The position numbers and the translations under genes are program-made. The notes under the pieces were generated by a model, which saw only the letters and a list, made by a program, of their open reading frames with translations, was not told the origin of the DNA and did no database searches. 64,000 nucleotides of DNA from an uncultured Bacteroidales bacterium. Its GTDB lineage: Bacteria; Bacteroidota; Bacteroidia; Bacteroidales; F082. This document shows positions 1 through 64,000 of the stretch, piece after piece (the stretch's first letter is position 1; each line of letters opens with the position of its first letter). Location of the stretch: assembly GCA_900318085.1 (NCBI GenBank), contig ONJF01000012.1, positions 7,926 through 71,925 on the forward strand, read 5' to 3'.

Positions 1-522
1 TTGGGTGAGATTGCAGGCGACAGCGTGGTCAACAAATACAACAACCTTATCAGTCATTACGCTATTGAAAATCCTGGAAACCTGCATTTCATGTGGGATC
101 TTAATCCTTCCGATGCCGGCTGCATATACGGCTTTGGCGATGCCATCGACATCCTTTGGGACCAGAATCAAGACGATGCCGAGGTGAATCTTTATGTATA
201 TGCCAACAACGGTTGCGCCGCACTTAACAAACACATCAGCCTCATCGGGTATTCCACCTCCGAATGGCATTCCATCGACTTTGAGCTCTTCCCCAACCCC
301 ACCGACGGCAAGGTCAACCTCGTCGTTGGAGAGACGCTGCAAGGCAAGGCGGTTGTTGAAGTTTACAACCTGTTGGGCGAACGGATGATGACGAAAAACA
401 TAGGCCGTTTGTTAAAAGGCGAGACGATTTCATTGGATTTAAGACATCTTGTTTCGGGGCTCTATATCGTCAAATTGAGCACTGAAAACGGCAGTTGTTC
501 AAAGAAAGTGAGCGTCAGGTGA
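1..522 (+). CDS. 3' part of a secreted protein with a T9SS C-terminal sorting domain (5' end outside the window)
   Basis: The ORF is open to the window edge. The last ~80 aa (FELFPNPTDGKVNLVVGE...GLYIVKLSTENGSCSKKVSVR) fit the T9SS CTD pattern. Confidence 0.7.
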   Translation: MGEIAGDSVVNKYNNLISHYAIENPGNLHFMWDLNPSDAGCIYGFGDAIDILWDQNQDDAEVNLYVYANNGCAALNKHISLIGYSTSEWHSIDFELFPNPTDGKVNLVVGETLQGKAVVEVYNLLGERMMTKNIGRLLKGETISLDLRHLVSGLYIVKLSTENGSCSKKVSVR

Positions 523-543
523 CGAAGAAAAGGAAGTATTTCC

Positions 544-551
544 TATTTTTG
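544..551 (+). promoter_or_regulatory. Candidate Bacteroidota -7 box (TATTTTTG)
   Basis: Matches TAnnTTTG. It lies ~187 nt upstream of the fba ATG, which implies a long leader. Confidence 0.3.
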
Positions 552-611
552 CAGACATTATTGTGTTATCACAAAACCAGCAAAACAATGCATAACCCCA
601 AAAAAGCTGGT

Positions 612-663
612 GGCGGCTACACAACCGTGTCGCCGCCGGAAGCCCGCCGGTTGGCAGGCTTCC
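612..663. repeat. Twin GC-rich hairpins in the fba leader (REP-like palindromic element)
   Basis: GGCGGC-N14-GCCGCC is followed directly by GGAAGCC-N12-GGCTTCC. Confidence 0.4.
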
Positions 664-737
664 CCAACCCAAACAATGGTTTTGTTGAGTTTTGCAAGTT
701 TTGTTAGAAAAAAGACAAACAACTAAATCAATACAAT

Positions 738-1745
738 ATGGTAAGCTACAAAGAATTAGGGCTCGTGAACACCCGTAAAATGTTCGCCAAGGCTGTGGAC
801 GGCGGCTATGCCATCCCCGCTTTCAACTTCAACAATATGGAACAGATGCAGGCCATCATCATGGCTGCCGTTGAGACCAAGTCGCCTGTCATCCTGCAGG
901 TGTCGAAAGGTGCGCGCAACTACGCCAACCAGACCCTGCTGCGCTACATGGCCCAAGGTGCCGTGGAATACGCCAAGGAACTGGGCTGCGCCCATCCTGA
1001 AATCGTCCTTCACCTCGACCACGGCGACAGCTTCGAGCTGTGCAAGTCGTGCATCGACATGGGCTTCTCGTCGGTGATGATCGACGGCTCTGCCCTGCCC
1101 TACGATGAGAATGTGGCCCTCACGAAAAAGGTCGTCGACTACGCCCATCAGTTTGATGTGACCGTGGAAGGCGAACTCGGCGTGTTGGCCGGCGTAGAAG
1201 ACGAAGTGGCCGCCGAAGAGAGCCACTACACCAAGCCCGAGGAGGTCATCGACTTCGTGACCAAGACCGGTGTGGACTCGTTGGCCATCAGCATCGGCAC
1301 TTCGCATGGCGCCTATAAGTTCACTCCCGAGCAGTGCACCGTTGACCCCACCACGGGTCGCCTCGTGCCGCCTCCGTTGGCTTTCGATGTGCTCGAAGCC
1401 ATCGAGAAGAAACTGCCCGGCTTCCCCATCGTGTTGCACGGTTCGTCGTCGGTGCCGCAAGACGAGGTGGACACCATTAATAAGTATGGTGGCTCGCTAA
1501 AAGCCGCTGTGGGCATCCCCGAGGAGCAGCTGCGCAAGGCTGCCAAGAGCGCCGTCTGCAAGATCAACATCGACAGCGACAGCCGTCTCGCCATGACTGC
1601 TGCCATCCGCAAGGCCTTCGCCGAGAAGCCCGCCGAGTTCGACCCGCGCAAGTACCTCGGTCCCGCCCGCGACAGCATGAAGAAACTCTATGAGCACAAG
1701 ATCATCAACGTCTTGGGATCGAACGACAAGCTCGAAAATGCATAA
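738..1745 (+). CDS. fba: Class II fructose-1,6-bisphosphate aldolase
   Basis: 335 aa. GGYAIPAFNFNNMEQ, LHLDHG and SHGAYKF are typical of metal-dependent FBA. Confidence 0.9.
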   Translation: MVSYKELGLVNTRKMFAKAVDGGYAIPAFNFNNMEQMQAIIMAAVETKSPVILQVSKGARNYANQTLLRYMAQGAVEYAKELGCAHPEIVLHLDHGDSFELCKSCIDMGFSSVMIDGSALPYDENVALTKKVVDYAHQFDVTVEGELGVLAGVEDEVAAEESHYTKPEEVIDFVTKTGVDSLAISIGTSHGAYKFTPEQCTVDPTTGRLVPPPLAFDVLEAIEKKLPGFPIVLHGSSSVPQDEVDTINKYGGSLKAAVGIPEEQLRKAAKSAVCKINIDSDSRLAMTAAIRKAFAEKPAEFDPRKYLGPARDSMKKLYEHKIINVLGSNDKLENA

Positions 1746-1748
1746 AGC

Positions 1749-2075
1749 ATGGGTAAACTGAAAGACGCTCACATTTTTAGCCAAGAGAAAGGCTCCATTG
1801 CGAAGTTTTTCGTGTTTGTAGCCGCTTTAGCTGCTTGTATGTTTGTTGGAGGACTTATCCCTTCTCTCATTCATAAAGAGCCTTTCGATTGGTGGGGGAT
1901 GCTTATGACCGTTATTGTCCTTGCTGCACTTTTTACAGCGGATTACTTCATTGCAAGGCTCCTCGCCTATCACACTAAAATCTTCCCGAAAACCGAGAAC
2001 CGTGAAGGCACACACGGTGTGTGTTTCTTTTTTCTCATGATTCTTTCCGTCATTTTGCTTTTGGTTTTTACTTGA
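1749..2075 (+). CDS. Small hypothetical membrane protein
   Basis: 108 aa with 2-3 hydrophobic helices. Starts 3 nt after the fba stop. Confidence 0.45.
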   Translation: MGKLKDAHIFSQEKGSIAKFFVFVAALAACMFVGGLIPSLIHKEPFDWWGMLMTVIVLAALFTADYFIARLLAYHTKIFPKTENREGTHGVCFFFLMILSVILLLVFT

Positions 2076-2104
2076 GACAAAAGCAATTTTTCAAACCAAA
2101 ATGG

Positions 2105-2143
2105 AAAAATCCGTCAAATTGTTTGACGGATTTTTCTCTTTTT
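2105..2143 (+). terminator. Intrinsic terminator
   Basis: AAAAATCCGTCAA-attg-TTGACGGATTTTT stem followed by a T-run. Confidence 0.7.
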
Positions 2144-2156
2144 AGACGAAAATGTG

Positions 2157-2164
2157 TATTTTTG
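2157..2164 (+). promoter_or_regulatory. -7 box TATTTTTG
   Basis: Matches TAnnTTTG, 24 nt before the ATG at 2188. Confidence 0.5.
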
Positions 2165-2187
2165 CAACAATTACAAATCATAATACC

Positions 2188-2463
2188 ATGAGCGAAGCAA
2201 CATTGCAAGGCCTGTTGGATTACCTATATAGCACTCTTACCCCCGACAACATGCGTTGGATGGCGATACATTTGATGGCTCACGCCGATGCCGATGAGGG
2301 AAAAGTGAAGCCATACACCATAGAGGAACTGCATCAAATGGTTGCTGCAGGCGAACAACAATTTGCAGAAGGAAAATGGCAAGACTCGGAAGACATGTTC
2401 CGAGAATTGGAAGAAGAATTTGCGGCTGAAGAACTTCATCACACCGAAGTCGTTGCATTCTAG
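2188..2463 (+). CDS. Hypothetical acidic protein
   Basis: ORF 2152..2463 trimmed to the ATG (MSEATLQGLL) downstream of the -7 box. No recognisable domain. Confidence 0.4.
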   Translation: MSEATLQGLLDYLYSTLTPDNMRWMAIHLMAHADADEGKVKPYTIEELHQMVAAGEQQFAEGKWQDSEDMFRELEEEFAAEELHHTEVVAF

Positions 2464-2504
2464 GACGCCCGCCGCGAACCGAAAAAACAAGCCGAGCAAA
2501 TGAA

Positions 2505-2978
2505 ATGAGCAAGAAACTGGTATATATTCTCGCCGTATTTGTTGCCATCTCATCGTGCAGCCTTGTAAAGCAACCCTTTTCTTTCCAAAAAGAAATCGGT
2601 TTCCATTACGATTGCACAGGCCTTGCTCCTGATTGTATTCATGTAGAAATCAAGAGAGGCTTTGCACTTGGCGAAGAAGAAATAAACATCGAAACGCATC
2701 AGGGGTATGTAAAAAGTGGAGTCGTTCATTGGCAAGGTAAAACAACGGACAAAAACGGTGATGAGTTGCCCTTTGTAGAGTTCTATGAAATCGATTCGAC
2801 TTATTATGAAGACATCCAAAACACCGACAAGTTTCATGAATCGTACTACGGGCACTTTCTTGGCACATCGGATGAACACGGAAACTTCAACATAAGAAGC
2901 CGGACAAAGTCGTGTCAAGGTTTTTTTGTTGATCAAATAGGATATCTTGGCACAATTTACTATCTTCGCCGCAAATAA
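2505..2978 (+). CDS. Hypothetical lipoprotein
   Basis: 157 aa with an N-terminal lipobox-like signal (LAVFVAISSCS). Confidence 0.5.
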   Translation: MSKKLVYILAVFVAISSCSLVKQPFSFQKEIGFHYDCTGLAPDCIHVEIKRGFALGEEEINIETHQGYVKSGVVHWQGKTTDKNGDELPFVEFYEIDSTYYEDIQNTDKFHESYYGHFLGTSDEHGNFNIRSRTKSCQGFFVDQIGYLGTIYYLRRK

Positions 2979-3000
2979 GCATAAAAAGGAGAATGTTAAC

Positions 3001-4719
3001 ATGAAAAAAACATTTATACTTGGAGCCTTGTTGCTAGTTTCGTTGGTTGTCTCGGCGCAAGTATCGTTCTCTGCGCATGTGTTTCTGCCCACGAATGAGC
3101 CTCTCGACTATTCTTTCCCGTTCTATTTGAAAGTGGACAGCGAGGACACTGTACGCTTTCAGTTCGACAGCACCGCTTCAGTACGATTCGACAACATTGC
3201 TATCGGTTCACGGTGTCATCTCACTTACGACGATGTTGTGGGGTCATACGACTATCCCGTGTTCACGATTACCGAAGACACGTACATCGATTCATTGGTG
3301 TTGCGGCGTATTCCCAGAGAAAAAGAATGGTTCAGTACCAAGTTCCAAAAAGACAGCACATTTAATAGCAGGGCAATCCACTGGTCGCATGATGTAGATG
3401 GATACGACACTTTATGGTATGAGAATCATTCATGGCTTGACAAAGAACCACATTCGTTGAAACTGGCGCGCCTCTACTATTCCGATTGGATTGCACCTCT
3501 TGCCTCGTGGCGGACATGGCCGCATGCTGCCGACAGTGCCTATCGCTATTGCCTACATGCAAGCAAGCAACACCCCTACCTTTATTATCCCTTGCGCCAG
3601 TTGGCACAGTATTTTGGCAAAAGGACAGAAATGAAACCTCCAAAAGAGCCCGATGAATACACCTATTTCCCACAGCCCGAGATGCCCGAAGATTGGTGGA
3701 TGGACACTACTGTCAATCTCTTCTCTCTTTGGGAACAACATGAACAGGAAAACATTAGAGCCCGCAACCACACCCTCGGAATAGCCTACGAGAAGAGTCT
3801 CTGCTATCCCATAGCGACCGAAGGCACTATGCGCCTTATGATACTCGACCCTTTAGGTTGGGGTGTGATAATCTATCGCGTTGAAGGAGAGCAAATATAT
3901 CGTAAGAGAATAAGCGCTTATGGTGACGAACTAAAAGATAATGAGTTTTATACACTTACTGATGACGAACTTGACTCGGTGTCGATGACCGTTGAGGCCT
4001 TCCATCGCGCCGAACGCCCCGATGATGAAAGTGGTCCGTATGTTATCGACGGTTGCTCATTCATGCTGGAATACATCATAAATGGCAAATATCATCGATA
4101 CACCACCAGCAGTGGCGCCATTCCACCACAACTTAAAGCCATCATGGGACTATTGTGGAACATCTACAAAAGGAAGTTACCAAACTTTATCCCTATTCAA
4201 ATATCGAGCATCGTGCCCAACAAGGAATTTGGTTGTTCCATCGCAACCGTGTTTTCTTGTATGAGTGACACAGTGACGGTTGGGTATTTGCTTGTTCCAA
4301 AGGAAGACGAACATTCAATGCAAATATTCAACAGAAGTGTGTCTGTGGACCTTTGGGATGAGGCTGTAGGGATTAGCCAAAAGAGATTTGTGCCAGATTT
4401 GTCAGACGTACAACAGGCCGAGTCCGTTTTGGCAGAAGTGATGAGAGACGGTGTTCTTCCCAAGATGGGACGATACAACCGAAACATCGGAAACCTTAAC
4501 AACTACACGAAGTATGAGCGAACATACGGCTTCTATTACAATGAAAATGAGGAGAAATGTGTGTATATCCAAATGGAACTAGCTGATCCTTCTTTTCCTC
4601 GTTCTTATGTTGGATTCGGTAAGTTTTGGGATGGCTGTGACGACGATGTATATATTAACCTCAATTTAGAGAGTCACAAAGTCATCAGAGCATATCCGAG
4701 CACTTGCCAGGGTTATTGA
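3001..4719 (+). CDS. Hypothetical secreted protein
   Basis: ORF trimmed to MKKTFILGALLLVSLVVSAQ (signal peptide). 572 aa, no domain recognised. Confidence 0.5.
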   Translation: MKKTFILGALLLVSLVVSAQVSFSAHVFLPTNEPLDYSFPFYLKVDSEDTVRFQFDSTASVRFDNIAIGSRCHLTYDDVVGSYDYPVFTITEDTYIDSLVLRRIPREKEWFSTKFQKDSTFNSRAIHWSHDVDGYDTLWYENHSWLDKEPHSLKLARLYYSDWIAPLASWRTWPHAADSAYRYCLHASKQHPYLYYPLRQLAQYFGKRTEMKPPKEPDEYTYFPQPEMPEDWWMDTTVNLFSLWEQHEQENIRARNHTLGIAYEKSLCYPIATEGTMRLMILDPLGWGVIIYRVEGEQIYRKRISAYGDELKDNEFYTLTDDELDSVSMTVEAFHRAERPDDESGPYVIDGCSFMLEYIINGKYHRYTTSSGAIPPQLKAIMGLLWNIYKRKLPNFIPIQISSIVPNKEFGCSIATVFSCMSDTVTVGYLLVPKEDEHSMQIFNRSVSVDLWDEAVGISQKRFVPDLSDVQQAESVLAEVMRDGVLPKMGRYNRNIGNLNNYTKYERTYGFYYNENEEKCVYIQMELADPSFPRSYVGFGKFWDGCDDDVYINLNLESHKVIRAYPSTCQGY

Positions 4720-4781
4720 TTGCATGTAATACCCTGCGGTTTGCATTAGAACAAGGAAGTTTTACATTTAATAATGACACC

Positions 4782-5147
4782 ATGAAAAGATTACCCTTAC
4801 TAGCCTTATTATTTCTGGTGCTTTCAATTTCGTCATGCAATCACGACAATGGTTTTGATAACAGATATGTGATAAAAGATGTTTCTCGGCCATGTAATAT
4901 CTCTTTGTGTGCTTCCGACACAACAATGTGCCCCACAAGTGTATCCATTCACTTCATGGGTGCAGTAAATGGAGAATGTGCATTCGATATTGAAAATGGC
5001 GCAGCACGCTATAACACCATCAAACTCAAAGACTCCATAAATTATCTTTACGAGAATGAATGGTATGAACCCAAAATCAATGTCAAGTACCTTCCCGACC
5101 CGAAGATTACAGGGGATAGTATAATTATTGAATACCAAATGCAGTAG
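4782..5147 (+). CDS. Hypothetical lipoprotein
   Basis: ORF trimmed to MKRLPLLALLFLVLSISSCN (SpII-type signal). Confidence 0.5.
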   Translation: MKRLPLLALLFLVLSISSCNHDNGFDNRYVIKDVSRPCNISLCASDTTMCPTSVSIHFMGAVNGECAFDIENGAARYNTIKLKDSINYLYENEWYEPKINVKYLPDPKITGDSIIIEYQMQ

Positions 5148-5186
5148 TTTTTACATAATCTTGTAAGAAAGTATCACAAAAAGCAC

Positions 5187-5194
5187 TATTTTTG
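5187..5194 (+). promoter_or_regulatory. -7 box TATTTTTG, possible purB promoter
   Basis: Matches TAnnTTTG, ~198 nt before the purB ATG. The structured element at 5240..5329 would then lie in the leader. Confidence 0.35.
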
Positions 5195-5239
5195 CGATAC
5201 TTTTGTTATAAACCCAAGAGGACAAACACCGAGCCTCTT

Positions 5240-5329
5240 GCCGTCATGGCGGAGGAACATCCGCCATCTCCTACGCTGAAGGATATCCCTTCTGCGTGGG
5301 AGATTGCGGGTCAAGCCCGCAATGACGGC
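5240..5329. repeat. 90-nt compound palindrome that folds as a perfect four-way junction (REP/BIME-like element or structured leader RNA)
   Basis: P1 is GCCGTC (5240-45) with GACGGC (5324-29). P2 is ATGGCGGA (5246-53) with TCCGCCAT (5260-67). P3 is CTCCTACGC (5268-76) with GCGTGGGAG (5294-5302), including one G-U pair. P4 is ATTGCGGG (5303-10) with CCCGCAAT (5316-23). There are no unpaired junction nucleotides. Confidence 0.6.
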
Positions 5330-5391
5330 ATAGGGTCAGGATAGTCCTTCTTGGTGTACTGAAGCAGCAAATAAAATAAACACATAAAAAA

Positions 5392-6673
5392 ATGAACCTC
5401 AATCCCCTAACAGCAATATCGCCCGTCGACGGGCGTTACCGTTCCAAGACCGTTGAGTTGGACGACTTTTTCAGTGAATTTGCCCTCATCCGCTATCGCG
5501 TGATGGTCGAAGTGGAGTATTACATCGCCTTGTGCGAACTGCCCCTGCCGCAACTCGAAAAATTCAACGGCGACTATGACGATCTCCGCGCCATCTATGA
5601 GGAATTCCAAACGGAAGACGCATTGGAAATCAAGGAGATAGAAAAAGAGACCAACCACGATGTGAAAGCTGTGGAATACTTCTTGAAACGCCGCTTCGAT
5701 GAATTCGGCCTGACCGAATTCAAGGAGTTTCTGCACTTCGGCCTCACCTCGCAGGACATCAACAACACCGCCGTGCCGCTCTCGATGATGGAGGCGCACA
5801 AACTGGTGGTGAAGCCCGCCTTGGAAGACCTCATCGACAAGCTGAAAGGCATGGCCGAGGAATGGCGCGACATCCCGATGTTGGCCAAGACCCACGGTCA
5901 GCCCGCCAGCCCGACACATCTGGGCAAAGAGATCTACGTCTTCGTGGAACGCCTCAACGACCAGCTGAAGATGCTCAACAGCGTGCCTTTCACGGCGAAG
6001 TTCGGCGGCGCCACGGGCAACATGAACGCCCACAAGGTGGCCTACCCCGACATCGACTGGCCTGCCTTCGCGAAGAAGTTCGTGGAGAAGAGCCTGAAAC
6101 TCAAGCGCCAGCAGACCACCACGCAAATCGAGCATTACGACTACATGGCCGCCTATTTCGACGCCTTGCGCCGCGTCAACACCATCCTGATTGACCTCTC
6201 GCGCGACATCTGGCTCTATGTGTCGATGGAATACTTCAAGCAGAAGATCAAGGCGGGCGAAGTCGGCTCGTCGGCGATGCCCCACAAGGTGAACCCCATC
6301 GACTTCGAGAACGCCGAAGGCAACCTCGGCATGGCCAACGCCATCCTCACTTTCTTGAGCACCAAGCTTTGCCCATACTTTGATTGCACTCAAGTCGCTC
6401 ATGAAAGGCTTGGACAAGCTCTTGCTCAACGAGGACAAGATCCGCCAAGACCTGCAGCAAAACTACGCCGTGGTGGCCGAAGCCATCCAGACCATCCTCC
6501 GCCGCGAGCAGGTTGAAGGTGCTTACGAGCTGCTGAAAGGGCTTACACGTACCAACAAGCATATCGGCAAAGCCGCCATTGATGAGTTCATCAAGGGATT
6601 GCCTGTGAGCGAGAAAATCAAGGCGGAACTGGCGGCCATCACGCCGGAGAATTATACTGGGTACAACTTTTAA
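5392..6673 (+). pseudogene. purB: Adenylosuccinate lyase interrupted by an internal deletion and frameshift
   Basis: The first frame reads good PurB up to ...GSSAMPHKVNPIDFENAEGNLGMANAILTFLSTKL (about nt 6369), then runs into a nonsense tail. The PurB C-terminus (AHTLIALKSLMKGLDKLLLNE...ITPENYTGYNF) continues in another frame from about 6371. About 22 conserved codons are missing at the junction AAGCTT/TGCCCAT. These should be the PxSRxQRDLTDSTVLRN region, recalled from memory of PurB. Confidence 0.7.
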
Positions 6674-6685
6674 TATTTTTGTATC

Positions 6686-7372
6686 ATGAAAAAGCCATTT
6701 TTAACCAGCGTCTTACTGTTAGGATTCATCATTGCCTTTGGACAAACTGCTGATTCCACTTACACGGTATCCACAGATTTCAAACACATTGTTTTTAATG
6801 TTGTGAGCGATTCCAATTCAGATTACTACTATCCAAAGTTAGAGGAGAAAGTAAAAAACAGCATGTCTGAATTGACTGCAACTGAATGTTACTATTTGTA
6901 TTATGGCCGTCTCTTTAAAAATAAGCACAAAGGTTTGCCTTTTCTTGCTTCTTCTGAGCGAATGGATTTTGACAAGGCACTCGCCAAAAATAACTGTAAA
7001 AAAATTATCAGCGCTGGTGTACCTCTTTTGGAAAGCAACCCCGTTGATCTGACTGTTTTGCTTCACACATGCAAATGCATGAAGGACAAGAAAGACGAAA
7101 GATGGGAAGAATATAACACGTTATTTACCAAGCTGCTTGATGCCATTTTTTCTGAAGGCACGGGGCAAAGTCCTGAAACTGCAATCAAAGTAGTCGACAT
7201 CGAAGATGAGCGTATTATTAAAGGTGTCCTTGGATTTATTGGCGGGACTGAAGGCTTGTATACGAATGAAAATCTTCACGGTAGAGTTTTCAATGTTTGG
7301 AGTTTGGGCGAACAAAAACTCTACTTTGAAGAATTGTTTTTCGAGGACATCGAAAGCCTTAAATTAAACTGA
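6686..7372 (+). CDS. Hypothetical secreted protein
   Basis: 228 aa with a signal peptide (MKKPFLTSVLLLGFIIAFGQ). No catalytic motif recognised. Confidence 0.5.
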   Translation: MKKPFLTSVLLLGFIIAFGQTADSTYTVSTDFKHIVFNVVSDSNSDYYYPKLEEKVKNSMSELTATECYYLYYGRLFKNKHKGLPFLASSERMDFDKALAKNNCKKIISAGVPLLESNPVDLTVLLHTCKCMKDKKDERWEEYNTLFTKLLDAIFSEGTGQSPETAIKVVDIEDERIIKGVLGFIGGTEGLYTNENLHGRVFNVWSLGEQKLYFEELFFEDIESLKLN

Positions 7373-7384
7373 TACAACAACGTT

Positions 7385-9220
7385 ATGAAGAAGCAGCCCA
7401 AGACTTTCTCCCGCGTCCTCACCTACGTCAAGCCCTACTGGGGCAGCATCGTCTTGAATCTGGTCTTCAACCTGATGACCATTTTCTTCTCGTTGTTCTC
7501 CTTTGCCTTGGTCGGGCCGTTCCTCACCTTATTATTCAAGGAAGGTGCGGTGGAAGTCATGGCCAAGCCCGAGTTCTCTTTCACCTCCGACTACCTGATG
7601 GGCTACCTCAACTGGTTCATGAGCAGCCTCATTGCCAGTGGAGGCAAATACCACGCGTTGGTCTTCATGTGTCTGTTGCTCCTTGCGGCCTTCTTCTTCC
7701 GCAACCTCGGACGCTTCTTCGCCTGCTATTTCATGGCTAACGTGCGTGTAGGTGCCGTCCACGACCTGCGCCGCGATGTCTACAACAAGATCCTCATCCT
7801 GCCCCTCTCCTTCTACCATAGCCGACAGAAAGGCGACACCATCGCCCGCATCACCACTGACGTGCAAGAGGTCGAAGTCTCGATTTTGAACTACTTGGAG
7901 ATGCTCATCAAGGATCCGCTGACCATCCTGTTCTTTTTCCTCTTCATGGTGACTTTGAGCCCGAAACTGACGCTCTTTGTCATCCTTGTCCTACCCATTG
8001 CTGGACTGCTTATCGGCAAGGTAGGCAAGATGCTGAAGAAAGAGTCGAAGGAAGGACAAAACAAATTGGCGGGCATCATCTCCACTGTGGAGGAAACCAT
8101 TTCCGGTTTGCGCATCATCAAGGCTTTCAACGCCATACGCTATTCCAGCGATAAGTTCGAGGAACAAAACAGCAACTACACCAAGGTGCTTCGCGGCATC
8201 CACCGCAAGCGCGACATGAGTTCGCCGATGAGTGAGTTCCTTTCGTCGGCAGTGGTCATCCTCGTGCTATGGTTCGGCGGCAAACTCATCCTCGGCGGCG
8301 GCAACCACATCGACGCAGGCAGTTTCATCAGCTACATCGTGGTGTTTTCGCAAATCATCACCCCTGCCAAGTCGTTCTCACAAGGCTACTACAACGTGCA
8401 GAAAGGCATCGCCTCTGCGGAGAGAATCTTTGAGATTCTCGATGCCGAAGAGGTCATCACCGAGAAAGAGAACGCCATTGAAATCAAAGACTTCAAAGAC
8501 AGCATCGAATATAAGGATGTGCATTTCAGCTATGGCAAGGACGAAGTGCTTAAAGGCATCGACTTAAAGATTCCAAAGGGGAAATTCGTCGCCCTCGTCG
8601 GCGAGAGCGGCGGCGGCAAGTCGACCATGGCCGACCTCCTGCCGCGTTTCTACGAGGTGGGTAGCGGCTGCGTCAGCATCGATGGGCATGACATCCGCGA
8701 CTACAAGATCGGCGACCTGCGCAACCTGATGGGTGTGGTGTCGCAAGAGACTATCCTCTTCAACGACACCGTGTTCAACAACATCGCCTTTGGCATGAAG
8801 GACGTCTCGAAGGAGCAGGTCATCGAAGCCGCCAAGATCGCCAACGCGCACGACTTCATCATGGAGTTGGAACACGGCTACGACACCCGCATCGGAGACC
8901 GAGGCATGAACCTTTCTGGCGGCCAACGCCAACGTTTGAGCATCGCCCGTGCCGTGCTGAAGAACCCGCCTATCCTCATCTTGGATGAAGCCACCTCGTC
9001 GCTCGACACCGAAAGCGAACGCTTGGTGCAAGACGCCTTGTCGAAGGTGATGAGCCAGCGCACCTCCATCGTCATCGCCCACCGCCTGTCGACCATCCAA
9101 TACGCCGACGAAATCGTGGTGCTACAAAAAGGCCAAATCATCGAGCGCGGCAAACACGACGACTTGATTGCCCTTGGCGGCGTCTACAAGAAACTCACCG
9201 ATTTGCAATCCATCGGATAA
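7385..9220 (+). CDS. ABC transporter permease/ATPase fusion, MsbA-like exporter
   Basis: 611 aa with a 6-TM N-domain. Walker A GESGGGKST, signature LSGGQRQR, Walker B ILILDEATS. Confidence 0.85.
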   Translation: MKKQPKTFSRVLTYVKPYWGSIVLNLVFNLMTIFFSLFSFALVGPFLTLLFKEGAVEVMAKPEFSFTSDYLMGYLNWFMSSLIASGGKYHALVFMCLLLLAAFFFRNLGRFFACYFMANVRVGAVHDLRRDVYNKILILPLSFYHSRQKGDTIARITTDVQEVEVSILNYLEMLIKDPLTILFFFLFMVTLSPKLTLFVILVLPIAGLLIGKVGKMLKKESKEGQNKLAGIISTVEETISGLRIIKAFNAIRYSSDKFEEQNSNYTKVLRGIHRKRDMSSPMSEFLSSAVVILVLWFGGKLILGGGNHIDAGSFISYIVVFSQIITPAKSFSQGYYNVQKGIASAERIFEILDAEEVITEKENAIEIKDFKDSIEYKDVHFSYGKDEVLKGIDLKIPKGKFVALVGESGGGKSTMADLLPRFYEVGSGCVSIDGHDIRDYKIGDLRNLMGVVSQETILFNDTVFNNIAFGMKDVSKEQVIEAAKIANAHDFIMELEHGYDTRIGDRGMNLSGGQRQRLSIARAVLKNPPILILDEATSSLDTESERLVQDALSKVMSQRTSIVIAHRLSTIQYADEIVVLQKGQIIERGKHDDLIALGGVYKKLTDLQSIG

Positions 9221-9223
9221 GCC

Positions 9224-9481
9224 ATGAAAAAACGATTCACCTTTTCCACCGGCGAGCACATCGAGGCCGACCTTAAGGACTTGCAAAGGCTCCTATCCGA
9301 TAACAAGCAATACTTGGAGAACTACGAAGAGGTTTTCAGTTCTCTAGAAGACGACGACTACGTGGCCCGTGGCAACGGCTTCTGCGACCGCAAATACAGC
9401 GACGACTTCATCGAGGGGCAACTGGAAAAATACGCGCAACGGGTGAAGGAAATCGAGAGATGGATTGCCGATTGGGAATAA
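9224..9481 (+). CDS. Small hypothetical acidic protein
   Basis: 85 aa, starts 3 nt after the ABC gene stop. Confidence 0.4.
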   Translation: MKKRFTFSTGEHIEADLKDLQRLLSDNKQYLENYEEVFSSLEDDDYVARGNGFCDRKYSDDFIEGQLEKYAQRVKEIERWIADWE

Positions 9482-9492
9482 TTCTCTTAAAG

Positions 9493-9596
9493 TTTGCCGA
9501 TAACGGCAAAAAATCGAGTGCTATTTGCTTAAACCTGCCGTTATCGGCAAAAATTGCTATCTTTGCAGCGGATTTGAGAACAAAACTTGCCGATAA
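9493..9596 (+). promoter_or_regulatory. Fic-gene promoter region with three copies of the TTGCCGATAA / TTATCGGCAA word around a -7 box
   Basis: Palindrome TTTGCCGATAACGGCAAA (9493-9510); TTATCGGCAA (9541-50); -7 box TATCTTTG (9558-65); TTGCCGATAA (9587-96) abutting the ATG. The last two words form a perfect 10-bp inverted repeat that brackets the -7 box. Confidence 0.5.
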
Positions 9597-10478
9597 ATGG
9601 ATTATATTTCAGTCAGTCAGTTTGCCGAAAAATATGGCATCAGCGAGCGCACTGCTCGAAACTATTGTGCCACAGGGAAGATAGAAGGTGCTTTTCTGAC
9701 AGGAAAAACATGGAACATCCCAGCCGATGCCGACTTGCCCCGACGAAGCAAAAGGAAAATATCGCCCTTGCTTGCAGCTCTGCGTGAACAAAAGGAAATG
9801 CGGATGAAAGGTGGCATCTATCATCGCGTACAAATCGACCTGACCTACAACTCAAACCATATCGAAGGTAGCCGTTTGACCAAGGAGCAAACACGATACA
9901 TCTTCGAAACCAACACCTTGGGCATCACCTCGGAAAATACGCGCATCGACGATATCATGGAGACCGTCAACCATTTCCGTTGCATCGACTATGTCATCGA
10001 CCACGCCACCGACAAGATCACCGAAACGCATATCAAACAACTGCATTTGATACTGAAAGCCAACACTTCCGACAGCCATAAGCCATGGTTTGCCGTAGGT
10101 GACTACAAACGTTTGGCCAACGCAGTAGGCGAAGAAGAGACCGCCCTGCCCGAAGAAGTGCACAAAAAGATGAAGGCATTGCTTGCCACTTACCACGCCA
10201 TTAAGAAAATCCAGTTTGACGATATTCTGGATTTCCATGTGCGGTTTGAGCGCATCCATCCCTTCCAAGACGGCAACGGACGTGTTGGTAGACTAATAAT
10301 GTTTTGGCAATGCTTGCAGTCGAATACCGTGCCGTTCATCATCACTGATGATTTACGCTTGTTCTATTACCGTGGCATTCAAAATTGGGGCAACATCAAC
10401 GGCTATTTGCGTGACACTTGCCTCACAGCGCAAGACAACTTCAAAGGTGTATTAGATTATTACAGAATTAGTTATTAA
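9597..10478 (+). CDS. Fic-family protein (AMPylase-type) with an N-terminal HTH
   Basis: Fic motif HPFQDGNGRVGR. The N-terminus (ISVSQFAEKYGISERTARNYC) looks like a MerR/excisionase-type HTH. Confidence 0.85.
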   Translation: MDYISVSQFAEKYGISERTARNYCATGKIEGAFLTGKTWNIPADADLPRRSKRKISPLLAALREQKEMRMKGGIYHRVQIDLTYNSNHIEGSRLTKEQTRYIFETNTLGITSENTRIDDIMETVNHFRCIDYVIDHATDKITETHIKQLHLILKANTSDSHKPWFAVGDYKRLANAVGEEETALPEEVHKKMKALLATYHAIKKIQFDDILDFHVRFERIHPFQDGNGRVGRLIMFWQCLQSNTVPFIITDDLRLFYYRGIQNWGNINGYLRDTCLTAQDNFKGVLDYYRISY

Positions 10479-10494
10479 TAGAGTAATAACAAGG

Positions 10495-12309
10495 TTATCT
10501 TTTCTTAAAAACATAGCCCTTTTGTTCCCAAACCGGCATCTCTCGGCTGACTACGATGCTATAGAACTGTCCAAATGACGTTTCAAATGTATCGAGATAC
10601 CCGCCATTCCATCCCCTTTCGGCCACCCCAAGAATCTTGGGAAGCATCTGGTAAGTCGCATCATCAAAACTCCGAAGTTGTGAAGACCAAAGCTGCGCCT
10701 GCACACCGATGATATCGCCTTTGTAATCATTGGGATTCAGAGCGAAAGTCTTGCGCTCGTCGACATAGCCTGCCCAATGGAGGCCGATTTCGTTGGGGCT
10801 GTTGCTATAGGCCAAATCCAGATAGGTGTAAGCTGCAGGAGAAAGCACCACGGGGAAACCCTCGATGCCTTCTGTGTTCCAGACATTGATGAAATAGAGC
10901 GAATTTTTGAGCCTCTCTTGAGTTTCAGGTTCCAAGCCTTTGGCAATGTCTTCCCAACCTGCCAAGCGGATGTCACGTGCTTCGGCAAGATCGAGCATAC
11001 CCTTGATGAAAATTTCCTTCATCTCGTGGCGGTCGCGGCCCGACCACGCGCCTTCTGGCACCTCGTCGCCACCGATATGGATGGCTGGAAGAGGAACGCC
11101 CGCTTCCTTATGCAAACGGATGACCTCATCGAAGACAGCACCGTAAAACTTGTACACACTCGGCAGATAGACGCTCAACACATTATCTGTGAAGTCCTGC
11201 GCCGACCAGTAACGCGAAGTGTCGGCAGGGTCCTGCAGGCGGAAACTGCTGTCGCCCGTGCGCCGCTCGTAGGCCTGCATCGCCTTGATGGAAGCCCGAG
11301 AATGGCCCGGTGTGTCGAACTCGGGAATCACCCTGATGCGGCGGTCCCAAGCATAGCGGAGGATGCGCTTGTATTCCTCGGCAGTATAAAATGTCACATT
11401 TCCTATTTGGCCATTAGCCGTGGGTTTCAAGGCAGAGGATTCCTGTAGTTCCCAATCAGGCAGCGCATGGTGGGCACCAAATTCGGTCAATTCAGGAAAA
11501 CCCTTGATTTCCAAGCACCAAGATTCGTCATCGGCAATATGGAAATGCAAGGTGTTGAGTTTCATGGAAGCCATCAGGTCGATGATTTCGAGCACCTCAT
11601 CTACCGTGCGGAAGTCGCGCACCACATCAAGCATAAAACCACGGTAAGTGTAATCAGGCCAGTCCTCGATGGTCATGGGCGACAAGGGGCGCGGCAGTTT
11701 GGAGAGGGTGGTTTGAGCATAGAAAGCGCCGCCTGCATCGTAGGATTCCACTTGAGGTTCACCCTCCTCTCCTATCGTGATTCGGTACCAACCCTCGGGA
11801 CGCGATGGAAGAATATCCACCCTTTCCATAGGCTCAGTACCATATATCACCGCACTAACTTGCGGGATGATGTCGGCAGGTTGGAGTTCATAGTTGCTGG
11901 CAAAACTTCCTTCGTCGTTTTCAGTTTTAGGATGCTCCAGAAAATGATATCGCACTTCCATCGGGGTGTCGGCTCGCCCCTGCTGCTGTAGGACAAAGGC
12001 CTCGGGTGCCCAGGAATGCCTTGGCAACGGGCGACCGTAATACTTCAAGGTCACCGTTCCGCTTTCAGGAATGTCGATATACCACGAGGTTCCCTGATAA
12101 TGGTTCATCGTGGGTCCCTCAACGGAGGTCTTGCCGTCGAAAAGCTCTTGGAACCACACGCGCGAGTCTTGGGGCATGTTGTGAAGCACTATGGTATGCA
12201 AGGCACGACCATCGGGTTCTGCTGGACCTTCAGTCCAGTCAGCTGACGGCACCCGACAGCATGCTGCTGCCAAAAGCAAAAACAATATGAACAGCGTTGT
12301 ATTGCGCAT
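10495..12309 (-). CDS. GH20 beta-N-acetylhexosaminidase (lipoprotein)
   Basis: ORF trimmed to MRNTTLFILFLLLAAACC. Catalytic HIGGDEV, FHIADDESW and EFDTPGH motifs. Confidence 0.85.
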   Translation of the reverse strand: MRNTTLFILFLLLAAACCRVPSADWTEGPAEPDGRALHTIVLHNMPQDSRVWFQELFDGKTSVEGPTMNHYQGTSWYIDIPESGTVTLKYYGRPLPRHSWAPEAFVLQQQGRADTPMEVRYHFLEHPKTENDEGSFASNYELQPADIIPQVSAVIYGTEPMERVDILPSRPEGWYRITIGEEGEPQVESYDAGGAFYAQTTLSKLPRPLSPMTIEDWPDYTYRGFMLDVVRDFRTVDEVLEIIDLMASMKLNTLHFHIADDESWCLEIKGFPELTEFGAHHALPDWELQESSALKPTANGQIGNVTFYTAEEYKRILRYAWDRRIRVIPEFDTPGHSRASIKAMQAYERRTGDSSFRLQDPADTSRYWSAQDFTDNVLSVYLPSVYKFYGAVFDEVIRLHKEAGVPLPAIHIGGDEVPEGAWSGRDRHEMKEIFIKGMLDLAEARDIRLAGWEDIAKGLEPETQERLKNSLYFINVWNTEGIEGFPVVLSPAAYTYLDLAYSNSPNEIGLHWAGYVDERKTFALNPNDYKGDIIGVQAQLWSSQLRSFDDATYQMLPKILGVAERGWNGGYLDTFETSFGQFYSIVVSREMPVWEQKGYVFKKR

Positions 12310-12441
12310 AATGTGGGACAAAAATAGGAATATTCCAGTTGCATGAAGGCATTCTACGATGTTTTTTGGCATGGCTTTGTGAAAAAAAACACCGAAACGG
12401 CAAAAAACAGCACCATTCATTTCCAGCTTATGCAACAAAAT

Positions 12442-12469
12442 GGCACAGGCTCTCTTTTTCTTTGCAACG
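12442..12469 (+). repeat. Right-half copy of the island hairpin/-7 module (GGCACAGGCTCTCTTTTTCTTTGCAACG)
   Basis: Shares GGCACAGGCT + T-tract + CTTTGC with the copies at 17928, 20815, 21961 and 23018. No left arm is present. Confidence 0.55.
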
Positions 12470-12554
12470 AAAAAAAGTTTTTTTCTCGTCATAGTTGAAA
12501 AACTACGGATTGTGTTCTATAGAATAAAGTTGAACAAAAAAAAAGGAGAAAGCC

Positions 12555-14213
12555 ATGGAGACAAAGAAAACTGCCAAAACAAAGATGGACCTGCTGACCG
12601 CAGTGGAAATGATTGTGGACCTGTCAAAAGACTCGAAGCTGGAGCCCGAGTTTTTCACCCAAGCCGCAAGGCCAATCAAGTACATCTCCAAGAAGATGGG
12701 ACTCACCAAGGAACAGAGTGTATTGATGGCACTCTTTATCGACAACAGCGTCGACACGAACATCCGTATCAACGACCTTGCCGACCATCTGGATTGTAGC
12801 ACGACCAGGGTGCTTCGCCTCATGTCAGACATCCACGAACTGGAGGATAGGGGCTTGGTGAGTTGCTCCCGCGAGCGTTGCGGCGTTGCCTATCGTGTGC
12901 CGTTCGAAGTGGTAGAGGCTTTCAGAAACAACAAGAAATTCGAGCTCAACAAGCACGCAGGAGTGACTTGCGCAGAACTTTTCAGTGTGATTGGCGAGAT
13001 TATGGCGATGCGCGAGGACAATGAAATAAGCACCTCCACTGCCGTAATGAGGCTTCAGGACTTGCTCGAGAACAACAAGCACCTGATCTTTGTCCAAAAG
13101 CTGAAGAGTTTCCGTTTCAGCGAAGAGGACGAGATCCTGCTCATCCTGTTTTCACATCTGTTTGCCAACGACAACGATGACAACATCGGATTTTATGACT
13201 TGAACTTTTTCTATGACCGCAAGTGCGATTGGAATGTCATCAAGTCGATGCTCACCAAGAACACGCACAACCTTCAGGATGCCAAGATGATTGAGTTCAA
13301 CAACGATGACGGTTTTGTGAACCGTGAGTCGTTCCGCATGACCTGGGCAGCCAAGGAGGCCTTGTTTCCCGAGTTAAACATTGTCATGCTCAATCCGGGC
13401 AACAACAGGAAGGACCTCATCAAGCATGAGGAGATTGTGGAGAAGCAGCTCTTCTATGAAAAGGGTGTCGAAGCACAAGTAACGGACCTGGGGCAGCTCT
13501 TGGAGGAGGCACATTACAGCGAGGTGTGCAGCCGCTTGGAGGCAAAGGGCTATCGCAGCGGATTCACCTGTCTGTTCTATGGTGCCCCTGGCACGGGAAA
13601 GACCGAGACCGCGTTGCAGCTGGCGCGTCAGACGGGACGCGACATCATGCAGGTCAACATCTCCGAAATCAAGAGCATGTGGGTGGGCGAAAGCGAGAAG
13701 AACATCAAGAGGGTTTTCGATGAGTACCGCTCGAAGGTCGAGAAGGCCACCCTCGCTCCTATCCTGCTCTTTAACGAGGCCGACGCCGTCATCGGCATAC
13801 GCCAAGAGGGTGCAGAGCGTGCCGTAGAGAAGATGGAAAACTCCATTCAGAACATCATCCTCCAAGAAATGGAGACCCTCAACGGCATCCTTATCGCCAC
13901 CACCAACCTCGCCCAGAACATGGACCATGCCTTCGAACGCCGTTTCCTCTACAAGGTCAAGTTCAACAAACCCACGCTGGAGGCTAGGATGCAAATCTGG
14001 CATTCGATGCTGCCCGAGTTGCAGGAGTCAGACATCCGTGCCCTGGCCGAGAAATACGACTTCAGCGGCGGCCAAATCGAGAATGTGGCCCGCCACTATG
14101 CCATCGACACTGTCCTGCACAGCGATGCGGCTTCTTCCTTGGAGAAGTTGATGGCGCATTGTGATAGCGAGCGTTTGGAACAGCAAGGGAGCAGGAAGAT
14201 CGGATTCATTTGA
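12555..14213 (+). CDS. AAA+ ATPase with an N-terminal winged-helix-like domain
   Basis: 552 aa. Walker A GAPGTGKT, Walker B ILLFNEADA, classical AAA second region (TTNLAQNMDHAFERRF). Confidence 0.8.
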   Translation: METKKTAKTKMDLLTAVEMIVDLSKDSKLEPEFFTQAARPIKYISKKMGLTKEQSVLMALFIDNSVDTNIRINDLADHLDCSTTRVLRLMSDIHELEDRGLVSCSRERCGVAYRVPFEVVEAFRNNKKFELNKHAGVTCAELFSVIGEIMAMREDNEISTSTAVMRLQDLLENNKHLIFVQKLKSFRFSEEDEILLILFSHLFANDNDDNIGFYDLNFFYDRKCDWNVIKSMLTKNTHNLQDAKMIEFNNDDGFVNRESFRMTWAAKEALFPELNIVMLNPGNNRKDLIKHEEIVEKQLFYEKGVEAQVTDLGQLLEEAHYSEVCSRLEAKGYRSGFTCLFYGAPGTGKTETALQLARQTGRDIMQVNISEIKSMWVGESEKNIKRVFDEYRSKVEKATLAPILLFNEADAVIGIRQEGAERAVEKMENSIQNIILQEMETLNGILIATTNLAQNMDHAFERRFLYKVKFNKPTLEARMQIWHSMLPELQESDIRALAEKYDFSGGQIENVARHYAIDTVLHSDAASSLEKLMAHCDSERLEQQGSRKIGFI

Positions 14214-14254
14214 TCCGGTCTCCTAATGAAAGACAGAACAATGTAAAGATTATC

Positions 14255-14283
14255 GAGCCTGTGCCGCAATGCGGTGCAGGCTC
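14255..14283. terminator. Hairpin between convergent genes (bidirectional terminator candidate)
   Basis: GAGCCTGTGCCGC-aat-GCGGTGCAGGCTC. Overlaps the psuG stop. Confidence 0.5.
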
Positions 14284-15190
14284 ATCTCATTTCCTTGGCC
14301 ACACGCGCCGCCAAGCGGGCGTTGTTCAACACCAGTTGGATATTCGAAGCGAGGCTGTCGCCACCCGTAAGGTCTTTGATGCGCGCTAACAAATAAGGCG
14401 TCGTCTCCTTGCCGTGAATGCCTAACCTCTTGGCATCTGCCACGGCCTCGTCGATGGCGGCGTTGATGCGGTCGGCATCCATGGAATACTCCTCTGGGAT
14501 GGGGTTGGTGACCAACATGCCACCACCGAGTCCCATCTCCTGCTTGGCGATGAAGGCCTGGGCGACCTCCTCGGGAGTGTCGAGGCGATAATCCACCTTG
14601 AAACCGCTCTTGCGGGTGTAGAAAGCGGGCAACTCCTCCGTGCCATAGCCGATCACCGGCACACCCTTGGTCTCGAGATACTCAAGGGTGAGTCCCAAAT
14701 CAAGAATCGACTTGGCACCGGCACAGATGACCATGACTGGAGTGCGGGCCAACTCCTCCAAGTCGGCAGAGATGTCCATGGTGATCTCTGCGCCTCGGTG
14801 CACGCCACCCACGCCACCTGTGGCAAACACGCGGATGCCTGCCAATGCGGCAATGATCATCGTCGTGGCCACCGTCGTGGCGCCATCTTGTCCGCGTGCC
14901 ACGAGCACAGGCAGGTCACGGCGCGAAGCCTTGGTGACAGCAGTGCCTTTTTTGCCCAAATATTCAATCTCCGATGGGGTTAATCCTGCCTTCAAGCGGC
15001 CTCCGATGACGGCGATGGTGGCAGGCACTGCCCCTTCGTCGCGGATGGTCTGTTCAACCCGCAACGCCGTCTCCACATTCTGGGGATAGGGCATTCCGTG
15101 GGATATAATAGTCGATTCAAGAGCCACGACGGGCTTTCCGCTTTGCAATGCTTCAGCCACTTCGGGCGAGAGGTCAAGGTATTTATTCAT
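14282..15190 (-). CDS. psuG: Pseudouridine-5'-phosphate glycosidase
   Basis: ORF trimmed to MNKYLDLSPEV. ALESTIISHGMPYPQN and GGVGGVHRG motifs. Confidence 0.85.
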   Translation of the reverse strand: MNKYLDLSPEVAEALQSGKPVVALESTIISHGMPYPQNVETALRVEQTIRDEGAVPATIAVIGGRLKAGLTPSEIEYLGKKGTAVTKASRRDLPVLVARGQDGATTVATTMIIAALAGIRVFATGGVGGVHRGAEITMDISADLEELARTPVMVICAGAKSILDLGLTLEYLETKGVPVIGYGTEELPAFYTRKSGFKVDYRLDTPEEVAQAFIAKQEMGLGGGMLVTNPIPEEYSMDADRINAAIDEAVADAKRLGIHGKETTPYLLARIKDLTGGDSLASNIQLVLNNARLAARVAKEMR

Positions 15191-15246
15191 ATTATTTGGT
15201 TCTATATTCAACTTCAATTTTTTGACACGGGACTACGGGAGTTTTT

Positions 15247-15341
15247 GACCATGACCATTGACCATGACCATGACCGCTTTCACGGGGATGTTAAAACCTC
15301 AGCTTTTGGTTGTCGTGGTCATTGTCATTGTCACAAGTCAT
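15247..15341. repeat. Inverted arrays of ATGACC/ATGACA hexamers around the psuK stop codon
   Basis: GACCATGACCATTGACCATGACCATGACC (15247-75) faces GTCGTGGTCATTGTCATTGTCACAAGTCAT (15312-41). The right array encodes the DNDNDHDN tail of PsuK. Confidence 0.5.
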
Positions 15342-16193
15342 AGTCCCGAAGTCTCGCGTCCAGTGTTGGTTTACGGTATCAGAACTTTCAATGTTGTTTT
15401 TTGCACATAAAAGGCCGATGTGCGCGGCTTCTGCGATAGTAGCTTCTGGACCAGCATGTATAATGCCGGCCATAAGTGCGTCGCCTGCGCCAGTGGCATT
15501 CACCACATGGCAAGGCAGAGCAGGAAAAAGATGTTTGGTGTCGCCTTCAACGACCTCCAACCCATCCGCTCCGAGGCTGACAAATCGCCTATCGACACCT
15601 TGCAAGTCGGCAAGGATGGCATTTTCGATCTGATTGCATTTCAGTGTGAAGAAATGCTTTTTGACGGACATTGCCATAGCCTCTTTGATTTTAGTGGCTT
15701 TGGCACCAGAAACAGCATCCACATAGAACGGCTTGTCGGTATGATCAATGAGATAAGCCAAAGTTTTCACGGGGATGTTGGCATCGGCCACGAAGGCATC
15801 GACATCGCCCAGCTGTTCCATTTTTGGGGCAAGCCATTCTGGAGTGATGCCATCGGCAGCAGCCATATCCGCCACGCCACCGACCATCTCGCCATCGCAG
15901 TCGTTGATGCTCAAGAAACAAGAGCGTGCACCTGGGGCGGAACAGTCGCAGAAGCTGATGTCGATGTGGGCTTTACGGCAACTCTCGGCAGTGAAACGAC
16001 CGAAGTCGTCGCCTCCGAACAAGGTCAGAAAGACGACCTCGTCGCCCAACAACACAAGGTTATGGGCAATGTTGCGCCCTACCCCACCGGCAGTCAGGTG
16101 CACCGAGCCTGGATTGGAGTCGCCAGGCACAAAAGCGCTGAAGCTCGTGGCGATGATGTCGGCATTCGCTCCGCCAATCACACAGATTCTCAT
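15291..16193 (-). CDS. psuK: PfkB-family carbohydrate kinase, probable pseudouridine kinase
   Basis: 300 aa. PfkB motifs GGVGRN and NATGAGDA. Lies immediately upstream of psuG. Confidence 0.7.
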   Translation of the reverse strand: MRICVIGGANADIIATSFSAFVPGDSNPGSVHLTAGGVGRNIAHNLVLLGDEVVFLTLFGGDDFGRFTAESCRKAHIDISFCDCSAPGARSCFLSINDCDGEMVGGVADMAAADGITPEWLAPKMEQLGDVDAFVADANIPVKTLAYLIDHTDKPFYVDAVSGAKATKIKEAMAMSVKKHFFTLKCNQIENAILADLQGVDRRFVSLGADGLEVVEGDTKHLFPALPCHVVNATGAGDALMAGIIHAGPEATIAEAAHIGLLCAKNNIESSDTVNQHWTRDFGTMTCDNDNDHDNQKLRF

Positions 16194-16229
16194 GGCTTAG
16201 TGTTTTTATTACAGCTGTTGTTGTTGGTG

Positions 16230-16237
16230 CAAAAATA
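16230..16237 (-). promoter_or_regulatory. -7 box TATTTTTG for psuK-psuG
   Basis: The reverse complement of CAAAAATA matches TAnnTTTG, 37 nt before the psuK ATG. Confidence 0.5.
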
Positions 16238-16315
16238 CGAAAAAGTATAGATTCCACAAATAATAGGGGATGACATATAAGTTTAATAACAACACGCATT
16301 TTTTACATGTCAAGA

Positions 16316-16344
16316 GTGGTAGGTGCAAATTTTGCACATACCAC
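16316..16344. promoter_or_regulatory. 29-bp near-perfect palindrome (operator candidate) in the divergent region
   Basis: GTGGTAGGTGCAAA-t-TTTGCACATACCAC, with 13 of 14 arm positions matching. Confidence 0.45.
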
Positions 16345-16402
16345 TATTTGTCAAGGAAAATAACGTGAGTATTATGCACGTTAATACACAAATTTGAGTC
16401 TC

Positions 16403-16717
16403 ATGTCACGGAACAACGAATTCTTTCATGCCTGCAAGGTCGATAATTGGTACATTTTTGAGCATACCGAATACGAATGGGACGACATCGTGAACGCCTT
16501 CATTGCGGGAGGCTTGTATGCCGACAGAAACCCCAGAATCCAATGGGTGAAACTCACCGAAGAAACGGTCAAGGAATTGTTTGACTATGCGAGATACTTG
16601 GCCTACCGAGCGGATTACGATGAGTACTATGTACTTGACGGAACGACCATTAAGGAAACTTTCAACGAAGGGAAATACACCCATGCAAGGTTGATTGAAG
16701 GGCCAGGGATGATTTGA
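16403..16717 (+). CDS. Hypothetical protein
   Basis: 104 aa from the first ATG. No domain recognised. Confidence 0.4.
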   Translation: MSRNNEFFHACKVDNWYIFEHTEYEWDDIVNAFIAGGLYADRNPRIQWVKLTEETVKELFDYARYLAYRADYDEYYVLDGTTIKETFNEGKYTHARLIEGPGMI

Positions 16718-16768
16718 GGATTAAGAAAGAGTGATTTGGCAAAAGCACATTGTATCTTGTTCCGTCCC

Positions 16769-17809
16769 TTAAAGGCGGATTCCATCCGCCCCTTGCCTCT
16801 CCACAAGCAACCTCCCCATCTCGTTAAGCGCAACAAAACGATACCGCAAAGAATCGGTTGCAACAGACGTGTATTCGAAATGTTTGGCCTCAGCCTTGCG
16901 GCGAAGCGTTCCCTCGACAGATTGACGGATGAAAGGTGCACTGAACGACTCTTCCGTCGGCTCCAAAAGCAAAAGCTTTCCTTGAGAGCACGCCTCAAAA
17001 TAAACACCACCAGGCTTGTAATATCGCTCATGCGGCGAACCTTCCTCGGGGAAGCCTTCGTTGAGAAGAATGACCAAAGGGAATCCTTGAGTCCGAAGCG
17101 TCCGCGCAATGAGTTGCTCACCCTTGCTAATGGAAGCCGTATAGGTTACCGCTCCATTTTGCGCCGACCGCAACACCGCTTTCAGCCTTTCTTGGACTTG
17201 CTCGTCCGTGGCATTGCGCGACATTTCCACCAATTGACGCTCTGGCCAGTCGAGAAGGAAATGATTGCCCATCGAGGTGAAAAGCAAACCACAAGTTTCT
17301 GTCCTACGATACATTCGAAAAAGGTCAGGGTTTTGTTTGCGGTGCCATGCCCGCTCTGCGTTGGCGTAAACATAGTTTATCATCGCCTGAAGTTGTCCTT
17401 TATGCGTGAGCACTCGGTAATATAGCGGGCCATCGTACAAGTTTCCTTCATAGCCCATCTTTCGGGCTTCAGCCTTGCAGCCTTGCATATAGCCTCGCAC
17501 CACTTCTTTGATGCTCCGCGTCATGGTGCGTCGAACCTGCAAAACAATATGGTGATGGTCGGGCATGACCTTGTCTGCAAGGATTTTTATCTCAGGGCAA
17601 AGTTCAAGCATCCGTTGCTGTTGGTTGATTAATACCCAACCTATAGCCGTCTTTTCCACCTCGGACTGAATGCCATTGTGGGTAAGTTTGCCGAAAATGG
17701 GTTCACGCCCTTTGGCCACCATAGTCACATGCACGATGCACGGCTTGTGCCATGCGCCAAGCTTCTGCCAAGTGGAAATCTCATTAGATATGTTGGTGTT
17801 GGTAGTCAT
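16769..17809 (-). CDS. Y1/HUH transposase-like protein (IS200/RayT-like core with a long C-terminal extension)
   Basis: ORF trimmed to MTTNTNISN. VMPDHHHIVLQV fits the HUH motif. INYVYANAERA fits the Y-x2-N-P/A-x2-A tyrosine helix of REP-associated transposases. Confidence 0.5.
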   Translation of the reverse strand: MTTNTNISNEISTWQKLGAWHKPCIVHVTMVAKGREPIFGKLTHNGIQSEVEKTAIGWVLINQQQRMLELCPEIKILADKVMPDHHHIVLQVRRTMTRSIKEVVRGYMQGCKAEARKMGYEGNLYDGPLYYRVLTHKGQLQAMINYVYANAERAWHRKQNPDLFRMYRRTETCGLLFTSMGNHFLLDWPERQLVEMSRNATDEQVQERLKAVLRSAQNGAVTYTASISKGEQLIARTLRTQGFPLVILLNEGFPEEGSPHERYYKPGGVYFEACSQGKLLLLEPTEESFSAPFIRQSVEGTLRRKAEAKHFEYTSVATDSLRYRFVALNEMGRLLVERQGADGIRL

Positions 17810-17927
17810 TTTCGTTTGGGGCTTTTGCGGCGGGAATGGAATTCCCGTGGAAGGGACAGAACACAATGCAAAAGTAAGATTTATTTCGATACAAAAAGTT
17901 TATTGCTCCATTTCGGGGAAAACCATT

Positions 17928-17972
17928 AGCCTGTGCTTCAATTCGGCACAGGCTTTTGTTTTCTTTGCTGCG
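17928..17972 (+). repeat. Island module copy: hairpin + T-tract + -7-like box
   Basis: AGCCTGTGC-ttcaattcg-GCACAGGCT (9-bp stem), then TTTTGTTTTCTTTGCTGCG. The ATG follows 59 nt later. Confidence 0.65.
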
Positions 17973-18030
17973 AAAAACGGTCAAATTGACAAATATAAAC
18001 AAAACATAAACAACATAAAATCAATAAAAT

Positions 18031-18702
18031 ATGAAAAGTAGCAGATATACAAACATCGGTAAAGGCTCAATTGTCGGGGAAGGCATCTTCGTAAGATTTC
18101 CCGAGCTCGTCCCTGCTTCTTTGGACAATTATTGGAACAGCAAGAAGCATAAAAAGCTGTTGATAGTTGGGGAAAGCAACTACTTTGACGATGATGTCGG
18201 CAGCATTTTTAAGGACCCAAAAGCGTGGTATTCGGGAGCGGACAAACAACATTTGATACCAGAAGAAAAAAAGAAAGATGTAAGCAACTTCAAAGGATAT
18301 AAGACTTTTGATAGGTTGTGTAAATCCATGAATGAAGTGTTGAACGAAGCACTTTGTGAGCATGTCTATGAGAAGGCATTGTTCTATAATTATTTTCTGC
18401 GTCCAGCCACGGTGAGGAAAAACAATAGATCATTCAAAAAAGATTGCACCCAATTAGACCGTGATGTGGCAGGCAGCGCATTATGTGGAATCATCGACCT
18501 TGACCGTCCTGATGTGGTTATATTCGTCAGTAAATATGCACACTCGGAATTTATGAAGCACTTGGAATCAAACGAATTATCGTATGATATCCGGATTGAT
18601 TTCGTCAATCATCCTGCACATCTTGCCTCATGGCATCACAGAAATGGAAACGGGAAACAGAAGTTCGAAAGACTATTGAGGGAATACTGGATGGTAAAAT
18701 AA
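18031..18702 (+). CDS. Hypothetical protein with a uracil-DNA-glycosylase-superfamily-like motif pattern
   Basis: 223 aa. LLIVGESNYFDD sits where UDG motif A (GEAPG/GQDPY) lies. YNYFLRPA...C..L...P.VVIFVS fits the middle of the fold. FVNHPAHL fits motif B (HPS). By-eye only. Confidence 0.35.
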   Translation: MKSSRYTNIGKGSIVGEGIFVRFPELVPASLDNYWNSKKHKKLLIVGESNYFDDDVGSIFKDPKAWYSGADKQHLIPEEKKKDVSNFKGYKTFDRLCKSMNEVLNEALCEHVYEKALFYNYFLRPATVRKNNRSFKKDCTQLDRDVAGSALCGIIDLDRPDVVIFVSKYAHSEFMKHLESNELSYDIRIDFVNHPAHLASWHHRNGNGKQKFERLLREYWMVK

Positions 18703-18742
18703 TCACATTTTTATCAACCCCTGTATGTTTCATAGAAATGTT

Positions 18743-18750
18743 TACCTTTG
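18743..18750 (+). promoter_or_regulatory. -7 box TACCTTTG
   Basis: Matches TAnnTTTG, 57 nt before the ATG at 18807. Confidence 0.45.
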
Positions 18751-18806
18751 CTGCAAATATCATCTTGGCATTGTGCCTACAAGTGCAAAACCCGAACTGG
18801 CCGCCC

Positions 18807-19151
18807 ATGAAAAACTATCAATGCAAGAAATGTGGCATTCTGATTAAAACAGAGCGACAGCCCAATGCGTTCAATTGTCGGGTTGGAAACTACCACGATT
18901 GGAACGACCTCGGCGAAGTCGGTTGCGAGAACTACCGATGCAAGAAATGCGGTCTTCTCGTCGAAAGCAAAAGCGCCCCATCTTCTTTTGGATGCACTGA
19001 TGGAGGCTACCACAATTGGCAAGATTTATGTCCTATAGGCACCGATGTCTATCAATGCAAGAAATGTGGAATTCTGTTGTATGCCTCAAAGTCGCCCAAT
19101 GCATTTGACTGCCCTTCGGGAGAGTGTCATCAGTGGAATAAATTGAATTGA
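18807..19151 (+). CDS. Small protein made of three tandem 39-aa zinc-ribbon-like repeats
   Basis: ORF 18630..19151 trimmed to MKNYQCKKCG. There are three repeats of Y-x-C-K-K-C-G-x14-C-x5-H-x-W-x-x-L (C-x2-C...C-x5-H). Confidence 0.6.
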   Translation: MKNYQCKKCGILIKTERQPNAFNCRVGNYHDWNDLGEVGCENYRCKKCGLLVESKSAPSSFGCTDGGYHNWQDLCPIGTDVYQCKKCGILLYASKSPNAFDCPSGECHQWNKLN

Positions 19152-19171
19152 AAAACAAAAAGATAACTGTT

Positions 19172-20785
19172 ATGAATAGTCAAGATAACGATTTATTATT
19201 GCTTGAAAGCATGCTTGGGATTGCTGTTTCAAGAACCGCAGGAGTTCAAGTCGCTGTGGATAAAAATCTTCCCGTGCCTTTCCCTAAAAGTATTCATTAC
19301 GAGTTGTACAAGAACCACATAGAATTGCATATTGAAAGTTCTACATATAGATCATTATGCGAATATCTTGAAAGGACTCTTCCTAATAACGACATCGCTA
19401 AAACTGAAAAAAGAGGTTTTTGCGAATACGCTTATGTATTGAACAGAAGAGTTGAAGGATGGAGTAATATAGAAGAGTTAGGGAATGCCATTATCGAACT
19501 GCGTAATATCGTTGAACCTGTGCTAATGCAGTATTGCGAACAAATAGCCGAGAACTTTGAACTAGCAAAGGTTCTTGGCGATTATTATGAAGCACAAGAA
19601 GCGGCCTTGCCATTTCATATCAATGTAATTGACGAGCTTCATGCCAACGAAAACGCTCACACAAGGATTCTCACGCATTTACTCAAATACAAAGAAGATG
19701 GGAAGCTTGTTATTCTTGCTTCTTTTCTAAAACAACTTCCTACATTCAATGTTGGGTCTATTGATATTGAGAAGTCAAAAGTCTATTTCAACAGAGACAA
19801 TATTGATGGCTTGATAGAGAAAGATGGCGAGTATGCTGTCATCATTGAAAACAAAATCCACTGGGCTGTTGATCAAGACAAACAGATTGAACGTTATGTG
19901 AATACAGAAATAGAAAGAGGTGTCCCTTCGGATAACATTTGGGTAATATATCTGACGAGAGACGGAAGAAAAAAAGTTGAAAGTTATAGTCTTACGAAAA
20001 AGACAAAAGAGATTTTGGGTGACCGTTTTCTGGAAATGGATTATTACCATAACATCCTCCCATGGCTTAAAGATACTGTTTTGCCTAATTGTAGAGTTAG
20101 AGAGGAATGGTTGGAGTCTGCTATTAAACAGTACATTGATCATTTAGAAGGATTGTTTGATATAAGGGATTCAAGAAAAGTGTTCCGTAAAAAGGTACAG
20201 GGACAAATAGCCAATAGTATAGGTTGTACGGAAGAAATGTCAAGAGGTGAGGTCTATTCAAAATTCCATGCCTATTTACATACTTTGGAAGAATTGCAAA
20301 ATATTGTCAGCAATTCCATGGAGAGTTTGATAAAACCTATAATAGAACGATTGCAAAATACTACCATAGAAGTGTTAGGCGAACTATGTCCTAATGAAGA
20401 ATTTGGTTTTTACAATGGCATACATAATGGTTTTTATCAAGTGTTCTTAAAGAAATGGACAACGAAAGTCCATTTCGAGTGGATCCCATTAAATGAAAAA
20501 CGTTTGCTTTCTGGAACCGAATACATTTTGGTATTACATGTTGAGCAAAATGACATTCATGAACGTTTCAATCAAGTTCTAAGTGACAATTTTTTGATGA
20601 CTAAGGCGAAAGAATTAAGTTTAAAGAAAACTGATAAGACTACCTTTTATAAGAATGTGATTACAACAAATAGATCAATGTCTGACATGACACATGAGGA
20701 GTTTTCCATATTTCTTCGTGAAGCATACAAAGATGTAAATGACATTCAGATGTTCGTATCAGAATACATTCTAAATGTTGAATAG
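19172..20785 (+). CDS. PD-(D/E)XK nuclease family protein (PDDEXK_4-like core with N- and C-terminal extensions)
   Basis: Trimmed to the ATG (MNSQDND). INVIDELHANENAHTRILTHLLKY followed by NIDGLIEKDGEYAVIIENKIHW (D...ExK) and QIERY. Confidence 0.6.
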   Translation: MNSQDNDLLLLESMLGIAVSRTAGVQVAVDKNLPVPFPKSIHYELYKNHIELHIESSTYRSLCEYLERTLPNNDIAKTEKRGFCEYAYVLNRRVEGWSNIEELGNAIIELRNIVEPVLMQYCEQIAENFELAKVLGDYYEAQEAALPFHINVIDELHANENAHTRILTHLLKYKEDGKLVILASFLKQLPTFNVGSIDIEKSKVYFNRDNIDGLIEKDGEYAVIIENKIHWAVDQDKQIERYVNTEIERGVPSDNIWVIYLTRDGRKKVESYSLTKKTKEILGDRFLEMDYYHNILPWLKDTVLPNCRVREEWLESAIKQYIDHLEGLFDIRDSRKVFRKKVQGQIANSIGCTEEMSRGEVYSKFHAYLHTLEELQNIVSNSMESLIKPIIERLQNTTIEVLGELCPNEEFGFYNGIHNGFYQVFLKKWTTKVHFEWIPLNEKRLLSGTEYILVLHVEQNDIHERFNQVLSDNFLMTKAKELSLKKTDKTTFYKNVITTNRSMSDMTHEEFSIFLREAYKDVNDIQMFVSEYILNVE

Positions 20786-20814
20786 AAATCAGCTTAAAGG
20801 TTGTTTTTTTGACA

Positions 20815-20857
20815 CTTGTGCCTCAATTCGGCACAGGCTTTCTTTTTCTTTGCGGCG
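20815..20857 (+). repeat. Island module copy
   Basis: CTTGTGCC-tcaattc-GGCACAGG, then CTTTCTTTTTCTTTGCGGCG. The ATG follows 17 nt later. Confidence 0.65.
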
Positions 20858-20873
20858 TTAATCGTAACGCATT

Positions 20874-21539
20874 ATGACCATACAAAAAGCAACATCAACG
20901 ACAAATCCAACCGTTAAAGTAATCGGCATTGGCTGTGGCGGCAACAATATCGTCAACCATATAAGCCAAAGCAATTTGGAAGGTCTCTCCTATGTGGCCT
21001 GCGATATGGATGCCAAAGTGCTCAAGAAATCAGTAGCCGCCACGACCCTGCAACTCGGCAAAGACGGACTTGGAAGCGGCAACAGCCCTGAAAAAGCACG
21101 CATCGCGGCTGAAGAAAAAACAAATACCATAAAAAAGTTGTTCGACGACAAACCTTCATTGGCCTTTGTCGTCACCTGTCTTGGAGGAGGATGCGGCACG
21201 GGTGCGGCTCCCGTAATCGCCCGTGAGTCAAAAATGATGGGCATCACGACTGTTGTCCTTGCCACTTTGCCATTCGAATTGGAAGGCGAACGCAGATTCT
21301 CGCAAGCCTCGGAAGGAATTCAAAACTTGGCAAGAAACGCGGATGCCCTCTTTCTGCTCAACAACCAGTACATCAAAGAACAATACTGCGACTTGCCCAT
21401 AAACCAAGCCTTCGCAAAGGCCGATGACCTGTTGGCGGAAGTAGCAAAATGCCTAATCCGTTCCATAACGGAGCCACAACAAGAGACAAAGAGAACCTCA
21501 AGAATAAAGGAGTTTTTCAGAAGACTGAAATGCAAATAA
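20874..21539 (+). CDS. FtsZ-like protein consisting only of the N-terminal GTP-binding domain
   Basis: 221 aa. KVIGIGCGGNNIVNHI (T1), CLGGGCGTGAAPVIA (tubulin signature), LPFELEGERR, LFLLNNQ and AKADDLLAEVAKCLIRSITEP (H7), then a short basic tail. No T7 loop or C-terminal domain. Confidence 0.75.
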   Translation: MTIQKATSTTNPTVKVIGIGCGGNNIVNHISQSNLEGLSYVACDMDAKVLKKSVAATTLQLGKDGLGSGNSPEKARIAAEEKTNTIKKLFDDKPSLAFVVTCLGGGCGTGAAPVIARESKMMGITTVVLATLPFELEGERRFSQASEGIQNLARNADALFLLNNQYIKEQYCDLPINQAFAKADDLLAEVAKCLIRSITEPQQETKRTSRIKEFFRRLKCK

Positions 21540-21544
21540 AAGCG

Positions 21545-21970
21545 ATGGCATCGAAAACATTCAACACGGCAACTATCGCCCGTCTGCTCAGTCACGAGGA
21601 TGAGCACGGCATGGGGCGTGTCTTCATGTACACTTTCCTTAATGAAGTGATACGGCAGAAAAGGCCATTCCCGTTCGATTGTGAATCCGCTCAAGTAAAC
21701 CCCAACTTGATGATTGTTGATAAACAAGGTAGAAGCATCGCCGTTGAGTATAAGCGCAATCGGCTTAATTTAACCCTCAACGACCAACAAAGTGAGATTT
21801 CCCCACGCATCGAATACAAAGATGAAGCTTATCGTCAAGTCCTTCTTGATTGGCTTGCCGCCTGCATCCAATACACTTCGCTGCAACCTGAACTTCGCAA
21901 AGAACTAACAAGATATGCCCAATCCATTCAAAGAAGAATTTGGTTTACAAAAGTTTTGCCTTTGCATTAA
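21545..21970 (+). CDS. Miniature PD-(D/E)XK-like protein (collapsed paralog of the 19172..20785 core)
   Basis: 141 aa. LSHEDEHGMGRVFMYTFL, IVDKQGRSIAVEYK and YRQVLLDWLAAC parallel HTRILTHLL, EKDGEYAVIIENK and YHNILPWLKDTVLPNC of the large nuclease. Starts 5 nt after the FtsZ-like stop. An alternative ATG at 21530 overlaps that gene by 10 nt. Confidence 0.45.
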   Translation: MASKTFNTATIARLLSHEDEHGMGRVFMYTFLNEVIRQKRPFPFDCESAQVNPNLMIVDKQGRSIAVEYKRNRLNLTLNDQQSEISPRIEYKDEAYRQVLLDWLAACIQYTSLQPELRKELTRYAQSIQRRIWFTKVLPLH

Positions 21971-22001
21971 TTCGGCACAATCTTTTTGTTATCTTTGCCG
22001 C
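21961..22001 (+). repeat. Island module copy (degenerate left arm, canonical -7 box TATCTTTG)
   Basis: TTTGCATTAATTCGGCACAATCTTTTTGTTATCTTTGCCGC. Overlaps the preceding stop codon. Confidence 0.55.
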
Positions 22002-22015
22002 ATAAAACCAACCTC

Positions 22016-22984
22016 ATGGAAAACCAAATCGTCATATACCAAACCGACAACGGTCAGCCTGCCATTGATGTCAGGCTGGAAAACGAAACTGTATGGCTTA
22101 CACAAGCACAGATGGCGATGCTTTTTCAGAAGGATCAGTCTGTTATTGCACGTCATATCGCCAATGTTTTTAAAGAAGGTGAATTGGATAGAAATAGTAA
22201 TATGCAAATTTTGCATAATACTCTTTCCAAGTACAAACCAACCACCATTTACAATCTCGATGTCATCATCTCCGTAGGTTACCGAGTAAAAAGTCAGCGA
22301 GGTGTGCAGTTCCGCCAATGGGCCAATAAAGTGCTGAAAGACTATCTGCTGAAAGGCTATGCCGTGAATGAGAAGATTCGCCGAAACCAAATTGGGGAAC
22401 TGCGGCAATTGGTGCAAATGGTGGGCCGGACGTTGCAAAACCAGCCCTTGCTGAAAAGCGAAGAGAACCAAGCCTTGTTTGACATTGTTGTGGATTACAC
22501 CTACGCCCTTGACACGCTTGACGATTACGATTATCAACGTTTGGGCGTGAAAGAGACCACGCAAGAGGAGAAGTTTCAAGCGACATACGACAACGCCATG
22601 CAAGCCATAGCAGCATTACGCGAGAAGTTCGGGGGCAGTTCGCTGTTCGGCAATGAGAAAGACGACTCCTTCAAAAGCAGCATTGGTCAAATCTACCAGA
22701 CTTTTGGCGGTGAAGACCTATATCCGAGCGTGGAAGAGAAAGCGGCCATGCTACTGTATCTCGTCACCAAAAACCATTCGTTCAGCGACGGCAACAAACG
22801 CATTGCGGCCACGCTGTTCCTGTGGTTCCTCAACAACAACGGCATCCTCTACCGCGAAGACGGCAGCAAACGTATTGCCGACAACACCTTAGTCGCACTG
22901 ACCTTGATGATCGCCGAGAGCAAGCCCGAAGAGAAGGATGTAATGGTGAAGGTGGTGGTGAACTTGATTAATCAGAAGAATTGA
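22016..22984 (+). CDS. RhuM-family N-terminal domain fused to a Fic/Doc (death-on-curing type) domain
   Basis: Trimmed to MENQIVIYQTDNGQPAIDVRLENETVWLTQAQMAMLFQKD (RhuM-like). The C-terminus carries the Doc motif HSFSDGNKRIAA. Confidence 0.7.
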   Translation: MENQIVIYQTDNGQPAIDVRLENETVWLTQAQMAMLFQKDQSVIARHIANVFKEGELDRNSNMQILHNTLSKYKPTTIYNLDVIISVGYRVKSQRGVQFRQWANKVLKDYLLKGYAVNEKIRRNQIGELRQLVQMVGRTLQNQPLLKSEENQALFDIVVDYTYALDTLDDYDYQRLGVKETTQEEKFQATYDNAMQAIAALREKFGGSSLFGNEKDDSFKSSIGQIYQTFGGEDLYPSVEEKAAMLLYLVTKNHSFSDGNKRIAATLFLWFLNNNGILYREDGSKRIADNTLVALTLMIAESKPEEKDVMVKVVVNLINQKN

Positions 22985-23017
22985 TTTATTGAGCAGATTA
23001 ATTGCATAATTTTCAAG

Positions 23018-23060
23018 CATGTGCTGTGATTTGGCACAGGCTCTTGTTTTCTTTGCAGCG
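23018..23060 (+). repeat. Island module copy
   Basis: CATGTGCTGTGATTTGGCACAGGCTCTTGTTTTCTTTGCAGCG. The ATG follows 25 nt later. Confidence 0.6.
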
Positions 23061-23084
23061 TAGAAACAACAAAACCTAAATGCA

Positions 23085-23618
23085 ATGAACGATTATTATG
23101 GGAGCGTCCCTTTAGAGGAATACGAACAAATCCTGGCCAACCGCGATTATTGGGACAACATTTCTGGCGAATGGCAAATGCGTTCAAAAATGGAAGACAA
23201 ACTTGTGCGATTAGGGACATTCGTGCAAAGAGGCGGCGACCTAAACCGCGTGATTGCCCTTTATGCAGAAGGACGGGAATACACCTACCGTGTGACGATA
23301 CAACATTGTATAGAACGGTATCTTGAGGTATTAACCAAAAAACGCATTCAGAATCTGACACTTCGCTTGTACAAACTCGAAAAAGAAGAAGCGGTAAAAC
23401 TGCTTTCCGAGATGCTGAAAGTGAGCATCGGCGTAGATTTCAGGTACGACAAATACACCTCAAGACAGGTTTCTTTCGGAATTCTCGACACTAGGAATCT
23501 GGATGCCGAAGGAATACTCTCTGCCATAGAACAGGAGCATCGCCAGGCACATCCCAACGAAAGCATTGAGGAGGTCAGGAAAAGAGCTCATACTTGGATT
23601 GGGGATAGTTGGTGGTGA
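23085..23618 (+). CDS. Hypothetical protein
   Basis: 177 aa. No domain recognised. Confidence 0.45.
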   Translation: MNDYYGSVPLEEYEQILANRDYWDNISGEWQMRSKMEDKLVRLGTFVQRGGDLNRVIALYAEGREYTYRVTIQHCIERYLEVLTKKRIQNLTLRLYKLEKEEAVKLLSEMLKVSIGVDFRYDKYTSRQVSFGILDTRNLDAEGILSAIEQEHRQAHPNESIEEVRKRAHTWIGDSWW

Positions 23619-23633
23619 TATAGAGATAATTAT

Positions 23634-23641
23634 TATTTTTG
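23634..23641 (+). promoter_or_regulatory. -7 box TATTTTTG
   Basis: Matches TAnnTTTG, 25 nt before the ATG at 23666. Confidence 0.45.
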
Positions 23642-23665
23642 CAATGCAATAAAACTTCTAAAAAA

Positions 23666-24559
23666 ATGAAACAAGAAAATTCGATTATTACAATTCAAGA
23701 ACTCTTGAAAGACAGAGGTATTGATTTTGATGCTAAAAAAGTTAAACTAGTAAGACATGACAGTTTAAGAACTCCTAGAGTTCAAGATAAAATCATTTTT
23801 GATGGTACATTATACGAAATGTATAGACGTGATTATCAAAGATTTATTAATTACCAAAACGAGCAAAAAATTAAGAACTTTAAAAATGTAGATTATATTG
23901 TTTCTTTTTTAAGCGAAGAAGGAACAAGGGCAAGATTAATTGGTGTATATCAAAACCTAGGGATAAAAAACACGATTGATGGTGATGGCGCTATTTTTAA
24001 TTTTCAAGAAATACTGGCTTTTTCAAACCTTAAAGACAAAATCGTCATTGATTGGGGGAAAGGAACTCGCCAGTGGATTCAAAACTGGGAAACAAAAAAA
24101 GAAATAATAAGAATTGACGAGGGTCTAATAGATAGAGACATTCCTCTTTTTACTCGTTATGAAGATGTAATACTCAGTTTTTCAGAGTTAAAGAAAATCA
24201 TTGAGTCAAATGACTCAGAATGGAAGTCCGTATTGGAAGCTTGCAACTGTGTATATCTCATTTTGGATAAAAGTAACGGGAAGCAATACGTAGGAGTCAC
24301 ATATAAGAATAGTCAAGAAGGACAAAAAGGTGGGATTTGGAATAGATGGTCAGAATATGTCAAGACGAATGGTCATGGCAATGATAAAACATTAAAAGAA
24401 AAATGTGATAATAATCCGCATTATGCTGAACTCAATTTTCAATGGAGTATCTTGGAAACATTGCCAATAAATGTAATTCCCACAATTGCTATTGATAGAG
24501 AAACTTTATACAAAAAGAAACTTGGCACCAGGAACCACGAAAACTATAATAACAATTAA
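23666..24559 (+). CDS. GIY-YIG nuclease domain protein with an unknown ~190-aa N-terminal domain
   Basis: Trimmed to MKQENSI. The C-terminal CVYLILDKSNGKQYVGVTY...WNRWSEY...FQWSILE fits GIY-(10-11)-YVG, R and E. The gene is visibly much more AT-rich than its neighbours. Confidence 0.6.
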   Translation: MKQENSIITIQELLKDRGIDFDAKKVKLVRHDSLRTPRVQDKIIFDGTLYEMYRRDYQRFINYQNEQKIKNFKNVDYIVSFLSEEGTRARLIGVYQNLGIKNTIDGDGAIFNFQEILAFSNLKDKIVIDWGKGTRQWIQNWETKKEIIRIDEGLIDRDIPLFTRYEDVILSFSELKKIIESNDSEWKSVLEACNCVYLILDKSNGKQYVGVTYKNSQEGQKGGIWNRWSEYVKTNGHGNDKTLKEKCDNNPHYAELNFQWSILETLPINVIPTIAIDRETLYKKKLGTRNHENYNNN

Positions 24560-24655
24560 ACTTTGATAGCAAAAACTAAATCAGGAAAAAACGTCAAGCT
24601 CGTCAGTACCATTCCAGCAAAATGCCACTCCGCGTAACAAATTAAGCATTTATAT

Positions 24656-24812
24656 AGCCTGTGTCATATACTTGCACAATTTATGCTCCATAAAACCAAT
24701 CCCTTGGATGAAGAGTTAGAGCGCGAGGCAACCTGTGCAAAAATAGCACAAGTTCAAACAGAAGGGAAAAGGATGGTGAAAGGGGTGGTGGGCCTTATCA
24801 ATCAGAAAACTA
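24656..24812 (+). pseudogene. Internally deleted remnant of a second module + RhuM-Doc cassette
   Basis: AGCCTGTG...GCTCCATAAAACCAATCCCTTGGA parallels GCCGCATAAAACCAACCTCATGGA at 21997-22020. ATGGTGAAAGGGGTGGTGGGCCTTATCAATCAGAAAAC parallels the last codons of 22016..22984 (ATGGTGAAGGTGGTGGTGAACTTGATTAATCAGAAGAA). Confidence 0.55.
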
Positions 24813-24818
24813 AATACT

Positions 24819-25727
24819 ATGTCCAAAAACCAAATCAACAAATATGTCTGGCTCGTAGAAACGCTCTACCATGCCAAGAAAATCACCCTAAAGGAAATCA
24901 ACCGCAGGTGGCTCGATACCGATTTGAGCGAGGGATTAGAGATTCCGCGCCGCACGTTCCACACCTGGAAGAACACGGTGGAAGATATGTTCGGCCTCGT
25001 CATCATGTGTGACAAGAGCGACGGCGACCGCTATTACATCGAGAACCGCGAGGTGCTTGAGGACGACGGTCTGCAACGCTGGCTGCTCAGCACCATGTCG
25101 GTCAACAACACACTGTTGGAAAACAAAGCGCTCAGCGACCGCATCCTGTTGGAAAGCATCCCCTCAGGCCAGGGCTTCCTCGCCACGGTCATGGAAGCCA
25201 TGAAGAAAAACCGATTGCTGGAAATCACCTATAAAGGCTTTTGGAGCGAAAGCGAGCACACCTTCCCCGTGGCGCCCTACTGCGTGAAGCTGTTCCGTCA
25301 ACGGTGGTACATGGTGGGCAACAGCGTCTACGAAGACAAGATCCGAATCTATTCCTTGGATCGCGTACTGGAGGCCAGACTGTCGGAGGAGACCTTCAAA
25401 TACCCCAAGAAATTCAGCCCAGAGAACTACTTCAAAGGCTGTTTCGGCATCATTCGCGACGAGGATTGCCCCATCGAGACCGTGAAGCTGAAAGTAAGCG
25501 CCGACCAAGCCAACTACCTGCGTTCCCTACCCTTGCATCCTTCACAAAAGGAGTTGGTGCATACAGGCGAATACAGCATCTTCTCCGTTGAGGTGCGACC
25601 CACCTTCGACTTCCAGCAAGAACTCCTTTGGAACGGTGATGCACTTGAAGTGTTGGAACCACTTTGGCTGCGTAAAGAGATGGCTGGCATGGTCAAACGG
25701 ATGTGGAACAATTACAACAAGAAATGA
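24819..25727 (+). CDS. WYL-domain transcriptional regulator (HTH-WYL)
   Basis: 302 aa. N-terminal wHTH-like segment, and RQRWYMVGNSVYEDKIRIYSLDRV matches the WYL core. Confidence 0.7.
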   Translation: MSKNQINKYVWLVETLYHAKKITLKEINRRWLDTDLSEGLEIPRRTFHTWKNTVEDMFGLVIMCDKSDGDRYYIENREVLEDDGLQRWLLSTMSVNNTLLENKALSDRILLESIPSGQGFLATVMEAMKKNRLLEITYKGFWSESEHTFPVAPYCVKLFRQRWYMVGNSVYEDKIRIYSLDRVLEARLSEETFKYPKKFSPENYFKGCFGIIRDEDCPIETVKLKVSADQANYLRSLPLHPSQKELVHTGEYSIFSVEVRPTFDFQQELLWNGDALEVLEPLWLRKEMAGMVKRMWNNYNKK

Positions 25728-26218
25728 ATTCCTTCGCCGCCATAGACTTCGAGACCGCCAACAACGAGCGCACTAGCGTGTGCAGCGTCGGCGTGGTAAT
25801 TGTGAAAGAAGGCGAGTTCGTGGACTCCTTTTATTCGCTAATCCAGCCTGAGCCGAATTATTACCTCTATTGGAACACCCTCGTCCACGGTATCACCAAA
25901 GAGGACACCGAGGATGCGCCAGTGTTTCCTTTTGTCTGGCAAAAGATAGAGCCGCTTATTGAGGGTCTGCCTCTCGTGGCGCACAACAGCCCTTTCGACG
26001 AAGGTTGCCTAAAGGCCGTGATGCGCTGCTATCAGATGGATTACCCCGACTATCAGTTCTACTGCACCTGTCGCGCCTCGCGCAAACACTTCGGAAAGCT
26101 GCTGCCCAACCACCAGCTGCACACCGTGGCAGCAGCCTGCGGCTACGATTTAATCAACCACCATAACGCGCTCGCCGATGCCGAAGCCTGCGCCTGGATT
26201 GCACGAGAGATTTTGTAA
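25724..26218 (+). CDS. DEDDh 3'-5' exonuclease (DnaQ/epsilon-like)
   Basis: FAAIDFETAN (Exo I), AHNSPFDEGCL (Exo II) and HNALADAEA (Exo III, H-x4-D). ATGA overlap with the WYL gene stop. Confidence 0.75.
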   Translation: MNSFAAIDFETANNERTSVCSVGVVIVKEGEFVDSFYSLIQPEPNYYLYWNTLVHGITKEDTEDAPVFPFVWQKIEPLIEGLPLVAHNSPFDEGCLKAVMRCYQMDYPDYQFYCTCRASRKHFGKLLPNHQLHTVAAACGYDLINHHNALADAEACAWIAREIL

Positions 26219-26222
26219 TTCC

Positions 26223-26371
26223 ATTCGGAATTTACTGTAATTTTGCAGAAAATTCCGAATAGAAATGGTCATCAAATCGGAATTTATTGTAATTTTACAG
26301 AAAAATCGGAATAAAATTAGTTTCAATTCGGAATTTATTGTAATTTTGCAGAAAATTCCGAATAAAAATGG
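26223..26371 (+). repeat. Three tandem ~51-bp copies of a promoter/operator unit; the third contains the ATPase start codon
   Basis: The unit is ATTCGGAAT-TTAYTGTAATTTTGCAGAAA-ATTCCGAAT-ARAAATGG, a 9-bp inverted repeat bracketing the -7 box TAATTTTG. Copies lie at 26223-68, 26275-320 (degenerate) and 26326-71. Confidence 0.75.
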
Positions 26372-27633
26372 AACAAACTTATATCAAGCGCGAGACTTAC
26401 CTCCAAAAACTCATCGACCGAATGGACAATGGCGAAGTGAAAATCGTCACCGGTCCAAGGCGATGTGGAAAGTCGTGGCTCCTCAAGCGCATCTTCAAGG
26501 ATTATCTGGTCTCCAATGGTGTAGCCGAAGAAAGCATCATCATCGTTTCCTTCGACATGGATGACGAAGAGGAAATGTATGGCGACCTCACCGTACGTGG
26601 AGCGCTGAAAGAGTTCCTTTACAGCCGCATCACTTCGCCAAAAACCAATTATTATGTCATTCTAGATGAAGTGCAAGAGGTGGAGGGTTTTGAAAAGATT
26701 GTCAACGGGCTGAATGCCAAGGACAATGTGGATGTTTACATCACTGGGAGCAATTCACACTTCCTTTCTTCCGACATCCGAACCATCTTCCGCGGTCGCG
26801 GTGACGAAGTGCGAGTTTATCCACTTTCATTCAAGGAGTTTTGCTCAAACAGGACCGAGCCTATTAACGAACTTTGGAAAGAATATTACACCTACGGGGG
26901 CATGCCTGGATTGCTCAACCACCATACTCCCGAGCAGAAAGTGGCTTATTTGCAACGGCTTTGGAGCAAGACCTACCTTGACGATGTGGTGGAACGCAAT
27001 CATGTGAAAAACCGCGAGGCCCTTTCTGCGCTTGCCGATGCGCTATGTTCCTCCATCGGTTCCTTGACCAATCCCAACCGCATCAGCAATGTGCTGCAAA
27101 GTGTTCAAAAGACCAAAATCGACCCAGAAACTGTTGGAAACTACATTGATTACCTTGAGGAAGCCTTCCTTTTCGAAGGTGCAAAACGCTTTAATATCAA
27201 GGGAAACAAATATTTTGAAAGCATTAAGAAATACTATGCCGTCGATGTAGGACTACGCAATGCCAAACTCAATTTCCGTCAGCAAGAAATCACTCACATC
27301 ATGGAGAATGTCATATATAATGAATTGAGGATGAGAGGTTTCAGCGTAGATGTGGGATTGGTGGAAAGTCGCGAAATGCGTGAAGGCAAGATGGCCTACA
27401 TACAATACGAAATCGACTTCATCGCACAAAACGGGATGGACAAGTACTATATCCAATCCGCCTTCAAGATGGACAATGCCGAAAAGCAAGAAAATGAAAT
27501 CCGCTCTCTGCAAAAAGTGGACGACAGTTTCAAAAAAATCGTCATCACTGGAGACGACATTGCCACTTATACCGATACAAAAGGTATAGTTTATATGGGA
27601 TTATTTCAGTTTTTAAAGGGAGAATTATTATGA
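26368..27633 (+). CDS. AAA-type ATPase of the AAA_14/DUF4143 class
   Basis: 421 aa. Walker A GPRRCGKS, Walker B YVILDEVQ. Architecture typical of DUF4143 ATP-binding proteins. Confidence 0.65.
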   Translation: MEQTYIKRETYLQKLIDRMDNGEVKIVTGPRRCGKSWLLKRIFKDYLVSNGVAEESIIIVSFDMDDEEEMYGDLTVRGALKEFLYSRITSPKTNYYVILDEVQEVEGFEKIVNGLNAKDNVDVYITGSNSHFLSSDIRTIFRGRGDEVRVYPLSFKEFCSNRTEPINELWKEYYTYGGMPGLLNHHTPEQKVAYLQRLWSKTYLDDVVERNHVKNREALSALADALCSSIGSLTNPNRISNVLQSVQKTKIDPETVGNYIDYLEEAFLFEGAKRFNIKGNKYFESIKKYYAVDVGLRNAKLNFRQQEITHIMENVIYNELRMRGFSVDVGLVESREMREGKMAYIQYEIDFIAQNGMDKYYIQSAFKMDNAEKQENEIRSLQKVDDSFKKIVITGDDIATYTDTKGIVYMGLFQFLKGELL

Positions 27634-28133
27634 ACACAAAACAAGCCTTAGACTTACTCACAAAAGACGATTATGCAACATTGAGGGAGCAACTCAGCAC
27701 CGGTCAGCATCCCTTCGCTGTGGTACTATGCTGCTCCGACAGCCGCGTGGCACCCGAGATTATCTTCGACCAAAAGCTCGGTGACCTCTTTGTTATCCGC
27801 AACGCGGGCAACGTCATCGACAAACACGTTCTCGGTTCCATTGAATATGCTGTGGAACATTTAGGCACCTCCTTGGTCGTGGTCATGGGCCATTCTTGTT
27901 GCGGCGCAGTCACCGCCACCCACTTAGGCGAGACCTTGCCCGACAACATCATGGCCATCGCCAGACGCATCAAGCCCTCCATCAACACCTCGGACGACAT
28001 CGACGACAATGCCCGCCGTCATGCGGCACGGATGGCGAGATGGATACAGCGCGACCCCATCGTCAAGCACCTGAACGCACAAGTGGTATCGGCTTTCTAC
28101 GATCTCCAAAGCGGAAAAGTGGAATGGCTGTAA
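27630..28133 (+). CDS. Beta-class carbonic anhydrase
   Basis: CSDSRV and GHSCCGAV zinc-ligand motifs. ATGA overlap with the preceding stop. Confidence 0.8.
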   Translation: MNTKQALDLLTKDDYATLREQLSTGQHPFAVVLCCSDSRVAPEIIFDQKLGDLFVIRNAGNVIDKHVLGSIEYAVEHLGTSLVVVMGHSCCGAVTATHLGETLPDNIMAIARRIKPSINTSDDIDDNARRHAARMARWIQRDPIVKHLNAQVVSAFYDLQSGKVEWL

Positions 28134-28145
28134 CGCAGTTTTCAC

Positions 28146-28153
28146 TATTTTTG
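28146..28153 (+). promoter_or_regulatory. -7 box TATTTTTG
   Basis: Matches TAnnTTTG, 26 nt before the ATG at 28179. Confidence 0.45.
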
Positions 28154-28178
28154 TCGTCTCATTCATAGAAAACAGACC

Positions 28179-29807
28179 ATGAAAACAAACACAAAACACA
28201 TAACCTTAGCGTTAATCGCTTCAATTCTGTCCTTTATGACCGCATGCAACCCAAAAACACCCGTTGACCTTATCGTCCACAATGCCAATATTTACACCGT
28301 CGACGACGATTTCTCCAAAGCCCAAGCCCTTGCTGTGAAAGACGGTAAGTTTGTCGCCGTCGGCGATGAAGAGAGCATCATTCGCCAATACGCCGCCCAG
28401 GAAACCATCGACGCACAAGGCGACGCGGTCTATCCCGGCTTCATGGACGGGCACAGCCACTTCACGGGCTACGGCGAGAACCTCATCCGCTGGGCCGACC
28501 TGAAAGGCTGCTGTTCCTACGACGAAGTCATCGAGCGCCTCAAGGTGCACGACAGCCTCTACCCTGCCGAATGGCTCTTGGGTCGCGGCTGGGACCAAAA
28601 CCTGTGGAAAGTAGCCGAGTTTCCAGACAACGAAAAGCTTGCAGAAGTCTTCCCAGACAAGAAAGTCCTGCTGACTCGCGTGGATGGACATGCGGTATTG
28701 GTCTCCAAAGAGGTTCTTGACTTGGCCAACATTGACGCGAACACGAAGATGGACGGCGGTATGGCCATCGTCAAAGAAGGTCTCTGCACGGGTGTGTTGT
28801 TGGACAACCTCGCTGACGCTGCCAAATCCTTAGTGCCCAAGATGGAGACTGCACAAAGCATTCAAGCTTTGCTCAAGGCGCAAGAGAACTGCATGGCCGT
28901 CGGCCTGACCAGCGTCACCGATGCAGGACAAGACATCGCCACCATCGAACTTATCGACAGCCTGCAACAAGCGGGACAACTCAAGATGCACGTCAACGCG
29001 ATGGTCAACCCCGACGACGAAACGATGGACCATTTCATGCGCCAAGGTGTCATCGACAAGGAAAGGCTCACCGTCCGCAGCGTGAAGATCTATGCCGACG
29101 GCGCCTTGGGTTCACGCGGCGCGAAACTGCTTGAACCTTACACAGACGACCCGACCAACGACGGTTTGATTTTGGAAAGTGACGAGTTCTACCGTCATGT
29201 CTGCCAAAAGGCATACGATGCTGGCTATCAAGTGTGCTGCCATGCCATCGGCGACGGCGGCGTGCACCATATTTTGGACATCTTTTCGGAATACCTGAAA
29301 GGCAAAAATGATTTACGCTGGCGCATCGAACACTCCCAAACGGTGGCCGACGCGGACTTCCAACGCTTTGGTGAATTCTCTGTCATCCCTTCCATTCAAA
29401 CCACCCACTGCACCTCCGACATGGACTGGGCCGATGAGCGTCTCGGCGAGCGCATCAAGAACGCATACGCCTATCAGCAACTGCTACAACAAAACGGCTG
29501 GGTCATCAACGGCACCGACTTCCCCATCGAAGACATCAGCCCCATCTATACCTTCTATGCCGCCGTGGCCCGTAAGCACTTGGACGGCACGCCTGCCGAG
29601 GGCTTCCAAATGGAGAACGCTCTAACCCGCGAACAAGCCTTGCGTTCCATCACCATTTGGGTGGCCAAAGGCTGCTTCCTCGAAGGTCGCAAAGGCAGCA
29701 TTGAAGTCGGGAAAGACGCCGATTTTGTGATTCTTGATAGAGACTTGATGACTGTGGCAGAAAATGATATTCCCATGGCCAAAGTGAAGATGTGCCATAT
29801 CCACTAA
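28179..29807 (+). CDS. Amidohydrolase-family metal hydrolase (YtcJ-like), lipoprotein
   Basis: 542 aa. Signal ending MTACN, FMDGHSHF and CHAIGD metal-ligand motifs. Confidence 0.75.
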   Translation: MKTNTKHITLALIASILSFMTACNPKTPVDLIVHNANIYTVDDDFSKAQALAVKDGKFVAVGDEESIIRQYAAQETIDAQGDAVYPGFMDGHSHFTGYGENLIRWADLKGCCSYDEVIERLKVHDSLYPAEWLLGRGWDQNLWKVAEFPDNEKLAEVFPDKKVLLTRVDGHAVLVSKEVLDLANIDANTKMDGGMAIVKEGLCTGVLLDNLADAAKSLVPKMETAQSIQALLKAQENCMAVGLTSVTDAGQDIATIELIDSLQQAGQLKMHVNAMVNPDDETMDHFMRQGVIDKERLTVRSVKIYADGALGSRGAKLLEPYTDDPTNDGLILESDEFYRHVCQKAYDAGYQVCCHAIGDGGVHHILDIFSEYLKGKNDLRWRIEHSQTVADADFQRFGEFSVIPSIQTTHCTSDMDWADERLGERIKNAYAYQQLLQQNGWVINGTDFPIEDISPIYTFYAAVARKHLDGTPAEGFQMENALTREQALRSITIWVAKGCFLEGRKGSIEVGKDADFVILDRDLMTVAENDIPMAKVKMCHIH

Positions 29808-29823
29808 CCCAACCCAAAACCTT

Positions 29824-32088
29824 ATGGAAAGCTCCGCAGAATTCGACTATATCCTCATCAAAGACGCCACCGAGAACAACCTGAAGCACGTCATCGTCAA
29901 GATTCCGAAACGGCAAATCACCGTGGTGACGGGCGTGTCGGGGTCGGGCAAGTCGTCATTGGTGTTGGATACCATTGCTGCCAAGTCGAGGCGGGAGTTG
30001 AACGACACTTTTCCTTCTTTCACACAGCAATACCTGCCCAAATATGGCCGTCCCCATGTCGGAGACATCGAGAATCTGCCTATCGCCATCGTCATCGAGC
30101 AAAGGAAGCCGACTTCTAACTCGCGCTCTACGGTAGGCACCTACACGGATATATATGCCTTGTTGCGCCTGTTGTTCTCTCGTATCGGTCAACCTTTTGT
30201 GGGTTATTCCGATGCCTTCTCGTTCAACCATCCTTCGGGGAGCTGTCCACGATGCACCGGATTGGGCGAAATCCGCGAGTTGGACATCCACAAACTCGTC
30301 GACTTCGACAAGTCGCTCAACGACGAGGACACCATCCACTACATCGCCTTCGGCAAAGGCGGCTGGCGTTGGATACGCTACGCCCACAGCGGACTTTTCG
30401 ACTTGGACAAGAAAATCAAAGACTACACGCCCGAAGAACTCGATTTGTTCCTCAATTCGCCTCAAATCAAACTGAAAAACCCGCCTTCCAACTGGCCTAA
30501 AAGCGCCAAATATGAAGGTCTCATACCAAGAATGTACCGCAGCATCATCAACTCGGAGGAAGGTCTGCTCCATGCCGCCGTGCTCAACCCCATGCTGACC
30601 ATGGGTACCTGTCCAGACTGTGGTGGCACCCGCCTCAACGAGAAGATACGCTCCTGCAAGATCAAAGGCATAAACATCGCAGAGGTGACCGCCATGAGCA
30701 TCGCCGACTGCCGCCAATGGATGGAGACCATCGACAATCCCCTCGCTGAGGACATCAAGCACGCCACCCTCGAAAGGTTGGCCGCATTGGAAGAAATCGG
30801 TCTCGGCTACCTCACCCTCGACCGCGCCATCGGCACACTTTCTGGTGGCGAGGCGCAACGCTGCAAGATCGCCAAATACATCAACTCACCCCTTTCCGAC
30901 GTGATGTATATCCTCGACGAGCCCAGTGTGGGCCTGCATAACCACGACATCCTGCTCATGCAGAAGTCGGTGCAGAAGCTGAAAAACCATGGCAACACCG
31001 TCATCTTGGTGGAACACCATAAGGATATGATCAAAATCGCCGACCACATCATCGACATGGGTCCTGGTGCGGGCGTGAAAGGCGGTGAAATCGTCTTCGA
31101 AGGCAGCTACGACGAATTGTTGCGAAGCCAGACACTGACAGGCATTTCGCTCAGCGCAACAAGTTTCATAAAGGAACAAGTTCGTCAGCCCAAGTCTTTT
31201 TTCCACCTTGAAAGCGCCACCTTGCATAACATCAAAAACTTGACAGTGGATTTGCCATTGGGCGTGATGTGTGGCATTGCGGGCGTGGCCGGCTCGGGCA
31301 AAAGTTCACTGATGGAATGCTTCCGTAAAGCTTATCCACAGCCAGAGGAAATCGTGTACATCAGCCAGAAAAACATCGGCATCAGCTTGCGTTCCACTCC
31401 CGCCACCTATCTCGAAGTGGCCGACGACATCCGTAAACTCTTCGCCAAAGTGAACAAGACCAAAGCCGACCTGTTCTCATTCAACGGCAAAGGTGGTTGC
31501 CCCGTTTGTCAGGGCAAGGGCGTCATTGTCAGCGACATGGCCTTCATGGACGCCATCGAGACCACCTGCGAGGCCTGTGGCGGACTGCGTTACAGCAACG
31601 AAGTCTTATCATATAAGGTCAACGGCATGAACATTGCCGAGGTGATGGACTTGACCGCCAACAAAGCCTCAGAGATGTTCGCCGGCACCGTCATCGCTGA
31701 GAAGTTGGAGCCTTTGCGCAAGGTCGGGTTGGGTTATTTGCATCTGAATCAGTCGCTTTCGACCCTTTCGGGCGGCGAGTTGCAGCGCATCAAGTTGGCT
31801 TCCTATCTTCGCGACGCAGGCAAGATCTTCATCATGGACGAGCCTTCCGACGGTCTCCACCTCAACGACATCAAGCGCATCATCGACCTATTTGACACCA
31901 TGGTTGAAGCAGGCAATACCATTTTCCTCATCGAGCATAACCTAGAGATGTTGAAAGCTTGTGACTACCTCGTGGAACTCGGCCCCGGTGGCGGTGCCAT
32001 GGGCGGCAAAATCATCTTCAAAGGCACACCGAAAGAGATGCTAAAGTGCAAAGATTCTGTTACTGCGCCATATCTTTCAGCGCATTAG
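29824..32088 (+). CDS. Short UvrA paralog (ABC-ATPase pair with zinc modules; too short to contain the UvrB-binding insertion)
   Basis: 754 aa against about 940 for canonical UvrA. GVSGSGKSS, LSGGEAQR, CPDCGGTR, CPVCQGKG...CEACGG, LSGGELQR. Confidence 0.8.
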   Translation: MESSAEFDYILIKDATENNLKHVIVKIPKRQITVVTGVSGSGKSSLVLDTIAAKSRRELNDTFPSFTQQYLPKYGRPHVGDIENLPIAIVIEQRKPTSNSRSTVGTYTDIYALLRLLFSRIGQPFVGYSDAFSFNHPSGSCPRCTGLGEIRELDIHKLVDFDKSLNDEDTIHYIAFGKGGWRWIRYAHSGLFDLDKKIKDYTPEELDLFLNSPQIKLKNPPSNWPKSAKYEGLIPRMYRSIINSEEGLLHAAVLNPMLTMGTCPDCGGTRLNEKIRSCKIKGINIAEVTAMSIADCRQWMETIDNPLAEDIKHATLERLAALEEIGLGYLTLDRAIGTLSGGEAQRCKIAKYINSPLSDVMYILDEPSVGLHNHDILLMQKSVQKLKNHGNTVILVEHHKDMIKIADHIIDMGPGAGVKGGEIVFEGSYDELLRSQTLTGISLSATSFIKEQVRQPKSFFHLESATLHNIKNLTVDLPLGVMCGIAGVAGSGKSSLMECFRKAYPQPEEIVYISQKNIGISLRSTPATYLEVADDIRKLFAKVNKTKADLFSFNGKGGCPVCQGKGVIVSDMAFMDAIETTCEACGGLRYSNEVLSYKVNGMNIAEVMDLTANKASEMFAGTVIAEKLEPLRKVGLGYLHLNQSLSTLSGGELQRIKLASYLRDAGKIFIMDEPSDGLHLNDIKRIIDLFDTMVEAGNTIFLIEHNLEMLKACDYLVELGPGGGAMGGKIIFKGTPKEMLKCKDSVTAPYLSAH

Positions 32089-32139
32089 CCACGCAACTTT
32101 TTTTCGCCATAGCGAAGACAATAGTATTCAAAAAAAGTG

Positions 32140-32147
32140 TATTTTTG
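32140..32147 (+). promoter_or_regulatory. -7 box TATTTTTG
   Basis: Matches TAnnTTTG, 37 nt before the ATG at 32184. Confidence 0.45.
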
Positions 32148-32183
32148 CATTTTTCAACATTTTGCAAACTAATTTCCATTTCA

Positions 32184-32669
32184 ATGAAACGCTTATTTCA
32201 ATGCGGATTGCTGCTCGCAGCCTTAATCTTCGGGCTGGCATTTCATCTTACAGCGCAATCCACACAAATGACCATCTATCTCAACGATGGTGCAGAGAGA
32301 ACCTATTTTATGACGCCAAGCGACCGCGTCTATTTCGAAGATAATGAGATTCTTGTGGTCGAGACCACCGTCACCATGCGATCGGACAGGTACAATCTTG
32401 CCGACATCCGAAAAATCACTTGTGCCGAAGCAGTTGGCGTCCAAGAAGATTCGGGAACCTCACCTTTCCTCTCCCCCAACCCTGTTCACGACACCTTCAT
32501 ACTGCGTAATCTCAATGGAGAAGAGACAGTCCGAATCTACGCCCTTGACGGCAGATTAATGAAATCGATGGAGGTCACGAGCGAACAACACATCGACATC
32601 TCCGACCTCCCCTTCGGGCTTTATCTTGTGAAAACCGAGCGCCAAACCCTTAAAATGATCAAGCTATGA
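32184..32669 (+). CDS. Small secreted protein with a T9SS C-terminal sorting domain
   Basis: Trimmed to MKRLFQCGLLLAALIFG. The C-terminus LSPNPVHDTFILRNL...FGLYLVKTERQTLKMIKL fits the T9SS CTD. Confidence 0.65.
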   Translation: MKRLFQCGLLLAALIFGLAFHLTAQSTQMTIYLNDGAERTYFMTPSDRVYFEDNEILVVETTVTMRSDRYNLADIRKITCAEAVGVQEDSGTSPFLSPNPVHDTFILRNLNGEETVRIYALDGRLMKSMEVTSEQHIDISDLPFGLYLVKTERQTLKMIKL

Positions 32670-35104
32670 GAAAGACATTATTAGCTGCCCTTCTGCTGGC
32701 TTTCATGGGGCTCAACGCACAAAACTACCACATCAACCTTCACCATAGCGGCTCTGTGGTATACGACAACGACATAAATACCATCAGCGACATCCGCTTC
32801 CAAGGCAGCCAACCTGCCAACATGCTCATCAACGGAGAAAGCGGGACGATGACCTTCCCCCTTACCGCTTTCGACAGCATCACCTTCGTCAAGCACGAAG
32901 AACCGCCTCAACCCCCAGCGGGCGACATGGTCTATATCACTTATAATGGTTCCAGCGTAGAAGTTATCAACCCGTTTTCCAACAACGGCGTGACGGTGAG
33001 CACGAGCAGTGCCAACGTCACAGTGAACTCCACTATGGCTAACGTGCCTTATGTTGTTTCAGGTACCTCAAGCAACGGCTCGTTTACGATTTACAGCACA
33101 TCTTCGTTCTATTTGGCACTCAATTCTTTATCGCTGACGAGCACGAGTGCTGCCGCCATCAATTTGGCTTCCAATGTCAACACAACCCTTGCTTTGAGAG
33201 GCACTTCCACCCTCGCCGACGGTGCCAACAGCAGCCTCAATGCAGCACTTTATGCCGCAGGCAGCCTCACCATTGGTGGTTCTGGAACAATGCGCATTAC
33301 GGGCAACGCCAAGCACGGCATAGCGGTGGAAGGTACGACGACGGTCAATTCAGGCACCATCACTATCCTTGATACCGACAGCGACGGCATCCACGGAAGC
33401 AGCAACCTGATTTGGAACGGCGGCAACCTTGACATTGTCTCGGCTGGTTCCGACGGCCTCGACTTCTCGGGTACCATGACCATCAACGATGGCGTTCTCA
33501 CCATCAACACAACGGCAGAGAGCCAAAGAAGTATCAAAGTGACGAACGCCTTCACCATGACGGGAGGCGCTCTTCATCTTATCATCAATGGCAACGACTG
33601 CAAGGGCATCAAAGGCGATGCCGACATCAATATCAGCGGTGGCACAGTGGATGTGCAAATAACCGGCACAGGCTCACACGGCATCTCGTCCGACACCGAT
33701 GTTGTCATCGGCGGCACGGCCGACATCACCGTTGTCTCCTCGTCGCAAGACGGCAAGTGCATCAAGAGCGACGGCACCGTCCACATCAACGGCGGCACCC
33801 TAGAACTCACCCATTCGGGCGACATCTCCAAAGGCATCACGGCCACAAGTGACGTGACCATTACGGGCGGTGACATCACCATCACCGCATCGGGTAGCAC
33901 CATACTGGAAAACATCAATAACCAAAATGTGCCCGCCTACTGCACTGCCATCAAGAGCGACACTGACATCAATATCTCGGGCGGCACTTTCCATATCACC
34001 CTACCCACAACCAACCACGGTGGCAAGGCCATCAGCGCCGATGGCAATCTGACCATCAACGATGGCGACTTCACCATCACCACACAGGGCAACGGCGCCT
34101 CCTACACCGTCAGCGGCAGCACAAAAGACGCCTACACCTCATCGTGCCTCAAGTGCGACGGCAACATGCAAATCCTCGCTGGTAATTACACTCTCAGCAG
34201 TTCGGGAACGGGCGGCAAGGGCATCAACGTGGGTGGCACCCTCGTTATTGGTCAGCAAGGCGCCAACAACGACGACCTCATCCTCAACGTCACCACCTCA
34301 GGCGAACGCATCACTGTCTCTAGCGGTGGCGGTGGCTGGCCAGGCGGAGGTGGCGGCGACTATGCCAATCCCAAGGGTATCAAGGCACAAGGCAACCTGA
34401 CCATCAACAGCGGCAACATCACCGTGCATTGCACCCAAACGCAAAACGAAGGCGGCGAGTGCATCGAGAGCAAGGCTACGCTGACCATCAACGGCGGCAA
34501 CATCGAGGCATACTCGGTGAAGGACGATGCCGTCAACGCGGCACAGAACCTCACCATCAACGGCGGCATCTATTATGCCCATAGTGACAACAACGACGGC
34601 ACCGACTCAAACGGCATCATGTTCCTCAACGGTGGCCTCAACATATCCAACGGTGCCCGTTCACCCGAGGAAGGCTTCGACTGCGACAACAACCAGTTCA
34701 AGATCACAGGTAGCACCAGCATCGGCACGGGCGGAGGCACTAGCAATCCAAGCACGAATGTCTGCACCCAGCCCTCACTGAAGATCAACACGCAGCAGGG
34801 CTACGCCATACAAATCCTCAAGTCGGACGGTACCGTGATTTGCACCTACCAATGTCCCACCTTCACGGGTGGAGGTGGCGGTGGCTGGCCTGGAGGAGGC
34901 GGCAACAGCATGGTCATGCTCTTCACCGACCCACAACTGCAAACAGGACAGTCATACACCGTAAAATACAACGGCACCATCAGTGGCGGCACCAACTGGA
35001 ACGGCTACTACACGGGCAATGTCACTTACTCGGGCGGACAAAGCACCACGGTCAACGTCAACTCAATGGTCACTACAGTGAGTGCAGGAGGCGGAGGATG
35101 GTAA
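32666..35104 (+). CDS. Large secreted parallel beta-helix repeat protein (Cthe_2159-like carbohydrate-binding family)
   Basis: 812 aa with a signal peptide. Dozens of ~22-25-aa turns of the type I.GG.l.I...gdGI.s.g.l.InGG. Three GGGGWPGGGG tracts. Confidence 0.55.
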   Translation: MRKTLLAALLLAFMGLNAQNYHINLHHSGSVVYDNDINTISDIRFQGSQPANMLINGESGTMTFPLTAFDSITFVKHEEPPQPPAGDMVYITYNGSSVEVINPFSNNGVTVSTSSANVTVNSTMANVPYVVSGTSSNGSFTIYSTSSFYLALNSLSLTSTSAAAINLASNVNTTLALRGTSTLADGANSSLNAALYAAGSLTIGGSGTMRITGNAKHGIAVEGTTTVNSGTITILDTDSDGIHGSSNLIWNGGNLDIVSAGSDGLDFSGTMTINDGVLTINTTAESQRSIKVTNAFTMTGGALHLIINGNDCKGIKGDADINISGGTVDVQITGTGSHGISSDTDVVIGGTADITVVSSSQDGKCIKSDGTVHINGGTLELTHSGDISKGITATSDVTITGGDITITASGSTILENINNQNVPAYCTAIKSDTDINISGGTFHITLPTTNHGGKAISADGNLTINDGDFTITTQGNGASYTVSGSTKDAYTSSCLKCDGNMQILAGNYTLSSSGTGGKGINVGGTLVIGQQGANNDDLILNVTTSGERITVSSGGGGWPGGGGGDYANPKGIKAQGNLTINSGNITVHCTQTQNEGGECIESKATLTINGGNIEAYSVKDDAVNAAQNLTINGGIYYAHSDNNDGTDSNGIMFLNGGLNISNGARSPEEGFDCDNNQFKITGSTSIGTGGGTSNPSTNVCTQPSLKINTQQGYAIQILKSDGTVICTYQCPTFTGGGGGGWPGGGGNSMVMLFTDPQLQTGQSYTVKYNGTISGGTNWNGYYTGNVTYSGGQSTTVNVNSMVTTVSAGGGGW

Positions 35105-35739
35105 ACCCAGCAATCATAGCATACGTCGAGCACGAGATTCTCCCCCGCTACGACCATTTCGATGCTGCCCATCAGCGCAACCACGCCAATGAGGTCATCG
35201 AAAGAAGTCTTGCTTTGGCAAAGCATTATGAAGTGAACAACGACATGGTCTATGCCATCGCTGCCTATCATGACACAGGGCTCTGCGAAGGCCGCGACAC
35301 CCATCATCTTGTCTCGGGACGCATCATCCGCGAAGACAGAAAGTTACGAGAATGGTTCGATGAAGGCCAAATCGAGACCATGGCACAGGCTGCGGAAGAC
35401 CATCGTGCCTCAAGCGGGCATGAGCCACGGTCCATCTATGGCAAAATCGTGGCAGAGGCCGACCGACTCATCACACCCGAAAAGGTCATCCGTCGCACCA
35501 TACAATTCACTCAAGACCACTTCCCCGACTATGACAAGGAGCAACAATTCCAACGTTTTCGCGAACATCTGATGGAAAAGTACTCTGATACGGGCTACCT
35601 TAAGCTATGGCTGCCCGAATCGGAGAATGCGCCACGTTTGGAAGAATTGCGAAAGATTATTCGTGACGAGATAAAGATGCGAGAAGCCTTTGATCGTGCC
35701 TTCGACCACACCCGAGATGCCAGACAACAAGGCCAATAA
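35098..35739 (+). CDS. HD-domain phosphohydrolase
   Basis: The long ORF is trimmed to the ATG at 35098, which overlaps the upstream stop by 7 nt. HANEV...AAYHDTG H..HD pattern. Confidence 0.65.
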   Translation: MVNPAIIAYVEHEILPRYDHFDAAHQRNHANEVIERSLALAKHYEVNNDMVYAIAAYHDTGLCEGRDTHHLVSGRIIREDRKLREWFDEGQIETMAQAAEDHRASSGHEPRSIYGKIVAEADRLITPEKVIRRTIQFTQDHFPDYDKEQQFQRFREHLMEKYSDTGYLKLWLPESENAPRLEELRKIIRDEIKMREAFDRAFDHTRDARQQGQ

Positions 35740-35791
35740 AAGCTGGACTCCATAATAATTGTAGCTTTGTCACACGAATAAAGAAAATTTG

Positions 35792-35799
35792 TATTTTTG
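35792..35799 (+). promoter_or_regulatory. -7 box TATTTTTG
   Basis: Matches TAnnTTTG, 21 nt before the ATG at 35820. Confidence 0.45.
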
Positions 35800-35819
35800 C
35801 AATCCTAAAATCCAGAAAA

Positions 35820-36710
35820 ATGAAAAAACTCTTTATCACCTTTATTTTCCTTTGCCTCGGCGGTCTCGTCATGGCGCAGGAAGGCAATGAAACGGAATTC
35901 AAGATGGCATTGGGCGACACAATCGTGTGGAAACCTTTTGCAAATTGCAATATGTTGGGGTACAACATCAAAGGCCCTAAAGTCATCAGCTTCAAGCCTG
36001 TGCATTTCGGCGAAAAGATCGAAATCATCGCCAAGACTGTCGGCAAGAGCAGCATTATTGCCACATGTCAAGACAACAACACCGAAGCCATGGCCAACAT
36101 CATCGTTTTCGACCCTAACGATGTGCCCGTCATCGCCGAAAAGCCCGTGAAGCCTGCCACACAGACTTTCACCGATTCGTATACATTCAACCCGCCCACC
36201 AACAACTATTTCATCACCATCAACGACATGGGCAGCGGATTCAACGAGACCTATATGAAACATGGTGACGACGAAGCGTATAACGACGGACAAGGCGTCG
36301 ACCGCTTCTGGAACGTCAAGACTGGAAAGAACTGGTACTACCGTCCCGATGCACAAGGCTGGACCGACGATGTCGACTGGGAGTTCGAACCCTTTGGAAC
36401 AAGTTTCCCCATCATCAACTCCTTCGCCAACGAAGTGAACAAGGACAACCTCTCTAACTACTATGTCGGTACCGAAAAACTCACGGTCGGTGGCTCTGAC
36501 AAACCCTTCGATATCGACTGCTGGCATTTCTTTGTCGACTTCGAAGACGGCACGGTCATCCAATACTGGGTCGACCCCACCAACGGCTGCACGCTGAAGC
36601 GTCAAATCAATGCCGACCCCGCCAAAGTGGTCACGGTGTATGACCTCAAGTACAACCGCTTATATTTTGGTCCCAGCTTCAAGAAAGGCTTACATGACAT
36701 TACGAGATGA
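35820..36710 (+). CDS. Hypothetical secreted protein
   Basis: 296 aa with a signal peptide (MKKLFITFIFLCLGGLVMAQ). Confidence 0.5.
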   Translation: MKKLFITFIFLCLGGLVMAQEGNETEFKMALGDTIVWKPFANCNMLGYNIKGPKVISFKPVHFGEKIEIIAKTVGKSSIIATCQDNNTEAMANIIVFDPNDVPVIAEKPVKPATQTFTDSYTFNPPTNNYFITINDMGSGFNETYMKHGDDEAYNDGQGVDRFWNVKTGKNWYYRPDAQGWTDDVDWEFEPFGTSFPIINSFANEVNKDNLSNYYVGTEKLTVGGSDKPFDIDCWHFFVDFEDGTVIQYWVDPTNGCTLKRQINADPAKVVTVYDLKYNRLYFGPSFKKGLHDITR

Positions 36711-36842
36711 ATGAGATTCCCCTGCGAGGAATGGAGACGGATGTGTGTTTATTATGCGGCGGCAAAAAGAACCGATAATTAAATGGTGTTCGAGGCCGCC
36801 GCAATACAAAAAAAGAACAGACTCCATTCCCGAAGGGAAACT

Positions 36843-36872
36843 CAATCTTGAAATTTTGAAATCCTGAAATCA
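36843..36872 (+). repeat. CTTGAAAT-type repeat in the gcvT leader
   Basis: CAATCTTGAAATTTTGAAATCCTGAAATCA. The same words occur upstream of folD at 42383-42451. Confidence 0.5.
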
Positions 36873-36888
36873 TAAATAACATACGTCA

Positions 36889-38004
36889 ATGGAAAACATC
36901 GAATTAAAGAAAACCCCTTACAACCAGATCCATCACGACCTGGGCGCCAAGATGGCTGAATTTGCCGGTTATGACATGCCGATCCAATACACCGGCCTCG
37001 TCGAAGAACACAACAACGTCCGTAACAACGTCGGTGTATTCGACGTGAGCCACATGGGCGAGTTCCGTGCCAAAGGTCCCATGGCCAAGCAGTTCATGCA
37101 ATACTGCACCGTCAACGACGTCGCCGCTTTGAGCGACGGCAAGGTGCAATACACCTGCCTTCCTAACGGTAAGGGCGGCATCGTGGACGACATGCTCGTC
37201 TACCGCATTGCCGACGACCACTATTTCATGGTGCCCAATGCCGCCAACATCGACAAGGACTGGGCTTGGATGAGCCAGATTGCCGAGAAGTTCGGCATGA
37301 CCCTCGGTGAAGACTTCAAGAACGAGAGCGAAGAATGGGCTCAACTGGCCGTGCAAGGCCCCAACGCCTTGAAAGCCATGCAGAAGCTCACCAAAGCCAA
37401 TGTGGTTGACATGGAATACTACACTTTCCAGATCATCAACTTCGCTGGTGTCGACAACATCATCTTCTCGACCACGGGTTACACGGGTTCGGGCGGCTGC
37501 GAGATCTACATCCCCGTCGCTCACGCCAAGGAGGTTTGGGACGCCGTCTTTGAGGCTGGCAAGGAGTTCGGCATCATGCCTGCTGGTCTGGGCTGCCGCG
37601 ACACCCTGCGTCTCGAGAAGGGCTTCTGCCTCTACGGTCACGAGATCGACGACACCATCAGTCCCATCGAGGCTGGTCTGGGTTGGATCACCAAGTTCGT
37701 CGACGGCAACGACTTCCTCAACCGCGAAATCTTCGCCGCACAGAAAGCCAATGGCGTGAGCCAGAAGATTGTCGGCTTCGAGATGATCGACCGCGGCATT
37801 CCGCGTAACGGCTACGAGGTGTGCGATGCCGAAGGCAACTGCATCGGCATGGTGCGCTCGGGCAGCCCGTCGCCCTCGACTGGCAAGAACATCGGTACCG
37901 CTTTGGTGAAGAAGGCCTTCAGCAAGAAGGACACCGAAATCTTCATCAAGATCCGTAACAAACTCATCAAGGCCGTCGTGGTCAAGATGCCGTTCCTGCC
38001 CTAA
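36889..38004 (+). CDS. gcvT: Glycine cleavage system aminomethyltransferase (T protein)
   Basis: 371 aa. Whole-length resemblance to GcvT (VGVFDVSHMGEF, GYTGSGG, RDTLRLE). Confidence 0.9.
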   Translation: MENIELKKTPYNQIHHDLGAKMAEFAGYDMPIQYTGLVEEHNNVRNNVGVFDVSHMGEFRAKGPMAKQFMQYCTVNDVAALSDGKVQYTCLPNGKGGIVDDMLVYRIADDHYFMVPNAANIDKDWAWMSQIAEKFGMTLGEDFKNESEEWAQLAVQGPNALKAMQKLTKANVVDMEYYTFQIINFAGVDNIIFSTTGYTGSGGCEIYIPVAHAKEVWDAVFEAGKEFGIMPAGLGCRDTLRLEKGFCLYGHEIDDTISPIEAGLGWITKFVDGNDFLNREIFAAQKANGVSQKIVGFEMIDRGIPRNGYEVCDAEGNCIGMVRSGSPSPSTGKNIGTALVKKAFSKKDTEIFIKIRNKLIKAVVVKMPFLP

Positions 38005-38030
38005 TCTGCAATATGGCATGACACAACACA

Positions 38031-38064
38031 AAAACGCTCTCGGTTTCGAGAGCGTTTTTTCTTT
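38031..38064 (+). terminator. Intrinsic terminator after gcvT
   Basis: AAAACGCTCTCG-gttt-CGAGAGCGTTTT plus a T-run. Confidence 0.75.
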
Positions 38065-38121
38065 ACATCTGCCAAAATTTCCGACCTTTGCAGCGGAACA
38101 ATTCTTGATAAGCCTACCAGC

Positions 38122-38841
38122 ATGGACAACAAACAGGAAAGAAAGAAGTTCTTCGGCAGCCTCGTCATCCCGCTTATCATCGTGGCTTTGATGTGGCTGG
38201 TGAAAGTCTTTGAGGTATCGGCAGGTGTCAGCTTGAGTCGGTGGGGCCTGGTGCCACACAGTGTCAATGGTCTCGTAGGCATCTTTACCCTGCCTTTCCT
38301 GCACAGCAATTGGGAACATCTGCTGTCAAACACGATCCCCATCCTCGTCCTCGGCACCGCCTTGTATTACTGCTACCCCACCCTCGCCAACCGCGTGCTG
38401 CTCATCACCTATTTAGCAAGTGGATTGATCACCTGGTGTATCGGCAGGCCAGATACAACACACATTGGAGCCAGTGCACTCGTATATGGACTCAACCTCT
38501 TCCTCATCGTGAGCGGCTTCATCCGTGGCAACCGCATGCTCATCGTCGTTTCGCTCATCATGGTATTTCTCTATGGCAGCTTTATCTGGGGCATGATACC
38601 CTCTTTGGCCATCCCACAAAACATCTCCTGGGAAGGTCACCTCAGCGGCGCCTTGATTGGTGTGTTGTTGGCTATTTTCCTACGAAAAGAAGGCCCGCAA
38701 AAAGAAATCCATCATTGGGACGAAGACGATGACGACGAAAACGGTTCTTCGACAGATTCAGAGGCCGAAGAGCATCCCTACTGGGACGTGCCCACGCCTT
38801 CTGATGATGAGTTGACGGTGCAATACCGCATCAGACATTGA
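38122..38841 (+). CDS. Rhomboid-family intramembrane serine protease
   Basis: HSNWEHLLSN, GASALVYG (GxSxxxxG) and a downstream H in EGHLSGALIG. Acidic C-terminal tail. Confidence 0.75.
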   Translation: MDNKQERKKFFGSLVIPLIIVALMWLVKVFEVSAGVSLSRWGLVPHSVNGLVGIFTLPFLHSNWEHLLSNTIPILVLGTALYYCYPTLANRVLLITYLASGLITWCIGRPDTTHIGASALVYGLNLFLIVSGFIRGNRMLIVVSLIMVFLYGSFIWGMIPSLAIPQNISWEGHLSGALIGVLLAIFLRKEGPQKEIHHWDEDDDDENGSSTDSEAEEHPYWDVPTPSDDELTVQYRIRH

Positions 38842-38923
38842 AATCGTCTCTCAACACTTCAATCACCAGATGACATCAGCACCGCCAAACCCATGCCTAA
38901 AACCAAAAATAATCTCTTCATTT

Positions 38924-40576
38924 TTAATTGATTACAACCATTTCAGTTCTACGGTTCAAGGCGCGGTGTTCGTCGCTATCATTGGGCACCAATGGCTTAG
39001 AAGCACCATAGCCATGGGCGGTCAGACGGCTTTCTTCGACACCATGGTCAATCAAGGCTCTGCGCACCACTTCGGCACGGTCAGACGAAAGCTTCAGATT
39101 GTAGTTGGCGTTACCCACATCATCGGTATGGCCTGCCAACTCAACTTTCAAGTCGGGATTGCGTTTCAGGAAGTCGGTGAGCATCCCGATGCCAATTTGC
39201 GAATCTTCGGTCAAGGCCGAACTATTGAACTCAAATTGGATGTTTTGTAACACTACCGCATCACCAGGAGACAACTCCACCACATCAACGACGGCCAGGT
39301 AGTTAGCCGAGTCAGAACGGACCTCCTCGGGCAGTTCAAAGGTGTAGATGTCGTAACCTCCGTTTCCGCCTTCGCGTTGCGAAGAGATGAAGGCCGTCTT
39401 GCCATCAGCAGCTACAAAAAAGTTGATTTCATCACCCTGCGTGTTGATAGGAAAGCCCAAGTTGACAGGCTCCTTCCATTGTCCGTCCTCTCCCCTACGG
39501 CTCATGAAGAGGTCGAAACCGCCCATGCCGACATGTTTATCTGAAGAGAAATAGAGCGTGCGTCCGTCAGGATGAAGGAAGGGCGCCATCTCGGTGCCTT
39601 GGGTATTAATAGGTGCGCCTATGTTTTGGGGCTCACCCCAACTGCCGTTGGCATTGCGCAGACAACGAAAGATATCGGCATTGCCCGCGCGACGCGAGAC
39701 GAAATAAAGTTCACGTCCGTCGCTGCTCACACAAGGCTGCGACTCCCAGTTTCTTGTGTTGATACTTTGCGAAAGCGGCATAGGCATCGACCACTGGCCA
39801 TCCACCCATTCAGCCACATAGAGGTCGCAACTACTGTCGCGCGTCCATCCGCAGCCTGTCAGATAGAGTTTCTTGCCGTCGGCGGAGATGAAAGCCGCGC
39901 CTGGGTCGACATCGTCAGGAAAACCAGCAAATTTCAGAGGTTGTGGCACAGTCCAATGTTCGCCATCCCCTGATGAGACGAGAAGGGTTTCCTTCTGATA
40001 GCCTTCCGTCATGGTCATTTTGCGCGTCAGCAAGAGCTGCGACCCGTCAAACGACAGCATATTGACATACTCGTCATCGGTAGTATTAATGGCATCACCC
40101 AAAGTCTCGGGGTCAAATGCCACAGGATGAGAATAGGCCCAATCGCGGAAGGTGGCTTGTGCAAGCATGTCCGACACCACTGCATTTTGAGCTTCGTTTT
40201 TGAACTGCTTCGACTGGTACCATTTTAGCAAGAGAATCTCTCGCTTGTAGGCTCCTTGACGGTCATAAAGACGAGCCAATGAGATGGCAGCAGGAGGAAA
40301 CAACAAGGAATCACAGAAAAGAGATTTCTCATAGCCCAAGATAGCCAAGTCATAGTCTTGGGTCTCCATTCCAATCTCGCCTTCTAGCAGCCACGCCTCG
40401 GCATAGTTGGGATCTTCCGTAACAGCCTTCAGCACTTGCTGATGCGCCTTCTTATAGTCGTGTTTCAGGAATGCCTCCTCGGCCGCCTCATACGCCTTGA
40501 CAGCCTTCTTGGGATGTTGTGCAAAGGCAGAACAAACAGAAACAAGGAACAGCAATATGAACGCAACACGTTTCAT
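38924..40576 (-). CDS. OmpA-family protein with N-terminal TPR and a TolB-like beta-propeller region
   Basis: The C-terminus LAGHTDDVGNANYNLKLSSDRAEVV...NRRTEMVV is an OmpA_C peptidoglycan-binding domain. Confidence 0.75.
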   Translation of the reverse strand: MKRVAFILLFLVSVCSAFAQHPKKAVKAYEAAEEAFLKHDYKKAHQQVLKAVTEDPNYAEAWLLEGEIGMETQDYDLAILGYEKSLFCDSLLFPPAAISLARLYDRQGAYKREILLLKWYQSKQFKNEAQNAVVSDMLAQATFRDWAYSHPVAFDPETLGDAINTTDDEYVNMLSFDGSQLLLTRKMTMTEGYQKETLLVSSGDGEHWTVPQPLKFAGFPDDVDPGAAFISADGKKLYLTGCGWTRDSSCDLYVAEWVDGQWSMPMPLSQSINTRNWESQPCVSSDGRELYFVSRRAGNADIFRCLRNANGSWGEPQNIGAPINTQGTEMAPFLHPDGRTLYFSSDKHVGMGGFDLFMSRRGEDGQWKEPVNLGFPINTQGDEINFFVAADGKTAFISSQREGGNGGYDIYTFELPEEVRSDSANYLAVVDVVELSPGDAVVLQNIQFEFNSSALTEDSQIGIGMLTDFLKRNPDLKVELAGHTDDVGNANYNLKLSSDRAEVVRRALIDHGVEESRLTAHGYGASKPLVPNDSDEHRALNRRTEMVVIN

Positions 40577-41487
40577 TTCTTGCTATTTTTCAATTCTCTT
40601 TCAATCCATTTGCGAAAATCCACCACAAAAACGCGGGCCGTCATAGATTGCGATGTTTCCGCACTCACGTAACAGCGGCCATTGTCGAAGAAGCAGATGC
40701 CTTCCATCTGCCCACCAGCCAGTTGAGGCATCTCGAAACGATGATTGGGCAATTTGACCCCTGCTTCATCGAAATCGAAGATGATGTACATGAAAGGTTT
40801 CCATATATTCTTCACATAGCCCACGATGACCAAGATGTGGCGTTCATTGTCGTAATCCGCACCCGTAATCAGGCCTTGCGAGTCGAAGCCGTTGACCACC
40901 TCTGCCACATAATCGCCAGGTGTTTTCGGCAAACGATAGAGGCGTGTGGTGCCTGTAGCCCAACCTTTGGCGAGAAGATAGAGGCAATCATCGGTGGCAA
41001 AGAACGCCTCGCAGTCATAGTCATGCCTATACTTCCTCTTCGAGAAGTCTGTTTGGTCTACATAGCGGAAAGTGATGGAGTCGACTTCGACAACGGCATC
41101 GCCCTCATCAGGGATAGAAGATAAAGGGAAGGTATAGACTTTCAAGTCTTTGCGCGTGCCTTTGTTGTTACCGAATTCACCAACAAACACGCTGTTGTCG
41201 TCTGTGCACACATCTTCCCAGTCCATGTTTCTCACATGAGCCAGGGTAACTCTCTGTACGATTTCAAAGGTAGTGGTATCCAGTGCAAAGAGGATGGGCT
41301 TGCCTCCGCTGTCGTTATGCGTCCAAAGGCGACCATTATGAAAAAACAGGCCCGAGGTCTCGCTCACCTCTTTAGGCAACTCTGACTTGAGTTGTGGAAC
41401 GAAGGAAGGCGAAAAGCCGCCTTCTGCCTGCGCCCAAACAAAAGGCGAAAGCAGCAGCAACAACCCAACGAGCCACGCCTTTTTCAT
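40573..41487 (-). CDS. Hypothetical secreted beta-propeller-like protein
   Basis: 304 aa with a signal peptide. The ETSGL...HNDSGG motif resembles SdiA-regulated/YjiK-like proteins (weak). ATGA overlap with the downstream gene. Confidence 0.4.
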   Translation of the reverse strand: MKKAWLVGLLLLLSPFVWAQAEGGFSPSFVPQLKSELPKEVSETSGLFFHNGRLWTHNDSGGKPILFALDTTTFEIVQRVTLAHVRNMDWEDVCTDDNSVFVGEFGNNKGTRKDLKVYTFPLSSIPDEGDAVVEVDSITFRYVDQTDFSKRKYRHDYDCEAFFATDDCLYLLAKGWATGTTRLYRLPKTPGDYVAEVVNGFDSQGLITGADYDNERHILVIVGYVKNIWKPFMYIIFDFDEAGVKLPNHRFEMPQLAGGQMEGICFFDNGRCYVSAETSQSMTARVFVVDFRKWIERELKNSKK

Positions 41488-41492
41488 AAGGA

Positions 41493-42377
41493 TTACTTCG
41501 GATAGACCTCGCCTTTAGCGGCTTTCAAGGTGTTTTGCAGCAGCGACACAATAGTCATGGGACCTACGCCACCAGGCACTGGGGTAATCTTCGATGCCAC
41601 TTTATAGACCTCGTCATAGTCCACATCGCCCATAATCTTGTAGCCTTTCGGGCTGGAAGCATCTTCGATGCGGTGGATGCCCACGTCGATGACCACGGCA
41701 CCAGACTTCACCATGTCGGCAGTCACAAACCCTTGCTTGCCTATGGCAGCCACGAGGATGTCGGCATTGCGGCAGATGTCGGGCAGATTCTTGGTGCGGC
41801 TATGGCACAGCGTGACGGTGGCATCGATGCCTTTACGCGACATGAGGATGGCCATAGGCGTGCCTACGATGTTGGAACGGCCCAACACGACCACATTCTT
41901 ACCCACGGTCTCGATACCCGAGCGTTTGATGAGCTCCATAATGCCATTAGGAGTGGCAGGAACAAAGCAGGGATGTCCGAGTTGCATGCGACCTGCGTTA
42001 ACGCTGGTAAAGCCGTCCACATCCTTTTCAGGCTTGATGGCGTTGATCACCTTGTTCTCGTCGATATGCTTGGGCAACGGCAACTGGATGATGTATCCGT
42101 CAATCTCGGGGTCATTGTTTAAGAATTCCACCATATCGAGCATCTCTTTCTCGGTGGTGCTTTCAGGCAGACGATAGACCGACGAAGTCATGCCCACCGA
42201 ATGGCAGGCTTTCTCTTTCGAAGCCACATAGGTCTTGCTGGCACCATCTTCGCCAACGATAACGGCCGCGAGGTGCGGGGCTGCGATGCCATGGTCGATC
42301 ATATCAGCCACTTCAGCAGCGATTTCTTTCTTGATTTGTTCGGAAATAAGCTTTCCGTCAATGATTTTTGTATCCAT
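41493..42377 (-). CDS. folD: Bifunctional methylenetetrahydrofolate dehydrogenase/cyclohydrolase
   Basis: 294 aa. Whole-length FolD resemblance (GRSNIVGTPMA, PVPGGVGPMT). Confidence 0.9.
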   Translation of the reverse strand: MDTKIIDGKLISEQIKKEIAAEVADMIDHGIAAPHLAAVIVGEDGASKTYVASKEKACHSVGMTSSVYRLPESTTEKEMLDMVEFLNNDPEIDGYIIQLPLPKHIDENKVINAIKPEKDVDGFTSVNAGRMQLGHPCFVPATPNGIMELIKRSGIETVGKNVVVLGRSNIVGTPMAILMSRKGIDATVTLCHSRTKNLPDICRNADILVAAIGKQGFVTADMVKSGAVVIDVGIHRIEDASSPKGYKIMGDVDYDEVYKVASKITPVPGGVGPMTIVSLLQNTLKAAKGEVYPK

Positions 42378-42382
42378 AGTTT

Positions 42383-42451
42383 TATTTCAAGATTTCAAAA
42401 TCCCTAATTTCAAGATTGGAGTCGGTCGTGAAATACCAAATCTTGAAATCC
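42383..42451. repeat. ffh-folD intergenic repeats: ATTTCAAGATT x2 and an inverted AATCTTGAAAT
   Basis: 42384-94 and 42407-17 (ATTTCAAGATT), 42439-49 (AATCTTGAAAT). The last two can form an 11-bp stem. Confidence 0.55.
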
Positions 42452-42453
42452 TT

Positions 42454-43788
42454 TTATCTTCTTCTCATCGCGCTAGCCATTCTCGCAAACTTCTTACCGC
42501 CACCGGTCGTCATCATGCGCATCATCTTGGCTGTTTCCTCAAACTGTTTGACAAGGCGGTTGACCTCCACAATGCTGGTGCCACTGCCGTCGGCAATGCG
42601 TTTGCGGCGCGTGCCGTTGAGCAGCTTCGGGTTCTCACGTTCCTGCGGCGTCATGGAATAGATGATGGCTTCGATGCTCTTGAAGGCATCGTCGTCGATC
42701 TCCTCGCCCTTCATGGCCTTGTCCATGCCAGGAATCATGCTGGCGAGGTCTTTCAGGTTGCCCATCTTCTTGATCTGCTGGATCTGCTTCAAGAAGTCAT
42801 TGTAGTTGAACTCATTCTGGGCGAGTTTCTTCTGAAGTTTGCGGGCTTCTTCTTCGTCGAACTGCTCCTGGGCACGTTCCACGAGAGAGACAATGTCGCC
42901 CATGCCAAGGATACGATCGGCCATACGTTTGGGGTGGAACACATCCAAGGCATCCATCTTCTCGCCGATACCGACGAATTTGATAGGCTTCTCCACCACA
43001 GTACGGATGGTGAGAGCAGCACCGCCACGGGTGTCACCATCGAGTTTGGTCAGCACCACGCCGTCGAAGTCCAAACGGTCGTTGAAGGCCTTGGCCGTGT
43101 TGACAGCATCCTGACCCGTCATGGCATCCACCACAAACAAGGTCTCATGCGGCTTCACGGCTTCCTTGATGTTGGCAATCTCATTCATCATCTCCTCGTC
43201 GACGGCCAAACGACCAGCGGTATCGATGATGACCACGTTCTTGCCCTGGCTCTTGGCATGGTTGATGGCGTTTTGTGCAATCTGTACGGGGTTCTTGTTG
43301 CCTTCTTCGCTATAGACCTCAACCTCTACCTGTTGGCCCAACACTTTCAATTGCTCGATAGCAGCGGGACGATAGACGTCGCCAGCTACCAGCAACACTT
43401 GTTTGCTACGCTTGCGTTTCAGATAGGAAGCCAGTTTGGCCGAGAAAGTAGTCTTACCGGAACCTTGCAGACCTGCAATCAAGATGATGCTGGGTTGGCC
43501 TTTCAGGTTGATGTCGACGGCATCGCCTCCCATGAGTTCGGCCAGCTCATCGTGCACAATCTTGACCATCATCTCACCAGGTTTCACCGAAGTGAGAATC
43601 TCCTGTCCTAAAGCCTTTTCCTTAATATTATTCGTAACATCCTTGGCAATCTTGTAACTGACGTCGGCGTCCAAAAGGGCGCGACGGATTTCCTTCATCG
43701 TGTCAGCAATATTGACTTCCGTGATAAACGCTTGTCCCCTAAGGAGTTTGAACGAGCGTTCCAGTTTTTCGCTTAATCCTTCAAACAT
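42454..43788 (-). CDS. ffh: Signal recognition particle protein Ffh
   Basis: Trimmed to MFEGLSEKLERSFK. GLQGSGKTT, DTAGR and a Met-rich M domain. Confidence 0.9.
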   Translation of the reverse strand: MFEGLSEKLERSFKLLRGQAFITEVNIADTMKEIRRALLDADVSYKIAKDVTNNIKEKALGQEILTSVKPGEMMVKIVHDELAELMGGDAVDINLKGQPSIILIAGLQGSGKTTFSAKLASYLKRKRSKQVLLVAGDVYRPAAIEQLKVLGQQVEVEVYSEEGNKNPVQIAQNAINHAKSQGKNVVIIDTAGRLAVDEEMMNEIANIKEAVKPHETLFVVDAMTGQDAVNTAKAFNDRLDFDGVVLTKLDGDTRGGAALTIRTVVEKPIKFVGIGEKMDALDVFHPKRMADRILGMGDIVSLVERAQEQFDEEEARKLQKKLAQNEFNYNDFLKQIQQIKKMGNLKDLASMIPGMDKAMKGEEIDDDAFKSIEAIIYSMTPQERENPKLLNGTRRKRIADGSGTSIVEVNRLVKQFEETAKMMRMMTTGGGKKFARMASAMRRR

Positions 43789-43869
43789 AATACTCAAAAA
43801 ATTTGGCGCAAAGGTAAGAATTATTGTTTAATTGTTGAAATGTTTAACCGTTGAATTGATAGGATTCAC

Positions 43870-43877
43870 TATTTTTG
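43870..43877 (+). promoter_or_regulatory. -7 box TATTTTTG
   Basis: Matches TAnnTTTG, 21 nt before the ATG at 43898. Confidence 0.5.
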
Positions 43878-43897
43878 CACACTCAAATCATTAAACC

Positions 43898-44569
43898 ATG
43901 ATTAAGGAAAACTTGGAAAAAATCAGGGCAACGCTGCCCAAGTCTGTGACTTTGGTGGCCGTCAGCAAGACCAAGCCCGTCAGCGACTTACAGGAAGCCT
44001 ATGATGCTGGACAGCGTGCCTTCGGGGAAAACTACCCCCAAGAGATGCGCGACAAGCACGAAGTGCTGCCTCAAGACATCCAATGGCACTTCATCGGTCA
44101 CTTGCAGACCAACAAAATCAAGTATATCATCCCCTTCGTCACGCTCATCCACAGCATCGACTCGGCCAACCTCTTGGAGGCCGTCAACAAGGAAGCCAAG
44201 AAGCACGACCGTGTGGTGGATTGCCTGCTACAATTCCATATCGCGCAAGAAGAGACCAAGTTCGGTCTTGACCTCGAAGAAGCAAGACAACTACTTGATT
44301 CAGAGGCTTTCAAAGCAATGGAGAATGTTCGCATCTGCGGCGTGATGGGTATGGCCACCTTCACAGAAGACATGAATGAGGTTCGCAAGGAATTCAAGCA
44401 CCTGAAAGGAATCTTCGACACGCTGAAGCATGACTATTTCGACAACCAGCCGCAATTCAAAGAGATCTCAATGGGCATGTCTGACGACTACCCGATCGCC
44501 ATTGAGGAAGGCGCGACGATGGTACGGGTAGGGAGCAAGATTTTTGGGGCAAGACACTATAATAATTGA
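43898..44569 (+). CDS. yggS: YggS-family pyridoxal-phosphate homeostasis protein
   Basis: 223 aa. LVAVSKTKP (PLP lysine), FGENY, HFIGHLQTNK. Confidence 0.85.
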   Translation: MIKENLEKIRATLPKSVTLVAVSKTKPVSDLQEAYDAGQRAFGENYPQEMRDKHEVLPQDIQWHFIGHLQTNKIKYIIPFVTLIHSIDSANLLEAVNKEAKKHDRVVDCLLQFHIAQEETKFGLDLEEARQLLDSEAFKAMENVRICGVMGMATFTEDMNEVRKEFKHLKGIFDTLKHDYFDNQPQFKEISMGMSDDYPIAIEEGATMVRVGSKIFGARHYNN

Positions 44570-44690
44570 ATGCGGAATGAGGAATTATGAATGCTGAATG
44601 TTGAATGCTGAAATCGCAGATTCGACGAAGTCAATGTCGCGATGCGATGCAGGACTAATCTTCGATTTTCGTATTCCAAATTAAAACAGA

Positions 44691-45653
44691 ATGGAATCTT
44701 TAATACCTTTATTATTATTAGCGGTCGGTTTTGTAGCCTTGATTTTGGGCGCCAACTGGCTTGTCGACGGGGCCTCTAGTATCGGCGTTCGCGCCAAGAT
44801 GACTCCACTCATGATCGGGCTCACCATCGTGGCTTTTGGAACTTCCTTACCCGAAATGGTTGTCAATGTGTTTTCGTGTGCCAAAGGCAGTCCGGGATTG
44901 GCTATCGGCAACATTATCGGAAGCAACACGATGAACATCCTTCTCATTTTAGGCGTCAGCGCTATCATTTGGCCCATTGACGTGAGCCGTGTTTCCATTC
45001 GACGCGACATTCCTGTAGGCTTTCTTGCCACCGCTACCATTGCCGTGATGGCCAATGATTTCTTCATGAGCAAAAACGACATCGTGAATGTCAACTGGAT
45101 CGATGGCATCATCCTGTTGGCGCTGGGCATCGGTTATTTTCTGCTGACCATCTTGAACAAAGTCCCACAAGAAGAAATCGGAAGTGAGCAACCGGTCATG
45201 CCTTGGGGCAAAACCATTCTTGCGCTCATAGTAGGCATCATCGGATTGTATGCAGGCGGCGAGCTTGTCTCTCATAACGCGCAGATTTTGGCCCGCAACT
45301 GGGGCATGAGTGAGAGCACCATCGGACTCACCGTCGTTGCCACCGCCACCTCTCTGCCCGAACTCATCACTTCGATCGTAGCCGCAACCAAGAAGAATTC
45401 CGGCATCGCCATCGGCAATGTGCTGGGCTCAAACATATTGAATATCTTCATGGTGCTAGGCGTCAGTGCGCTCATCACCCCATTGCCGTTTGAGCCTATG
45501 ATGAACAAACAACTCCTCATCTTGTTTGGAGCCAACGCTTTGATGCTTTTGTTCGTCTTCACGGGCAAAGGCCGCAAAATCTCACGATGGGAAGGCGCCT
45601 TCCTCGTCCTGGGTTATTTGGGCTTCATGTGGTTCTCATTGGCAATGCAATAA
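44691..45653 (+). CDS. Ca2+/Na+ antiporter family (YrbG-like)
   Basis: 320 aa, 10 TM. Paired alpha-repeats GNIIGSN and GNVLGSNILN. Confidence 0.8.
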   Translation: MESLIPLLLLAVGFVALILGANWLVDGASSIGVRAKMTPLMIGLTIVAFGTSLPEMVVNVFSCAKGSPGLAIGNIIGSNTMNILLILGVSAIIWPIDVSRVSIRRDIPVGFLATATIAVMANDFFMSKNDIVNVNWIDGIILLALGIGYFLLTILNKVPQEEIGSEQPVMPWGKTILALIVGIIGLYAGGELVSHNAQILARNWGMSESTIGLTVVATATSLPELITSIVAATKKNSGIAIGNVLGSNILNIFMVLGVSALITPLPFEPMMNKQLLILFGANALMLLFVFTGKGRKISRWEGAFLVLGYLGFMWFSLAMQ

Positions 45654-45658
45654 AAAAA

Positions 45659-45688
45659 TGTAGAGACGCGCCATGGCACGTCTCTACA
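45659..45688. terminator. Hairpin between convergent genes (bidirectional terminator / REP-like)
   Basis: TGTAGAGACG-N10-CGTCTCTACA, flanked by an A-run on the left. A related ACGTCTCTACA hairpin lies at 55729. Confidence 0.55.
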
Positions 45689-45712
45689 TATTACGATTGT
45701 TTATTCAATTTA

Positions 45713-46243
45713 TCAGTCTGCCAGTTGGAAGGCGGTCTTCACAGCCTCGTAGTCGCTGTAGTCGACATCGCTACGAATGCCGTAGACGGCAGCTTCGATA
45801 GCAACAATCTTGAAGTCGTGCGTTTCGGGACGCATCTCGTCATAGAAGTCGCTCTCCGTCCAGAAGAGACGCACAGCGCCATCGCTCAAGGTCGCCACCT
45901 CAATAGAGGCCTCGCAGTTGATTGTATTGCCCTGGTTGTCGAGATCCTGATAATAATAGGTCAGCGGGACCTGGCTCCAAGCGCCCGAGACATCCATGTA
46001 GACAAGGACTGCGCCATAATTATAAACATTGTTGTTGATGGCAGGATAGTCAATCGTGACGACCCATTGGCCGTTGGCATTGTTCCACTCCCAGTCACTC
46101 GACTTAACGGTCACCGTTGAAGAGGAAACATTGGCATCGTTGCCATCGTGACCATCGTGGCCCGCCGGACCTTGAGGCCCGCGGCAGGAAGCCATGAAAA
46201 CCACCGCCAAAATCGTCATGCAGATAACACTTAACTTTTTCAT
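45713..46243 (-). CDS. Hypothetical lipoprotein
   Basis: 176 aa. Signal ending FMASC, then a short GPxG collagen-like stretch. Confidence 0.5.
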   Translation of the reverse strand: MKKLSVICMTILAVVFMASCRGPQGPAGHDGHDGNDANVSSSTVTVKSSDWEWNNANGQWVVTIDYPAINNNVYNYGAVLVYMDVSGAWSQVPLTYYYQDLDNQGNTINCEASIEVATLSDGAVRLFWTESDFYDEMRPETHDFKIVAIEAAVYGIRSDVDYSDYEAVKTAFQLAD

Positions 46244-46365
46244 TTTCTTGAGGTTTTAATTATTAGACATTGATTTAATTCCATTTCTACGCTGCAAATC
46301 TACAAAAATCTTGCCGAAATGTTCCAATACGGAAAAACAATCTCAAAAAACCGTAATTTTGCGGC

Positions 46366-47262
46366 ATGAAAAACAGGAACTACATAGTTCATCTCGCAGG
46401 CGTTATTGCCATGGTTTTCTGGGGCATGTCGTTCGTTTGGTCGACACAAGTCTACCAAAACCTCAACCCCACTGCGACTATCTTTTTACGCCTTGTCGTA
46501 GCCACAATTTTCTTCACGGCCATACTTTTTACCTTCCGACTGAACGAAAAAGTCAAGAAAGAACATCTCGGACTCTTCGCTTTAGCGGCCATGTTTGAGC
46601 CTTTCCTCTATTTCATCTTTGAAGGCTACGGACTGAAGAACACCTCCCCTGTCATTGGATCGGCCATTATCGCTATGATACCCTTGGTGACTCCCATCGC
46701 AGCCCGCATTTTTCTCAAAGAGCGGTTGACGCCCATGAACATCGTTGGCTTTATCGTCTCCTTTGTCGGTGTCATTGTGATGCTACTCAACAAAAACCTT
46801 GAGTTCACTGCCTCACCCAAGGGCATCCTGTTCTTAAGCGGTGCAGTATTGGTAGCAGTGGGCTATTCCATTGCGCTCATCAAACTGACGAAGCTCTACA
46901 AACCTTTGACCATCACATGGGTGCAAAACATCATCGGAATGTTGTATTTTGCTCCGATGGTCCTCATCATGGAGCGTTTCGAGCCATCTAATTTCGCCAA
47001 TGTGGGCGGTTACATCGTTCCGTTAGTCTGCCTCGGTGTGTTTTGCAGTGCCGTCGCCTACGCCTTATGGGCCTTCGCTTTCAGCAAACTAGGTGCATCG
47101 CGAGCTAATGTCTATTCCAACCTGATTCCAGTTTTCACCGCCATCTTCAGTTATCTTCTTGCCATCGAAGAGATGACGGCATTCAAAATCATAGGCATCT
47201 TGGTGGTGGTCATCGGACTAGTACTTTCCCAACTGAAAACAAAAAAGGCTGCCACCGAGTGA
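46366..47262 (+). CDS. EamA/DMT-family transporter
   Basis: 298 aa, 10 TM, duplicated EamA halves. Confidence 0.75.
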   Translation: MKNRNYIVHLAGVIAMVFWGMSFVWSTQVYQNLNPTATIFLRLVVATIFFTAILFTFRLNEKVKKEHLGLFALAAMFEPFLYFIFEGYGLKNTSPVIGSAIIAMIPLVTPIAARIFLKERLTPMNIVGFIVSFVGVIVMLLNKNLEFTASPKGILFLSGAVLVAVGYSIALIKLTKLYKPLTITWVQNIIGMLYFAPMVLIMERFEPSNFANVGGYIVPLVCLGVFCSAVAYALWAFAFSKLGASRANVYSNLIPVFTAIFSYLLAIEEMTAFKIIGILVVVIGLVLSQLKTKKAATE

Positions 47263-47289
47263 CAGCCTAAACTCTTTTGTTCGGCAGGC

Positions 47290-47841
47290 TTACTTTAGTT
47301 TTATGGAGGACAAAATCTGCTTATAGGCCTCATTCTTGTATGCTTCGCTGCGAACTTCAGCCATCACGAATTCATCTTTTTCGTTGGCTTTCATCATCAC
47401 CGTGAAGTCGCCCATTTCGTTTTTGAACCCACGGAATTTGTTTGTTCCGAAACTAACTTCGCCCAAATCCTTCGTCTGTTGCAGACCTTGATAAGTCTTG
47501 ACCATTTCTGCCATTTGACGATACGGCTGTTCCTGGATTAAGATGGACCCAGTGAACTCATCGCCAGTACCTGGGTAGATTTTGGCTTCGTGTCTGTCTT
47601 GCTTCAGCACCTTCCATCCTTCAGGGAGGTCGACACTGAACATTTCAAAATCCAAGGTGCAGGGACCCACAGGAAGCTGCGGTTCCTCTTGAACAGTCTC
47701 GGTTTCGGCCGGTTGAGAAGTCTCTTGCTCGGCCACAGGCTGTTCCTCGGCTTTTTCATTTTGTTTGGCATTGTTGTTTCCGCATGCGACCATGGCAAAC
47801 ATGACGACAGCGGCCATGGCGAAGTGATAAATCCTTTTCAT
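47290..47841 (-). CDS. Hypothetical lipoprotein
   Basis: 183 aa. Signal ending MVAC, then an acidic Q/E-rich linker. Confidence 0.5.
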   Translation of the reverse strand: MKRIYHFAMAAVVMFAMVACGNNNAKQNEKAEEQPVAEQETSQPAETETVQEEPQLPVGPCTLDFEMFSVDLPEGWKVLKQDRHEAKIYPGTGDEFTGSILIQEQPYRQMAEMVKTYQGLQQTKDLGEVSFGTNKFRGFKNEMGDFTVMMKANEKDEFVMAEVRSEAYKNEAYKQILSSIKLK

Positions 47842-48004
47842 TTGTCTAGTATTTGATTAATAAAACGATGAAATCAGTTCTGAACTCTTATTGAATTTAC
47901 AAAATTAGGAATATGAAACGACTGAAAACGGGGAGAAAACTCCTATTTTTCGAAAAAGAAGACAAAAAAAAACCTGTATTAAAGCAAAAAACATTTGTTT
48001 TCCA

Positions 48005-48012
48005 TAATTTTG
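48005..48012 (+). promoter_or_regulatory. -7 box TAATTTTG
   Basis: Matches TAnnTTTG, 21 nt before the ATG at 48033. Confidence 0.5.
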
Positions 48013-48032
48013 CAGCACTCAACCGGAGCATT

Positions 48033-48803
48033 ATGATCACCAGTAAAACCAACCCAAAGATAAAGAACCTTGTCAGATTGCAGAAGGCTGCCGAGCGTCG
48101 CGAGCAAAACCGCATCCTTATCGAAGGACAGCGCGAGATCGAGCGCGCACAAAAGTGTGGCTTCGTGATTGAGCAGTTGTATGTCTGCGAGTCGCTGCTG
48201 CGCGAGCCACTCGCCATCAAAGCTGAGTTCATCGAGACCGTGACGGAAGAGGTGTTCGACAAGATCGCCTACCGTGAAGGAAGCGACGGTCTGCTGGCCG
48301 TGGCCATACCCAAATACAAGAGCCTCAACGAATTCAAACCGAAGAAAGATGCTTTGATTATCGTATTGGAAACGGTGGAAAAGCCTGGCAACCTCGGTGC
48401 TGTGATGCGTACCGCCGATGCCGCAGGAGTCGATGCCGTCATCGTAGCCGACCCCGCAACGGATCTCTTTAATCCCAACGCCATCCGTGCCAGCATCGGA
48501 TGCATCTTCAGCGTGCCTGTCTATGCCTGCTCCACCGAAGAATGCATCAGCTGGCTGAAAAAGAACGGCATCACCATATACTGCACCTACCTCAAGGCCT
48601 CCATCGACTACCTCGATGCCGATTTCCGCAAGGCATCCGCCCTAGTCATGGGCACCGAGGCCACGGGCATCTCCAATGCCTGGGTCGAGGCTGCTGATCA
48701 AAACATCATCATCCCCATGAACGGCATTGCCGACTCGCTCAACGTGTCGGTCACGACCGCCATCGTCACCTTTGAGGCCGTGCGCCAAAGGAGAAAGCCA
48801 TGA
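48033..48803 (+). CDS. SpoU/TrmH-family RNA 2'-O-methyltransferase
   Basis: Trimmed to MITSKTNPKIKNL. VEKPGNLGAVMRTADAAGV, and LNVSVTTAI near the C-terminus. Confidence 0.8.
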   Translation: MITSKTNPKIKNLVRLQKAAERREQNRILIEGQREIERAQKCGFVIEQLYVCESLLREPLAIKAEFIETVTEEVFDKIAYREGSDGLLAVAIPKYKSLNEFKPKKDALIIVLETVEKPGNLGAVMRTADAAGVDAVIVADPATDLFNPNAIRASIGCIFSVPVYACSTEECISWLKKNGITIYCTYLKASIDYLDADFRKASALVMGTEATGISNAWVEAADQNIIIPMNGIADSLNVSVTTAIVTFEAVRQRRKP

Positions 48804-49738
48804 AAAAGGACTATTTCCTGCTGCATCTCTCCGTCTTCATCGCCGGATTCACTGGCGTGTTGGGGCGACTCATCACCTTGGATTCTGCCATTCTGGTATG
48901 GTGGCGCATGGCTGCGGCGGCGGTGATTATGTGGTTGTTTTTACGGGTATCGAAACAACGCGGTGTGGACGCATGCGGTGTGGACGCACGCGGTGTGGAC
49001 GCACGCGGTGCGTCCCTACAACAACGATACAATTTCAGGGACATTTTGCAGATGGGCGGCGTGGGTATGTTGTTGTGCCTGCATTGGGTCTTTTTCTATG
49101 CCTCTATCAAGGCCTCCAATGTCAGCATCGGCGTGGTGTGTTTCTCCTTGGTCGGGTTTTTCACAGCCTTGCTTGAGCCCATCATCAACAGGCATAAATT
49201 CTCGGGGCGCGAATTCCTCTTCAGCCTGCTCACCATACTTGGCATATACCTTATCTTCCAATTCGACGCACGCTACCGTCTGGGAATCATCCTGGGTGTG
49301 GTCTCTTCGGCCTTGTATGCCTTGTTTGCCATTACCAACCAACGCGTCGGCAAACACTACGAAGCCAAGAACATGCTGCTTTGGGAGATGGTTGGTGGCC
49401 TCATCGGCCTGACCTGCCTGATACCTATATATAATGCATTTATCCCCGTCGGGCGGCTCTATCCTGTCGGCATGGACTATCCCTATTTGGCTTTCATGGT
49501 CGTGGTCTGCACTATCGGGCTTTGCCTACTGCAAATTATCGTATTGCAGAAGATTCCTGCCTTCACCGTCAACCTGACCTACAACTTGGAGCCTGTATAC
49601 AGCATCATCCTCTCCATGTTCATCTTCAGCGAGTACAAGGAGTTGAATTTCTCGTTCTGCATCGGCATCGCGCTGATTATCATCTCTGTCGTCTTGCAGA
49701 CTTGGAGCGAAATCAGGAGGCGAAAAATCAAAGCTTAA
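48800..49738 (+). CDS. EamA/DMT-family transporter carrying an in-frame 15-nt tandem repeat
   Basis: 312 aa, multi-TM. ATGA overlap with the upstream stop. Confidence 0.65.
   Translation: MKKDYFLLHLSVFIAGFTGVLGRLITLDSAILVWWRMAAAAVIMWLFLRVSKQRGVDACGVDARGVDARGASLQQRYNFRDILQMGGVGMLLCLHWVFFYASIKASNVSIGVVCFSLVGFFTALLEPIINRHKFSGREFLFSLLTILGIYLIFQFDARYRLGIILGVVSSALYALFAITNQRVGKHYEAKNMLLWEMVGGLIGLTCLIPIYNAFIPVGRLYPVGMDYPYLAFMVVVCTIGLCLLQIIVLQKIPAFTVNLTYNLEPVYSIILSMFIFSEYKELNFSFCIGIALIIISVVLQTWSEIRRRKIKA
48960..49015 (+). repeat. 15-nt tandem repeat (GCGGTGTGGACGCAY) x3.7 inside the coding sequence
   Basis: Encodes GVDACGVDARGVDARGAS in a loop after TM2. Confidence 0.8.
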
Positions 49739-50681
49739 CCTTCACGAACACCGGATAATGGTCGGAAGGATTGTGCCGAATGTAGGTGTCGAATGAGATC
49801 TGCTGCGGTGCATCGGAGGCCTTGATGGTGCTATCCGGGTCTTCATCAGGTGTCCAATAACTGTTGGTGAAGACACCATAGGCTTCTACTGTCGTGGTGG
49901 GCGACACAAAGACATGGTCGATACGGCTTGTGGTGAAATAATTGGTCTTGAAGGCATTGAAGGTGCCATTCTCCGCAAAACGAATGCGAGCGGCATCGTA
50001 GGAGTCTTTCAGCAGCCCCGATTCCGTAAAAATCTTGTAAATCTCATCGTTTTGGTCCACATTGAAGTCGCCAGTGATGAACACGGGGGCGCCTTGGGCA
50101 ATCTCACGAACCTTGGCCACCACCAATTTGGCTGACTCGCGTCGTGCCACCACACCCACATGGTCCATATGCAGGTTGAAAAAATAAAACTCCATGGCAG
50201 GGTCGGATTTCTTTCGGTTGAACAGGCCACTTCGTTGTTCTTTCTCCGTTTTCACTTCAAATTTGCCCCAGGTGCAAATGCGTATGCAGACCGCATCCCA
50301 ACCCAAGCCAGGTTTGTCAGGTGTCGCGCTCAACCAGAAATCGCCATGGTCAAGAAGGCGTAGTTTTCTTTTTTTATAAAAGATGGCTTCATGTTCGCCG
50401 CCACGCTGACCGTCATCACGACCGATGCCTATATAATCATAGCCATCCAAAGACTTCTTCATATCTTGGAGTTGGTCATATAGCACTTCCTGGGTGCCAA
50501 AGACATCGGGTGCCATAAAGTTCACCTGGTCGCAAATGACCTGACAGCGCTTGGTCCACACCTCACCATTGATGCTATCATTGGCGTTTTTGTATCGAAT
50601 GTTATATGATCCGACGAGCATTTGCTGGGCGGAAAGCTGTAGGGATGCCGCAATGAGGGCAAAGAGAAGGAGTTTTTTCAT
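49728..50681 (-). CDS. Endonuclease/exonuclease/phosphatase (EEP) family secreted protein
   Basis: 317 aa with a signal peptide. C-terminal SDHYPV motif. Confidence 0.75.
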   Translation of the reverse strand: MKKLLLFALIAASLQLSAQQMLVGSYNIRYKNANDSINGEVWTKRCQVICDQVNFMAPDVFGTQEVLYDQLQDMKKSLDGYDYIGIGRDDGQRGGEHEAIFYKKRKLRLLDHGDFWLSATPDKPGLGWDAVCIRICTWGKFEVKTEKEQRSGLFNRKKSDPAMEFYFFNLHMDHVGVVARRESAKLVVAKVREIAQGAPVFITGDFNVDQNDEIYKIFTESGLLKDSYDAARIRFAENGTFNAFKTNYFTTSRIDHVFVSPTTTVEAYGVFTNSYWTPDEDPDSTIKASDAPQQISFDTYIRHNPSDHYPVFVKVKL

Positions 50682-50692
50682 AGAAAAAGGTT

Positions 50693-51307
50693 TTATTGGG
50701 GCAAAAATAGAAAAATTCCATATTCCTCATTACTTTTCCCCAACTTATTATACCAACTCCCAAACACAAACAACTCCTCACCAAAGACGAATCCCAAACT
50801 CTCATAATAATGTTGCAAACGCGGTTTGTCTTTGTCGACAAGCAGTGTAACCTTTTGAAAACCATTGCGTAAGGCATAATCCATTCGGTCGCTTATCAGC
50901 ATTTTACCAATGCCAAGGCCTCTGAAATCCGATAGAACGGCCATGCTATCCAAATAGAATTCACCTGGACTGGTTTCCATCGCATTGCGACTCAAATCCA
51001 TGCCTGATGTTTGTTGCACAAGGCCGAAGGTCTTGGCGCGCAAGGCAGCATAACGAGCTCCATCGTAAGCCACCAAGGCGCCCACCCTATTTCCATCGAC
51101 ATCGGCTATGCGTGTATTGAGGTAGCTATATAAGGTGTCATCCATGCGGCAAATATCCATCAAGTGCTCATAGATGGCACGCTGCTCATCAGGAAGGACA
51201 GCATCAATGTCCAGCATATCGATGCCCGCCAACACAACTCGCGCAATAAAAGGCGCGTCTTCCGATGTGGCATCACGAAGCTGGACTATGGGAAGGACGG
51301 ACTGCAT
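50693..51307 (-). CDS. GNAT-family N-acetyltransferase
   Basis: 204 aa. Acetyl-CoA motif FRGLGIGKML. Confidence 0.7.
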   Translation of the reverse strand: MQSVLPIVQLRDATSEDAPFIARVVLAGIDMLDIDAVLPDEQRAIYEHLMDICRMDDTLYSYLNTRIADVDGNRVGALVAYDGARYAALRAKTFGLVQQTSGMDLSRNAMETSPGEFYLDSMAVLSDFRGLGIGKMLISDRMDYALRNGFQKVTLLVDKDKPRLQHYYESLGFVFGEELFVFGSWYNKLGKSNEEYGIFLFLPQ

Positions 51308-52500
51308 TAACGAAGTTTATTTCTCTGATAATGAGGTGTTACGACGATGACAAAAAAGATCAACGACACCAGCACCGAAGCCGAAGCCACCAGATAGGCT
51401 GCAGAGAACGAAAAATGCTCGGCCAACATACCTCCCGAGAAGATGCCAATGCCGAGACCCAGGTCCCAAGTCGTTAAATAGGTAGATGTTGCTGTGCCTC
51501 TTTGGGCGTTGGTGCCAAGGTTGATAAACAAGGCATTAAACGATGGAAAAGCCGCCCCGAAGCCCAAACCACAACACAAGGCAATCAACAGGAAAGCCGC
51601 TGCTGTGTAGCCCGTGCCCAAGGCATTGCAATGATGGCACATACCAAGTCCAAACATAGCGAACACAACGATACCTAAACCCAAGGCAATAGTTTGCGTC
51701 ACCTTGCCCTTATCGACCATCTTGCCAGCAAACAGTCGCGAGGCAATCAGGCCGACGGCATATACCGAGAAGAACAAGCCGCTACTGATGGTCAGGCCCA
51801 TCTCCTTGGCATAGAGAGCAATATAATTGGAGATCTGTCCATACGCGAATGCCAACAAGGTGAATGAGATGCCCGCCAACAGGCCTTTCAACAAGATGAA
51901 ACGGTCCAAGGAAATAGGAGGACGCTTAACGGGCGGCCTAACTTTGGTCTGAATCCTTGATGCAAACAATGCTGCCAGTAGGCTGCAACCCATGCATCCC
52001 ATAAAGATAGCGTTGAAGCTGAAATGCTCGTAGACGAACAATCCCGTCATTGGGCCGACGGCCATGGCGATGTTGTTAGCCACACCGTAATAGCCGATGC
52101 CCTCTCCCCTATGTTCCGACGGCACCACATCGATGACCAAGGTGTTGCCACCCACCGAGGTGAGGCCAAATGCCAAGCCGTGAACAATGCGGATTATTAT
52201 TAATATGGTGATGGTAGCGGCAAAAAGATAGCCGACAAACACAGCAGTGAAGATGGACAATGCCAACAGATACAAGGGTTTGCGTTTAAAGGTATCCATC
52301 ATATAGCCCGAGAAGGGGCGCACCACCAAAGTAGCTAAAGTATAACAAGAGATGACCGTGCCAATAATCGCATTGCCCGCCTGGTATTTCTCCATAATGA
52401 AGAAAGGCAAAACGGGCAGCAACAGATAGAACGAGAAGAAAAACAAGAAATTAGCTGCACAAAGGCAGAGGTAATTCTTATTGAACAGTTTATCTTCCAT
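51307..52500 (-). CDS. MFS transporter
   Basis: 397 aa, 12 TM. Confidence 0.75.
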   Translation of the reverse strand: MEDKLFNKNYLCLCAANFLFFFSFYLLLPVLPFFIMEKYQAGNAIIGTVISCYTLATLVVRPFSGYMMDTFKRKPLYLLALSIFTAVFVGYLFAATITILIIIRIVHGLAFGLTSVGGNTLVIDVVPSEHRGEGIGYYGVANNIAMAVGPMTGLFVYEHFSFNAIFMGCMGCSLLAALFASRIQTKVRPPVKRPPISLDRFILLKGLLAGISFTLLAFAYGQISNYIALYAKEMGLTISSGLFFSVYAVGLIASRLFAGKMVDKGKVTQTIALGLGIVVFAMFGLGMCHHCNALGTGYTAAAFLLIALCCGLGFGAAFPSFNALFINLGTNAQRGTATSTYLTTWDLGLGIGIFSGGMLAEHFSFSAAYLVASASVLVSLIFFVIVVTPHYQRNKLR

Positions 52501-52824
52501 GATTTTGGCTCGTTTTAACTACATTGAAATGCCCTGCATTCGACATAGTCAATGCTGCGCATTTCGGGCGGCAAAAGTACTGAAAAAAGATGCACCCCTC
52601 GAGATGTGGTGAAGTTTTTGCTTGGTTTTTACCGAACAAGCATCCTTATAGGATATAAAAATAGCCAAATTTCGGAAATTTTGTCATAAATATTTACACA
52701 AAACTACATAAAATCGGAAATATTGTCAGTAAAAATAGTGTTTTAGACCCGTTTTTGGCCTTGGCAAAGAATTTGACTAGATGGAGTCGTCCGAACGAAA
52801 GGACGGGCAAAAAGTCCCAAGGTC

Positions 52825-52848
52825 GGCCCTTCGACAGGCTCAGGGACC
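52825..52848. repeat. 24-nt repeat GGCCCTTCGACAGGCTCAGGGACC (copy 1)
   Basis: 23 of 24 positions identical to 57147..57170. Confidence 0.7.
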
Positions 52849-52902
52849 TCAAAAAAACGAACAATCAATAAACAAACAACTAAAAAATAGGAGATCAAAA
52901 CC

Positions 52903-53328
52903 ATGTTAGTAACCAGAAGAAACCAAGACTTCATGCCTACTCTGTTCAACGAACTGATGAACTGGAACGACACGACTTATTCAACGCCCCGCATGAACAT
53001 CATGGAGACGAAAGACAACTACAAACTCGAGCTCTGCATCCCTGGTCTCACCAAGGAAGACGTCAAGTTGAGCATCGACGCCGAAGGCAACCTCGTCGTC
53101 GAGATGGTCAAAGAGAACAAGAGCGAGAAGAAAGAGAACAAGGAAGAGATGCGCTACCTGCGTCATGAGTTCTCGGTCGAACACTTCCGCCAGACGGTGA
53201 TGCTGCCTGAGGACATCCACAAGGAGCAGATCAGCGCCAAGGTCGAAAACGGCATCCTCGACATCGTCATCCCGAAGGTGACTAATGAAGAGAAGAAGCA
53301 GGCCATGCAGACCATCGAAGTCTGCTAA
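52903..53328 (+). CDS. Hsp20/alpha-crystallin small heat-shock protein
   Basis: 141 aa. Alpha-crystallin core (PGLTKEDVKLSID...ENGILDIVIPK). Confidence 0.85.
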   Translation: MLVTRRNQDFMPTLFNELMNWNDTTYSTPRMNIMETKDNYKLELCIPGLTKEDVKLSIDAEGNLVVEMVKENKSEKKENKEEMRYLRHEFSVEHFRQTVMLPEDIHKEQISAKVENGILDIVIPKVTNEEKKQAMQTIEVC

Positions 53329-53418
53329 AGTCTTCCCAAAAACAACCCCACAACGGGACGGAGTCATCCGCCCCGTTTTTTTTGTTGCCCCATATTCCAA
53401 TCCCGACACTTTTATTCT

Positions 53419-53426
53419 TACCTTTG
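53419..53426 (+). promoter_or_regulatory. -7 box TACCTTTG
   Basis: Matches TAnnTTTG, 19 nt before the ATG at 53445. Confidence 0.5.
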
Positions 53427-53444
53427 CAGCAAATTTATTTGCGT

Positions 53445-54482
53445 ATGAGAAAAGCGTTACTCCTCACCTTTTTATCCATCTTCGCCATCCTTCAGGCCTT
53501 TTCACAAGACGGCAAGCCTTTTGTCACTCTCGACAACCTGCATCTGAACACGCGTGCCGACTTCACCCTCGACTACCATCCCGGGTATGATACCATTGCG
53601 CCGAGCACCGACCATGGTTTTGCAGGCAAATATCTCGTCGTGGCCTTGGACGGCACCCTCGGCAGCAAGTTTAGCTACCACTTGCGTCAGCGCATCAACG
53701 CGCCAAACATCGGTTTTGCCAACACTTTTTTCCAAGGCACCGACTGGGCTTACCTCAACTGGAACTTCACTGACAACCTTTTCTTATCAGCCGGAAAGCA
53801 AGTCGTCGCCATTGGCGGCTGGGAATATGATACCAACCCCATTGACATCTACTATGGCACCGAGTTCTGGAACACCGTATGCTGCTACGAGGTAGGCGCC
53901 TCCTTGAATTTCAAGGACAATTCCGGTAAGAACCACTTCCTCATCCAGATGTGCAACTCGCCATTCATCAACCAAGCCATGCAGAGCATCTACGCCTACA
54001 ATTTGATGTGGTACGGCAACTATGGCATCTTCAAGACGGCCTATTCCGTCAACATGATTGAATATCAACCCGGCAAGTTCATCAACTACATTGCTTTGGG
54101 CAACAAGTTGCAATTCAAAGGCGTGGAGATGTATCTCGACATCATCAATCGAGCTTCTTTCGAACAGGAACAATTCTTCGGTCAAGACATCACCGCCATC
54201 TATGGCATCGGCGTCGATATCGGAAAGAAATGGATTGTGTTCGCCAAGGCAGGTTACGACTTCAACAAAGCCCAACTGCCCAACACGGAAGCCTATGACC
54301 AGTATATAGTCCCCGGCAAGAGAGTTGACTTCGAGAGCCTCGGCTTCGAATATTACCCCCTGGGTGACCGCAACATCCGCCTCCACCTCTGTGGCTCACA
54401 CACCAGCGTGGATGGCGTCAGCAAGTTCCAGGCTAACCTCGGCTTGACATGGAAAGTCGATCTCCTTCAACTGAAAAAATAA
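53445..54482 (+). CDS. Outer-membrane beta-barrel porin-like protein
   Basis: Trimmed to MRKALLLTFLSIFAILQAFSQ. Alternating amphipathic strands and aromatic-rich segments (for example LGLTWKV near the C-terminus). Confidence 0.5.
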   Translation: MRKALLLTFLSIFAILQAFSQDGKPFVTLDNLHLNTRADFTLDYHPGYDTIAPSTDHGFAGKYLVVALDGTLGSKFSYHLRQRINAPNIGFANTFFQGTDWAYLNWNFTDNLFLSAGKQVVAIGGWEYDTNPIDIYYGTEFWNTVCCYEVGASLNFKDNSGKNHFLIQMCNSPFINQAMQSIYAYNLMWYGNYGIFKTAYSVNMIEYQPGKFINYIALGNKLQFKGVEMYLDIINRASFEQEQFFGQDITAIYGIGVDIGKKWIVFAKAGYDFNKAQLPNTEAYDQYIVPGKRVDFESLGFEYYPLGDRNIRLHLCGSHTSVDGVSKFQANLGLTWKVDLLQLKK

Positions 54483-54488
54483 TCCGCC

Positions 54489-55730
54489 ATGGCAAAGACC
54501 AAATACAACACCATCAAACGAACCACCACCTTCTATCACGACAAGGTGGAAAAACTCTTCAAAAAGCTTGAGGAGAAACTGAAAAGGCCACTGCGGTTCA
54601 CCACAAAACGAAGCGTTGAAGCCATCATTTTCTTGATCGTTTTCTTCGCCTTCTTCGGACTTTTGGCCTACAAAATGTCCCTGCCGAAGATGCTGAACAC
54701 CTTCATGCAGACAGCCTATCACCTATTGTTGGAGACCGTGTTCTACATCATGGCCATCTGCGTGCTCATGGGCGCCATCAGCAAGCTGCTCACCGAGTTT
54801 GGTGTGGTACGCTTGTTGGAGAACCTCCTGCGCCCCTTGATGAAGCCGCTCTACAACCTTCCTGGCGTGGCCGCTTTGGGTGCCATCATGACCTTCTTGA
54901 GCGACAACCCCGCCATCATCACCTTGGCACACGACAAGAACTTCAACCGCTATTTCAAGAAGTACCAACTCGTCTCTCTGACCAATTTCGGCACCGCCTT
55001 CGGCATGGGTTTAGTCGTGGTGGCCTTTATGACAGGTCTTGGCTTCGGTAAAGGTGCCTTGGTCGGTGTGGCAGGTGCTGTCATCGGCAGCATCGTCTCC
55101 ACCAGGTTGATGCAACGCTCTACCCTTAAGGCCTACCCCGAGTTAGACAGTCCTGTCGACGAAGAGTTTGGGGGCGACGAACAACAGATCTCCTTCAAGA
55201 GCGAAGGCGGCGTTTTCATGCGTTTCCTCAACTCGTTGCTCGACGGCGGCAAGGATGGTGTGAGCATCGGCTTCGCCATTATTCCCGGCGTGCTCTGTAT
55301 CTCCACCATCGTGATGATGCTCACCTTCGGCGCATCTGGCGAAAACGGCGAATATCTCGGTGTGGCCTACGAAGGCGTGCCCGTCATCAGCTGGGCAGCC
55401 AATAAGATCAACTTCATCTTCGATTGGCTCTTTGGTTTCAAGGACGGTGCCCTTATCTCCTTCCCCATGACCGCCCTCGGTGCCGTGGGTGCCGCCATTG
55501 GTCTGGTGCCCCGTTTCATCACCGAAGGCATCATCGACAACAACGCCATCGCTGTGTTCACCGCCATCGGCATGTGCTGGAGCGGTTTCCTCAGCACCCA
55601 TGCCGCCATGCTCGACAGTCTCGGCTACCGCAAGCTCATTGGCAAAGCCATTGGCGCGCATACCATCGGTGGTCTTTGTGCTGGCATTGCGGCACACTGG
55701 CTATATGTGTTATTGGCATTGATATTCTAG
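54489..55730 (+). CDS. Polytopic membrane protein, nucleoside-recognition/YjiH-like
   Basis: 413 aa, many TM. Family assignment from general resemblance only. Confidence 0.4.
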   Translation: MAKTKYNTIKRTTTFYHDKVEKLFKKLEEKLKRPLRFTTKRSVEAIIFLIVFFAFFGLLAYKMSLPKMLNTFMQTAYHLLLETVFYIMAICVLMGAISKLLTEFGVVRLLENLLRPLMKPLYNLPGVAALGAIMTFLSDNPAIITLAHDKNFNRYFKKYQLVSLTNFGTAFGMGLVVVAFMTGLGFGKGALVGVAGAVIGSIVSTRLMQRSTLKAYPELDSPVDEEFGGDEQQISFKSEGGVFMRFLNSLLDGGKDGVSIGFAIIPGVLCISTIVMMLTFGASGENGEYLGVAYEGVPVISWAANKINFIFDWLFGFKDGALISFPMTALGAVGAAIGLVPRFITEGIIDNNAIAVFTAIGMCWSGFLSTHAAMLDSLGYRKLIGKAIGAHTIGGLCAGIAAHWLYVLLALIF

Positions 55731-55790
55731 ACGTTGCACGCAACGTCTCTACAAGGCATAAAAAAAGAGGCTCGCAAGCCTCTTTTTTGT
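55729..55790. terminator. Two hairpins between convergent genes; the second is a bidirectional intrinsic terminator
   Basis: AGACGTTG-cacg-CAACGTCT (55729-48), then AAAAAAGAGGCT-cgca-AGCCTCTTTTTT (55761-88). Confidence 0.7.
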
Positions 55791-55807
55791 TTTACAATCT
55801 GTCGTTG

Positions 55808-57064
55808 TTAGTCTTTCTTGCTACCACCCATGTTATAGGTGAGGTTGAAACGCAGCGTATTCTCCAACGGGTTGCTGCCCGCCACCGTGTTGACGGGAAT
55901 CAAGTATGACACATCAAGACCGAAGACATTGTAGTGCAAAGCAGCGCCGAGGGTGACATACTTGCGGTTGCCTTTCAGGGCCGTCTCGTTGAAATAACCG
56001 GCACGCACGGCAAAGATGTTGTTGTACCAATACTCGATACCAGCGCCGATGTTGATCTCGCAAAGCTCCTCGTAGAACCTGCCGTAGTCTACCAACTCGC
56101 CAGTGTAGTAGTCATAGCCATGACCAGGAGCGTCGTAGAACGACTGAATCATACCAGCCACGGTGGAGACATTATTGTCCATACCATAGAGGATCTTATA
56201 GGTACCATCGTCGTTGAGGATAGGCTGTCCCGAGATGGAGTCTCTAGCGATGACGGGCGGAGTGGGCACCATCAGTTTGTTGAAGTCAACCATAAAGGCC
56301 AACGAGTTGTACTCGTCAAGCTCGAGCTTCAAGCTAGCGCCCAAACGCAGGTTGGTCGGAATGAAGTCGCGGCGGTCGGACTGTCCGTTGTAGCTGATCT
56401 TGCTACCGATGTTGGTGATGGCAGCACCCCAAGCAAAGTCGGCATCCATGTTGCTGAACCATTCAACGGGGCGTTTGTAGTAGACCGACACGTCGGCAGC
56501 GACAGAGATACCGGGACGGCCATAGTCAGTGGCGTTTTGGGTCAGGTTGGAATAGATGAAACGGCCAGCCACGGCACCCGACAGGTAGTCGCCCAACATA
56601 CGGGAGTAGGTAGCGTCGACGGCCCACTCATTGGGGCTGAAAGTGCCCAAGTCATAGTTGTTCTGGTCCCTAAAGTTGATGTCGCCACAGCTGAAATAGC
56701 GCAAGGTACCAGCCACGGCCGAACGGTCGTTGATCTTATAAGCCAAAGCCAGATAGGCCAGGTTCATATCGCTCACCAAATTGCGCAACCAAGGGCTATA
56801 GCCCAAACCCGCACTGAATTTGTCTTCCAGATACACATACTTGGCGGGGTTGTAGTGCATAGAATATACATCGGGATGGGATGCCACACCACAGTCACCC
56901 ATAGCACCGCCACGGGCATCGGGGGAGATGGAAACAAATGGAACAGCCGTCGTAATCACATTGGGCGACACGCTGTAATCTTGTCCGATGTAGTTGTTGT
57001 TCTGTCCGTAAGAGACTGCCGCAACCATCAGCAGGGCGGCCAAAAAGAGTTTCTTTACTTTCAT
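55808..57064 (-). CDS. porV: T9SS outer-membrane channel protein PorV (LptO)
   Basis: 418 aa with a signal peptide and beta-barrel character. Lies immediately downstream of the PorU-like gene, as in other Bacteroidota. Confidence 0.65.
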   Translation of the reverse strand: MKVKKLFLAALLMVAAVSYGQNNNYIGQDYSVSPNVITTAVPFVSISPDARGGAMGDCGVASHPDVYSMHYNPAKYVYLEDKFSAGLGYSPWLRNLVSDMNLAYLALAYKINDRSAVAGTLRYFSCGDINFRDQNNYDLGTFSPNEWAVDATYSRMLGDYLSGAVAGRFIYSNLTQNATDYGRPGISVAADVSVYYKRPVEWFSNMDADFAWGAAITNIGSKISYNGQSDRRDFIPTNLRLGASLKLELDEYNSLAFMVDFNKLMVPTPPVIARDSISGQPILNDDGTYKILYGMDNNVSTVAGMIQSFYDAPGHGYDYYTGELVDYGRFYEELCEINIGAGIEYWYNNIFAVRAGYFNETALKGNRKYVTLGAALHYNVFGLDVSYLIPVNTVAGSNPLENTLRFNLTYNMGGSKKD

Positions 57065-57146
57065 TTCAGGTCTTGTATTTGAAATTGCAAAAATAACGAT
57101 TATTCACATGGGTTATTGTATGCGATAGCAAAATATTTTTTTACGC

Positions 57147-57170
57147 GGCCCTTCGACAAGCTCAGGGACC
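57147..57170. repeat. 24-nt repeat GGCCCTTCGACAAGCTCAGGGACC (copy 2)
   Basis: Sits in the porU-porV spacer inside an imperfect hairpin (GCGGCCC...GGGACCGC). Confidence 0.7.
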
Positions 57171-57176
57171 GCTAAA

Positions 57177-60100
57177 CTAACGACTGATGACCATGCGTTG
57201 ACTGACGGTGCGGAAGAACCCAGTATCGTCTGTCAAAGTGAGGCGATAGAGGTAAACTCCTGAACGCAAAGGACTTCCCGAATAGCCACAGCCATCCCAG
57301 CGGATGGGTTCGATGACACCATTGGTGGAAGTGACTCTCTTGGAGAGATGTTGCACTGGCCGTCCCATGATATCAAAGATCTCGATGTTCACCTCAAAGT
57401 TGCCATCCTCGCCCACATGGGTCAACGAGATATGCGTCTCCCCATCAAAGGGGTTGGGGAAGTTGCGCACCTGCGAAAGGAAGAGGTCATCGTCGACAAC
57501 GAACCACAACAAGGCTTCAGAAGGGTTGTTCTGCATATCCCACACCTTAAGTTGGAACTCGTAGGTGCCAGGCTCGAGGTCGCTGACAGGAATAGACAAC
57601 CTTCCGCGCCTAAAGTCATTGAGGGTGGGCTCATAACGGTCGTTCAAGACGAGATGGTTATATGCCATCAAGTTGCTGTTCAACACGATGTCGCGGCCCA
57701 GGCTAAAGTCATAGTGATAGATACCCTGGGCATCATAGAGGTCGGCATAGAGCACGCCTTGCCGCTCCACCGATTGTCCATTAACAAAGTCGGGAGTATT
57801 CCAATAAAAGTCAATCTTCGGACCTTCATCATCGGCTATCATAGCAGGGTCGATGCCTCCCAATGTCAAATCATCGAACTTGCCCATGGCATCGATGCCA
57901 CGGATGGAATCGTAGGCATAGAGTGAGAAACGAGGCTTACCCGTCTCGGGCATGATGTCTTTGGGGATCTGGAAAGAGACCGTGAAATGGCCATTGGTCA
58001 CGCTAACACACCCTTGATAGAGCACATTTTTATAGCAATGGACATCCCTATGATGGCCCGTCCCATAACGATTGACCCTGATTTTCGAGGCTTGGTCGAA
58101 CAGTCTAACCCACAAAATGCCGTTGAAGCCCGTATCGACTTGACCCGTCGTTTTCTTCACCACGCCATCCATCGTCACCATGCTCATGCCATGAAGACTG
58201 ATATCGTCGCTACCCTCAATCCATTCGCCATTGACTTTTTGGACTTCAATGTCTTCGTTGGGGACAGGGAATCGTAACGCTGGGTCACCCAGGAAAAGGA
58301 AACGAATATTGATGTTTTCCAACGGTGAGCCGTTGTTGAAATTGTTTGGGGAGCTTTTCGTGCGTTGTATGATGTCGCCAAATCTCAAAGGCAATCCATC
58401 CTCATCGCGGTCAAAACAGACCTTAACAAAAGCTTGTGTCTGCCTATGGTTTTGAGGACCATAAGTAGGGCGGCATGTGGTAAACATCGCCACCGCACCC
58501 CCATTGGGATTCAAGAACATCTGCTCGCCTGCCGAAACCAAAAGCGGATTGTCGTATTTCGTGAATTCACAAGTGGCAGTATAAACAAACGGCATCTTGT
58601 CATAATTGTCGAGGGCATTGATGTCAACATTGGTGAAGACTTTCTCGCCAGTCAGGCCCCTCACACCGCCGTGTCCTGTGTATATCAGCAATAGCGAGCC
58701 CTTGTCAAAAGACTTCTTAAGGTCAGCATTGGCTCCAGGAATCTCGGTCCCACTCGATGTGCTCACCGTGGGATAGGCACCCGTATAGAGTTTCATGGGC
58801 GTCATGGCAGGCACGATGGTGTCGAGCATGGAGCAATATTTCTCACTATTGTTGACATAGTCGGTATGTTCATCATCTGCAAAGATGAGCATATCCGTCT
58901 TCCAAAGACCATGTACCGCCGCGAGATCATTATAATGGCGGATTTTACGAATCGCAGTCTCTGCTTCTTCAACCGTTGAAACCGATATTCGTCCAATGCC
59001 AATGTCAACGCGGCCTTTACTGTGATCGCCTTCGTTGAGATCCATCAGACCATAGTAATCATCGGTGCAGAAATCCAACTCCCAATGTGAACTGTCAGCA
59101 TTCTCGTATGTCGGCACGAAGTTTTGCCCATAACCCATGATGTTGCGATAGTCGGCAGAGGCTCTGCCAAACAAGGTCAAGTAACGAAGCCGACCAGCGC
59201 TGCGGCCGTACACCATGCGAACGAAGTCGCGTATGGCGGAGGGATCGGGATGACCCGCGCCGAACTCATTGTAAATCTCTTCCACATCAACCACCACACT
59301 CCGCAATCCATCAAGTTCTTCATGATAGTCTGCCAAGACCTGGGCTTGATCTTTAAACAATGACGAGGTCAAAATGAGCATGTCACATTCACCTATGGCA
59401 TGCACATTTTGGTTGGGCAAATCGACCCAATGCTCGACGGCCATGGCATAGTCGGGATGAAACAATGCGTAGCGCTTCTCGGTATTCTCATCAGTGGCAA
59501 AGACCAGATTACCGCCACTAACAATGCCTAATTGCAATTGTGGCCGCAGAGGGTCGGTCACCTCCCACAGCCAATACTGCGCACTGGTGTTTTGGATCCA
59601 AATGGCACTCTTCACGGCACCGAACTGCGAAGGCATCAGACGGAAGGGGAAGAAATGTCCTACCCTTTTCAGCTGCCGCCATCCATAAATCTCAATATAG
59701 TCGAGATACAACGAAGCCGTTGACTCTGCAGTAAAACTCAACTGCACCGCTATCGTATCGCTCTCGCTCGTGGCTTGTTTCGAAAGCGTCGAAAGTTTGC
59801 CATAATAGTTATCGGTGTATTTGCTAATCGCAACATGACTGGCCAAATGGTTGTCATTCGCCCACAGGTCATAATACATATTCCCCGGTTTCACACGACC
59901 CATCACTTGGCTCTTGACCAACAAAGGCTTGGTCTTCACCAAATTTGGGAAGACAAAAGTCAAATCGAATGGGGTTTCCGGTGTCGTCAACTGCTCGCCA
60001 AACCAAGCTCTACTCTGGAAATAGGGCAAGAACAACTCTTCCTCATGCCAAACAAAATCGGGAAACTCGGAAATCACCGTTGTGGCATCTTCGACAGACA

Positions 60101-60608
60101 ACGATGCCTTCTCTCCCACCCTTAAGCCTTCAACACCGCTATCGACACAGAGATAATAATAGGTGGTATCCGAGTAGAGGTTGCGTTCACGAAGATAAGT
60201 CTCATTATTGGCATCCTTCAGCCTCCAGAATGTAGGCTCCTGACCATAAAACAACACCACATCTTCGCTATCGAAGACGCCATCTTCAGCACCGCCCACA
60301 TAGATTGCCATCTCTGTCAGGTCATCTGGGCGTGCCTCCGAGTTTTTCTCCGGCAACGCTCCAGAAGGATTGCCAAAAATCCGTATCTGGTTAGGATTCA
60401 ATGCATTCATATCAATCCCCATGGATTGGAATGTGGCATAGTCCAATTTGTAAACACCTTCTTCGGTTATGGCAATCCTATGCCAAGTATGCTCGCTTAA
60501 CACCGATTGATAGGTGTTGTCTTGGGCATAGCCTCTTATGCCATACGAAAAGGCAAAGACGCATAGGAACAAAATTGTATAGAATCTATTTTTCATATTG
60601 ACAGTCAT
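57177..60608 (-). CDS. porU: T9SS sortase PorU (C25 peptidase family with its own CTD)
   Basis: 1143 aa. Gingipain-like His/Cys pair in YTGHGG ... YTATCEF. C-terminal T9SS CTD (FPNPFDGETHISL...GVYLYRLTL). Adjacent to porV. Confidence 0.7.
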   Translation of the reverse strand: MTVNMKNRFYTILFLCVFAFSYGIRGYAQDNTYQSVLSEHTWHRIAITEEGVYKLDYATFQSMGIDMNALNPNQIRIFGNPSGALPEKNSEARPDDLTEMAIYVGGAEDGVFDSEDVVLFYGQEPTFWRLKDANNETYLRERNLYSDTTYYYLCVDSGVEGLRVGEKASLSVEDATTVISEFPDFVWHEEELFLPYFQSRAWFGEQLTTPETPFDLTFVFPNLVKTKPLLVKSQVMGRVKPGNMYYDLWANDNHLASHVAISKYTDNYYGKLSTLSKQATSESDTIAVQLSFTAESTASLYLDYIEIYGWRQLKRVGHFFPFRLMPSQFGAVKSAIWIQNTSAQYWLWEVTDPLRPQLQLGIVSGGNLVFATDENTEKRYALFHPDYAMAVEHWVDLPNQNVHAIGECDMLILTSSLFKDQAQVLADYHEELDGLRSVVVDVEEIYNEFGAGHPDPSAIRDFVRMVYGRSAGRLRYLTLFGRASADYRNIMGYGQNFVPTYENADSSHWELDFCTDDYYGLMDLNEGDHSKGRVDIGIGRISVSTVEEAETAIRKIRHYNDLAAVHGLWKTDMLIFADDEHTDYVNNSEKYCSMLDTIVPAMTPMKLYTGAYPTVSTSSGTEIPGANADLKKSFDKGSLLLIYTGHGGVRGLTGEKVFTNVDINALDNYDKMPFVYTATCEFTKYDNPLLVSAGEQMFLNPNGGAVAMFTTCRPTYGPQNHRQTQAFVKVCFDRDEDGLPLRFGDIIQRTKSSPNNFNNGSPLENINIRFLFLGDPALRFPVPNEDIEVQKVNGEWIEGSDDISLHGMSMVTMDGVVKKTTGQVDTGFNGILWVRLFDQASKIRVNRYGTGHHRDVHCYKNVLYQGCVSVTNGHFTVSFQIPKDIMPETGKPRFSLYAYDSIRGIDAMGKFDDLTLGGIDPAMIADDEGPKIDFYWNTPDFVNGQSVERQGVLYADLYDAQGIYHYDFSLGRDIVLNSNLMAYNHLVLNDRYEPTLNDFRRGRLSIPVSDLEPGTYEFQLKVWDMQNNPSEALLWFVVDDDLFLSQVRNFPNPFDGETHISLTHVGEDGNFEVNIEIFDIMGRPVQHLSKRVTSTNGVIEPIRWDGCGYSGSPLRSGVYLYRLTLTDDTGFFRTVSQRMVISR

Positions 60609-63600
60609 TTACTTAAGACTAATTTCGACACCAATGTGGCGGTCTCACCTTGGTCGTTGGTGGCCACGATGCGGTAGATATAGACGCCGTTGCGCAGGTT
60701 CTCGCCACGCGAACCACGGCCGTTCCAACGAATGGGGGCAATGCGGGTGGAGGTACCTGTCACCTGTTGTGACAATGTGATCACCCAACGGCCCATAATA
60801 TCATAGATATAGATATCAACATCCATATTGTTTCCAATTTGGTTGTGGTCGAACACAAAATAGGTCTCATCGGTCACGGGATTTGGGGCATTAAACGCAT
60901 TTTCCATTACCATGCCGGCATTGTTGACCACGGTAAAATCGACGGTAGCCGTGCTGGAATTATTGTAGATATCCCACACCTTGAGGGTAAGCGTGTAGTC
61001 ACCATCGGCAAGGTCTTGCATCTTGTAGGTGATGACGCCTTTACCCGGCTGTCCGATCTCACCCACGAAATAATCGTTGAGACAATAGCTGTTTTTAGAG
61101 GGACCGCTTAAGGTTGCAGTAATGTCATGACCAATTCCGGCTCCCGTCGTGTTGATGCCGCTCTCGTCCTCGACGAAAGCCAACAATAATGGATTCTGAC
61201 CCGTCATGCCACCGCTTACGAAGAGTGTGTCATCGACAAACAGGCGAACCTCTGGCGGATCATTGTCCTCAAAAGCCTCGTCATAAAAGCCACCGATGAT
61301 GAAACTGTCGCAGTTGCCATTGGCATCCACTTCATAGTCAGTAGCATAATAGTTGATCAGGCCCTGACCGAAACGATAGGCGATATCGCGAGGCACGATG
61401 AAGTCGATTTTGAACCGTCCATCCTTAACTTCTGTTTTTCCATTGAAAATCACGCTATTGCGTAACTTGAAATGATAGACTGAAGCCGTAGTACCATAAG
61501 TGGAAAGCTCTGCTTCCTTGTCGTATACGATAACGCTCACCACACCATTGAAGCCAGTGGCGATTTGGCCCTCTAGGTCTTTCACGACGCCTTCAATCTC
61601 AACGGGTTGCAAAGCACTTATCGTATCACGATAGACAGGATAGGTCTCCCATGTCGTATCATTAATTTGGACAGAATCCAAGTCATATCCCGGATATTGC
61701 CCGTTGATACTCACCGTTTCCACCTTCAATTTCGGATAGGCCAAACGCAAGGCCGGGTCACCAAAGAACACATAGCGTTTTTCCTCCTCCCTGCCACTCG
61801 TCTTGGCCATACGATAGACATCACCCAGTCGGTAATGCTCTTCGCCTTGAATGCGGAACAAATTGTTGTACACACCCGTAGCGAAATTCTGGTTATGGGG
61901 ACCATAGGTCACACGCGATGTTGTGAACATGGCAATCATGCCGCCATATTGGTTGAGGAAGGCATATTCGCCCAAAGAGGTGCGCATGTGGTCGTCGTAT
62001 CGGCTGAACTCGCAGGTACCCGTAATCATCAAGGGATACATCGGAGCATTTCGCCATGAATCGACATCTTTCCTTTGCAGGATTTTCTCTTCGGAGAGTT
62101 GCACCTCACCACCATGGCCGATATAATTGAGCACCAGCGTACCTTTCTCCATTCGGCTGTTGATGGCAGCGTTCACATCAGGAGCGATTTCGCCGCCAGG
62201 AGCGCTGATCTGTGTATAGGCATCCAAGTAAATCTTGTCGACTACGACTCCGTCACCACCCACATTCTTCAGATTGGCGGCCAAATCCTCGGCATTCGGA
62301 ACAAAACCGCCTTCGTCATCGGTAAAGAATGTCACCGTATTACGCCAAGGCTGCATGGTGGTCTCGTCTTTCACAATATAGCGCTCAATCTTGTCGACCA
62401 TCTGCGAAGCCTGTTCCACCGTCTGCACTGGAAAACGACCAATACCTATGTCTGCCAACGAGTGACCGATGGAACCTTCATTAGCATCCATAAAACCGAA
62501 ATAATCGTCGGTGACAAAGGCCTGGTCCATCGCCAACGACTTCACCGACTCGAAAGAAGGGACAAAATCCACCACTCCCGTACGGTTCTTATAATCGTAG
62601 GAGCAGTCGCCCAACAACAACAAATATTTGATTTTGTGGCCTGCGCTACTGTCCAAATAGAGCATGCGACAGAAATCGCGGATGGCCGAGACGTCCTTGG
62701 CACCACACGAGAACTCATTGTACACCTTCTCGGGCGTGGTAATCATGATGTTCAATTCAGGATCGATGCGGTTGTGGATGGCTTTCACACGTTCGGCCTG
62801 CGAGATGAAACCTTCATAGGTCAAAATGAGGTAATCTACATCCCTCACACCATGTAGGTTTTGGTTTTCCACCTTTCCGAAAGCCTTGGCTGTGCAAAAC
62901 GAGCTGCCATTGAAAGCAATAAAAGCATTGTTGACATTACCGTTGACCTTGAAACTCAACGTCGACCCATCGAGTTGTCCATTTACCTTGACAGGCGTCA
63001 TCGGGTCGGTGACATTCCACACCTGAACTTGCTGTGATGCCCCCGAGAGTTGGTACTCGTACACCTTATTAATTAAAGCTGCATCGGGGTTACGGAACGC
63101 CATCTGGCTTCCCGTCATCTTCAGGTGACGCCAAGCGTTGACAACAATATAATCCACATAGCCCACCGAGTTGTTATATCCCATCGCATTGTGCCGCAAG
63201 CTCACGCGTATCGTTTCGTTGGAAGGAGTCGTATTCACCCAACCACCTACATCGAATCCCCAAGGCTTATCAGACGTGCCTGGCGTGGTAGCAATGGAAT
63301 AGGTGGCCTTCTTCAAATCATTGACATAAACCTCAAAAGTGGCAGGCTTGAAATTACGTCCCGCCATGGCTGTCTTCACCCAGCTCATCTTGTCGGTAAC
63401 AATATTGGGGAAACTGAATTCGAAATTCTGCGTCGAGGTGAGGTCCATCTTATCGCCATAATAGGTGCGCCCCACGCTATGTAGATTGTACTCGTCACGT
63501 TCATGTACTTGATAATCAATAAATTGACTAACAATACTTTGTGGAGTTGCAGAAGGCGACACGGCTTCACTGATACGTTTGCCTTGTCCCAAACCGGTCA

Positions 63601-64000
63601 CCACGAAAGCGTATGCATAATCGTCATAGGGATTCTGGTGATGGACATACGCCATCTTGGCGGTGTCTAACGACCAAGTCACTGGACCGCGTCCATAAAA
63701 TAGGATGTAGTCACTATTGTCGAAGCGTCCGTCACTCTCGCCTGCCACATACACAGGCACCTCCACCAAGTCGTCGGGCCGCGACACACTATTCATCTCT
63801 GGAAGCACGCCACCGCCGTTATGGTAGATACGGATTTGACGGGGGTCGACACTTGCAACATCAACACCTAGCTCCGACAAGTCATTGTAAGTCAATTTGT
63901 ACACACCGGTTTCAGAGAGTCCAATCTTATACCAGTCACCCGAAGACATGGCCGAGCGCGTCGCATAGGCTTGATTAGACCTTTGGACAGAATAGTCTGG
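60605..64000 (-). CDS. Second PorU-like C25 peptidase with a T9SS CTD (5' end outside the window)
   Basis: The reading frame stays open upstream of the first Met to the window edge. NYIGHGG ... ITGTCEF catalytic pair. CTD (APNPVTDETYFVF...GVYIYRIVA). TGA/ATG (ATGA) overlap with the downstream porU. Confidence 0.65.
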   Translation of the reverse strand, partial: PDYSVQRSNQAYATRSAMSSGDWYKIGLSETGVYKLTYNDLSELGVDVASVDPRQIRIYHNGGGVLPEMNSVSRPDDLVEVPVYVAGESDGRFDNSDYILFYGRGPVTWSLDTAKMAYVHHQNPYDDYAYAFVVTGLGQGKRISEAVSPSATPQSIVSQFIDYQVHERDEYNLHSVGRTYYGDKMDLTSTQNFEFSFPNIVTDKMSWVKTAMAGRNFKPATFEVYVNDLKKATYSIATTPGTSDKPWGFDVGGWVNTTPSNETIRVSLRHNAMGYNNSVGYVDYIVVNAWRHLKMTGSQMAFRNPDAALINKVYEYQLSGASQQVQVWNVTDPMTPVKVNGQLDGSTLSFKVNGNVNNAFIAFNGSSFCTAKAFGKVENQNLHGVRDVDYLILTYEGFISQAERVKAIHNRIDPELNIMITTPEKVYNEFSCGAKDVSAIRDFCRMLYLDSSAGHKIKYLLLLGDCSYDYKNRTGVVDFVPSFESVKSLAMDQAFVTDDYFGFMDANEGSIGHSLADIGIGRFPVQTVEQASQMVDKIERYIVKDETTMQPWRNTVTFFTDDEGGFVPNAEDLAANLKNVGGDGVVVDKIYLDAYTQISAPGGEIAPDVNAAINSRMEKGTLVLNYIGHGGEVQLSEEKILQRKDVDSWRNAPMYPLMITGTCEFSRYDDHMRTSLGEYAFLNQYGGMIAMFTTSRVTYGPHNQNFATGVYNNLFRIQGEEHYRLGDVYRMAKTSGREEEKRYVFFGDPALRLAYPKLKVETVSINGQYPGYDLDSVQINDTTWETYPVYRDTISALQPVEIEGVVKDLEGQIATGFNGVVSVIVYDKEAELSTYGTTASVYHFKLRNSVIFNGKTEVKDGRFKIDFIVPRDIAYRFGQGLINYYATDYEVDANGNCDSFIIGGFYDEAFEDNDPPEVRLFVDDTLFVSGGMTGQNPLLLAFVEDESGINTTGAGIGHDITATLSGPSKNSYCLNDYFVGEIGQPGKGVITYKMQDLADGDYTLTLKVWDIYNNSSTATVDFTVVNNAGMVMENAFNAPNPVTDETYFVFDHNQIGNNMDVDIYIYDIMGRWVITLSQQVTGTSTRIAPIRWNGRGSRGENLRNGVYIYRIVATNDQGETATLVSKLVLSK

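Follow-up and report, generated by a model that had tools for sequence, protein, structure and literature searches.

A repeated palindrome-promoter module heads the operons of a Bacteroidales island with defence genes and is probably operated by a linked WYL regulator

A module of 46 bp, made up of a palindrome and a promoter, is repeated before the genes of one island in the 64-kb stretch of rumen Bacteroidales DNA that was analysed (the window) and is always co-oriented with a gene. The module is a regulatory element rather than a joint for the swapping of cassettes. Its sequence pattern makes it probable that it is a promoter operated by a WYL protein, with activation favoured over repression. 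A narrower reading, that it is the operator through which the DriD-like WYL regulator of the island switches the operons on together, is tentative, at somewhat below even chances.

Table 1. Positions in the window of the modules, genes and units of the island.
Feature	Position	Strand	Description
Module before the wHTH-AAA ATPase gene	12425..12470	+	right arm and box exact, left arm degenerate (AGCTTATGC)
AAA ATPase, 552 aa	12555..14213	+	module-headed; IetA-like by ATPase domain
Strong 13-bp hairpin	14254..14285	+	13 pairs; repeat family D2; between the convergent ATPase and psuG genes
Module copy 1	17928..17973	+	9/10-bp perfect palindrome; heads the UDG-like/zinc-ribbon/PD-(D/E)XK unit
Unit 1	18031..20785	+	UDG-like gene, triple zinc ribbon, PD-(D/E)XK nuclease
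UDG-like, 223 aa	18031-18702	+	unit 1
Triple zinc ribbon	18807-19151	+	unit 1; own TACCTTTG box at 18745-18752
PD-(D/E)XK nuclease (PDC-S26)	19172-20785	+	unit 1; AT-rich
Module copy 2	20813..20858	+	left arm ACTTGTGCC; heads the FtsZ-GTPase-only gene and PD-(D/E)XK fragment
Unit 2	20874..21970	+	FtsZ-like GTPase domain (221 aa) and, overlapping it, a 146-aa PDDEXK_4-like ORF
Variant module	21957..22003	+	GGCACAATCT...TATCTTTGC, canonical TATCTTTG box; heads RhuM-Fic
RhuM + Fic/Doc protein, 322 aa	22016..22984	+	Pfam; PADLOC PDC-S23 8e-142
Module copy 4	23016..23061	+	AGCATGTGC-N9-GCACAGGCT; heads the 177-aa ORF
Unit 4	23085..24559	+	conserved 177-aa ORF without a family, then AT-rich UzuA
UzuA (Uzume defence gene)	23666-24559	+	PADLOC UzuA 2.2e-72; own TATTTTTG box
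Decayed variant module and internally deleted RhuM-Fic remnant	24656..24812	+	repeat family D16; leader of the WYL gene
wHTH-WYL-WCX regulator, 302 aa	24819..25727	+	proposed module binder; Pfam WYL and WCX
DEDDh (DnaQ/RNase T-type) 3'-5' exonuclease	25724..26218	+	coupled to the WYL gene; Pfam RNase_T 1.3e-16; NCBIfam epsilon-like matches

The near-identical copies described in the initial annotation are borne out, as GGCACAGGCTNTNNTTTTCTTTGC has four exact matches on the plus strand of the window (at 12442, 17945, 20830 and 23033) against 0.01 expected from shuffles, none of 100 shuffles reaching four copies, and two further copies, at 21957-22003 and 24656-24708, are degenerate in the way first described. 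The copy at 12442 had been called a right half only; the right arm is confirmed, but a degenerate left arm is present at 12425-12433. The distance from the box to the ATG is 16 to 89 nt in the window, and the genes behind the copies are unrelated to one another as claimed: an AAA ATPase, a UDG-like gene, an FtsZ GTPase domain, a RhuM plus Fic gene and the 177-aa ORF without a family. Variants of the type at 21957..22003 form the promoter of the WYL operon in relatives and lie directly before the WYL gene in three related loci. The hairpin at 14254..14285 (-25.5 kcal/mol, z -5.0) has arms like those of the module but neither the 9-nt spacer nor the box, and is a candidate for an ordinary bidirectional terminator.

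In 146 distinct copies from related rumen Bacteroidales the unit is fixed as AGCCTGTGC-N9-GCACAGGCT, followed after 5 nt by a -7-type box, and conserved positions extend from -17 to +28. Conservation of the right arm is inflated by its having been part of the search pattern; the left arm and positions -6 to -2 of the spacer lay outside the pattern and are 72-97% conserved. The ATG lies mostly 18-35 nt downstream of the box (137 copies), which fits the earlier reading of this element as a -7 box. A whole-genome search for the motif, as proposed in the initial annotation, gave matches in the island only (3.24-Mb assembly; the bare box TTTTCTTTGC occurs 21 times), so the module is not a generic element before housekeeping genes. 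Of 121 genomes of the genus 43 contain the motif, as does a single one of the 24 from one sister genus; these counts overstate independence because the compared genomes are related to each other. It was absent from 98 genomes sampled from 15 other genera, and a control with the motif read backwards gave no matches. An order-wide DNA-damage regulon was also considered and is not supported, the motif type being found at 3-4 of 79 recA loci in the phylum. Orthologous modules precede the same ATPase gene in seven related loci, and across genomes the module variants remain with their downstream gene.

Known or candidate defence genes of the island, according to PADLOC, are UzuA, PDC-S23, PDC-S26 and PDC-S01; judged by its profile matches the RhuM-Fic/Doc protein is a candidate defence gene. 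The ATPase matches Pfam AAA (1.1e-23), PADLOC IetA (4e-32) and, below the cut-off, NCBIfam IteA_antiphage (1.8e-28). The FtsZ-like GTPase matches Pfam Tubulin (1e-29) and, below the cut-off, ftsZ TIGR00065 (4e-51).

Every array examined ends with a WYL/WCX regulator and a DEDDh exonuclease. The exonuclease is 82-97% identical next to WYL genes even where the WYL proteins are merely 55-60% identical. One genome has 11 modules within 20 kb, the final one 22 nt before the WYL gene; in the window the module upstream of the WYL gene is a decayed copy only. Within the genus 35 genomes contain both the motif and a close WYL gene, 8 the motif only, 7 the WYL gene only and 71 neither. Most of the motif-only genomes are assemblies of 71-78% completeness, and modules without a close WYL gene are also found in two genomes of 93% and 95% completeness. 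Because WYL gene and modules are physically linked, their co-occurrence is by itself no proof of regulation.

The palindrome shifts symmetrically with the WYL allele, and four variants exist within the one genus. Allele A (WYL identity at least 74%) has the arms given above, allele B (58-60%) has AACATGTGC/GCACATGTT, allele C (55%) AACTTGTGC/GCACAAGTT and allele D (55%) GAGGTGTGCC/GGCACACCTC, while an orthologue in Muribaculaceae (43%) is associated with ACCTCTGCC/GGCAGAGGT. The spacing between palindrome and box is identical in all five. In allele C parallel changes are seen in several orthologous modules. The better-kept half of the palindrome is the right arm. Symmetric changes between alleles are also expected from selection for a hairpin together with homogenisation of modules within an array.

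The palindrome could instead be the operator of another, unlinked factor, for example a lineage-wide one recognising TGTGC-N9-GCACA. In generalised form, TGTGC-N9-GCACA-N13-TTTGC, the pattern recurs across many lineages of the Bacteroidota, where it precedes recA, UvrD helicase, AddB-like nuclease, Cas5d and CBASS genes; in those genomes the WYL paralogues carry separate palindromes, which differ from these sites, and in one such genome a WYL homologue was not found. Against this, the outer positions of the half-sites switch among four variants with the WYL allele inside a single genus, a depth at which an unlinked core factor should be near-invariant. Arrays of the four variants have just two genes in common, the WYL gene and the exonuclease, the latter lacking a DNA-binding domain beyond its nuclease fold, and in the genome of the window the core pattern with the box is restricted to the island. 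An unlinked factor is therefore regarded as very improbable.

Of the two interpretations in the initial annotation, a shared promoter or operator for independent conflict genes is favoured by the restriction to the island, the orientation with the genes, the fixed distance to the box and the agreement of the palindrome with the WYL allele. As a WYL-operated promoter the unit would be self-contained, with a palindromic operator, a T-rich spacer with a constant length of 5 nt, a TTTCTTTG box of the Bacteroidota -7 type and GCAGCG as a short conserved start region. A dimer of the wHTH-WYL-WCX protein would sit on the palindrome, over the would-be -33 element, and, in the manner of Caulobacter DriD, bring in RNA polymerase. 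The WYL domain would sense a ligand, probably single-stranded nucleic acid from DNA damage or phage attack, whereupon all module-headed operons would be turned on together. The operon of the regulator itself carries the same operator but a consensus TAnnTTTG box. Three features are signs of activator dependence: allele A boxes have TT for the consensus TA, except in modules 20-22 nt before the WYL gene; no TTTG is found at the usual -33 distance in the modules; and a PLD-nuclease gene has a consensus promoter of its own, to which the module is added 45-70 nt further upstream.

The WYL protein can also be imagined as a repressor of the BrxR/CapW type that covers the -33 region and keeps the defence operons silent until a ligand releases it. 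The characterised WYL regulators of defence islands, BrxR and CapW, are repressors, and the island carries the defence genes named above. Such repressors bind inverted repeats of 10-11 bp with a 5-bp spacer, and in their sites one half-site is better conserved and one is sufficient (PMC9122601); here too the right arm is better kept. The operator overlaps the core promoter, and in the -33 region it could equally block RNA polymerase. The kinship of the protein points the other way, its closest kin by both profile and fold being the activators DriD and PafBC. Profile comparison with the PDB gave 7e-14 for DriD and 1e-12 for PafBC against 0.04 for CapW and no match for BrxR, and a Foldseek comparison of the structure model gave 3e-14 for DriD over the full length against 2e-8 and 8e-7 for CapW and BrxR. 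The non-consensus box and the missing -33 element of the regulon promoters also argue against repression, and a consensus promoter could not be repressed from a module lying 45-70 nt upstream of it. Repression is accordingly considered unlikely.

The stem-loop with its T-run had earlier been read as an intrinsic terminator. Extended to the whole array, this reading needs no dedicated regulator: hairpin and U-tract end the upstream transcript, the box restarts transcription, and the element has spread by duplication from unit to unit. Intrinsic terminators are in use in Bacteroides (PMC7366714). Of 134 copies, 108 follow the end of a co-oriented ORF, with a distance to the stem that is mostly 20-33 nt, and the stem is more intact below such an ORF (8.41 of 9 pairs) than in the other 26 copies (7.65 of 9). 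Perfect copies pass a simple terminator scan, and these may additionally terminate the upstream transcript. As a general property termination is weak, since the copy at 17928 (-19.2 kcal/mol, z -4.3) is the sole significant folder; the other four of the five non-decayed copies in the window fold no better than shuffles, and the gene upstream of the 17928 copy is divergent, leaving it no co-oriented gene to terminate. The stop codon of the ORF preceding the variant module, in the unit with the PD-(D/E)XK fragment, lies within the spacer and hence in the supposed loop, and the loop bases are conserved. Of the 146 deviating cells in allele A only 6 are compensatory, and G.U is not favoured (43 G.U, 30 A.C and 67 other mismatches). 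Within an array the stem sequence is uniform; it differs between WYL alleles and has changed in parallel among orthologous modules, and a plain terminator needs none of this. An insulator of this kind is thus regarded as quite improbable.

The second interpretation in the initial annotation was a joint for cassette exchange, either a hairpin recombination site like attC or a patch of homology for the shuffling of units. Units do differ in presence among genomes, and homology blocks between genomes start exactly at the left arm (17928, 20817 and 23016-23020), those shared with five genomes running from 23016-23020 to the stop codon at 23616-23618. Direct repeats of the variant module with the start of the gene (21957-22020 and 24656-24708) flank a 2.7-kb segment with RhuM-Fic, the 177-aa ORF and UzuA, an arrangement that homologous recombination between modules would leave behind. 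Alignment to an intact orthologue confirms the RhuM-Fic duplicate with an internal deletion noted earlier; locus L073 has about 960 bp that are missing here (flanks corresponding to 24612-24680 and 24772-25682 of the window), and the remnant is also present in L069, of which 13929-15455 aligns to 24689-26218.

Several differences in gene content are nevertheless not bounded by modules, so that the island varies only partly in module-bounded units. The AT-rich patches pointed out earlier are confirmed (GC 0.34-0.38 at 19.2-20.8 kb and 0.30-0.34 at 23.6-24.6 kb, with 0.45-0.56 around them), and the recently acquired AT-rich genes, the PD-(D/E)XK nuclease and UzuA, occupy slots without a module on the left. 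The block 19152-20816 is swapped for other genes in L069 and L068, likewise with no module on its left, and the slot after the 177-aa gene varies in content among genomes. Other changes are plain deletions: the first four codons of the FtsZ-like gene of unit 2, MTIQ, derive from a deleted upstream gene by an in-frame deletion relative to L069. Neither a tyrosine recombinase nor a Y1/HUH transposase is encoded on the contig (the genome has three tyrosine recombinases in other places); a neighbouring 346-aa protein has a sub-threshold RAYT-like match only and no PDB relative. The conservation is one of sequence and not of fold alone, the module is placed 5' of the genes and bears a promoter, and its variants keep the same downstream gene across genomes. 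Together this makes a cassette-exchange joint scarcely credible.

Compared with integron attC arrays, the island shares a repeated hairpin-capable element between unrelated genes, in one direction and beside a conserved platform gene. In attC it is structure and not sequence that is conserved, the sites are 3' of promoterless cassettes and an adjacent IntI integrase is needed; none of this holds here. Like intrinsic (Rho-independent) terminators most modules have a G+C-rich stem and then a T-run shortly past a stop codon, but they differ in the long conserved loop of 7-9 nt, the stem sequence common to all units, the few compensatory changes and the weak predicted stems of many copies.

BrxR and CapW are WYL repressors of BREX, CBASS and defence islands. 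They resemble the present system in that a WYL regulator lies beside a mosaic defence island, with an inverted-repeat operator near its own promoter, a second operator within the island and one half-site better conserved. The similarity in sequence and fold is much weaker than to DriD, BrxR has two operators per island while up to 11 module-headed promoters are found here, and the promoter features point to activation. In Moraxellaceae the WYL activator DdaA controls genes for the response to DNA damage and for phage defence; its palindromic motif CGWCA-N5-TGWCG is found in promoters of repair genes and of defence genes such as CRISPR-Cas and RM (PMC12392091). Palindromes of the module type likewise precede defence genes and, in other Bacteroidales, also recA, uvrD, cas5 and CBASS genes. 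The genome-wide core regulon of DdaA has replaced SOS, whereas the module is limited to one island, and no more than the few recA loci mentioned above have the motif type.

The closest parallel is DriD of Caulobacter crescentus, a WYL protein that activates a DNA damage response independent of SOS. Sequence identity to it is only 18-20%, the half-sites here differ from those of DriD and are longer (9-10 bp with N7-9; DriD, 7-N7-7) and the promoter is of the Bacteroidota -7 type. The putative regulon is a single accessory island, patchy in the genus and without recA in this genome, and the putative regulator has a DEDDh exonuclease coupled to it. The palindromes bound by DriD are of the form 7-N7-7, the spacer being AT-rich, and one of them lies in the promoter of DriD itself (PMC10853764). 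Its sites occur in promoters that have no -35 element; they extend into the -35 position and keep a constant distance from the -10 element (PMC13004042). The island agrees with DriD in the full-length architecture of wHTH, helical linker, WYL and WCX, in a palindrome with an AT-rich spacer in several promoters and in that of the regulator, in a site at a -35-type position with fixed distance to the promoter box and no upstream element, and in a putative regulon with nucleases and a possible division-related gene.

The pattern of the initial annotation, a hairpin with T-tract and -7 box before unrelated genes, was recovered four times in the window, all on the plus strand, with 0.01 matches expected from shuffles. 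The degenerate copy before the RhuM-Fic gene and a decayed copy were both seen on reading the sequence. In the assembly as a whole (3.24 Mb in 93 contigs, the window being C53:7926-71925) the full motif is confined to these sites, and the bare box TTTTCTTTGC occurs 21 times. The full motif, found in one island only, genome-wide, is therefore no general promoter or terminator here; a generic motif was what the initial annotation had named as contrary to its proposal. An Rfam scan of window positions 12000-27000 gave no match at E up to 1. A sigma-54 promoter, which GGCAC...TTGC resembles, was rejected on the GG-GC spacing, which is 22 nt and not 12.

Positions of the features discussed (window coordinates unless a compared locus, L, is named)
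Feature	Position	Strand	Remark
Motif match	12442	+	
Motif match	17945	+	
Motif match	20830	+	
Motif match	23033	+	
Degenerate module before RhuM-Fic	21957-22003		
Decayed module	24656		
Duplicated RhuM-Fic start	21957-22020, 24656-24708		flanks a 2.7-kb segment
Starts of inter-genome homology blocks	17928, 20817, 23016-23020		exactly at left arm
Hairpin between ATPase and psuG genes	14254-14285		13 bp, -25.5 kcal/mol
Gene of 346-aa protein	16769-17809	-	divergent from first module
AT-rich patch	19.2-20.8 kb		GC 0.34-0.38
PD-(D/E)XK block	19152-20816		variable slot
PDC-S26 PD-(D/E)XK gene	19172-20785		
MTIQ codons of the FtsZ-like fusion	20874-20888		compared region with 222-aa source gene: L069:12123-12830
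AT-rich patch	23.6-24.6 kb		GC 0.30-0.34
Uzume UzuA gene	23666-24559		
WYL-exonuclease pair	24819-26218		
Three tandem units	26219-26371		50-52 bp each
Promoter region of PLD-like nuclease gene	L069:7872-7990; L177; L071:8431-8498; L181:5440-5560		own consensus promoter TAYTATTTTTG

An exact-match scan of species-representative genomes gave 67 stretches, every one of them from a Bacteroidales MAG of rumen or gut origin (RUG, Candidatus Limimorpha, F082). Together with the window and eight further stretches, fetched from the window's genus and one sister genus, these loci contain 146 distinct copies when up to four mismatches are allowed. The conserved unit spans -17 to about +28, numbered from the first G of GGCACAGGCT, and has the consensus AGCCTGTGC - TTCAATTC(G) - GCACAGGCT - TTYKT - TTTCTTTG - CAGCG. 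Arm positions are conserved up to 76-99% and spacer (loop) positions -6 to -2 to 72-97%, the right arm lying inside the search pattern and the left arm and spacer outside it. The distance from the end of the right arm to the -7-type box is 5 nt in the 146 copies. The module always has the orientation of an ORF, and the box lies 18-35 nt before the ATG in most of 137 cases, a spacing consistent with the short leader that follows a -7 box in Bacteroidota.

The sigma-ABfr promoter of Bacteroidota consists of a -7 box, TAnnTTTG, and a -33 TTTG (PMC7366714). The box in the regulon modules, TTTCTTTG, agrees with TAnnTTTG at five of the six specified positions, and no TTTG is present at the usual -33 distance in the 146 copies. 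Regulon modules that go with WYL allele A, the type of the window's own regulator, have TT in place of the consensus TA. Before the WYL gene the box is TATCTTTG, and modules 20-22 nt before WYL have TA.

Within the window's genus 43 of 121 genomes have the motif (at most two mismatches). With at most one mismatch it is in 1 of 24 genomes of one sister genus and in none of 98 sampled from 15 other genera of the family; a control with the motif read backwards gave 0 in all these genome sets. Copies are clustered, with a maximum of 11 on one contig inside 20 kb (genome G190). Among the 121 genomes the motif and a close WYL orthologue (at least 74% identity) occur together in 35 and neither occurs in 71. 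Eight, mostly assemblies that are 71-78% complete, have the motif and no close WYL, and seven have a close WYL and no motif. Given the linkage of the genes and the relatedness of the compared genomes, this co-occurrence is an association and does not amount to regulation.

The module-headed genes belong to 31 families. These include an AAA ATPase (IetA-like), UDG-like, FtsZ GTPase domain, RhuM-Fic, PLD nuclease, HAD_SAK_2, YgjP/SprT-like peptidase, bpMoxR, FtsK-like, DUF262/GmrSD and DUF6140 proteins and several families without any match. PADLOC matches in the window to UzuA (2e-72), PDC-S23 (RhuM-Fic), PDC-S26 and PDC-S01 mark the island as one of defence type. All larger stretches examined have an array that ends with the wHTH-WYL-WCX gene followed by a DEDDh exonuclease gene, and the housekeeping neighbours of this pair are constant (ABC transporter, GH20, psuG/psuK, carbonic anhydrase, amidohydrolase). 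The AT-rich patches noticed by eye were borne out by GC content and are defence genes, UzuA and PDC-S26, the former with a consensus TAnnTTTG box of its own. The internally deleted duplicate cassette is likewise real, a RhuM-Fic remnant. Adjoining the same island, directly 5' of the AAA_14/DUF4143 ATPase gene (PDC-S01), are the three tandem units, which resemble one another at 80-94%; in each of them an inverted repeat ATTCGGAAT...ATTCCGAAT flanks a TAATTTTG box, a palindrome-plus-box of different design.

The palindrome, the putative operator, varies with the WYL allele. The other alleles are only 50-60% identical to that of the window, and the paired exonuclease is still 82-93% identical. 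Over the loci compared (L076-L085, L176-L182) the regulator and its operator diverge much faster than the exonuclease partner. Beside the divergent alleles the unit has the same box spacing and different outer half-site bases, and alleles A to D are all found inside one genus. In allele C the orthologous ATPase gene and the 177-aa-type gene are preceded by modules that changed in parallel. No genes other than WYL and the exonuclease are shared by all these arrays. In the WYL gene's own promoter the palindrome, where present, lies 31-50 nt before the ATG in orthologues with 43%-98% identity; the window's WYL has only a decayed module, plus an intact variant 2.8 kb upstream.

Palindromes associated with the WYL variants (L, locus; G, genome)
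WYL variant	Identity to window's WYL	Palindrome	Occurrence
Allele A	at least 74%	AGCCTGTGC-N9-GCACAGGCT	146 copies
Allele B	58-60%	AACATGTGC-N9-GCACATGTT	L077, L078, L085, L103; two more promoters in G255
Allele C	55%	A(A/G)CTTGTGC-N9-GCACAAGTT	L081, L178
Allele D	55%	GAGGTGTGCC-N7-GGCACACCTC	L179, three copies
Muribaculaceae orthologue and one in G253	43% (Muribaculaceae)	ACCTCTGCC-N7-GGCAGAGGT	L092, L163

Such co-variation is the pattern expected if a dimeric regulator and its operators shifted jointly in specificity. For a hairpin maintained through compensatory change, all modules of an array would also have to be homogenised. Concerted evolution of the modules within a genome was rejected, as the variants stay with the downstream gene across genomes, and the modules are therefore stable parts of their units. 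Read from these sequence comparisons, the unit is probably a promoter module dependent on the WYL regulator, be it as activator or as repressor. That the palindrome is instead the operator of another factor has little likelihood.

The regulator consists of a wHTH, a linker and the Pfam domains WYL and WCX, and the AlphaFold model (pLDDT 74.6) has a wHTH, linker helices, a WYL barrel and WCX. A profile of 15 orthologues searched against solved structures in the PDB matched DriD (7e-14), PafBC (1e-12) and CapW (0.04), with no match to BrxR. A Foldseek search with the model gave DriD as best match over the full length (3e-14, about 330 columns), followed by PafBC (4e-11), CapW (2e-8) and BrxR (8e-7). 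BrxR and CapW are WYL regulators that repress (PMC9122601). A repressor of this type would suit a WYL gene encoded beside UzuA, PDC-S23, PDC-S26 and PDC-S01 with an inverted-repeat operator; however, both proteins rank behind DriD and PafBC in fold and are distant or absent by profile, and repression is possible but less probable than activation.

Activation by WYL is tentatively favoured, as a possibility somewhat short of an even chance, on the likeness to DriD and, further, because allele-A regulon modules have a TT box where those before WYL have TA, because the -33 element is absent, and because of the arrangement at the PLD-like nuclease gene. This gene has its own consensus promoter in all genomes, and in some genomes only, a module is added 45-70 nt farther upstream, which gives tandem promoters. 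From that distance the optional module could not repress the consensus promoter.

The unit might also be a terminator-promoter joint without a dedicated regulator, in which case the finding would be an ordinary one. The arms pair 9/9 in 57% of 134 copies, and 108 of the 134 have a co-oriented ORF upstream. Intact stems are commoner where such an ORF ends upstream (8.41 of 9 pairs vs 7.65 elsewhere), with the stop codon mostly 20-33 nt before the stem. Against this, the loop is conserved, and of 1168 consensus pair cells in the allele-A set 146 deviate, only six of them by compensation; the others are 43 G.U, 30 A.C and 67 other mismatches, and G.U is not favoured. Six compensatory cells were reached in 31 of 2000 shuffles, and selection for an RNA hairpin was rejected on this weak covariation within allele A. 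Of the five non-decayed window copies, just one, at 17928 and preceded by a divergent gene, exceeds shuffles in fold stability (-19.2 kcal/mol, z -4.3); the remaining copies have z from -1.7 to +0.3. A conserved spacer, few compensations, weak folds and one unit whose spacer contains the stop codon of the preceding ORF fit a pair of half-sites recognised by a protein better than an RNA stem under selection, and a joint of this kind is quite unlikely. Given the better pairing after co-oriented ORFs and the spacing from stop to stem, intact copies may have a secondary role in termination.

The hairpin between the convergent ATPase and psuG genes is a candidate for an ordinary terminator. Its arms, GAGCCTGTGCC / GGTGCAGGCTC, are module-like, without spacer and without box, and a similar form without spacer, AAGCCTATGCCGCGGCATAGGCTT, is found in one of the allele C loci (L081).

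The initial annotation had as its second option an exchange of cassettes at attC-like joints, with gene content changing in module-bounded units. On the unit boundaries the picture is mixed: the left arm is precisely where homology blocks between genomes start, but the modules are ignored by the AT-rich inserts and by the deletion behind the MTIQ fusion. The PD-(D/E)XK and UzuA slots are variable and lie behind conserved, module-headed genes; the first follows directly on the stop codon of the zinc-ribbon gene, the second on that of the 177-aa gene, and neither has a module on its left. The window's FtsZ-like gene was formed, independently of modules, by an in-frame deletion that joined the first four codons (MTIQ) of the upstream gene to codon 4. 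The source of MTIQ is the 222-aa gene that precedes the FtsZ-like gene in other genomes, and the fused form is found in five genomes. The likeness to attC did not hold. No tyrosine recombinase (PF00589) was found on C53, the contig of the window, the matches being on contigs C20, C93 and C38 only. Integron attC sites are conserved in structure and not in sequence and lie 3' of promoterless cassettes, whereas the module, which includes a promoter box, is conserved in sequence (85-100%) and located 5' of genes. A dedicated recombination joint is very improbable. The duplicated RhuM-Fic start, flanking its segment, suggests that modules can act as homology for ordinary recombination, which would be a by-product and not a dedicated mechanism.

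The 346-aa protein has an orthologue (59% identity) in the same place in a compared locus (L074). It matches the NCBIfam REP-associated tyrosine transposase at 8.6e-6 and 25.7 bits, below the cut-off of 80, and has no Pfam, PF01797 (Y1 transposase) or PDB match; PF01797 has no match on C53 either. A REP/RAYT system was ruled out on these grounds and on the six copies being at one locus.

A relaxed pattern, TGTGC-N9-GCACA-N13-TTTGC, occurs in at least 120 stretches, with about 9 expected by chance by our rough estimate; among the matches listed almost all are from Bacteroidota. Among 44 sites that do not belong to allele A, complementarity at the outer arm positions is 50-64%, and many types of pair occur. 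Some relaxed sites precede recA in three lineages (L086, L100, L101), a UvrD helicase (L136), an AddB-like nuclease (PDDEXK_1, 949 aa; L087, L117), Cas5d (L099), a CBASS SMODS cyclase and an HNH-SAVED effector (L104, L128), and WYL genes. At the repair and defence sites, which are scattered over Bacteroidales lineages, TGTGC-N9-GCACA keeps a constant distance to a TAnnTTTG box. A generalised palindrome-plus-box also precedes a family of tiny ORFs of 40-50 aa with a motif like SMISSE/NTFISSD in several further Bacteroidales lineages (L105, L110, L112, L130, L089, L114, L133, L109, L129).

An order-wide DNA-damage regulon is not supported, since only 3-4 of 79 recA loci in Bacteroidota have this motif type, the WYL paralogues in genomes with recA, uvrD and addB sites have other palindromes, and in the window's genome the relaxed core pattern with box is restricted to the island. 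One genome with such sites shows no WYL homologue. The LexA (SOS) box of Bacteroidetes, GGA-N5-TCC or CTAA-N5-TTAG with an S24 repressor, was rejected; the motifs differ and its regulators are reported absent from Bacteroidales (PMC8565304). As a speculation, on balance doubtful, DriD-like WYL proteins of Bacteroidales could be damage or infection switches and the palindrome-plus-box a portable inducible promoter that recruits defence and repair genes operon by operon, regulator and operator co-diversifying into mutually insulated specificities (at least four in one genus).

In Proteobacteria and Actinobacteria, phage defence is coupled to the sensing of DNA damage by known WYL regulators (BrxR, CapW, DriD, PafBC, DdaA), and a literature search found none described for Bacteroidota. 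Systems of this kind, in which defence and repair genes have palindromic operators for a WYL regulator, are already known; new here, if true, would be the Bacteroidota host, the notably modular multi-copy promoter and the natural specificity variants. The locus is a clean testable case, with a short module of known geometry in at most 11 copies per array and natural regulator and operator variants that permit swap experiments. The uncharacterised UDG-like, FtsZ GTPase-only and 177-aa ORF genes are predicted to be co-induced with known defence genes. For Bacteroidales of rumen and gut the locus also offers a practical rule by which to annotate islands of this sort, and for Bacteroides genetics a candidate inducible promoter.

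The DriD site, ATACGAC-N7-GTCGTAT, has an AT-rich spacer and is found in several promoters including that of driD itself (PMC10853764). By cryo-EM it overlaps the -35 region at a fixed distance from the -10, in promoters without a -35 hexamer (PMC13004042), and the module shares this layout relative to its -7 box. DdaA controls repair and defence genes together (PMC12392091), to which the relaxed sites before both kinds of gene in Bacteroidales are similar. Regulons of the DriD/PafBC/DdaA type include core damage genes (recA), whereas the palindrome with box is island-only in the window's genome. Common to both are one motif that recurs among several promoters, always at the same place over the -35/-33 region, and the presence of this motif in the regulator's own promoter, as in the WYL orthologues here.

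Follow-up and report, generated by a model that had tools for sequence, protein, structure and literature searches.

Osawa and Erickson are said to have found in 2005 that amino acids (aa) 1-195 of E. coli FtsZ alone poison Z-rings; the poisoning by the N-domain was reportedly weak, with a 3-5x excess needed. The two domains of FtsZ fold independently (PMC7327170), and an incoming FtsZ subunit adds via its GTP-bound top surface to the growing end of the filament, which exposes the T7 loop (PMC8936486, PMC9897490). Subunits of FtsZ whose bottom face does not function are toxic and cap this growing end (PMC8936486), and MciZ caps the bottom interface of FtsZ (PMC8936486, PMC9897490). Both the N-domain construct and bottom-face FtsZ mutants (Redick 2005; Du 2018), as cited in PMC8042166 and PMC8936486, are reported as Z-ring poisons, and this was read as evidence of directional assembly.

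Members of the FtsZ/tubulin superfamily also occur outside division operons. FtsZl-1 and FtsZl-2 (Makarova & Koonin 2010) are divergent, have no FtsZ_C domain and are sporadically distributed in non-division operons (PMC9871819). In C. crescentus, the ssDNA-sensing WYL/WCX protein DriD activates the division inhibitor gene didA (PMC9186387), and the sensing of Gp0.4-FtsZ by CapRel-Ebc makes FtsZ a node in phage-host conflict (PMC13423816). Here we describe a conserved, previously undescribed family of truncated FtsZ proteins, encoded beside a regulator of DNA-damage type in a hotspot for defence genes in Bacteroidales from the ruminant gut.

Results

An N-terminal half of FtsZ

The window analysed is a 64,000-nt stretch of a contig (ONJF01000012.1) from an uncultured Bacteroidales bacterium. 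A 221-aa ORF with an ATG start (20874..21539, + strand, as are all features given below) encodes the N-terminal GTPase domain of FtsZ and helix H7, hereafter FtsZN. A first-pass annotation had read this ORF by eye as the FtsZ nucleotide-binding domain, and the profile, PDB-sequence and fold matches bear this out. In the profile search, aa 14-169 matched Pfam Tubulin (PF00091) with E=1e-29 and 104.6 bits (cutoff 33); this match above the curated cutoff and the matching fold place FtsZN in the tubulin/FtsZ superfamily. The full-length equivalog model for bona fide FtsZ (TIGR00065) was matched at profile positions 13-211 of 353 only, and the 174.3 bits obtained are below its cutoff of 295.2. A sequence search of PDB matched aa 12-198 to solved FtsZ structures (E=5e-40).

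The AlphaFold model of FtsZN (pLDDT 78.9, pTM 0.80) aligned to FtsZ structures with a TMq of ~0.8 and a TMt of ~0.55, indicating that only half of FtsZ is present, and the top Foldseek matches were all FtsZ. The SulA:FtsZ (1OFU) and MciZ (4U39) complexes were among the structural matches, through their FtsZ part. The predicted structure therefore has the FtsZ N-domain fold with the C-domain missing, as anticipated. The motifs picked out by eye are genuine, and the T to C change in the GGGTGTG signature, which reads GGGCGTG, is found family-wide. The expected absence of the T7 loop and C-domain was also confirmed: the Pfam profile search found no FtsZ_C domain, the chain stops after H7 and a 20-aa tail, and the residues equivalent to N207, D209 and D212 of the T7 loop (NxDxxD) of bona fide FtsZ are T, R and R. 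With FtsZ C-domains as queries, tblastn turned up no C-domain remnant, either in the window or at any of the related loci (best E=0.28).

An old family under purifying selection

The truncated FtsZ forms (203-233 aa) make up one monophyletic clade, supported by 99/100 bootstraps and with internal distances of 0.66-1.0. The phylogeny suggested at first pass for telling a recent fragment from an old truncated family thus gave an old clade, and the dN/dS comparison suggested with it gave a median of 0.27, indicating purifying selection. There are at least 380 homologues of FtsZN, with lengths uniform at 219-223 aa. FtsZN is 41-48% identical to Bacteroidota FtsZ and is therefore a close FtsZ derivative; it is less conserved than the flanking frame genes (49% vs 73-74% identity), pointing to faster evolution. 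The 3' ftsZ fragment that would betray a disrupted duplicate is absent from the surroundings, and the family is not confined to one genome. Given the old clade, the purifying selection, the common derived changes and the kept tail, FtsZN is not a fragment but represents a truncated FtsZ family that is old and under selection.

No described system was matched by FtsZN among the PADLOC v2.0.0 models, in which the lone match (REase_II, E=9e-4) was spurious; neither these models nor the described FtsZ subfamilies fit, in line with the earlier remark that no known defence system is built this way. FtsZN had no matches in PHROGs and none in IMG/VR (query P0133), and the sequenced phage and plasmid collections held no FtsZN, only canonical ftsZ-like matches with <60% identity. 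A phage origin was dismissed on the basis of these searches.

Nucleotide pocket and polymer-contact surfaces

The pocket was compared between 13 diverse FtsZN members and 124 full-length FtsZs. Residues G21, G22, N24, D45, G71, G105-111, P134, F135 and E138 are retained in the family, as are R/K142, N165, F182 and D186, with the base, ribose and loop scaffolds preserved and the T3, T4 and T5 loops near-canonical. The phosphate/Mg positions are altered family-wide, with G20C, N43D, T44M/L, G103C, T108C/F and D166Q in 12-13 of the 13 members; across the family, position 43 is D or E. At G20, N43, T44, Q47, G103 and T108, which are invariant or near-invariant in the 124 full-length FtsZs, the window protein carries C, D, M, K, C and C, and the invariant pocket of bona fide FtsZ is not found in it. 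The Q47 position is variable across the family; the K of the window protein corresponds to Q47K, which serves as a monomeric mutant in E. coli FtsZ (PMC13423816).

The consensus of the H6-H7 loop, T6/H6 and T2/H2 diverges strongly from that of FtsZ. Because of these diverged loops and the changes at invariant positions, docking of FtsZN to a T7 loop may be weakened or altered; simple capping is no more than plausible. Positions 20, 23, 103 and 108 between them carry two or more Cys in all members. That four Cys form a metal cluster in the pocket is kept as a side hypothesis only, given that C43 was already present in Bacteroidota FtsZ ('LCNTD') and that position 108 is F in some subfamilies.

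A conserved amphipathic tail

FtsZN ends in a basic amphipathic C-terminal helix (aa 207-221, TSRIKEFFRRLKCK; 21492..21536), a putative membrane-targeting or FtsA-binding tail. AlphaFold models aa 207-220 as a helix, and the hydrophobic moment of the tail (0.79) exceeds that of any other segment of the protein, with a net charge of +5. What had been described as a short basic tail is short and basic, and is more than that, as 12 of the 13 diverse members keep the amphipathic helix. Its core, in the forms KAFFKR, KAFFRR, SYIKK and SFIKN, is similar to the PA[FY][LI]RR core in the C-terminal peptide of Bacteroidota FtsZ; the conserved Pro of that peptide is missing in the FtsZN tails, and the tails of other subfamilies show a generic amphipathic pattern only. 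As a conserved amphipathic helix, the tail is probably of functional importance.

The downstream partner p141

The gene 5 nt downstream of FtsZN (21545..21970) encodes p141, a miniature PDDEXK_4/PDC-S26-like protein identified by profile matches and co-occurrence. The 5-nt spacing noticed in the window is conserved among loci, and the two genes occur together in 13/14 genome loci. The pair therefore recurs as had been expected, within one FtsZN subfamily; p141 is a subfamily-specific partner and the pair is not the defining unit, as other partners are more deeply conserved. Matches of p141 to the PADLOC PDC-S26 models (E=1e-10) covered two short stretches of these ~400-long profiles, and its match to Pfam PDDEXK_4 (E=0.002, 18.5 bits) was below the cutoff of 22.3. 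The PD-(D/E)XK likeness thus holds at the profile level only and not in the by-eye alignment to the neighbouring 545-aa nuclease (BLASTP E=2.7). The idea that p141 is a collapsed copy of that nuclease was rejected, since the BLASTP match is non-significant and the common profile matches support a distant relation only.

The IVD motif of p141 is conserved, and the 'EYK' of the window is EHR, EQR, KHR or EHG in other loci. The putative Lys of a catalytic D...(D/E)xK motif is hence not conserved, and p141 is probably not an active nuclease. Its dN/dS is 0.24, and it has roughly 760 homologues. The AlphaFold model was of low confidence (pLDDT 65.5) and had no Foldseek match at E<0.1.

Frame genes and variable cargo

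The suspected accessory-island setting was confirmed, with PDC-S26, PDC-S23 (RhuM-Fic), UzuA and WYL genes (PADLOC) present and housekeeping genes on the flanks. At the left side of the hotspot, the conserved frame gene p223 (18031..18702) is found in most related loci; it matched no family in searches of Pfam, PADLOC, NCBIfam and PHROGs, and its hhalign probability against UDG-like proteins was 12%. Upstream of FtsZN, a PDDEXK_4/PDC-S26 protein recognised by profile matches (19172..20785) is variable cargo, which in the window takes the place of the UDG-like and p222 genes of most related loci. Downstream of the pair, the cargo block 21986..24559 consists of RhuM-Fic/Doc (PDC-S23; 21986..22984), p177 (23085..23618) and UzuA (23666..24559), the first and last identified by PADLOC. 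In loci with an identical FtsZN protein, this downstream cargo is swapped for Nmad2/Nmad3 or missing. Across loci, the neighbours of FtsZN match PDC-S26, PDC-S23, UzuA, PDC-S27 and GmrSD (PADLOC v2.0.0). The region is thus a chromosomal hotspot in which defence cargo (PDC-S26, PDC-S23, Uzume, GmrSD, PDC-S27, Nmad2/3) is exchanged between fixed frame genes.

A more deeply conserved module and its variable slot

Conservation runs deeper in other partners of FtsZN, namely the p222/236 protein, a UDG-like protein, a WYL/WCX regulator and a DnaQ-like exonuclease. The regulator (24819..25727; Pfam WYL and WCX matches) belongs to the frame genes and accompanies FtsZN in four diverged subfamilies, and WYL homologues adjoin FtsZN in L019 (56% identity), L025 (44%) and L033 (43%). 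Its best solved-structure matches were C. crescentus DriD entries, which are weak (E ~1e-4), and the FtsZN island has a linked WYL+WCX regulator, as in a DriD-DidA type circuit. The next frame gene and core-module member (25724..26218; Pfam RNase_T, NCBIfam DnaQ-family) encodes a DnaQ/RNase T-like DEDDh 3'-5' exonuclease, and such a gene adjoins WYL in six loci (L033, L051, L053, L055, L058, L060).

The p222/236 protein (222-236 aa) had no match in Pfam, NCBIfam, PHROGs or PDB sequences, and the p222 gene overlaps the start of FtsZN. A type II toxin-antitoxin pairing of FtsZN with p141 or p222 was considered; despite tight coupling where they are present, FtsZN is found without p141 and without p222 in some loci, and some contexts have no p222 or no adjacent WYL (L028, L036). 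The slot after p222/236 is occupied by FtsZN in 14/14 window-type loci and in 3/4 p236-type loci. In L051-L053, it holds a 150-aa protein with an FtsZ C-domain match (23-25 bits, E ~1e-9; maximum of 8.5 bits in 2000 shuffles), and in L055 a ZapA-family protein (Pfam E=9e-10, above cutoff), which had no match in PDB or NCBIfam, the assignment coming from Pfam alone. These FtsZ C-domain-like and ZapA-family occupants make the Z-ring a likely target of FtsZN. ZapA is a promoter of the Z-ring in model organisms and not an inhibitor, so the logic of the slot may be to 'modulate' rather than to 'block'. The module slot thus has the N-half in the window, a C-half-like protein in sister loci and a ZapA-family protein in another.

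Hairpin modules and palindromes

Directly upstream of FtsZN, 20815..20873 contains a hairpin (20815..20837), a run rich in T and a '-7-like' box that includes TTTG, confirming that the gene has its own copy of the hairpin/-7 module. The hairpin has an 8-bp stem in the terminator-like scan and a fold energy of -12.3 kcal/mol. The same module lies ahead of other cassettes at 17928 (17928..17954, preceding p223), 21971 and 23020, and the architecture, with co-varying stems, is found upstream of p222/p236-FtsZN operons in distant loci. The copy after p141 (21955..22016) has its left arm inside the last p141 codons and is weakened in the window, with intact versions in L004, L007 and L012. The module at 20815..20873 may function as an operator, as a terminator/promoter junction or in both ways.

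A palindrome, TGTGC-N7-GCACA, with no T-run lies upstream of the WYL gene (24734..24750) and is a candidate operator. It is kept in L007 and L012, and a second, imperfect copy is at 24660..24678. The pattern had 6 matches in the window vs 0.64 expected, four of them within the island. The hairpin/palindrome upstream of FtsZN is related to that upstream of the WYL gene and also scores as a plain terminator; the adjacency of the genes and this common hairpin are the grounds on which WYL control of FtsZN is proposed.

Discussion

We tentatively favour, at a little below even probability, a reading in which FtsZN is inducible, antagonises FtsZ close to the membrane and is the output of a module under WYL control that is found on mobile elements and in the chromosomal defence hotspot. 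FtsZN would act on the host Z-ring, with the tail bringing it to the membrane or to FtsA, the site of the FtsZ filaments. There, its nucleotide face alone would meet the T7/bottom face of an FtsZ subunit, or the end at which a filament grows; FtsZN would thus occupy the bottom face without providing a new elongation end or a T7 loop for hydrolysis. The mode would be capping or sequestration, by analogy with SulA and MciZ. FtsZN would not be constitutive but the output gene of a module with the DriD-like WYL/WCX regulator, the DnaQ-like exonuclease, the UDG-like protein and p222/236, in which a trigger, e.g., ssDNA that arises through damage, through phage replication or as an element is transferred, would lead to division arrest.

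Of the capping first proposed through the nucleotide face alone, the FtsZ-directed action is backed by the slot substitutions, whereas the face itself is non-canonical and its T7-docking positions are remodelled. The conflict or abortive-infection role proposed with it agrees with the conflict-type island and the selected family, but a DNA-damage checkpoint or a mobile-element role is equally compatible. A broader and rather unlikely idea is that FtsZ-derived half-proteins are interchangeable Z-ring effectors of an unrecognised WYL-controlled module of mobile elements and the chromosomal hotspot, which would arrest division upon sensing foreign or damaged DNA as a new type of abortive infection or immune checkpoint, made of parts of the division machinery.

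The remodelled pocket also invites an explanation in which FtsZN makes no contact with FtsZ. As a neofunctionalised nucleotide-binding or sensor domain, it would bind a GDP-like, signalling or modified nucleotide or a metal in its Cys-lined pocket, or sense the redox state, and ligand-dependent exposure of the amphipathic helix would control the module. The phosphate/Mg-position changes common to 12-13 of the 13 members with base and ribose contacts retained, the two or more Cys in all members and the divergence of the polymer-contact loops speak for such a domain. We consider it improbable, as FtsZ C-domain-like or ZapA-family proteins in the same slot are hard to explain unless FtsZ is the common target.

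In most contexts FtsZN lies in defence islands, and it evolves much faster than the flanking frame genes, as might a decoy or guard, i.e., an FtsZ mimic bound by phage FtsZ inhibitors instead of FtsZ, the complex soaking up the inhibitor or switching on an effector partner, be it p141, p222 or a defence gene nearby. For CapRel-Ebc, a complex of FtsZ with a phage protein has been proven to trigger immunity (PMC13423816). However, T7 Gp0.4, the one phage inhibitor whose binding site has been mapped, contacts the T7 loop (199-206) and the C-domain (262-270, 292-303) of FtsZ (PMC13423816), and all of these segments are absent from FtsZN, so the decoy idea of the first-pass annotation is disfavoured for Gp0.4-type inhibitors. 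SulA, MciZ, MinC and MipZ likewise hit the bottom face or the C-domain (PMC9897490, PMC8936486), p141 is subfamily-specific and has no conserved catalytic Lys, and the surfaces of FtsZN have diverged from FtsZ where mimicry of the host surface would be expected. This explanation is thus quite doubtful.

We regard as similarly doubtful the reading of FtsZN as a Z-ring protector or modulator, which would stabilise or shield FtsZ in a ZapA-like manner, e.g., by covering the face attacked by phage or element inhibitors so that division continues under attack. It would account for the ZapA-family protein in the equivalent slot of L055, and FtsZN would show a surface complementary to the Gp0.4 site on FtsZ (PMC13423816). 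Polymers of S. aureus Q48A and R143K are stabilised against disassembly (PMC8936486), and several FtsZN subfamilies have A/S at the Q48 equivalent and K at the R143 equivalent. On the other hand, occupancy of the FtsZ bottom face necessarily keeps the filament from growing there, FtsZN lacks a C-domain with which to extend it, and a positive action of the ZapA-like protein in the module is an assumption. A decaying, functionless ftsZ duplicate fits the partner-gene decay of some loci (a 14-aa deletion in p141 of L006, and fusion of p141 to a WYL C-terminus remnant in L008) but is almost certainly wrong and was ruled out by the uniform length of the homologues, the deep clade, the selection, the tail and derived substitutions kept across the family, and the absence of a nearby C-domain remnant.

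Should FtsZN bind FtsZ, it would be the first family in nature to turn half of the cell's own division protein into a Z-ring regulator or weapon, and would provide a natural test of FtsZ polarity, with the N-half expected to cap the growing end and the C-half the other. The module with the WYL/WCX, DnaQ-like, UDG-like and p222 proteins is conserved but uncharacterised and would tie DNA sensing or processing to division in Bacteroidales, whose DNA-damage and phage responses are, to our knowledge, little understood.

Comparison with known systems

SulA (SOS-induced) and MciZ (the B. subtilis capper) act in specific conditions and occupy the T7/bottom face of FtsZ, as FtsZN is proposed to do. They are unrelated to FtsZ in sequence, whereas FtsZN is FtsZ-derived, would use the native nucleotide face and has a membrane-type tail. 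T7 Gp0.4, lambda Kil and DicB likewise represent interference with FtsZ in mobile-element and conflict settings, but these phage/prophage inhibitors are small unrelated peptides, and Gp0.4 binds parts of FtsZ that are missing in FtsZN (PMC13423816).

The DriD-DidA circuit resembles the FtsZN module in that a WYL+WCX regulator, with DriD as its best structure match, is linked to a putative division inhibitor, here with DNA-repair-type genes (DnaQ-like exonuclease, UDG-like) alongside. DidA, however, is a small membrane protein that acts against FtsN, FtsW and FtsI and not FtsZ (PMC9186387), unlike the proposed target of FtsZN; the FtsZN module is located in defence islands and on mobile elements, and the similarity to DriD is weak (E ~1e-4).

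FtsZN is like FtsZl-1 and FtsZl-2 a divergent superfamily member without FtsZ_C in a non-division setting. It differs from them in matching PF00091 and not Tubulin_2, in being much shorter and in its neighbours; membership of FtsZN in FtsZl (Tubulin_2, PF13809) was rejected, with no match at E<=0.1 and different neighbours. FtsZN and the engineered E. coli FtsZ aa 1-195 have the same architecture, in which an N-domain stands with no functional C-domain. The engineered constructs have a wild-type nucleotide face and no tail, whereas FtsZN is natural and ancient, with remodelled pocket and T7-docking positions and an amphipathic helix.

Domain content and age of FtsZN

The first-pass annotation had read the 221-aa product of the ORF at 20874..21539 (+), hereafter FtsZN, as FtsZ's N-terminal domain without the T7 loop and C-domain, and both parts of this reading held. 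FtsZN matched the Pfam Tubulin/FtsZ GTPase domain (E = 1e-29, 104.6 bits, cutoff 33), and its TIGR00065 ftsZ score of 174 bits was under the cutoff of 295, with only profile positions 13-211 of 353 covered. Residues 12-198 matched solved FtsZ structures (E = 5e-40), and the AlphaFold model (pLDDT 78.9, pTM 0.80) superposed on dozens of them with a TM-score of ~0.8 when normalised by query and ~0.55 by target, the latter being lower because FtsZN is half of FtsZ. The chain stops ~20 residues past helix H7, and the T7 loop and C-domain are missing. No C-domain remnant was detected by tblastn with FtsZ C-domains in the window and related loci (best E = 0.28), so a disrupted duplicate with its 3' ftsZ fragment nearby is not supported; the window also holds no full-length ftsZ.

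A search among 5.8 billion proteins recovered 382 FtsZN homologues at E ≤ 1e-10, the best 120 of which are all 211-223 aa long with 79-95% identity. More short forms (subfamilies P0121, P0133, P0135 and P0180; 203-233 aa, 39-48% identity) were found among 50%-identity representatives in an exhaustive search, and P0293 and P0311 joined the family sample from a separate search. The nearest full-length relatives are Bacteroidota-type FtsZs (~46% identity). Neighbour-joining on the N-domain, with the 70 nearest full-length FtsZs included, placed all 13 truncated proteins sampled in one clade (99/100 bootstraps) with internal distances of 0.66-1.0, and the median pairwise dN/dS across 15 loci was 0.27. 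Together, these results argue that FtsZN is a family rather than a recent fragment, and that the truncation is old and maintained.

Nucleotide pocket and C-terminal tail

The FtsZN family was compared with 124 full-length FtsZs using E. coli FtsZ numbering, with which the placement of the T4 and T7 motifs in the alignment agrees. Within the truncated clade, G20 and G103 are changed to C, T44 to M/L and T108 to C/F in 12/13 members, N43 to D/E and D166 to Q in 13/13, and Q47 is variable (K, N, S, M, A, E). Residues kept are G21, G22, N24, D45, G71, G105-107, G109, T110, G111, P134, F135, E138, G139, R/K142, N165, F182 and D186. Agreement between the FtsZN and FtsZ consensus is 82-88% of positions for T3, T4 and S1 and 67% for T5, falling to 12-50% for T2/H2, T6/H6 and the H6-H7 loop and to 22-32% for S4, S6 and H7, which in FtsZ pack against the C-domain. 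We read this pattern as retention of base and ribose recognition and of the loop scaffolds, conserved remodelling of the chemistry at the gamma-phosphate, Mg and T7-docking site, and rebuilding of the former interdomain surface for single-domain existence. D46, Q48 and R143 of S. aureus FtsZ are nucleotide-side contacts to the T7 loop of the neighbour (PMC8936486), and E. coli FtsZ Q47K serves as a monomeric mutant (PMC13423816); the window FtsZN has K at the Q47-equivalent position.

The pocket of the window FtsZN contains C21, C102 and C107 (nt 20934-20936, 21177-21179 and 21192-21194), and each family member has at least two Cys among the equivalents of E. coli G20, G23, G103 and T108, some having four. 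These residues could form a metal or redox site replacing the gamma-phosphate contacts.

The final 14 residues (TSRIKEFFRRLKCK) are nearly invariant within the window subfamily and predicted to be helical in the AlphaFold model, with the highest hydrophobic moment of the protein (0.79) and a net charge of +5. An analogous basic amphipathic segment ends the proteins of all other subfamilies except P0180, the shortest. The tail is similar to MinD/FtsA-type membrane-targeting helices and, likewise, to the PA[FY][LI]RR core found in the C-terminal peptide of Bacteroidota FtsZ. Either role would put FtsZN at the sites where FtsZ filaments are anchored; the tail could instead dock back onto the exposed H7 face.

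A conserved core with alternative FtsZ-related genes

In 9/14 genome loci, a 222-aa protein of an unknown family (p222, e.g., L003:9313-9981) is encoded directly upstream of FtsZN, overlapping its start, and is preceded by a UDG-like protein. The window is a variant with a PDDEXK_4 gene in place of these two genes. In the P0133 subfamily (FtsZN 43% identical), the counterpart p236 (L019:6063-6773) shares 44.5% identity and the WYL regulator 56%, the UDG-like domain (51-57% identity) is fused to this regulator, and the gene order is WYL-UDG, p236, PP2C, DUF6140, FtsZN, tyrosine integrase. Of all partners of FtsZN, the p222/p236 family is the most constant; searches of Pfam, NCBIfam, PHROGs and PDB sequences gave no match to it.

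A metagenome scan for this family yielded 30 loci. FtsZN directly followed window-type p222 (at least 79% identity) in 14/14 loci, and p236-PP2C-DUF6140-FtsZN was found in 3/4 p236-type loci. Four loci (L051, L052, L053 and L055) had a compact WYL-exonuclease-UDG-like-p222 cluster without FtsZN, and another (L057; p222 at 45% identity) had neither FtsZN nor a match to WYL, exonuclease or UDG-like genes. The conserved core is therefore the WYL/WCX regulator, a DnaQ-like exonuclease, the UDG-like protein and p222, and FtsZN is one among several alternative genes downstream of it.

A 150-aa protein occupies the FtsZN slot in three of these loci (L051:6719-7171, L053:5391-5843 and L052:4757-5245). 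Its sole Pfam match was FtsZ_C (E = 0.049), and a Bacteroidota C-domain profile from the 124 closest FtsZs scored 23-25 bits (E ~1e-9 per target) over the distal half of the C-domain, against a maximum of 8.5 bits in 2000 shuffles; the matched stretch is WGLGEDDSIGEEIFITIILS versus the consensus iwGvgedeslgdklsvtiiat. As a "C-half", it seems to be the counterpart of FtsZN. The position after p222-PP2C in the fourth locus (L055:5989-6270) encodes a ZapA-family protein of 93 aa (Pfam E = 9e-10, 39.2 bits, cutoff 23.8), and a Mob_Pre relaxase gene (L055:7359-8825, minus strand) closes the cluster, indicating a mobilisable element. Equivalent slots hold three different proteins, each an FtsZ piece or a known FtsZ binder, which is the strongest argument for the Z-ring as the target of the module output.

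The downstream gene p141

The 141-aa product p141 (21545..21970, +) starts 5 nt past the FtsZN stop codon, and this spacing, pointed out in the first-pass annotation, is kept directly after FtsZN in 13/14 genome loci. The pairing proposed there is real in these loci but does not extend to other FtsZN subfamilies, as p141 was absent from all of their examined neighbourhoods. There are ~760 homologues, with a dN/dS of 0.24. The suggestion that p141 is a collapsed version of the 545-aa PD-(D/E)XK neighbour found no support from BLASTP, in which similarity was not significant. Its PD-(D/E)XK likeness stood in part: two short stretches matched the PADLOC PDC-S26 models (E = 1e-10), but Pfam PDDEXK_4 matched only under the cutoff, the "EYK" lysine is substituted in most loci, and the predicted model was poor with no fold match. 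p141 is best regarded as a degenerate and probably non-catalytic PDDEXK_4 relative. Its position after the FtsZ-related gene is filled in sister loci by a full-size PDDEXK_4-like gene (368 aa), which suggests that p141 came from such a gene. Local decay of p141 is seen in two loci. In L008:10654-11157 it runs in frame into what is left of the WYL protein's C-terminus, the genes in between having been deleted, and in L006:2164-2628 it lacks 14 aa over the putative active-site strands and reads through at its C-terminus.

An island with fixed frame genes and exchangeable cargo

The claimed accessory-island setting was confirmed, with housekeeping genes at both flanks (GH20, AAA, Indigoidine_A and PfkB at one; carbonic anhydrase, amidohydrolase and ABC-F at the other) and cargo that varies between loci. 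The fixed frame genes are p223 (18031..18702, +), a Zn-ribbon protein, FtsZN-p141, the WYL/WCX regulator and the DnaQ-like exonuclease. Slots between them carry PDDEXK_4/PDC-S26, RhuM-Fic/PDC-S23, UzuA, Nmad2/Nmad3 or AAA_14/DUF4143 genes (PDC-S and UzuA being PADLOC models), differing by locus even with an identical FtsZN. For example, window 21986..24559 and its equivalents L016:4226-7356 and L017:1635-4805 follow identical 221-aa FtsZN proteins and have UzuA versus Nmad2/Nmad3, and a 332-aa versus 342-aa RhuM-Fic protein; cargo turnover therefore outpaces frame-gene divergence. The P0121 subfamily, from another lineage, has the same frame (AAA ... FtsZN ... WYL-exonuclease) with GmrSD x2, PLD, DUF2442/DUF4160, Schlafen-HTH and PDC-S27 as cargo, and P0293 adjoins GmrSD x2, PDC-S27 and a DnaB_C/KaiC-like ATPase. 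In a comparison of the window with L033, identity was 73-74% for the AAA protein and exonuclease but only 49% for FtsZN and 43% for WYL.

Tandem p223 paralogues (L002:888-1556 and L002:1830-2546; 90% and 64% identical to the window p223) lie upstream of FtsZN in one locus, so frame genes too duplicate inside the hotspot. The ORF at 18630..19151, overlapping the p223 3' end, has three CxxC...C/H zinc-ribbon repeats (DUF7128/rubredoxin-like matches) varying in copy number among loci; gene callers give only a 57-aa product. At the left edge of the hotspot lies the gene for a 365-aa protein (16769..17866, minus strand) weakly similar to IS200/REP-associated Y1 tyrosine transposases, present also in L007 and L012. 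A contig assigned to a Firmicutes MAG (L013, DAIOUZ010000067.1, labelled Candidatus Limiplasma sp.) carries FtsZN (78% identity), WYL (56%) and exonuclease (90%) genes and no p141, reflecting either a binning error or horizontal transfer.

Regulatory elements

The window WYL protein has WYL and WCX domains, and its only solved-structure matches were weak ones to C. crescentus DriD entries (E ~1e-4), DriD being an ssDNA sensor that activates the division inhibitor didA (PMC9186387). In all groups, a hairpin whose stems co-vary, followed by a T-run and a conserved TTTTGTTAYTTTGCRCC box, lies ~30 nt upstream of the gene that opens the FtsZN operon, bearing out the hairpin module (hairpin/T-run/TTTG) annotated upstream of FtsZN. 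This element also scores as an intrinsic terminator, and is a candidate for either an operator or a terminator/promoter junction. TGTGC-N5-11-GCACA occurs six times in the window versus 0.64 expected; four copies are inside the island, one of them upstream of the WYL gene without a T-run.

A hairpin, T-run and CTTTGCNGCG module precedes each island cassette, always on the + strand (17928..17954, 20815..20837, 21971..21985 and 23020..23038), and may insulate or co-regulate cassettes, or give homology for the exchange of cargo. In the copy that follows p141, the left arm falls within the last p141 codons (LPVH* in relatives, LPLH* in the window), and a G-to-T change in the window weakens the stem. 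Just upstream of the AAA_14/DUF4143 gene is a tandem repeat (26219..26369; 2.9 copies, 51-nt period), the unit of which combines an inverted repeat (ATTCGGAAT...ATTCCGAAT) with a TAATTTTG box like the Bacteroidetes -7 promoter element.

Possible functions of FtsZN

FtsZ grows at the T7-exposing end, where incoming subunits dock via their nucleotide face with GTP bound; mutants of the bottom interface are toxic, and this interface is the one capped by MciZ (PMC8936486, PMC9897490). The two FtsZ domains fold independently (PMC7327170). Given this mode of growth, a protein with the nucleotide face only would have a natural shape for capping or sequestering FtsZ. We tentatively favor, at a little under an even chance, FtsZN as an FtsZ antagonist that is inducible, membrane-proximal and controlled by WYL. 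The remodelled T7-docking positions count against an antagonist, as does the finding of a ZapA-family protein in its slot, because Z-rings of model organisms are promoted by ZapA.

Those remodelled positions and the pocket Cys would fit a re-purposed ligand or redox sensor no longer contacting FtsZ, although its slot is shared with FtsZ-related proteins; we consider this unlikely. A Z-ring protector or modulator, with which the ZapA-family occupant would agree, is less probable still. So is the decoy for phage inhibitors proposed earlier, which is weakened because Gp0.4 binds the FtsZ T7 loop and C-domain, both missing from FtsZN. That such a maintained family is a pseudogene is scarcely credible.

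The module could serve to defend against phages, to act as a checkpoint on damage, or to let a mobile element control host division for its own ends; genes for an integrase and a relaxase are among its neighbours. It is possible, if doubtful, that FtsZN is the effector of an immune module, which would then represent division-arrest immunity of a new kind.

Comparison with known FtsZ groups and defence systems

Homologues of FtsZN are publicly annotated only as "hypothetical protein" or, generically, "cell division protein FtsZ". The earlier statement that no described defence system is built this way agrees with our searches of FtsZ subfamilies, defence models and literature, in which neither an N-domain-only FtsZ clade nor its gene module was described; the 2023 survey of the FtsZ/tubulin family likewise describes no group of this type. 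The "FtsZ-like" class of that survey carries Tubulin_2, whereas FtsZN had no match to Tubulin_2 in the Pfam search. FtsZN is an FtsZ-superfamily paralogue, new in its architecture and context.
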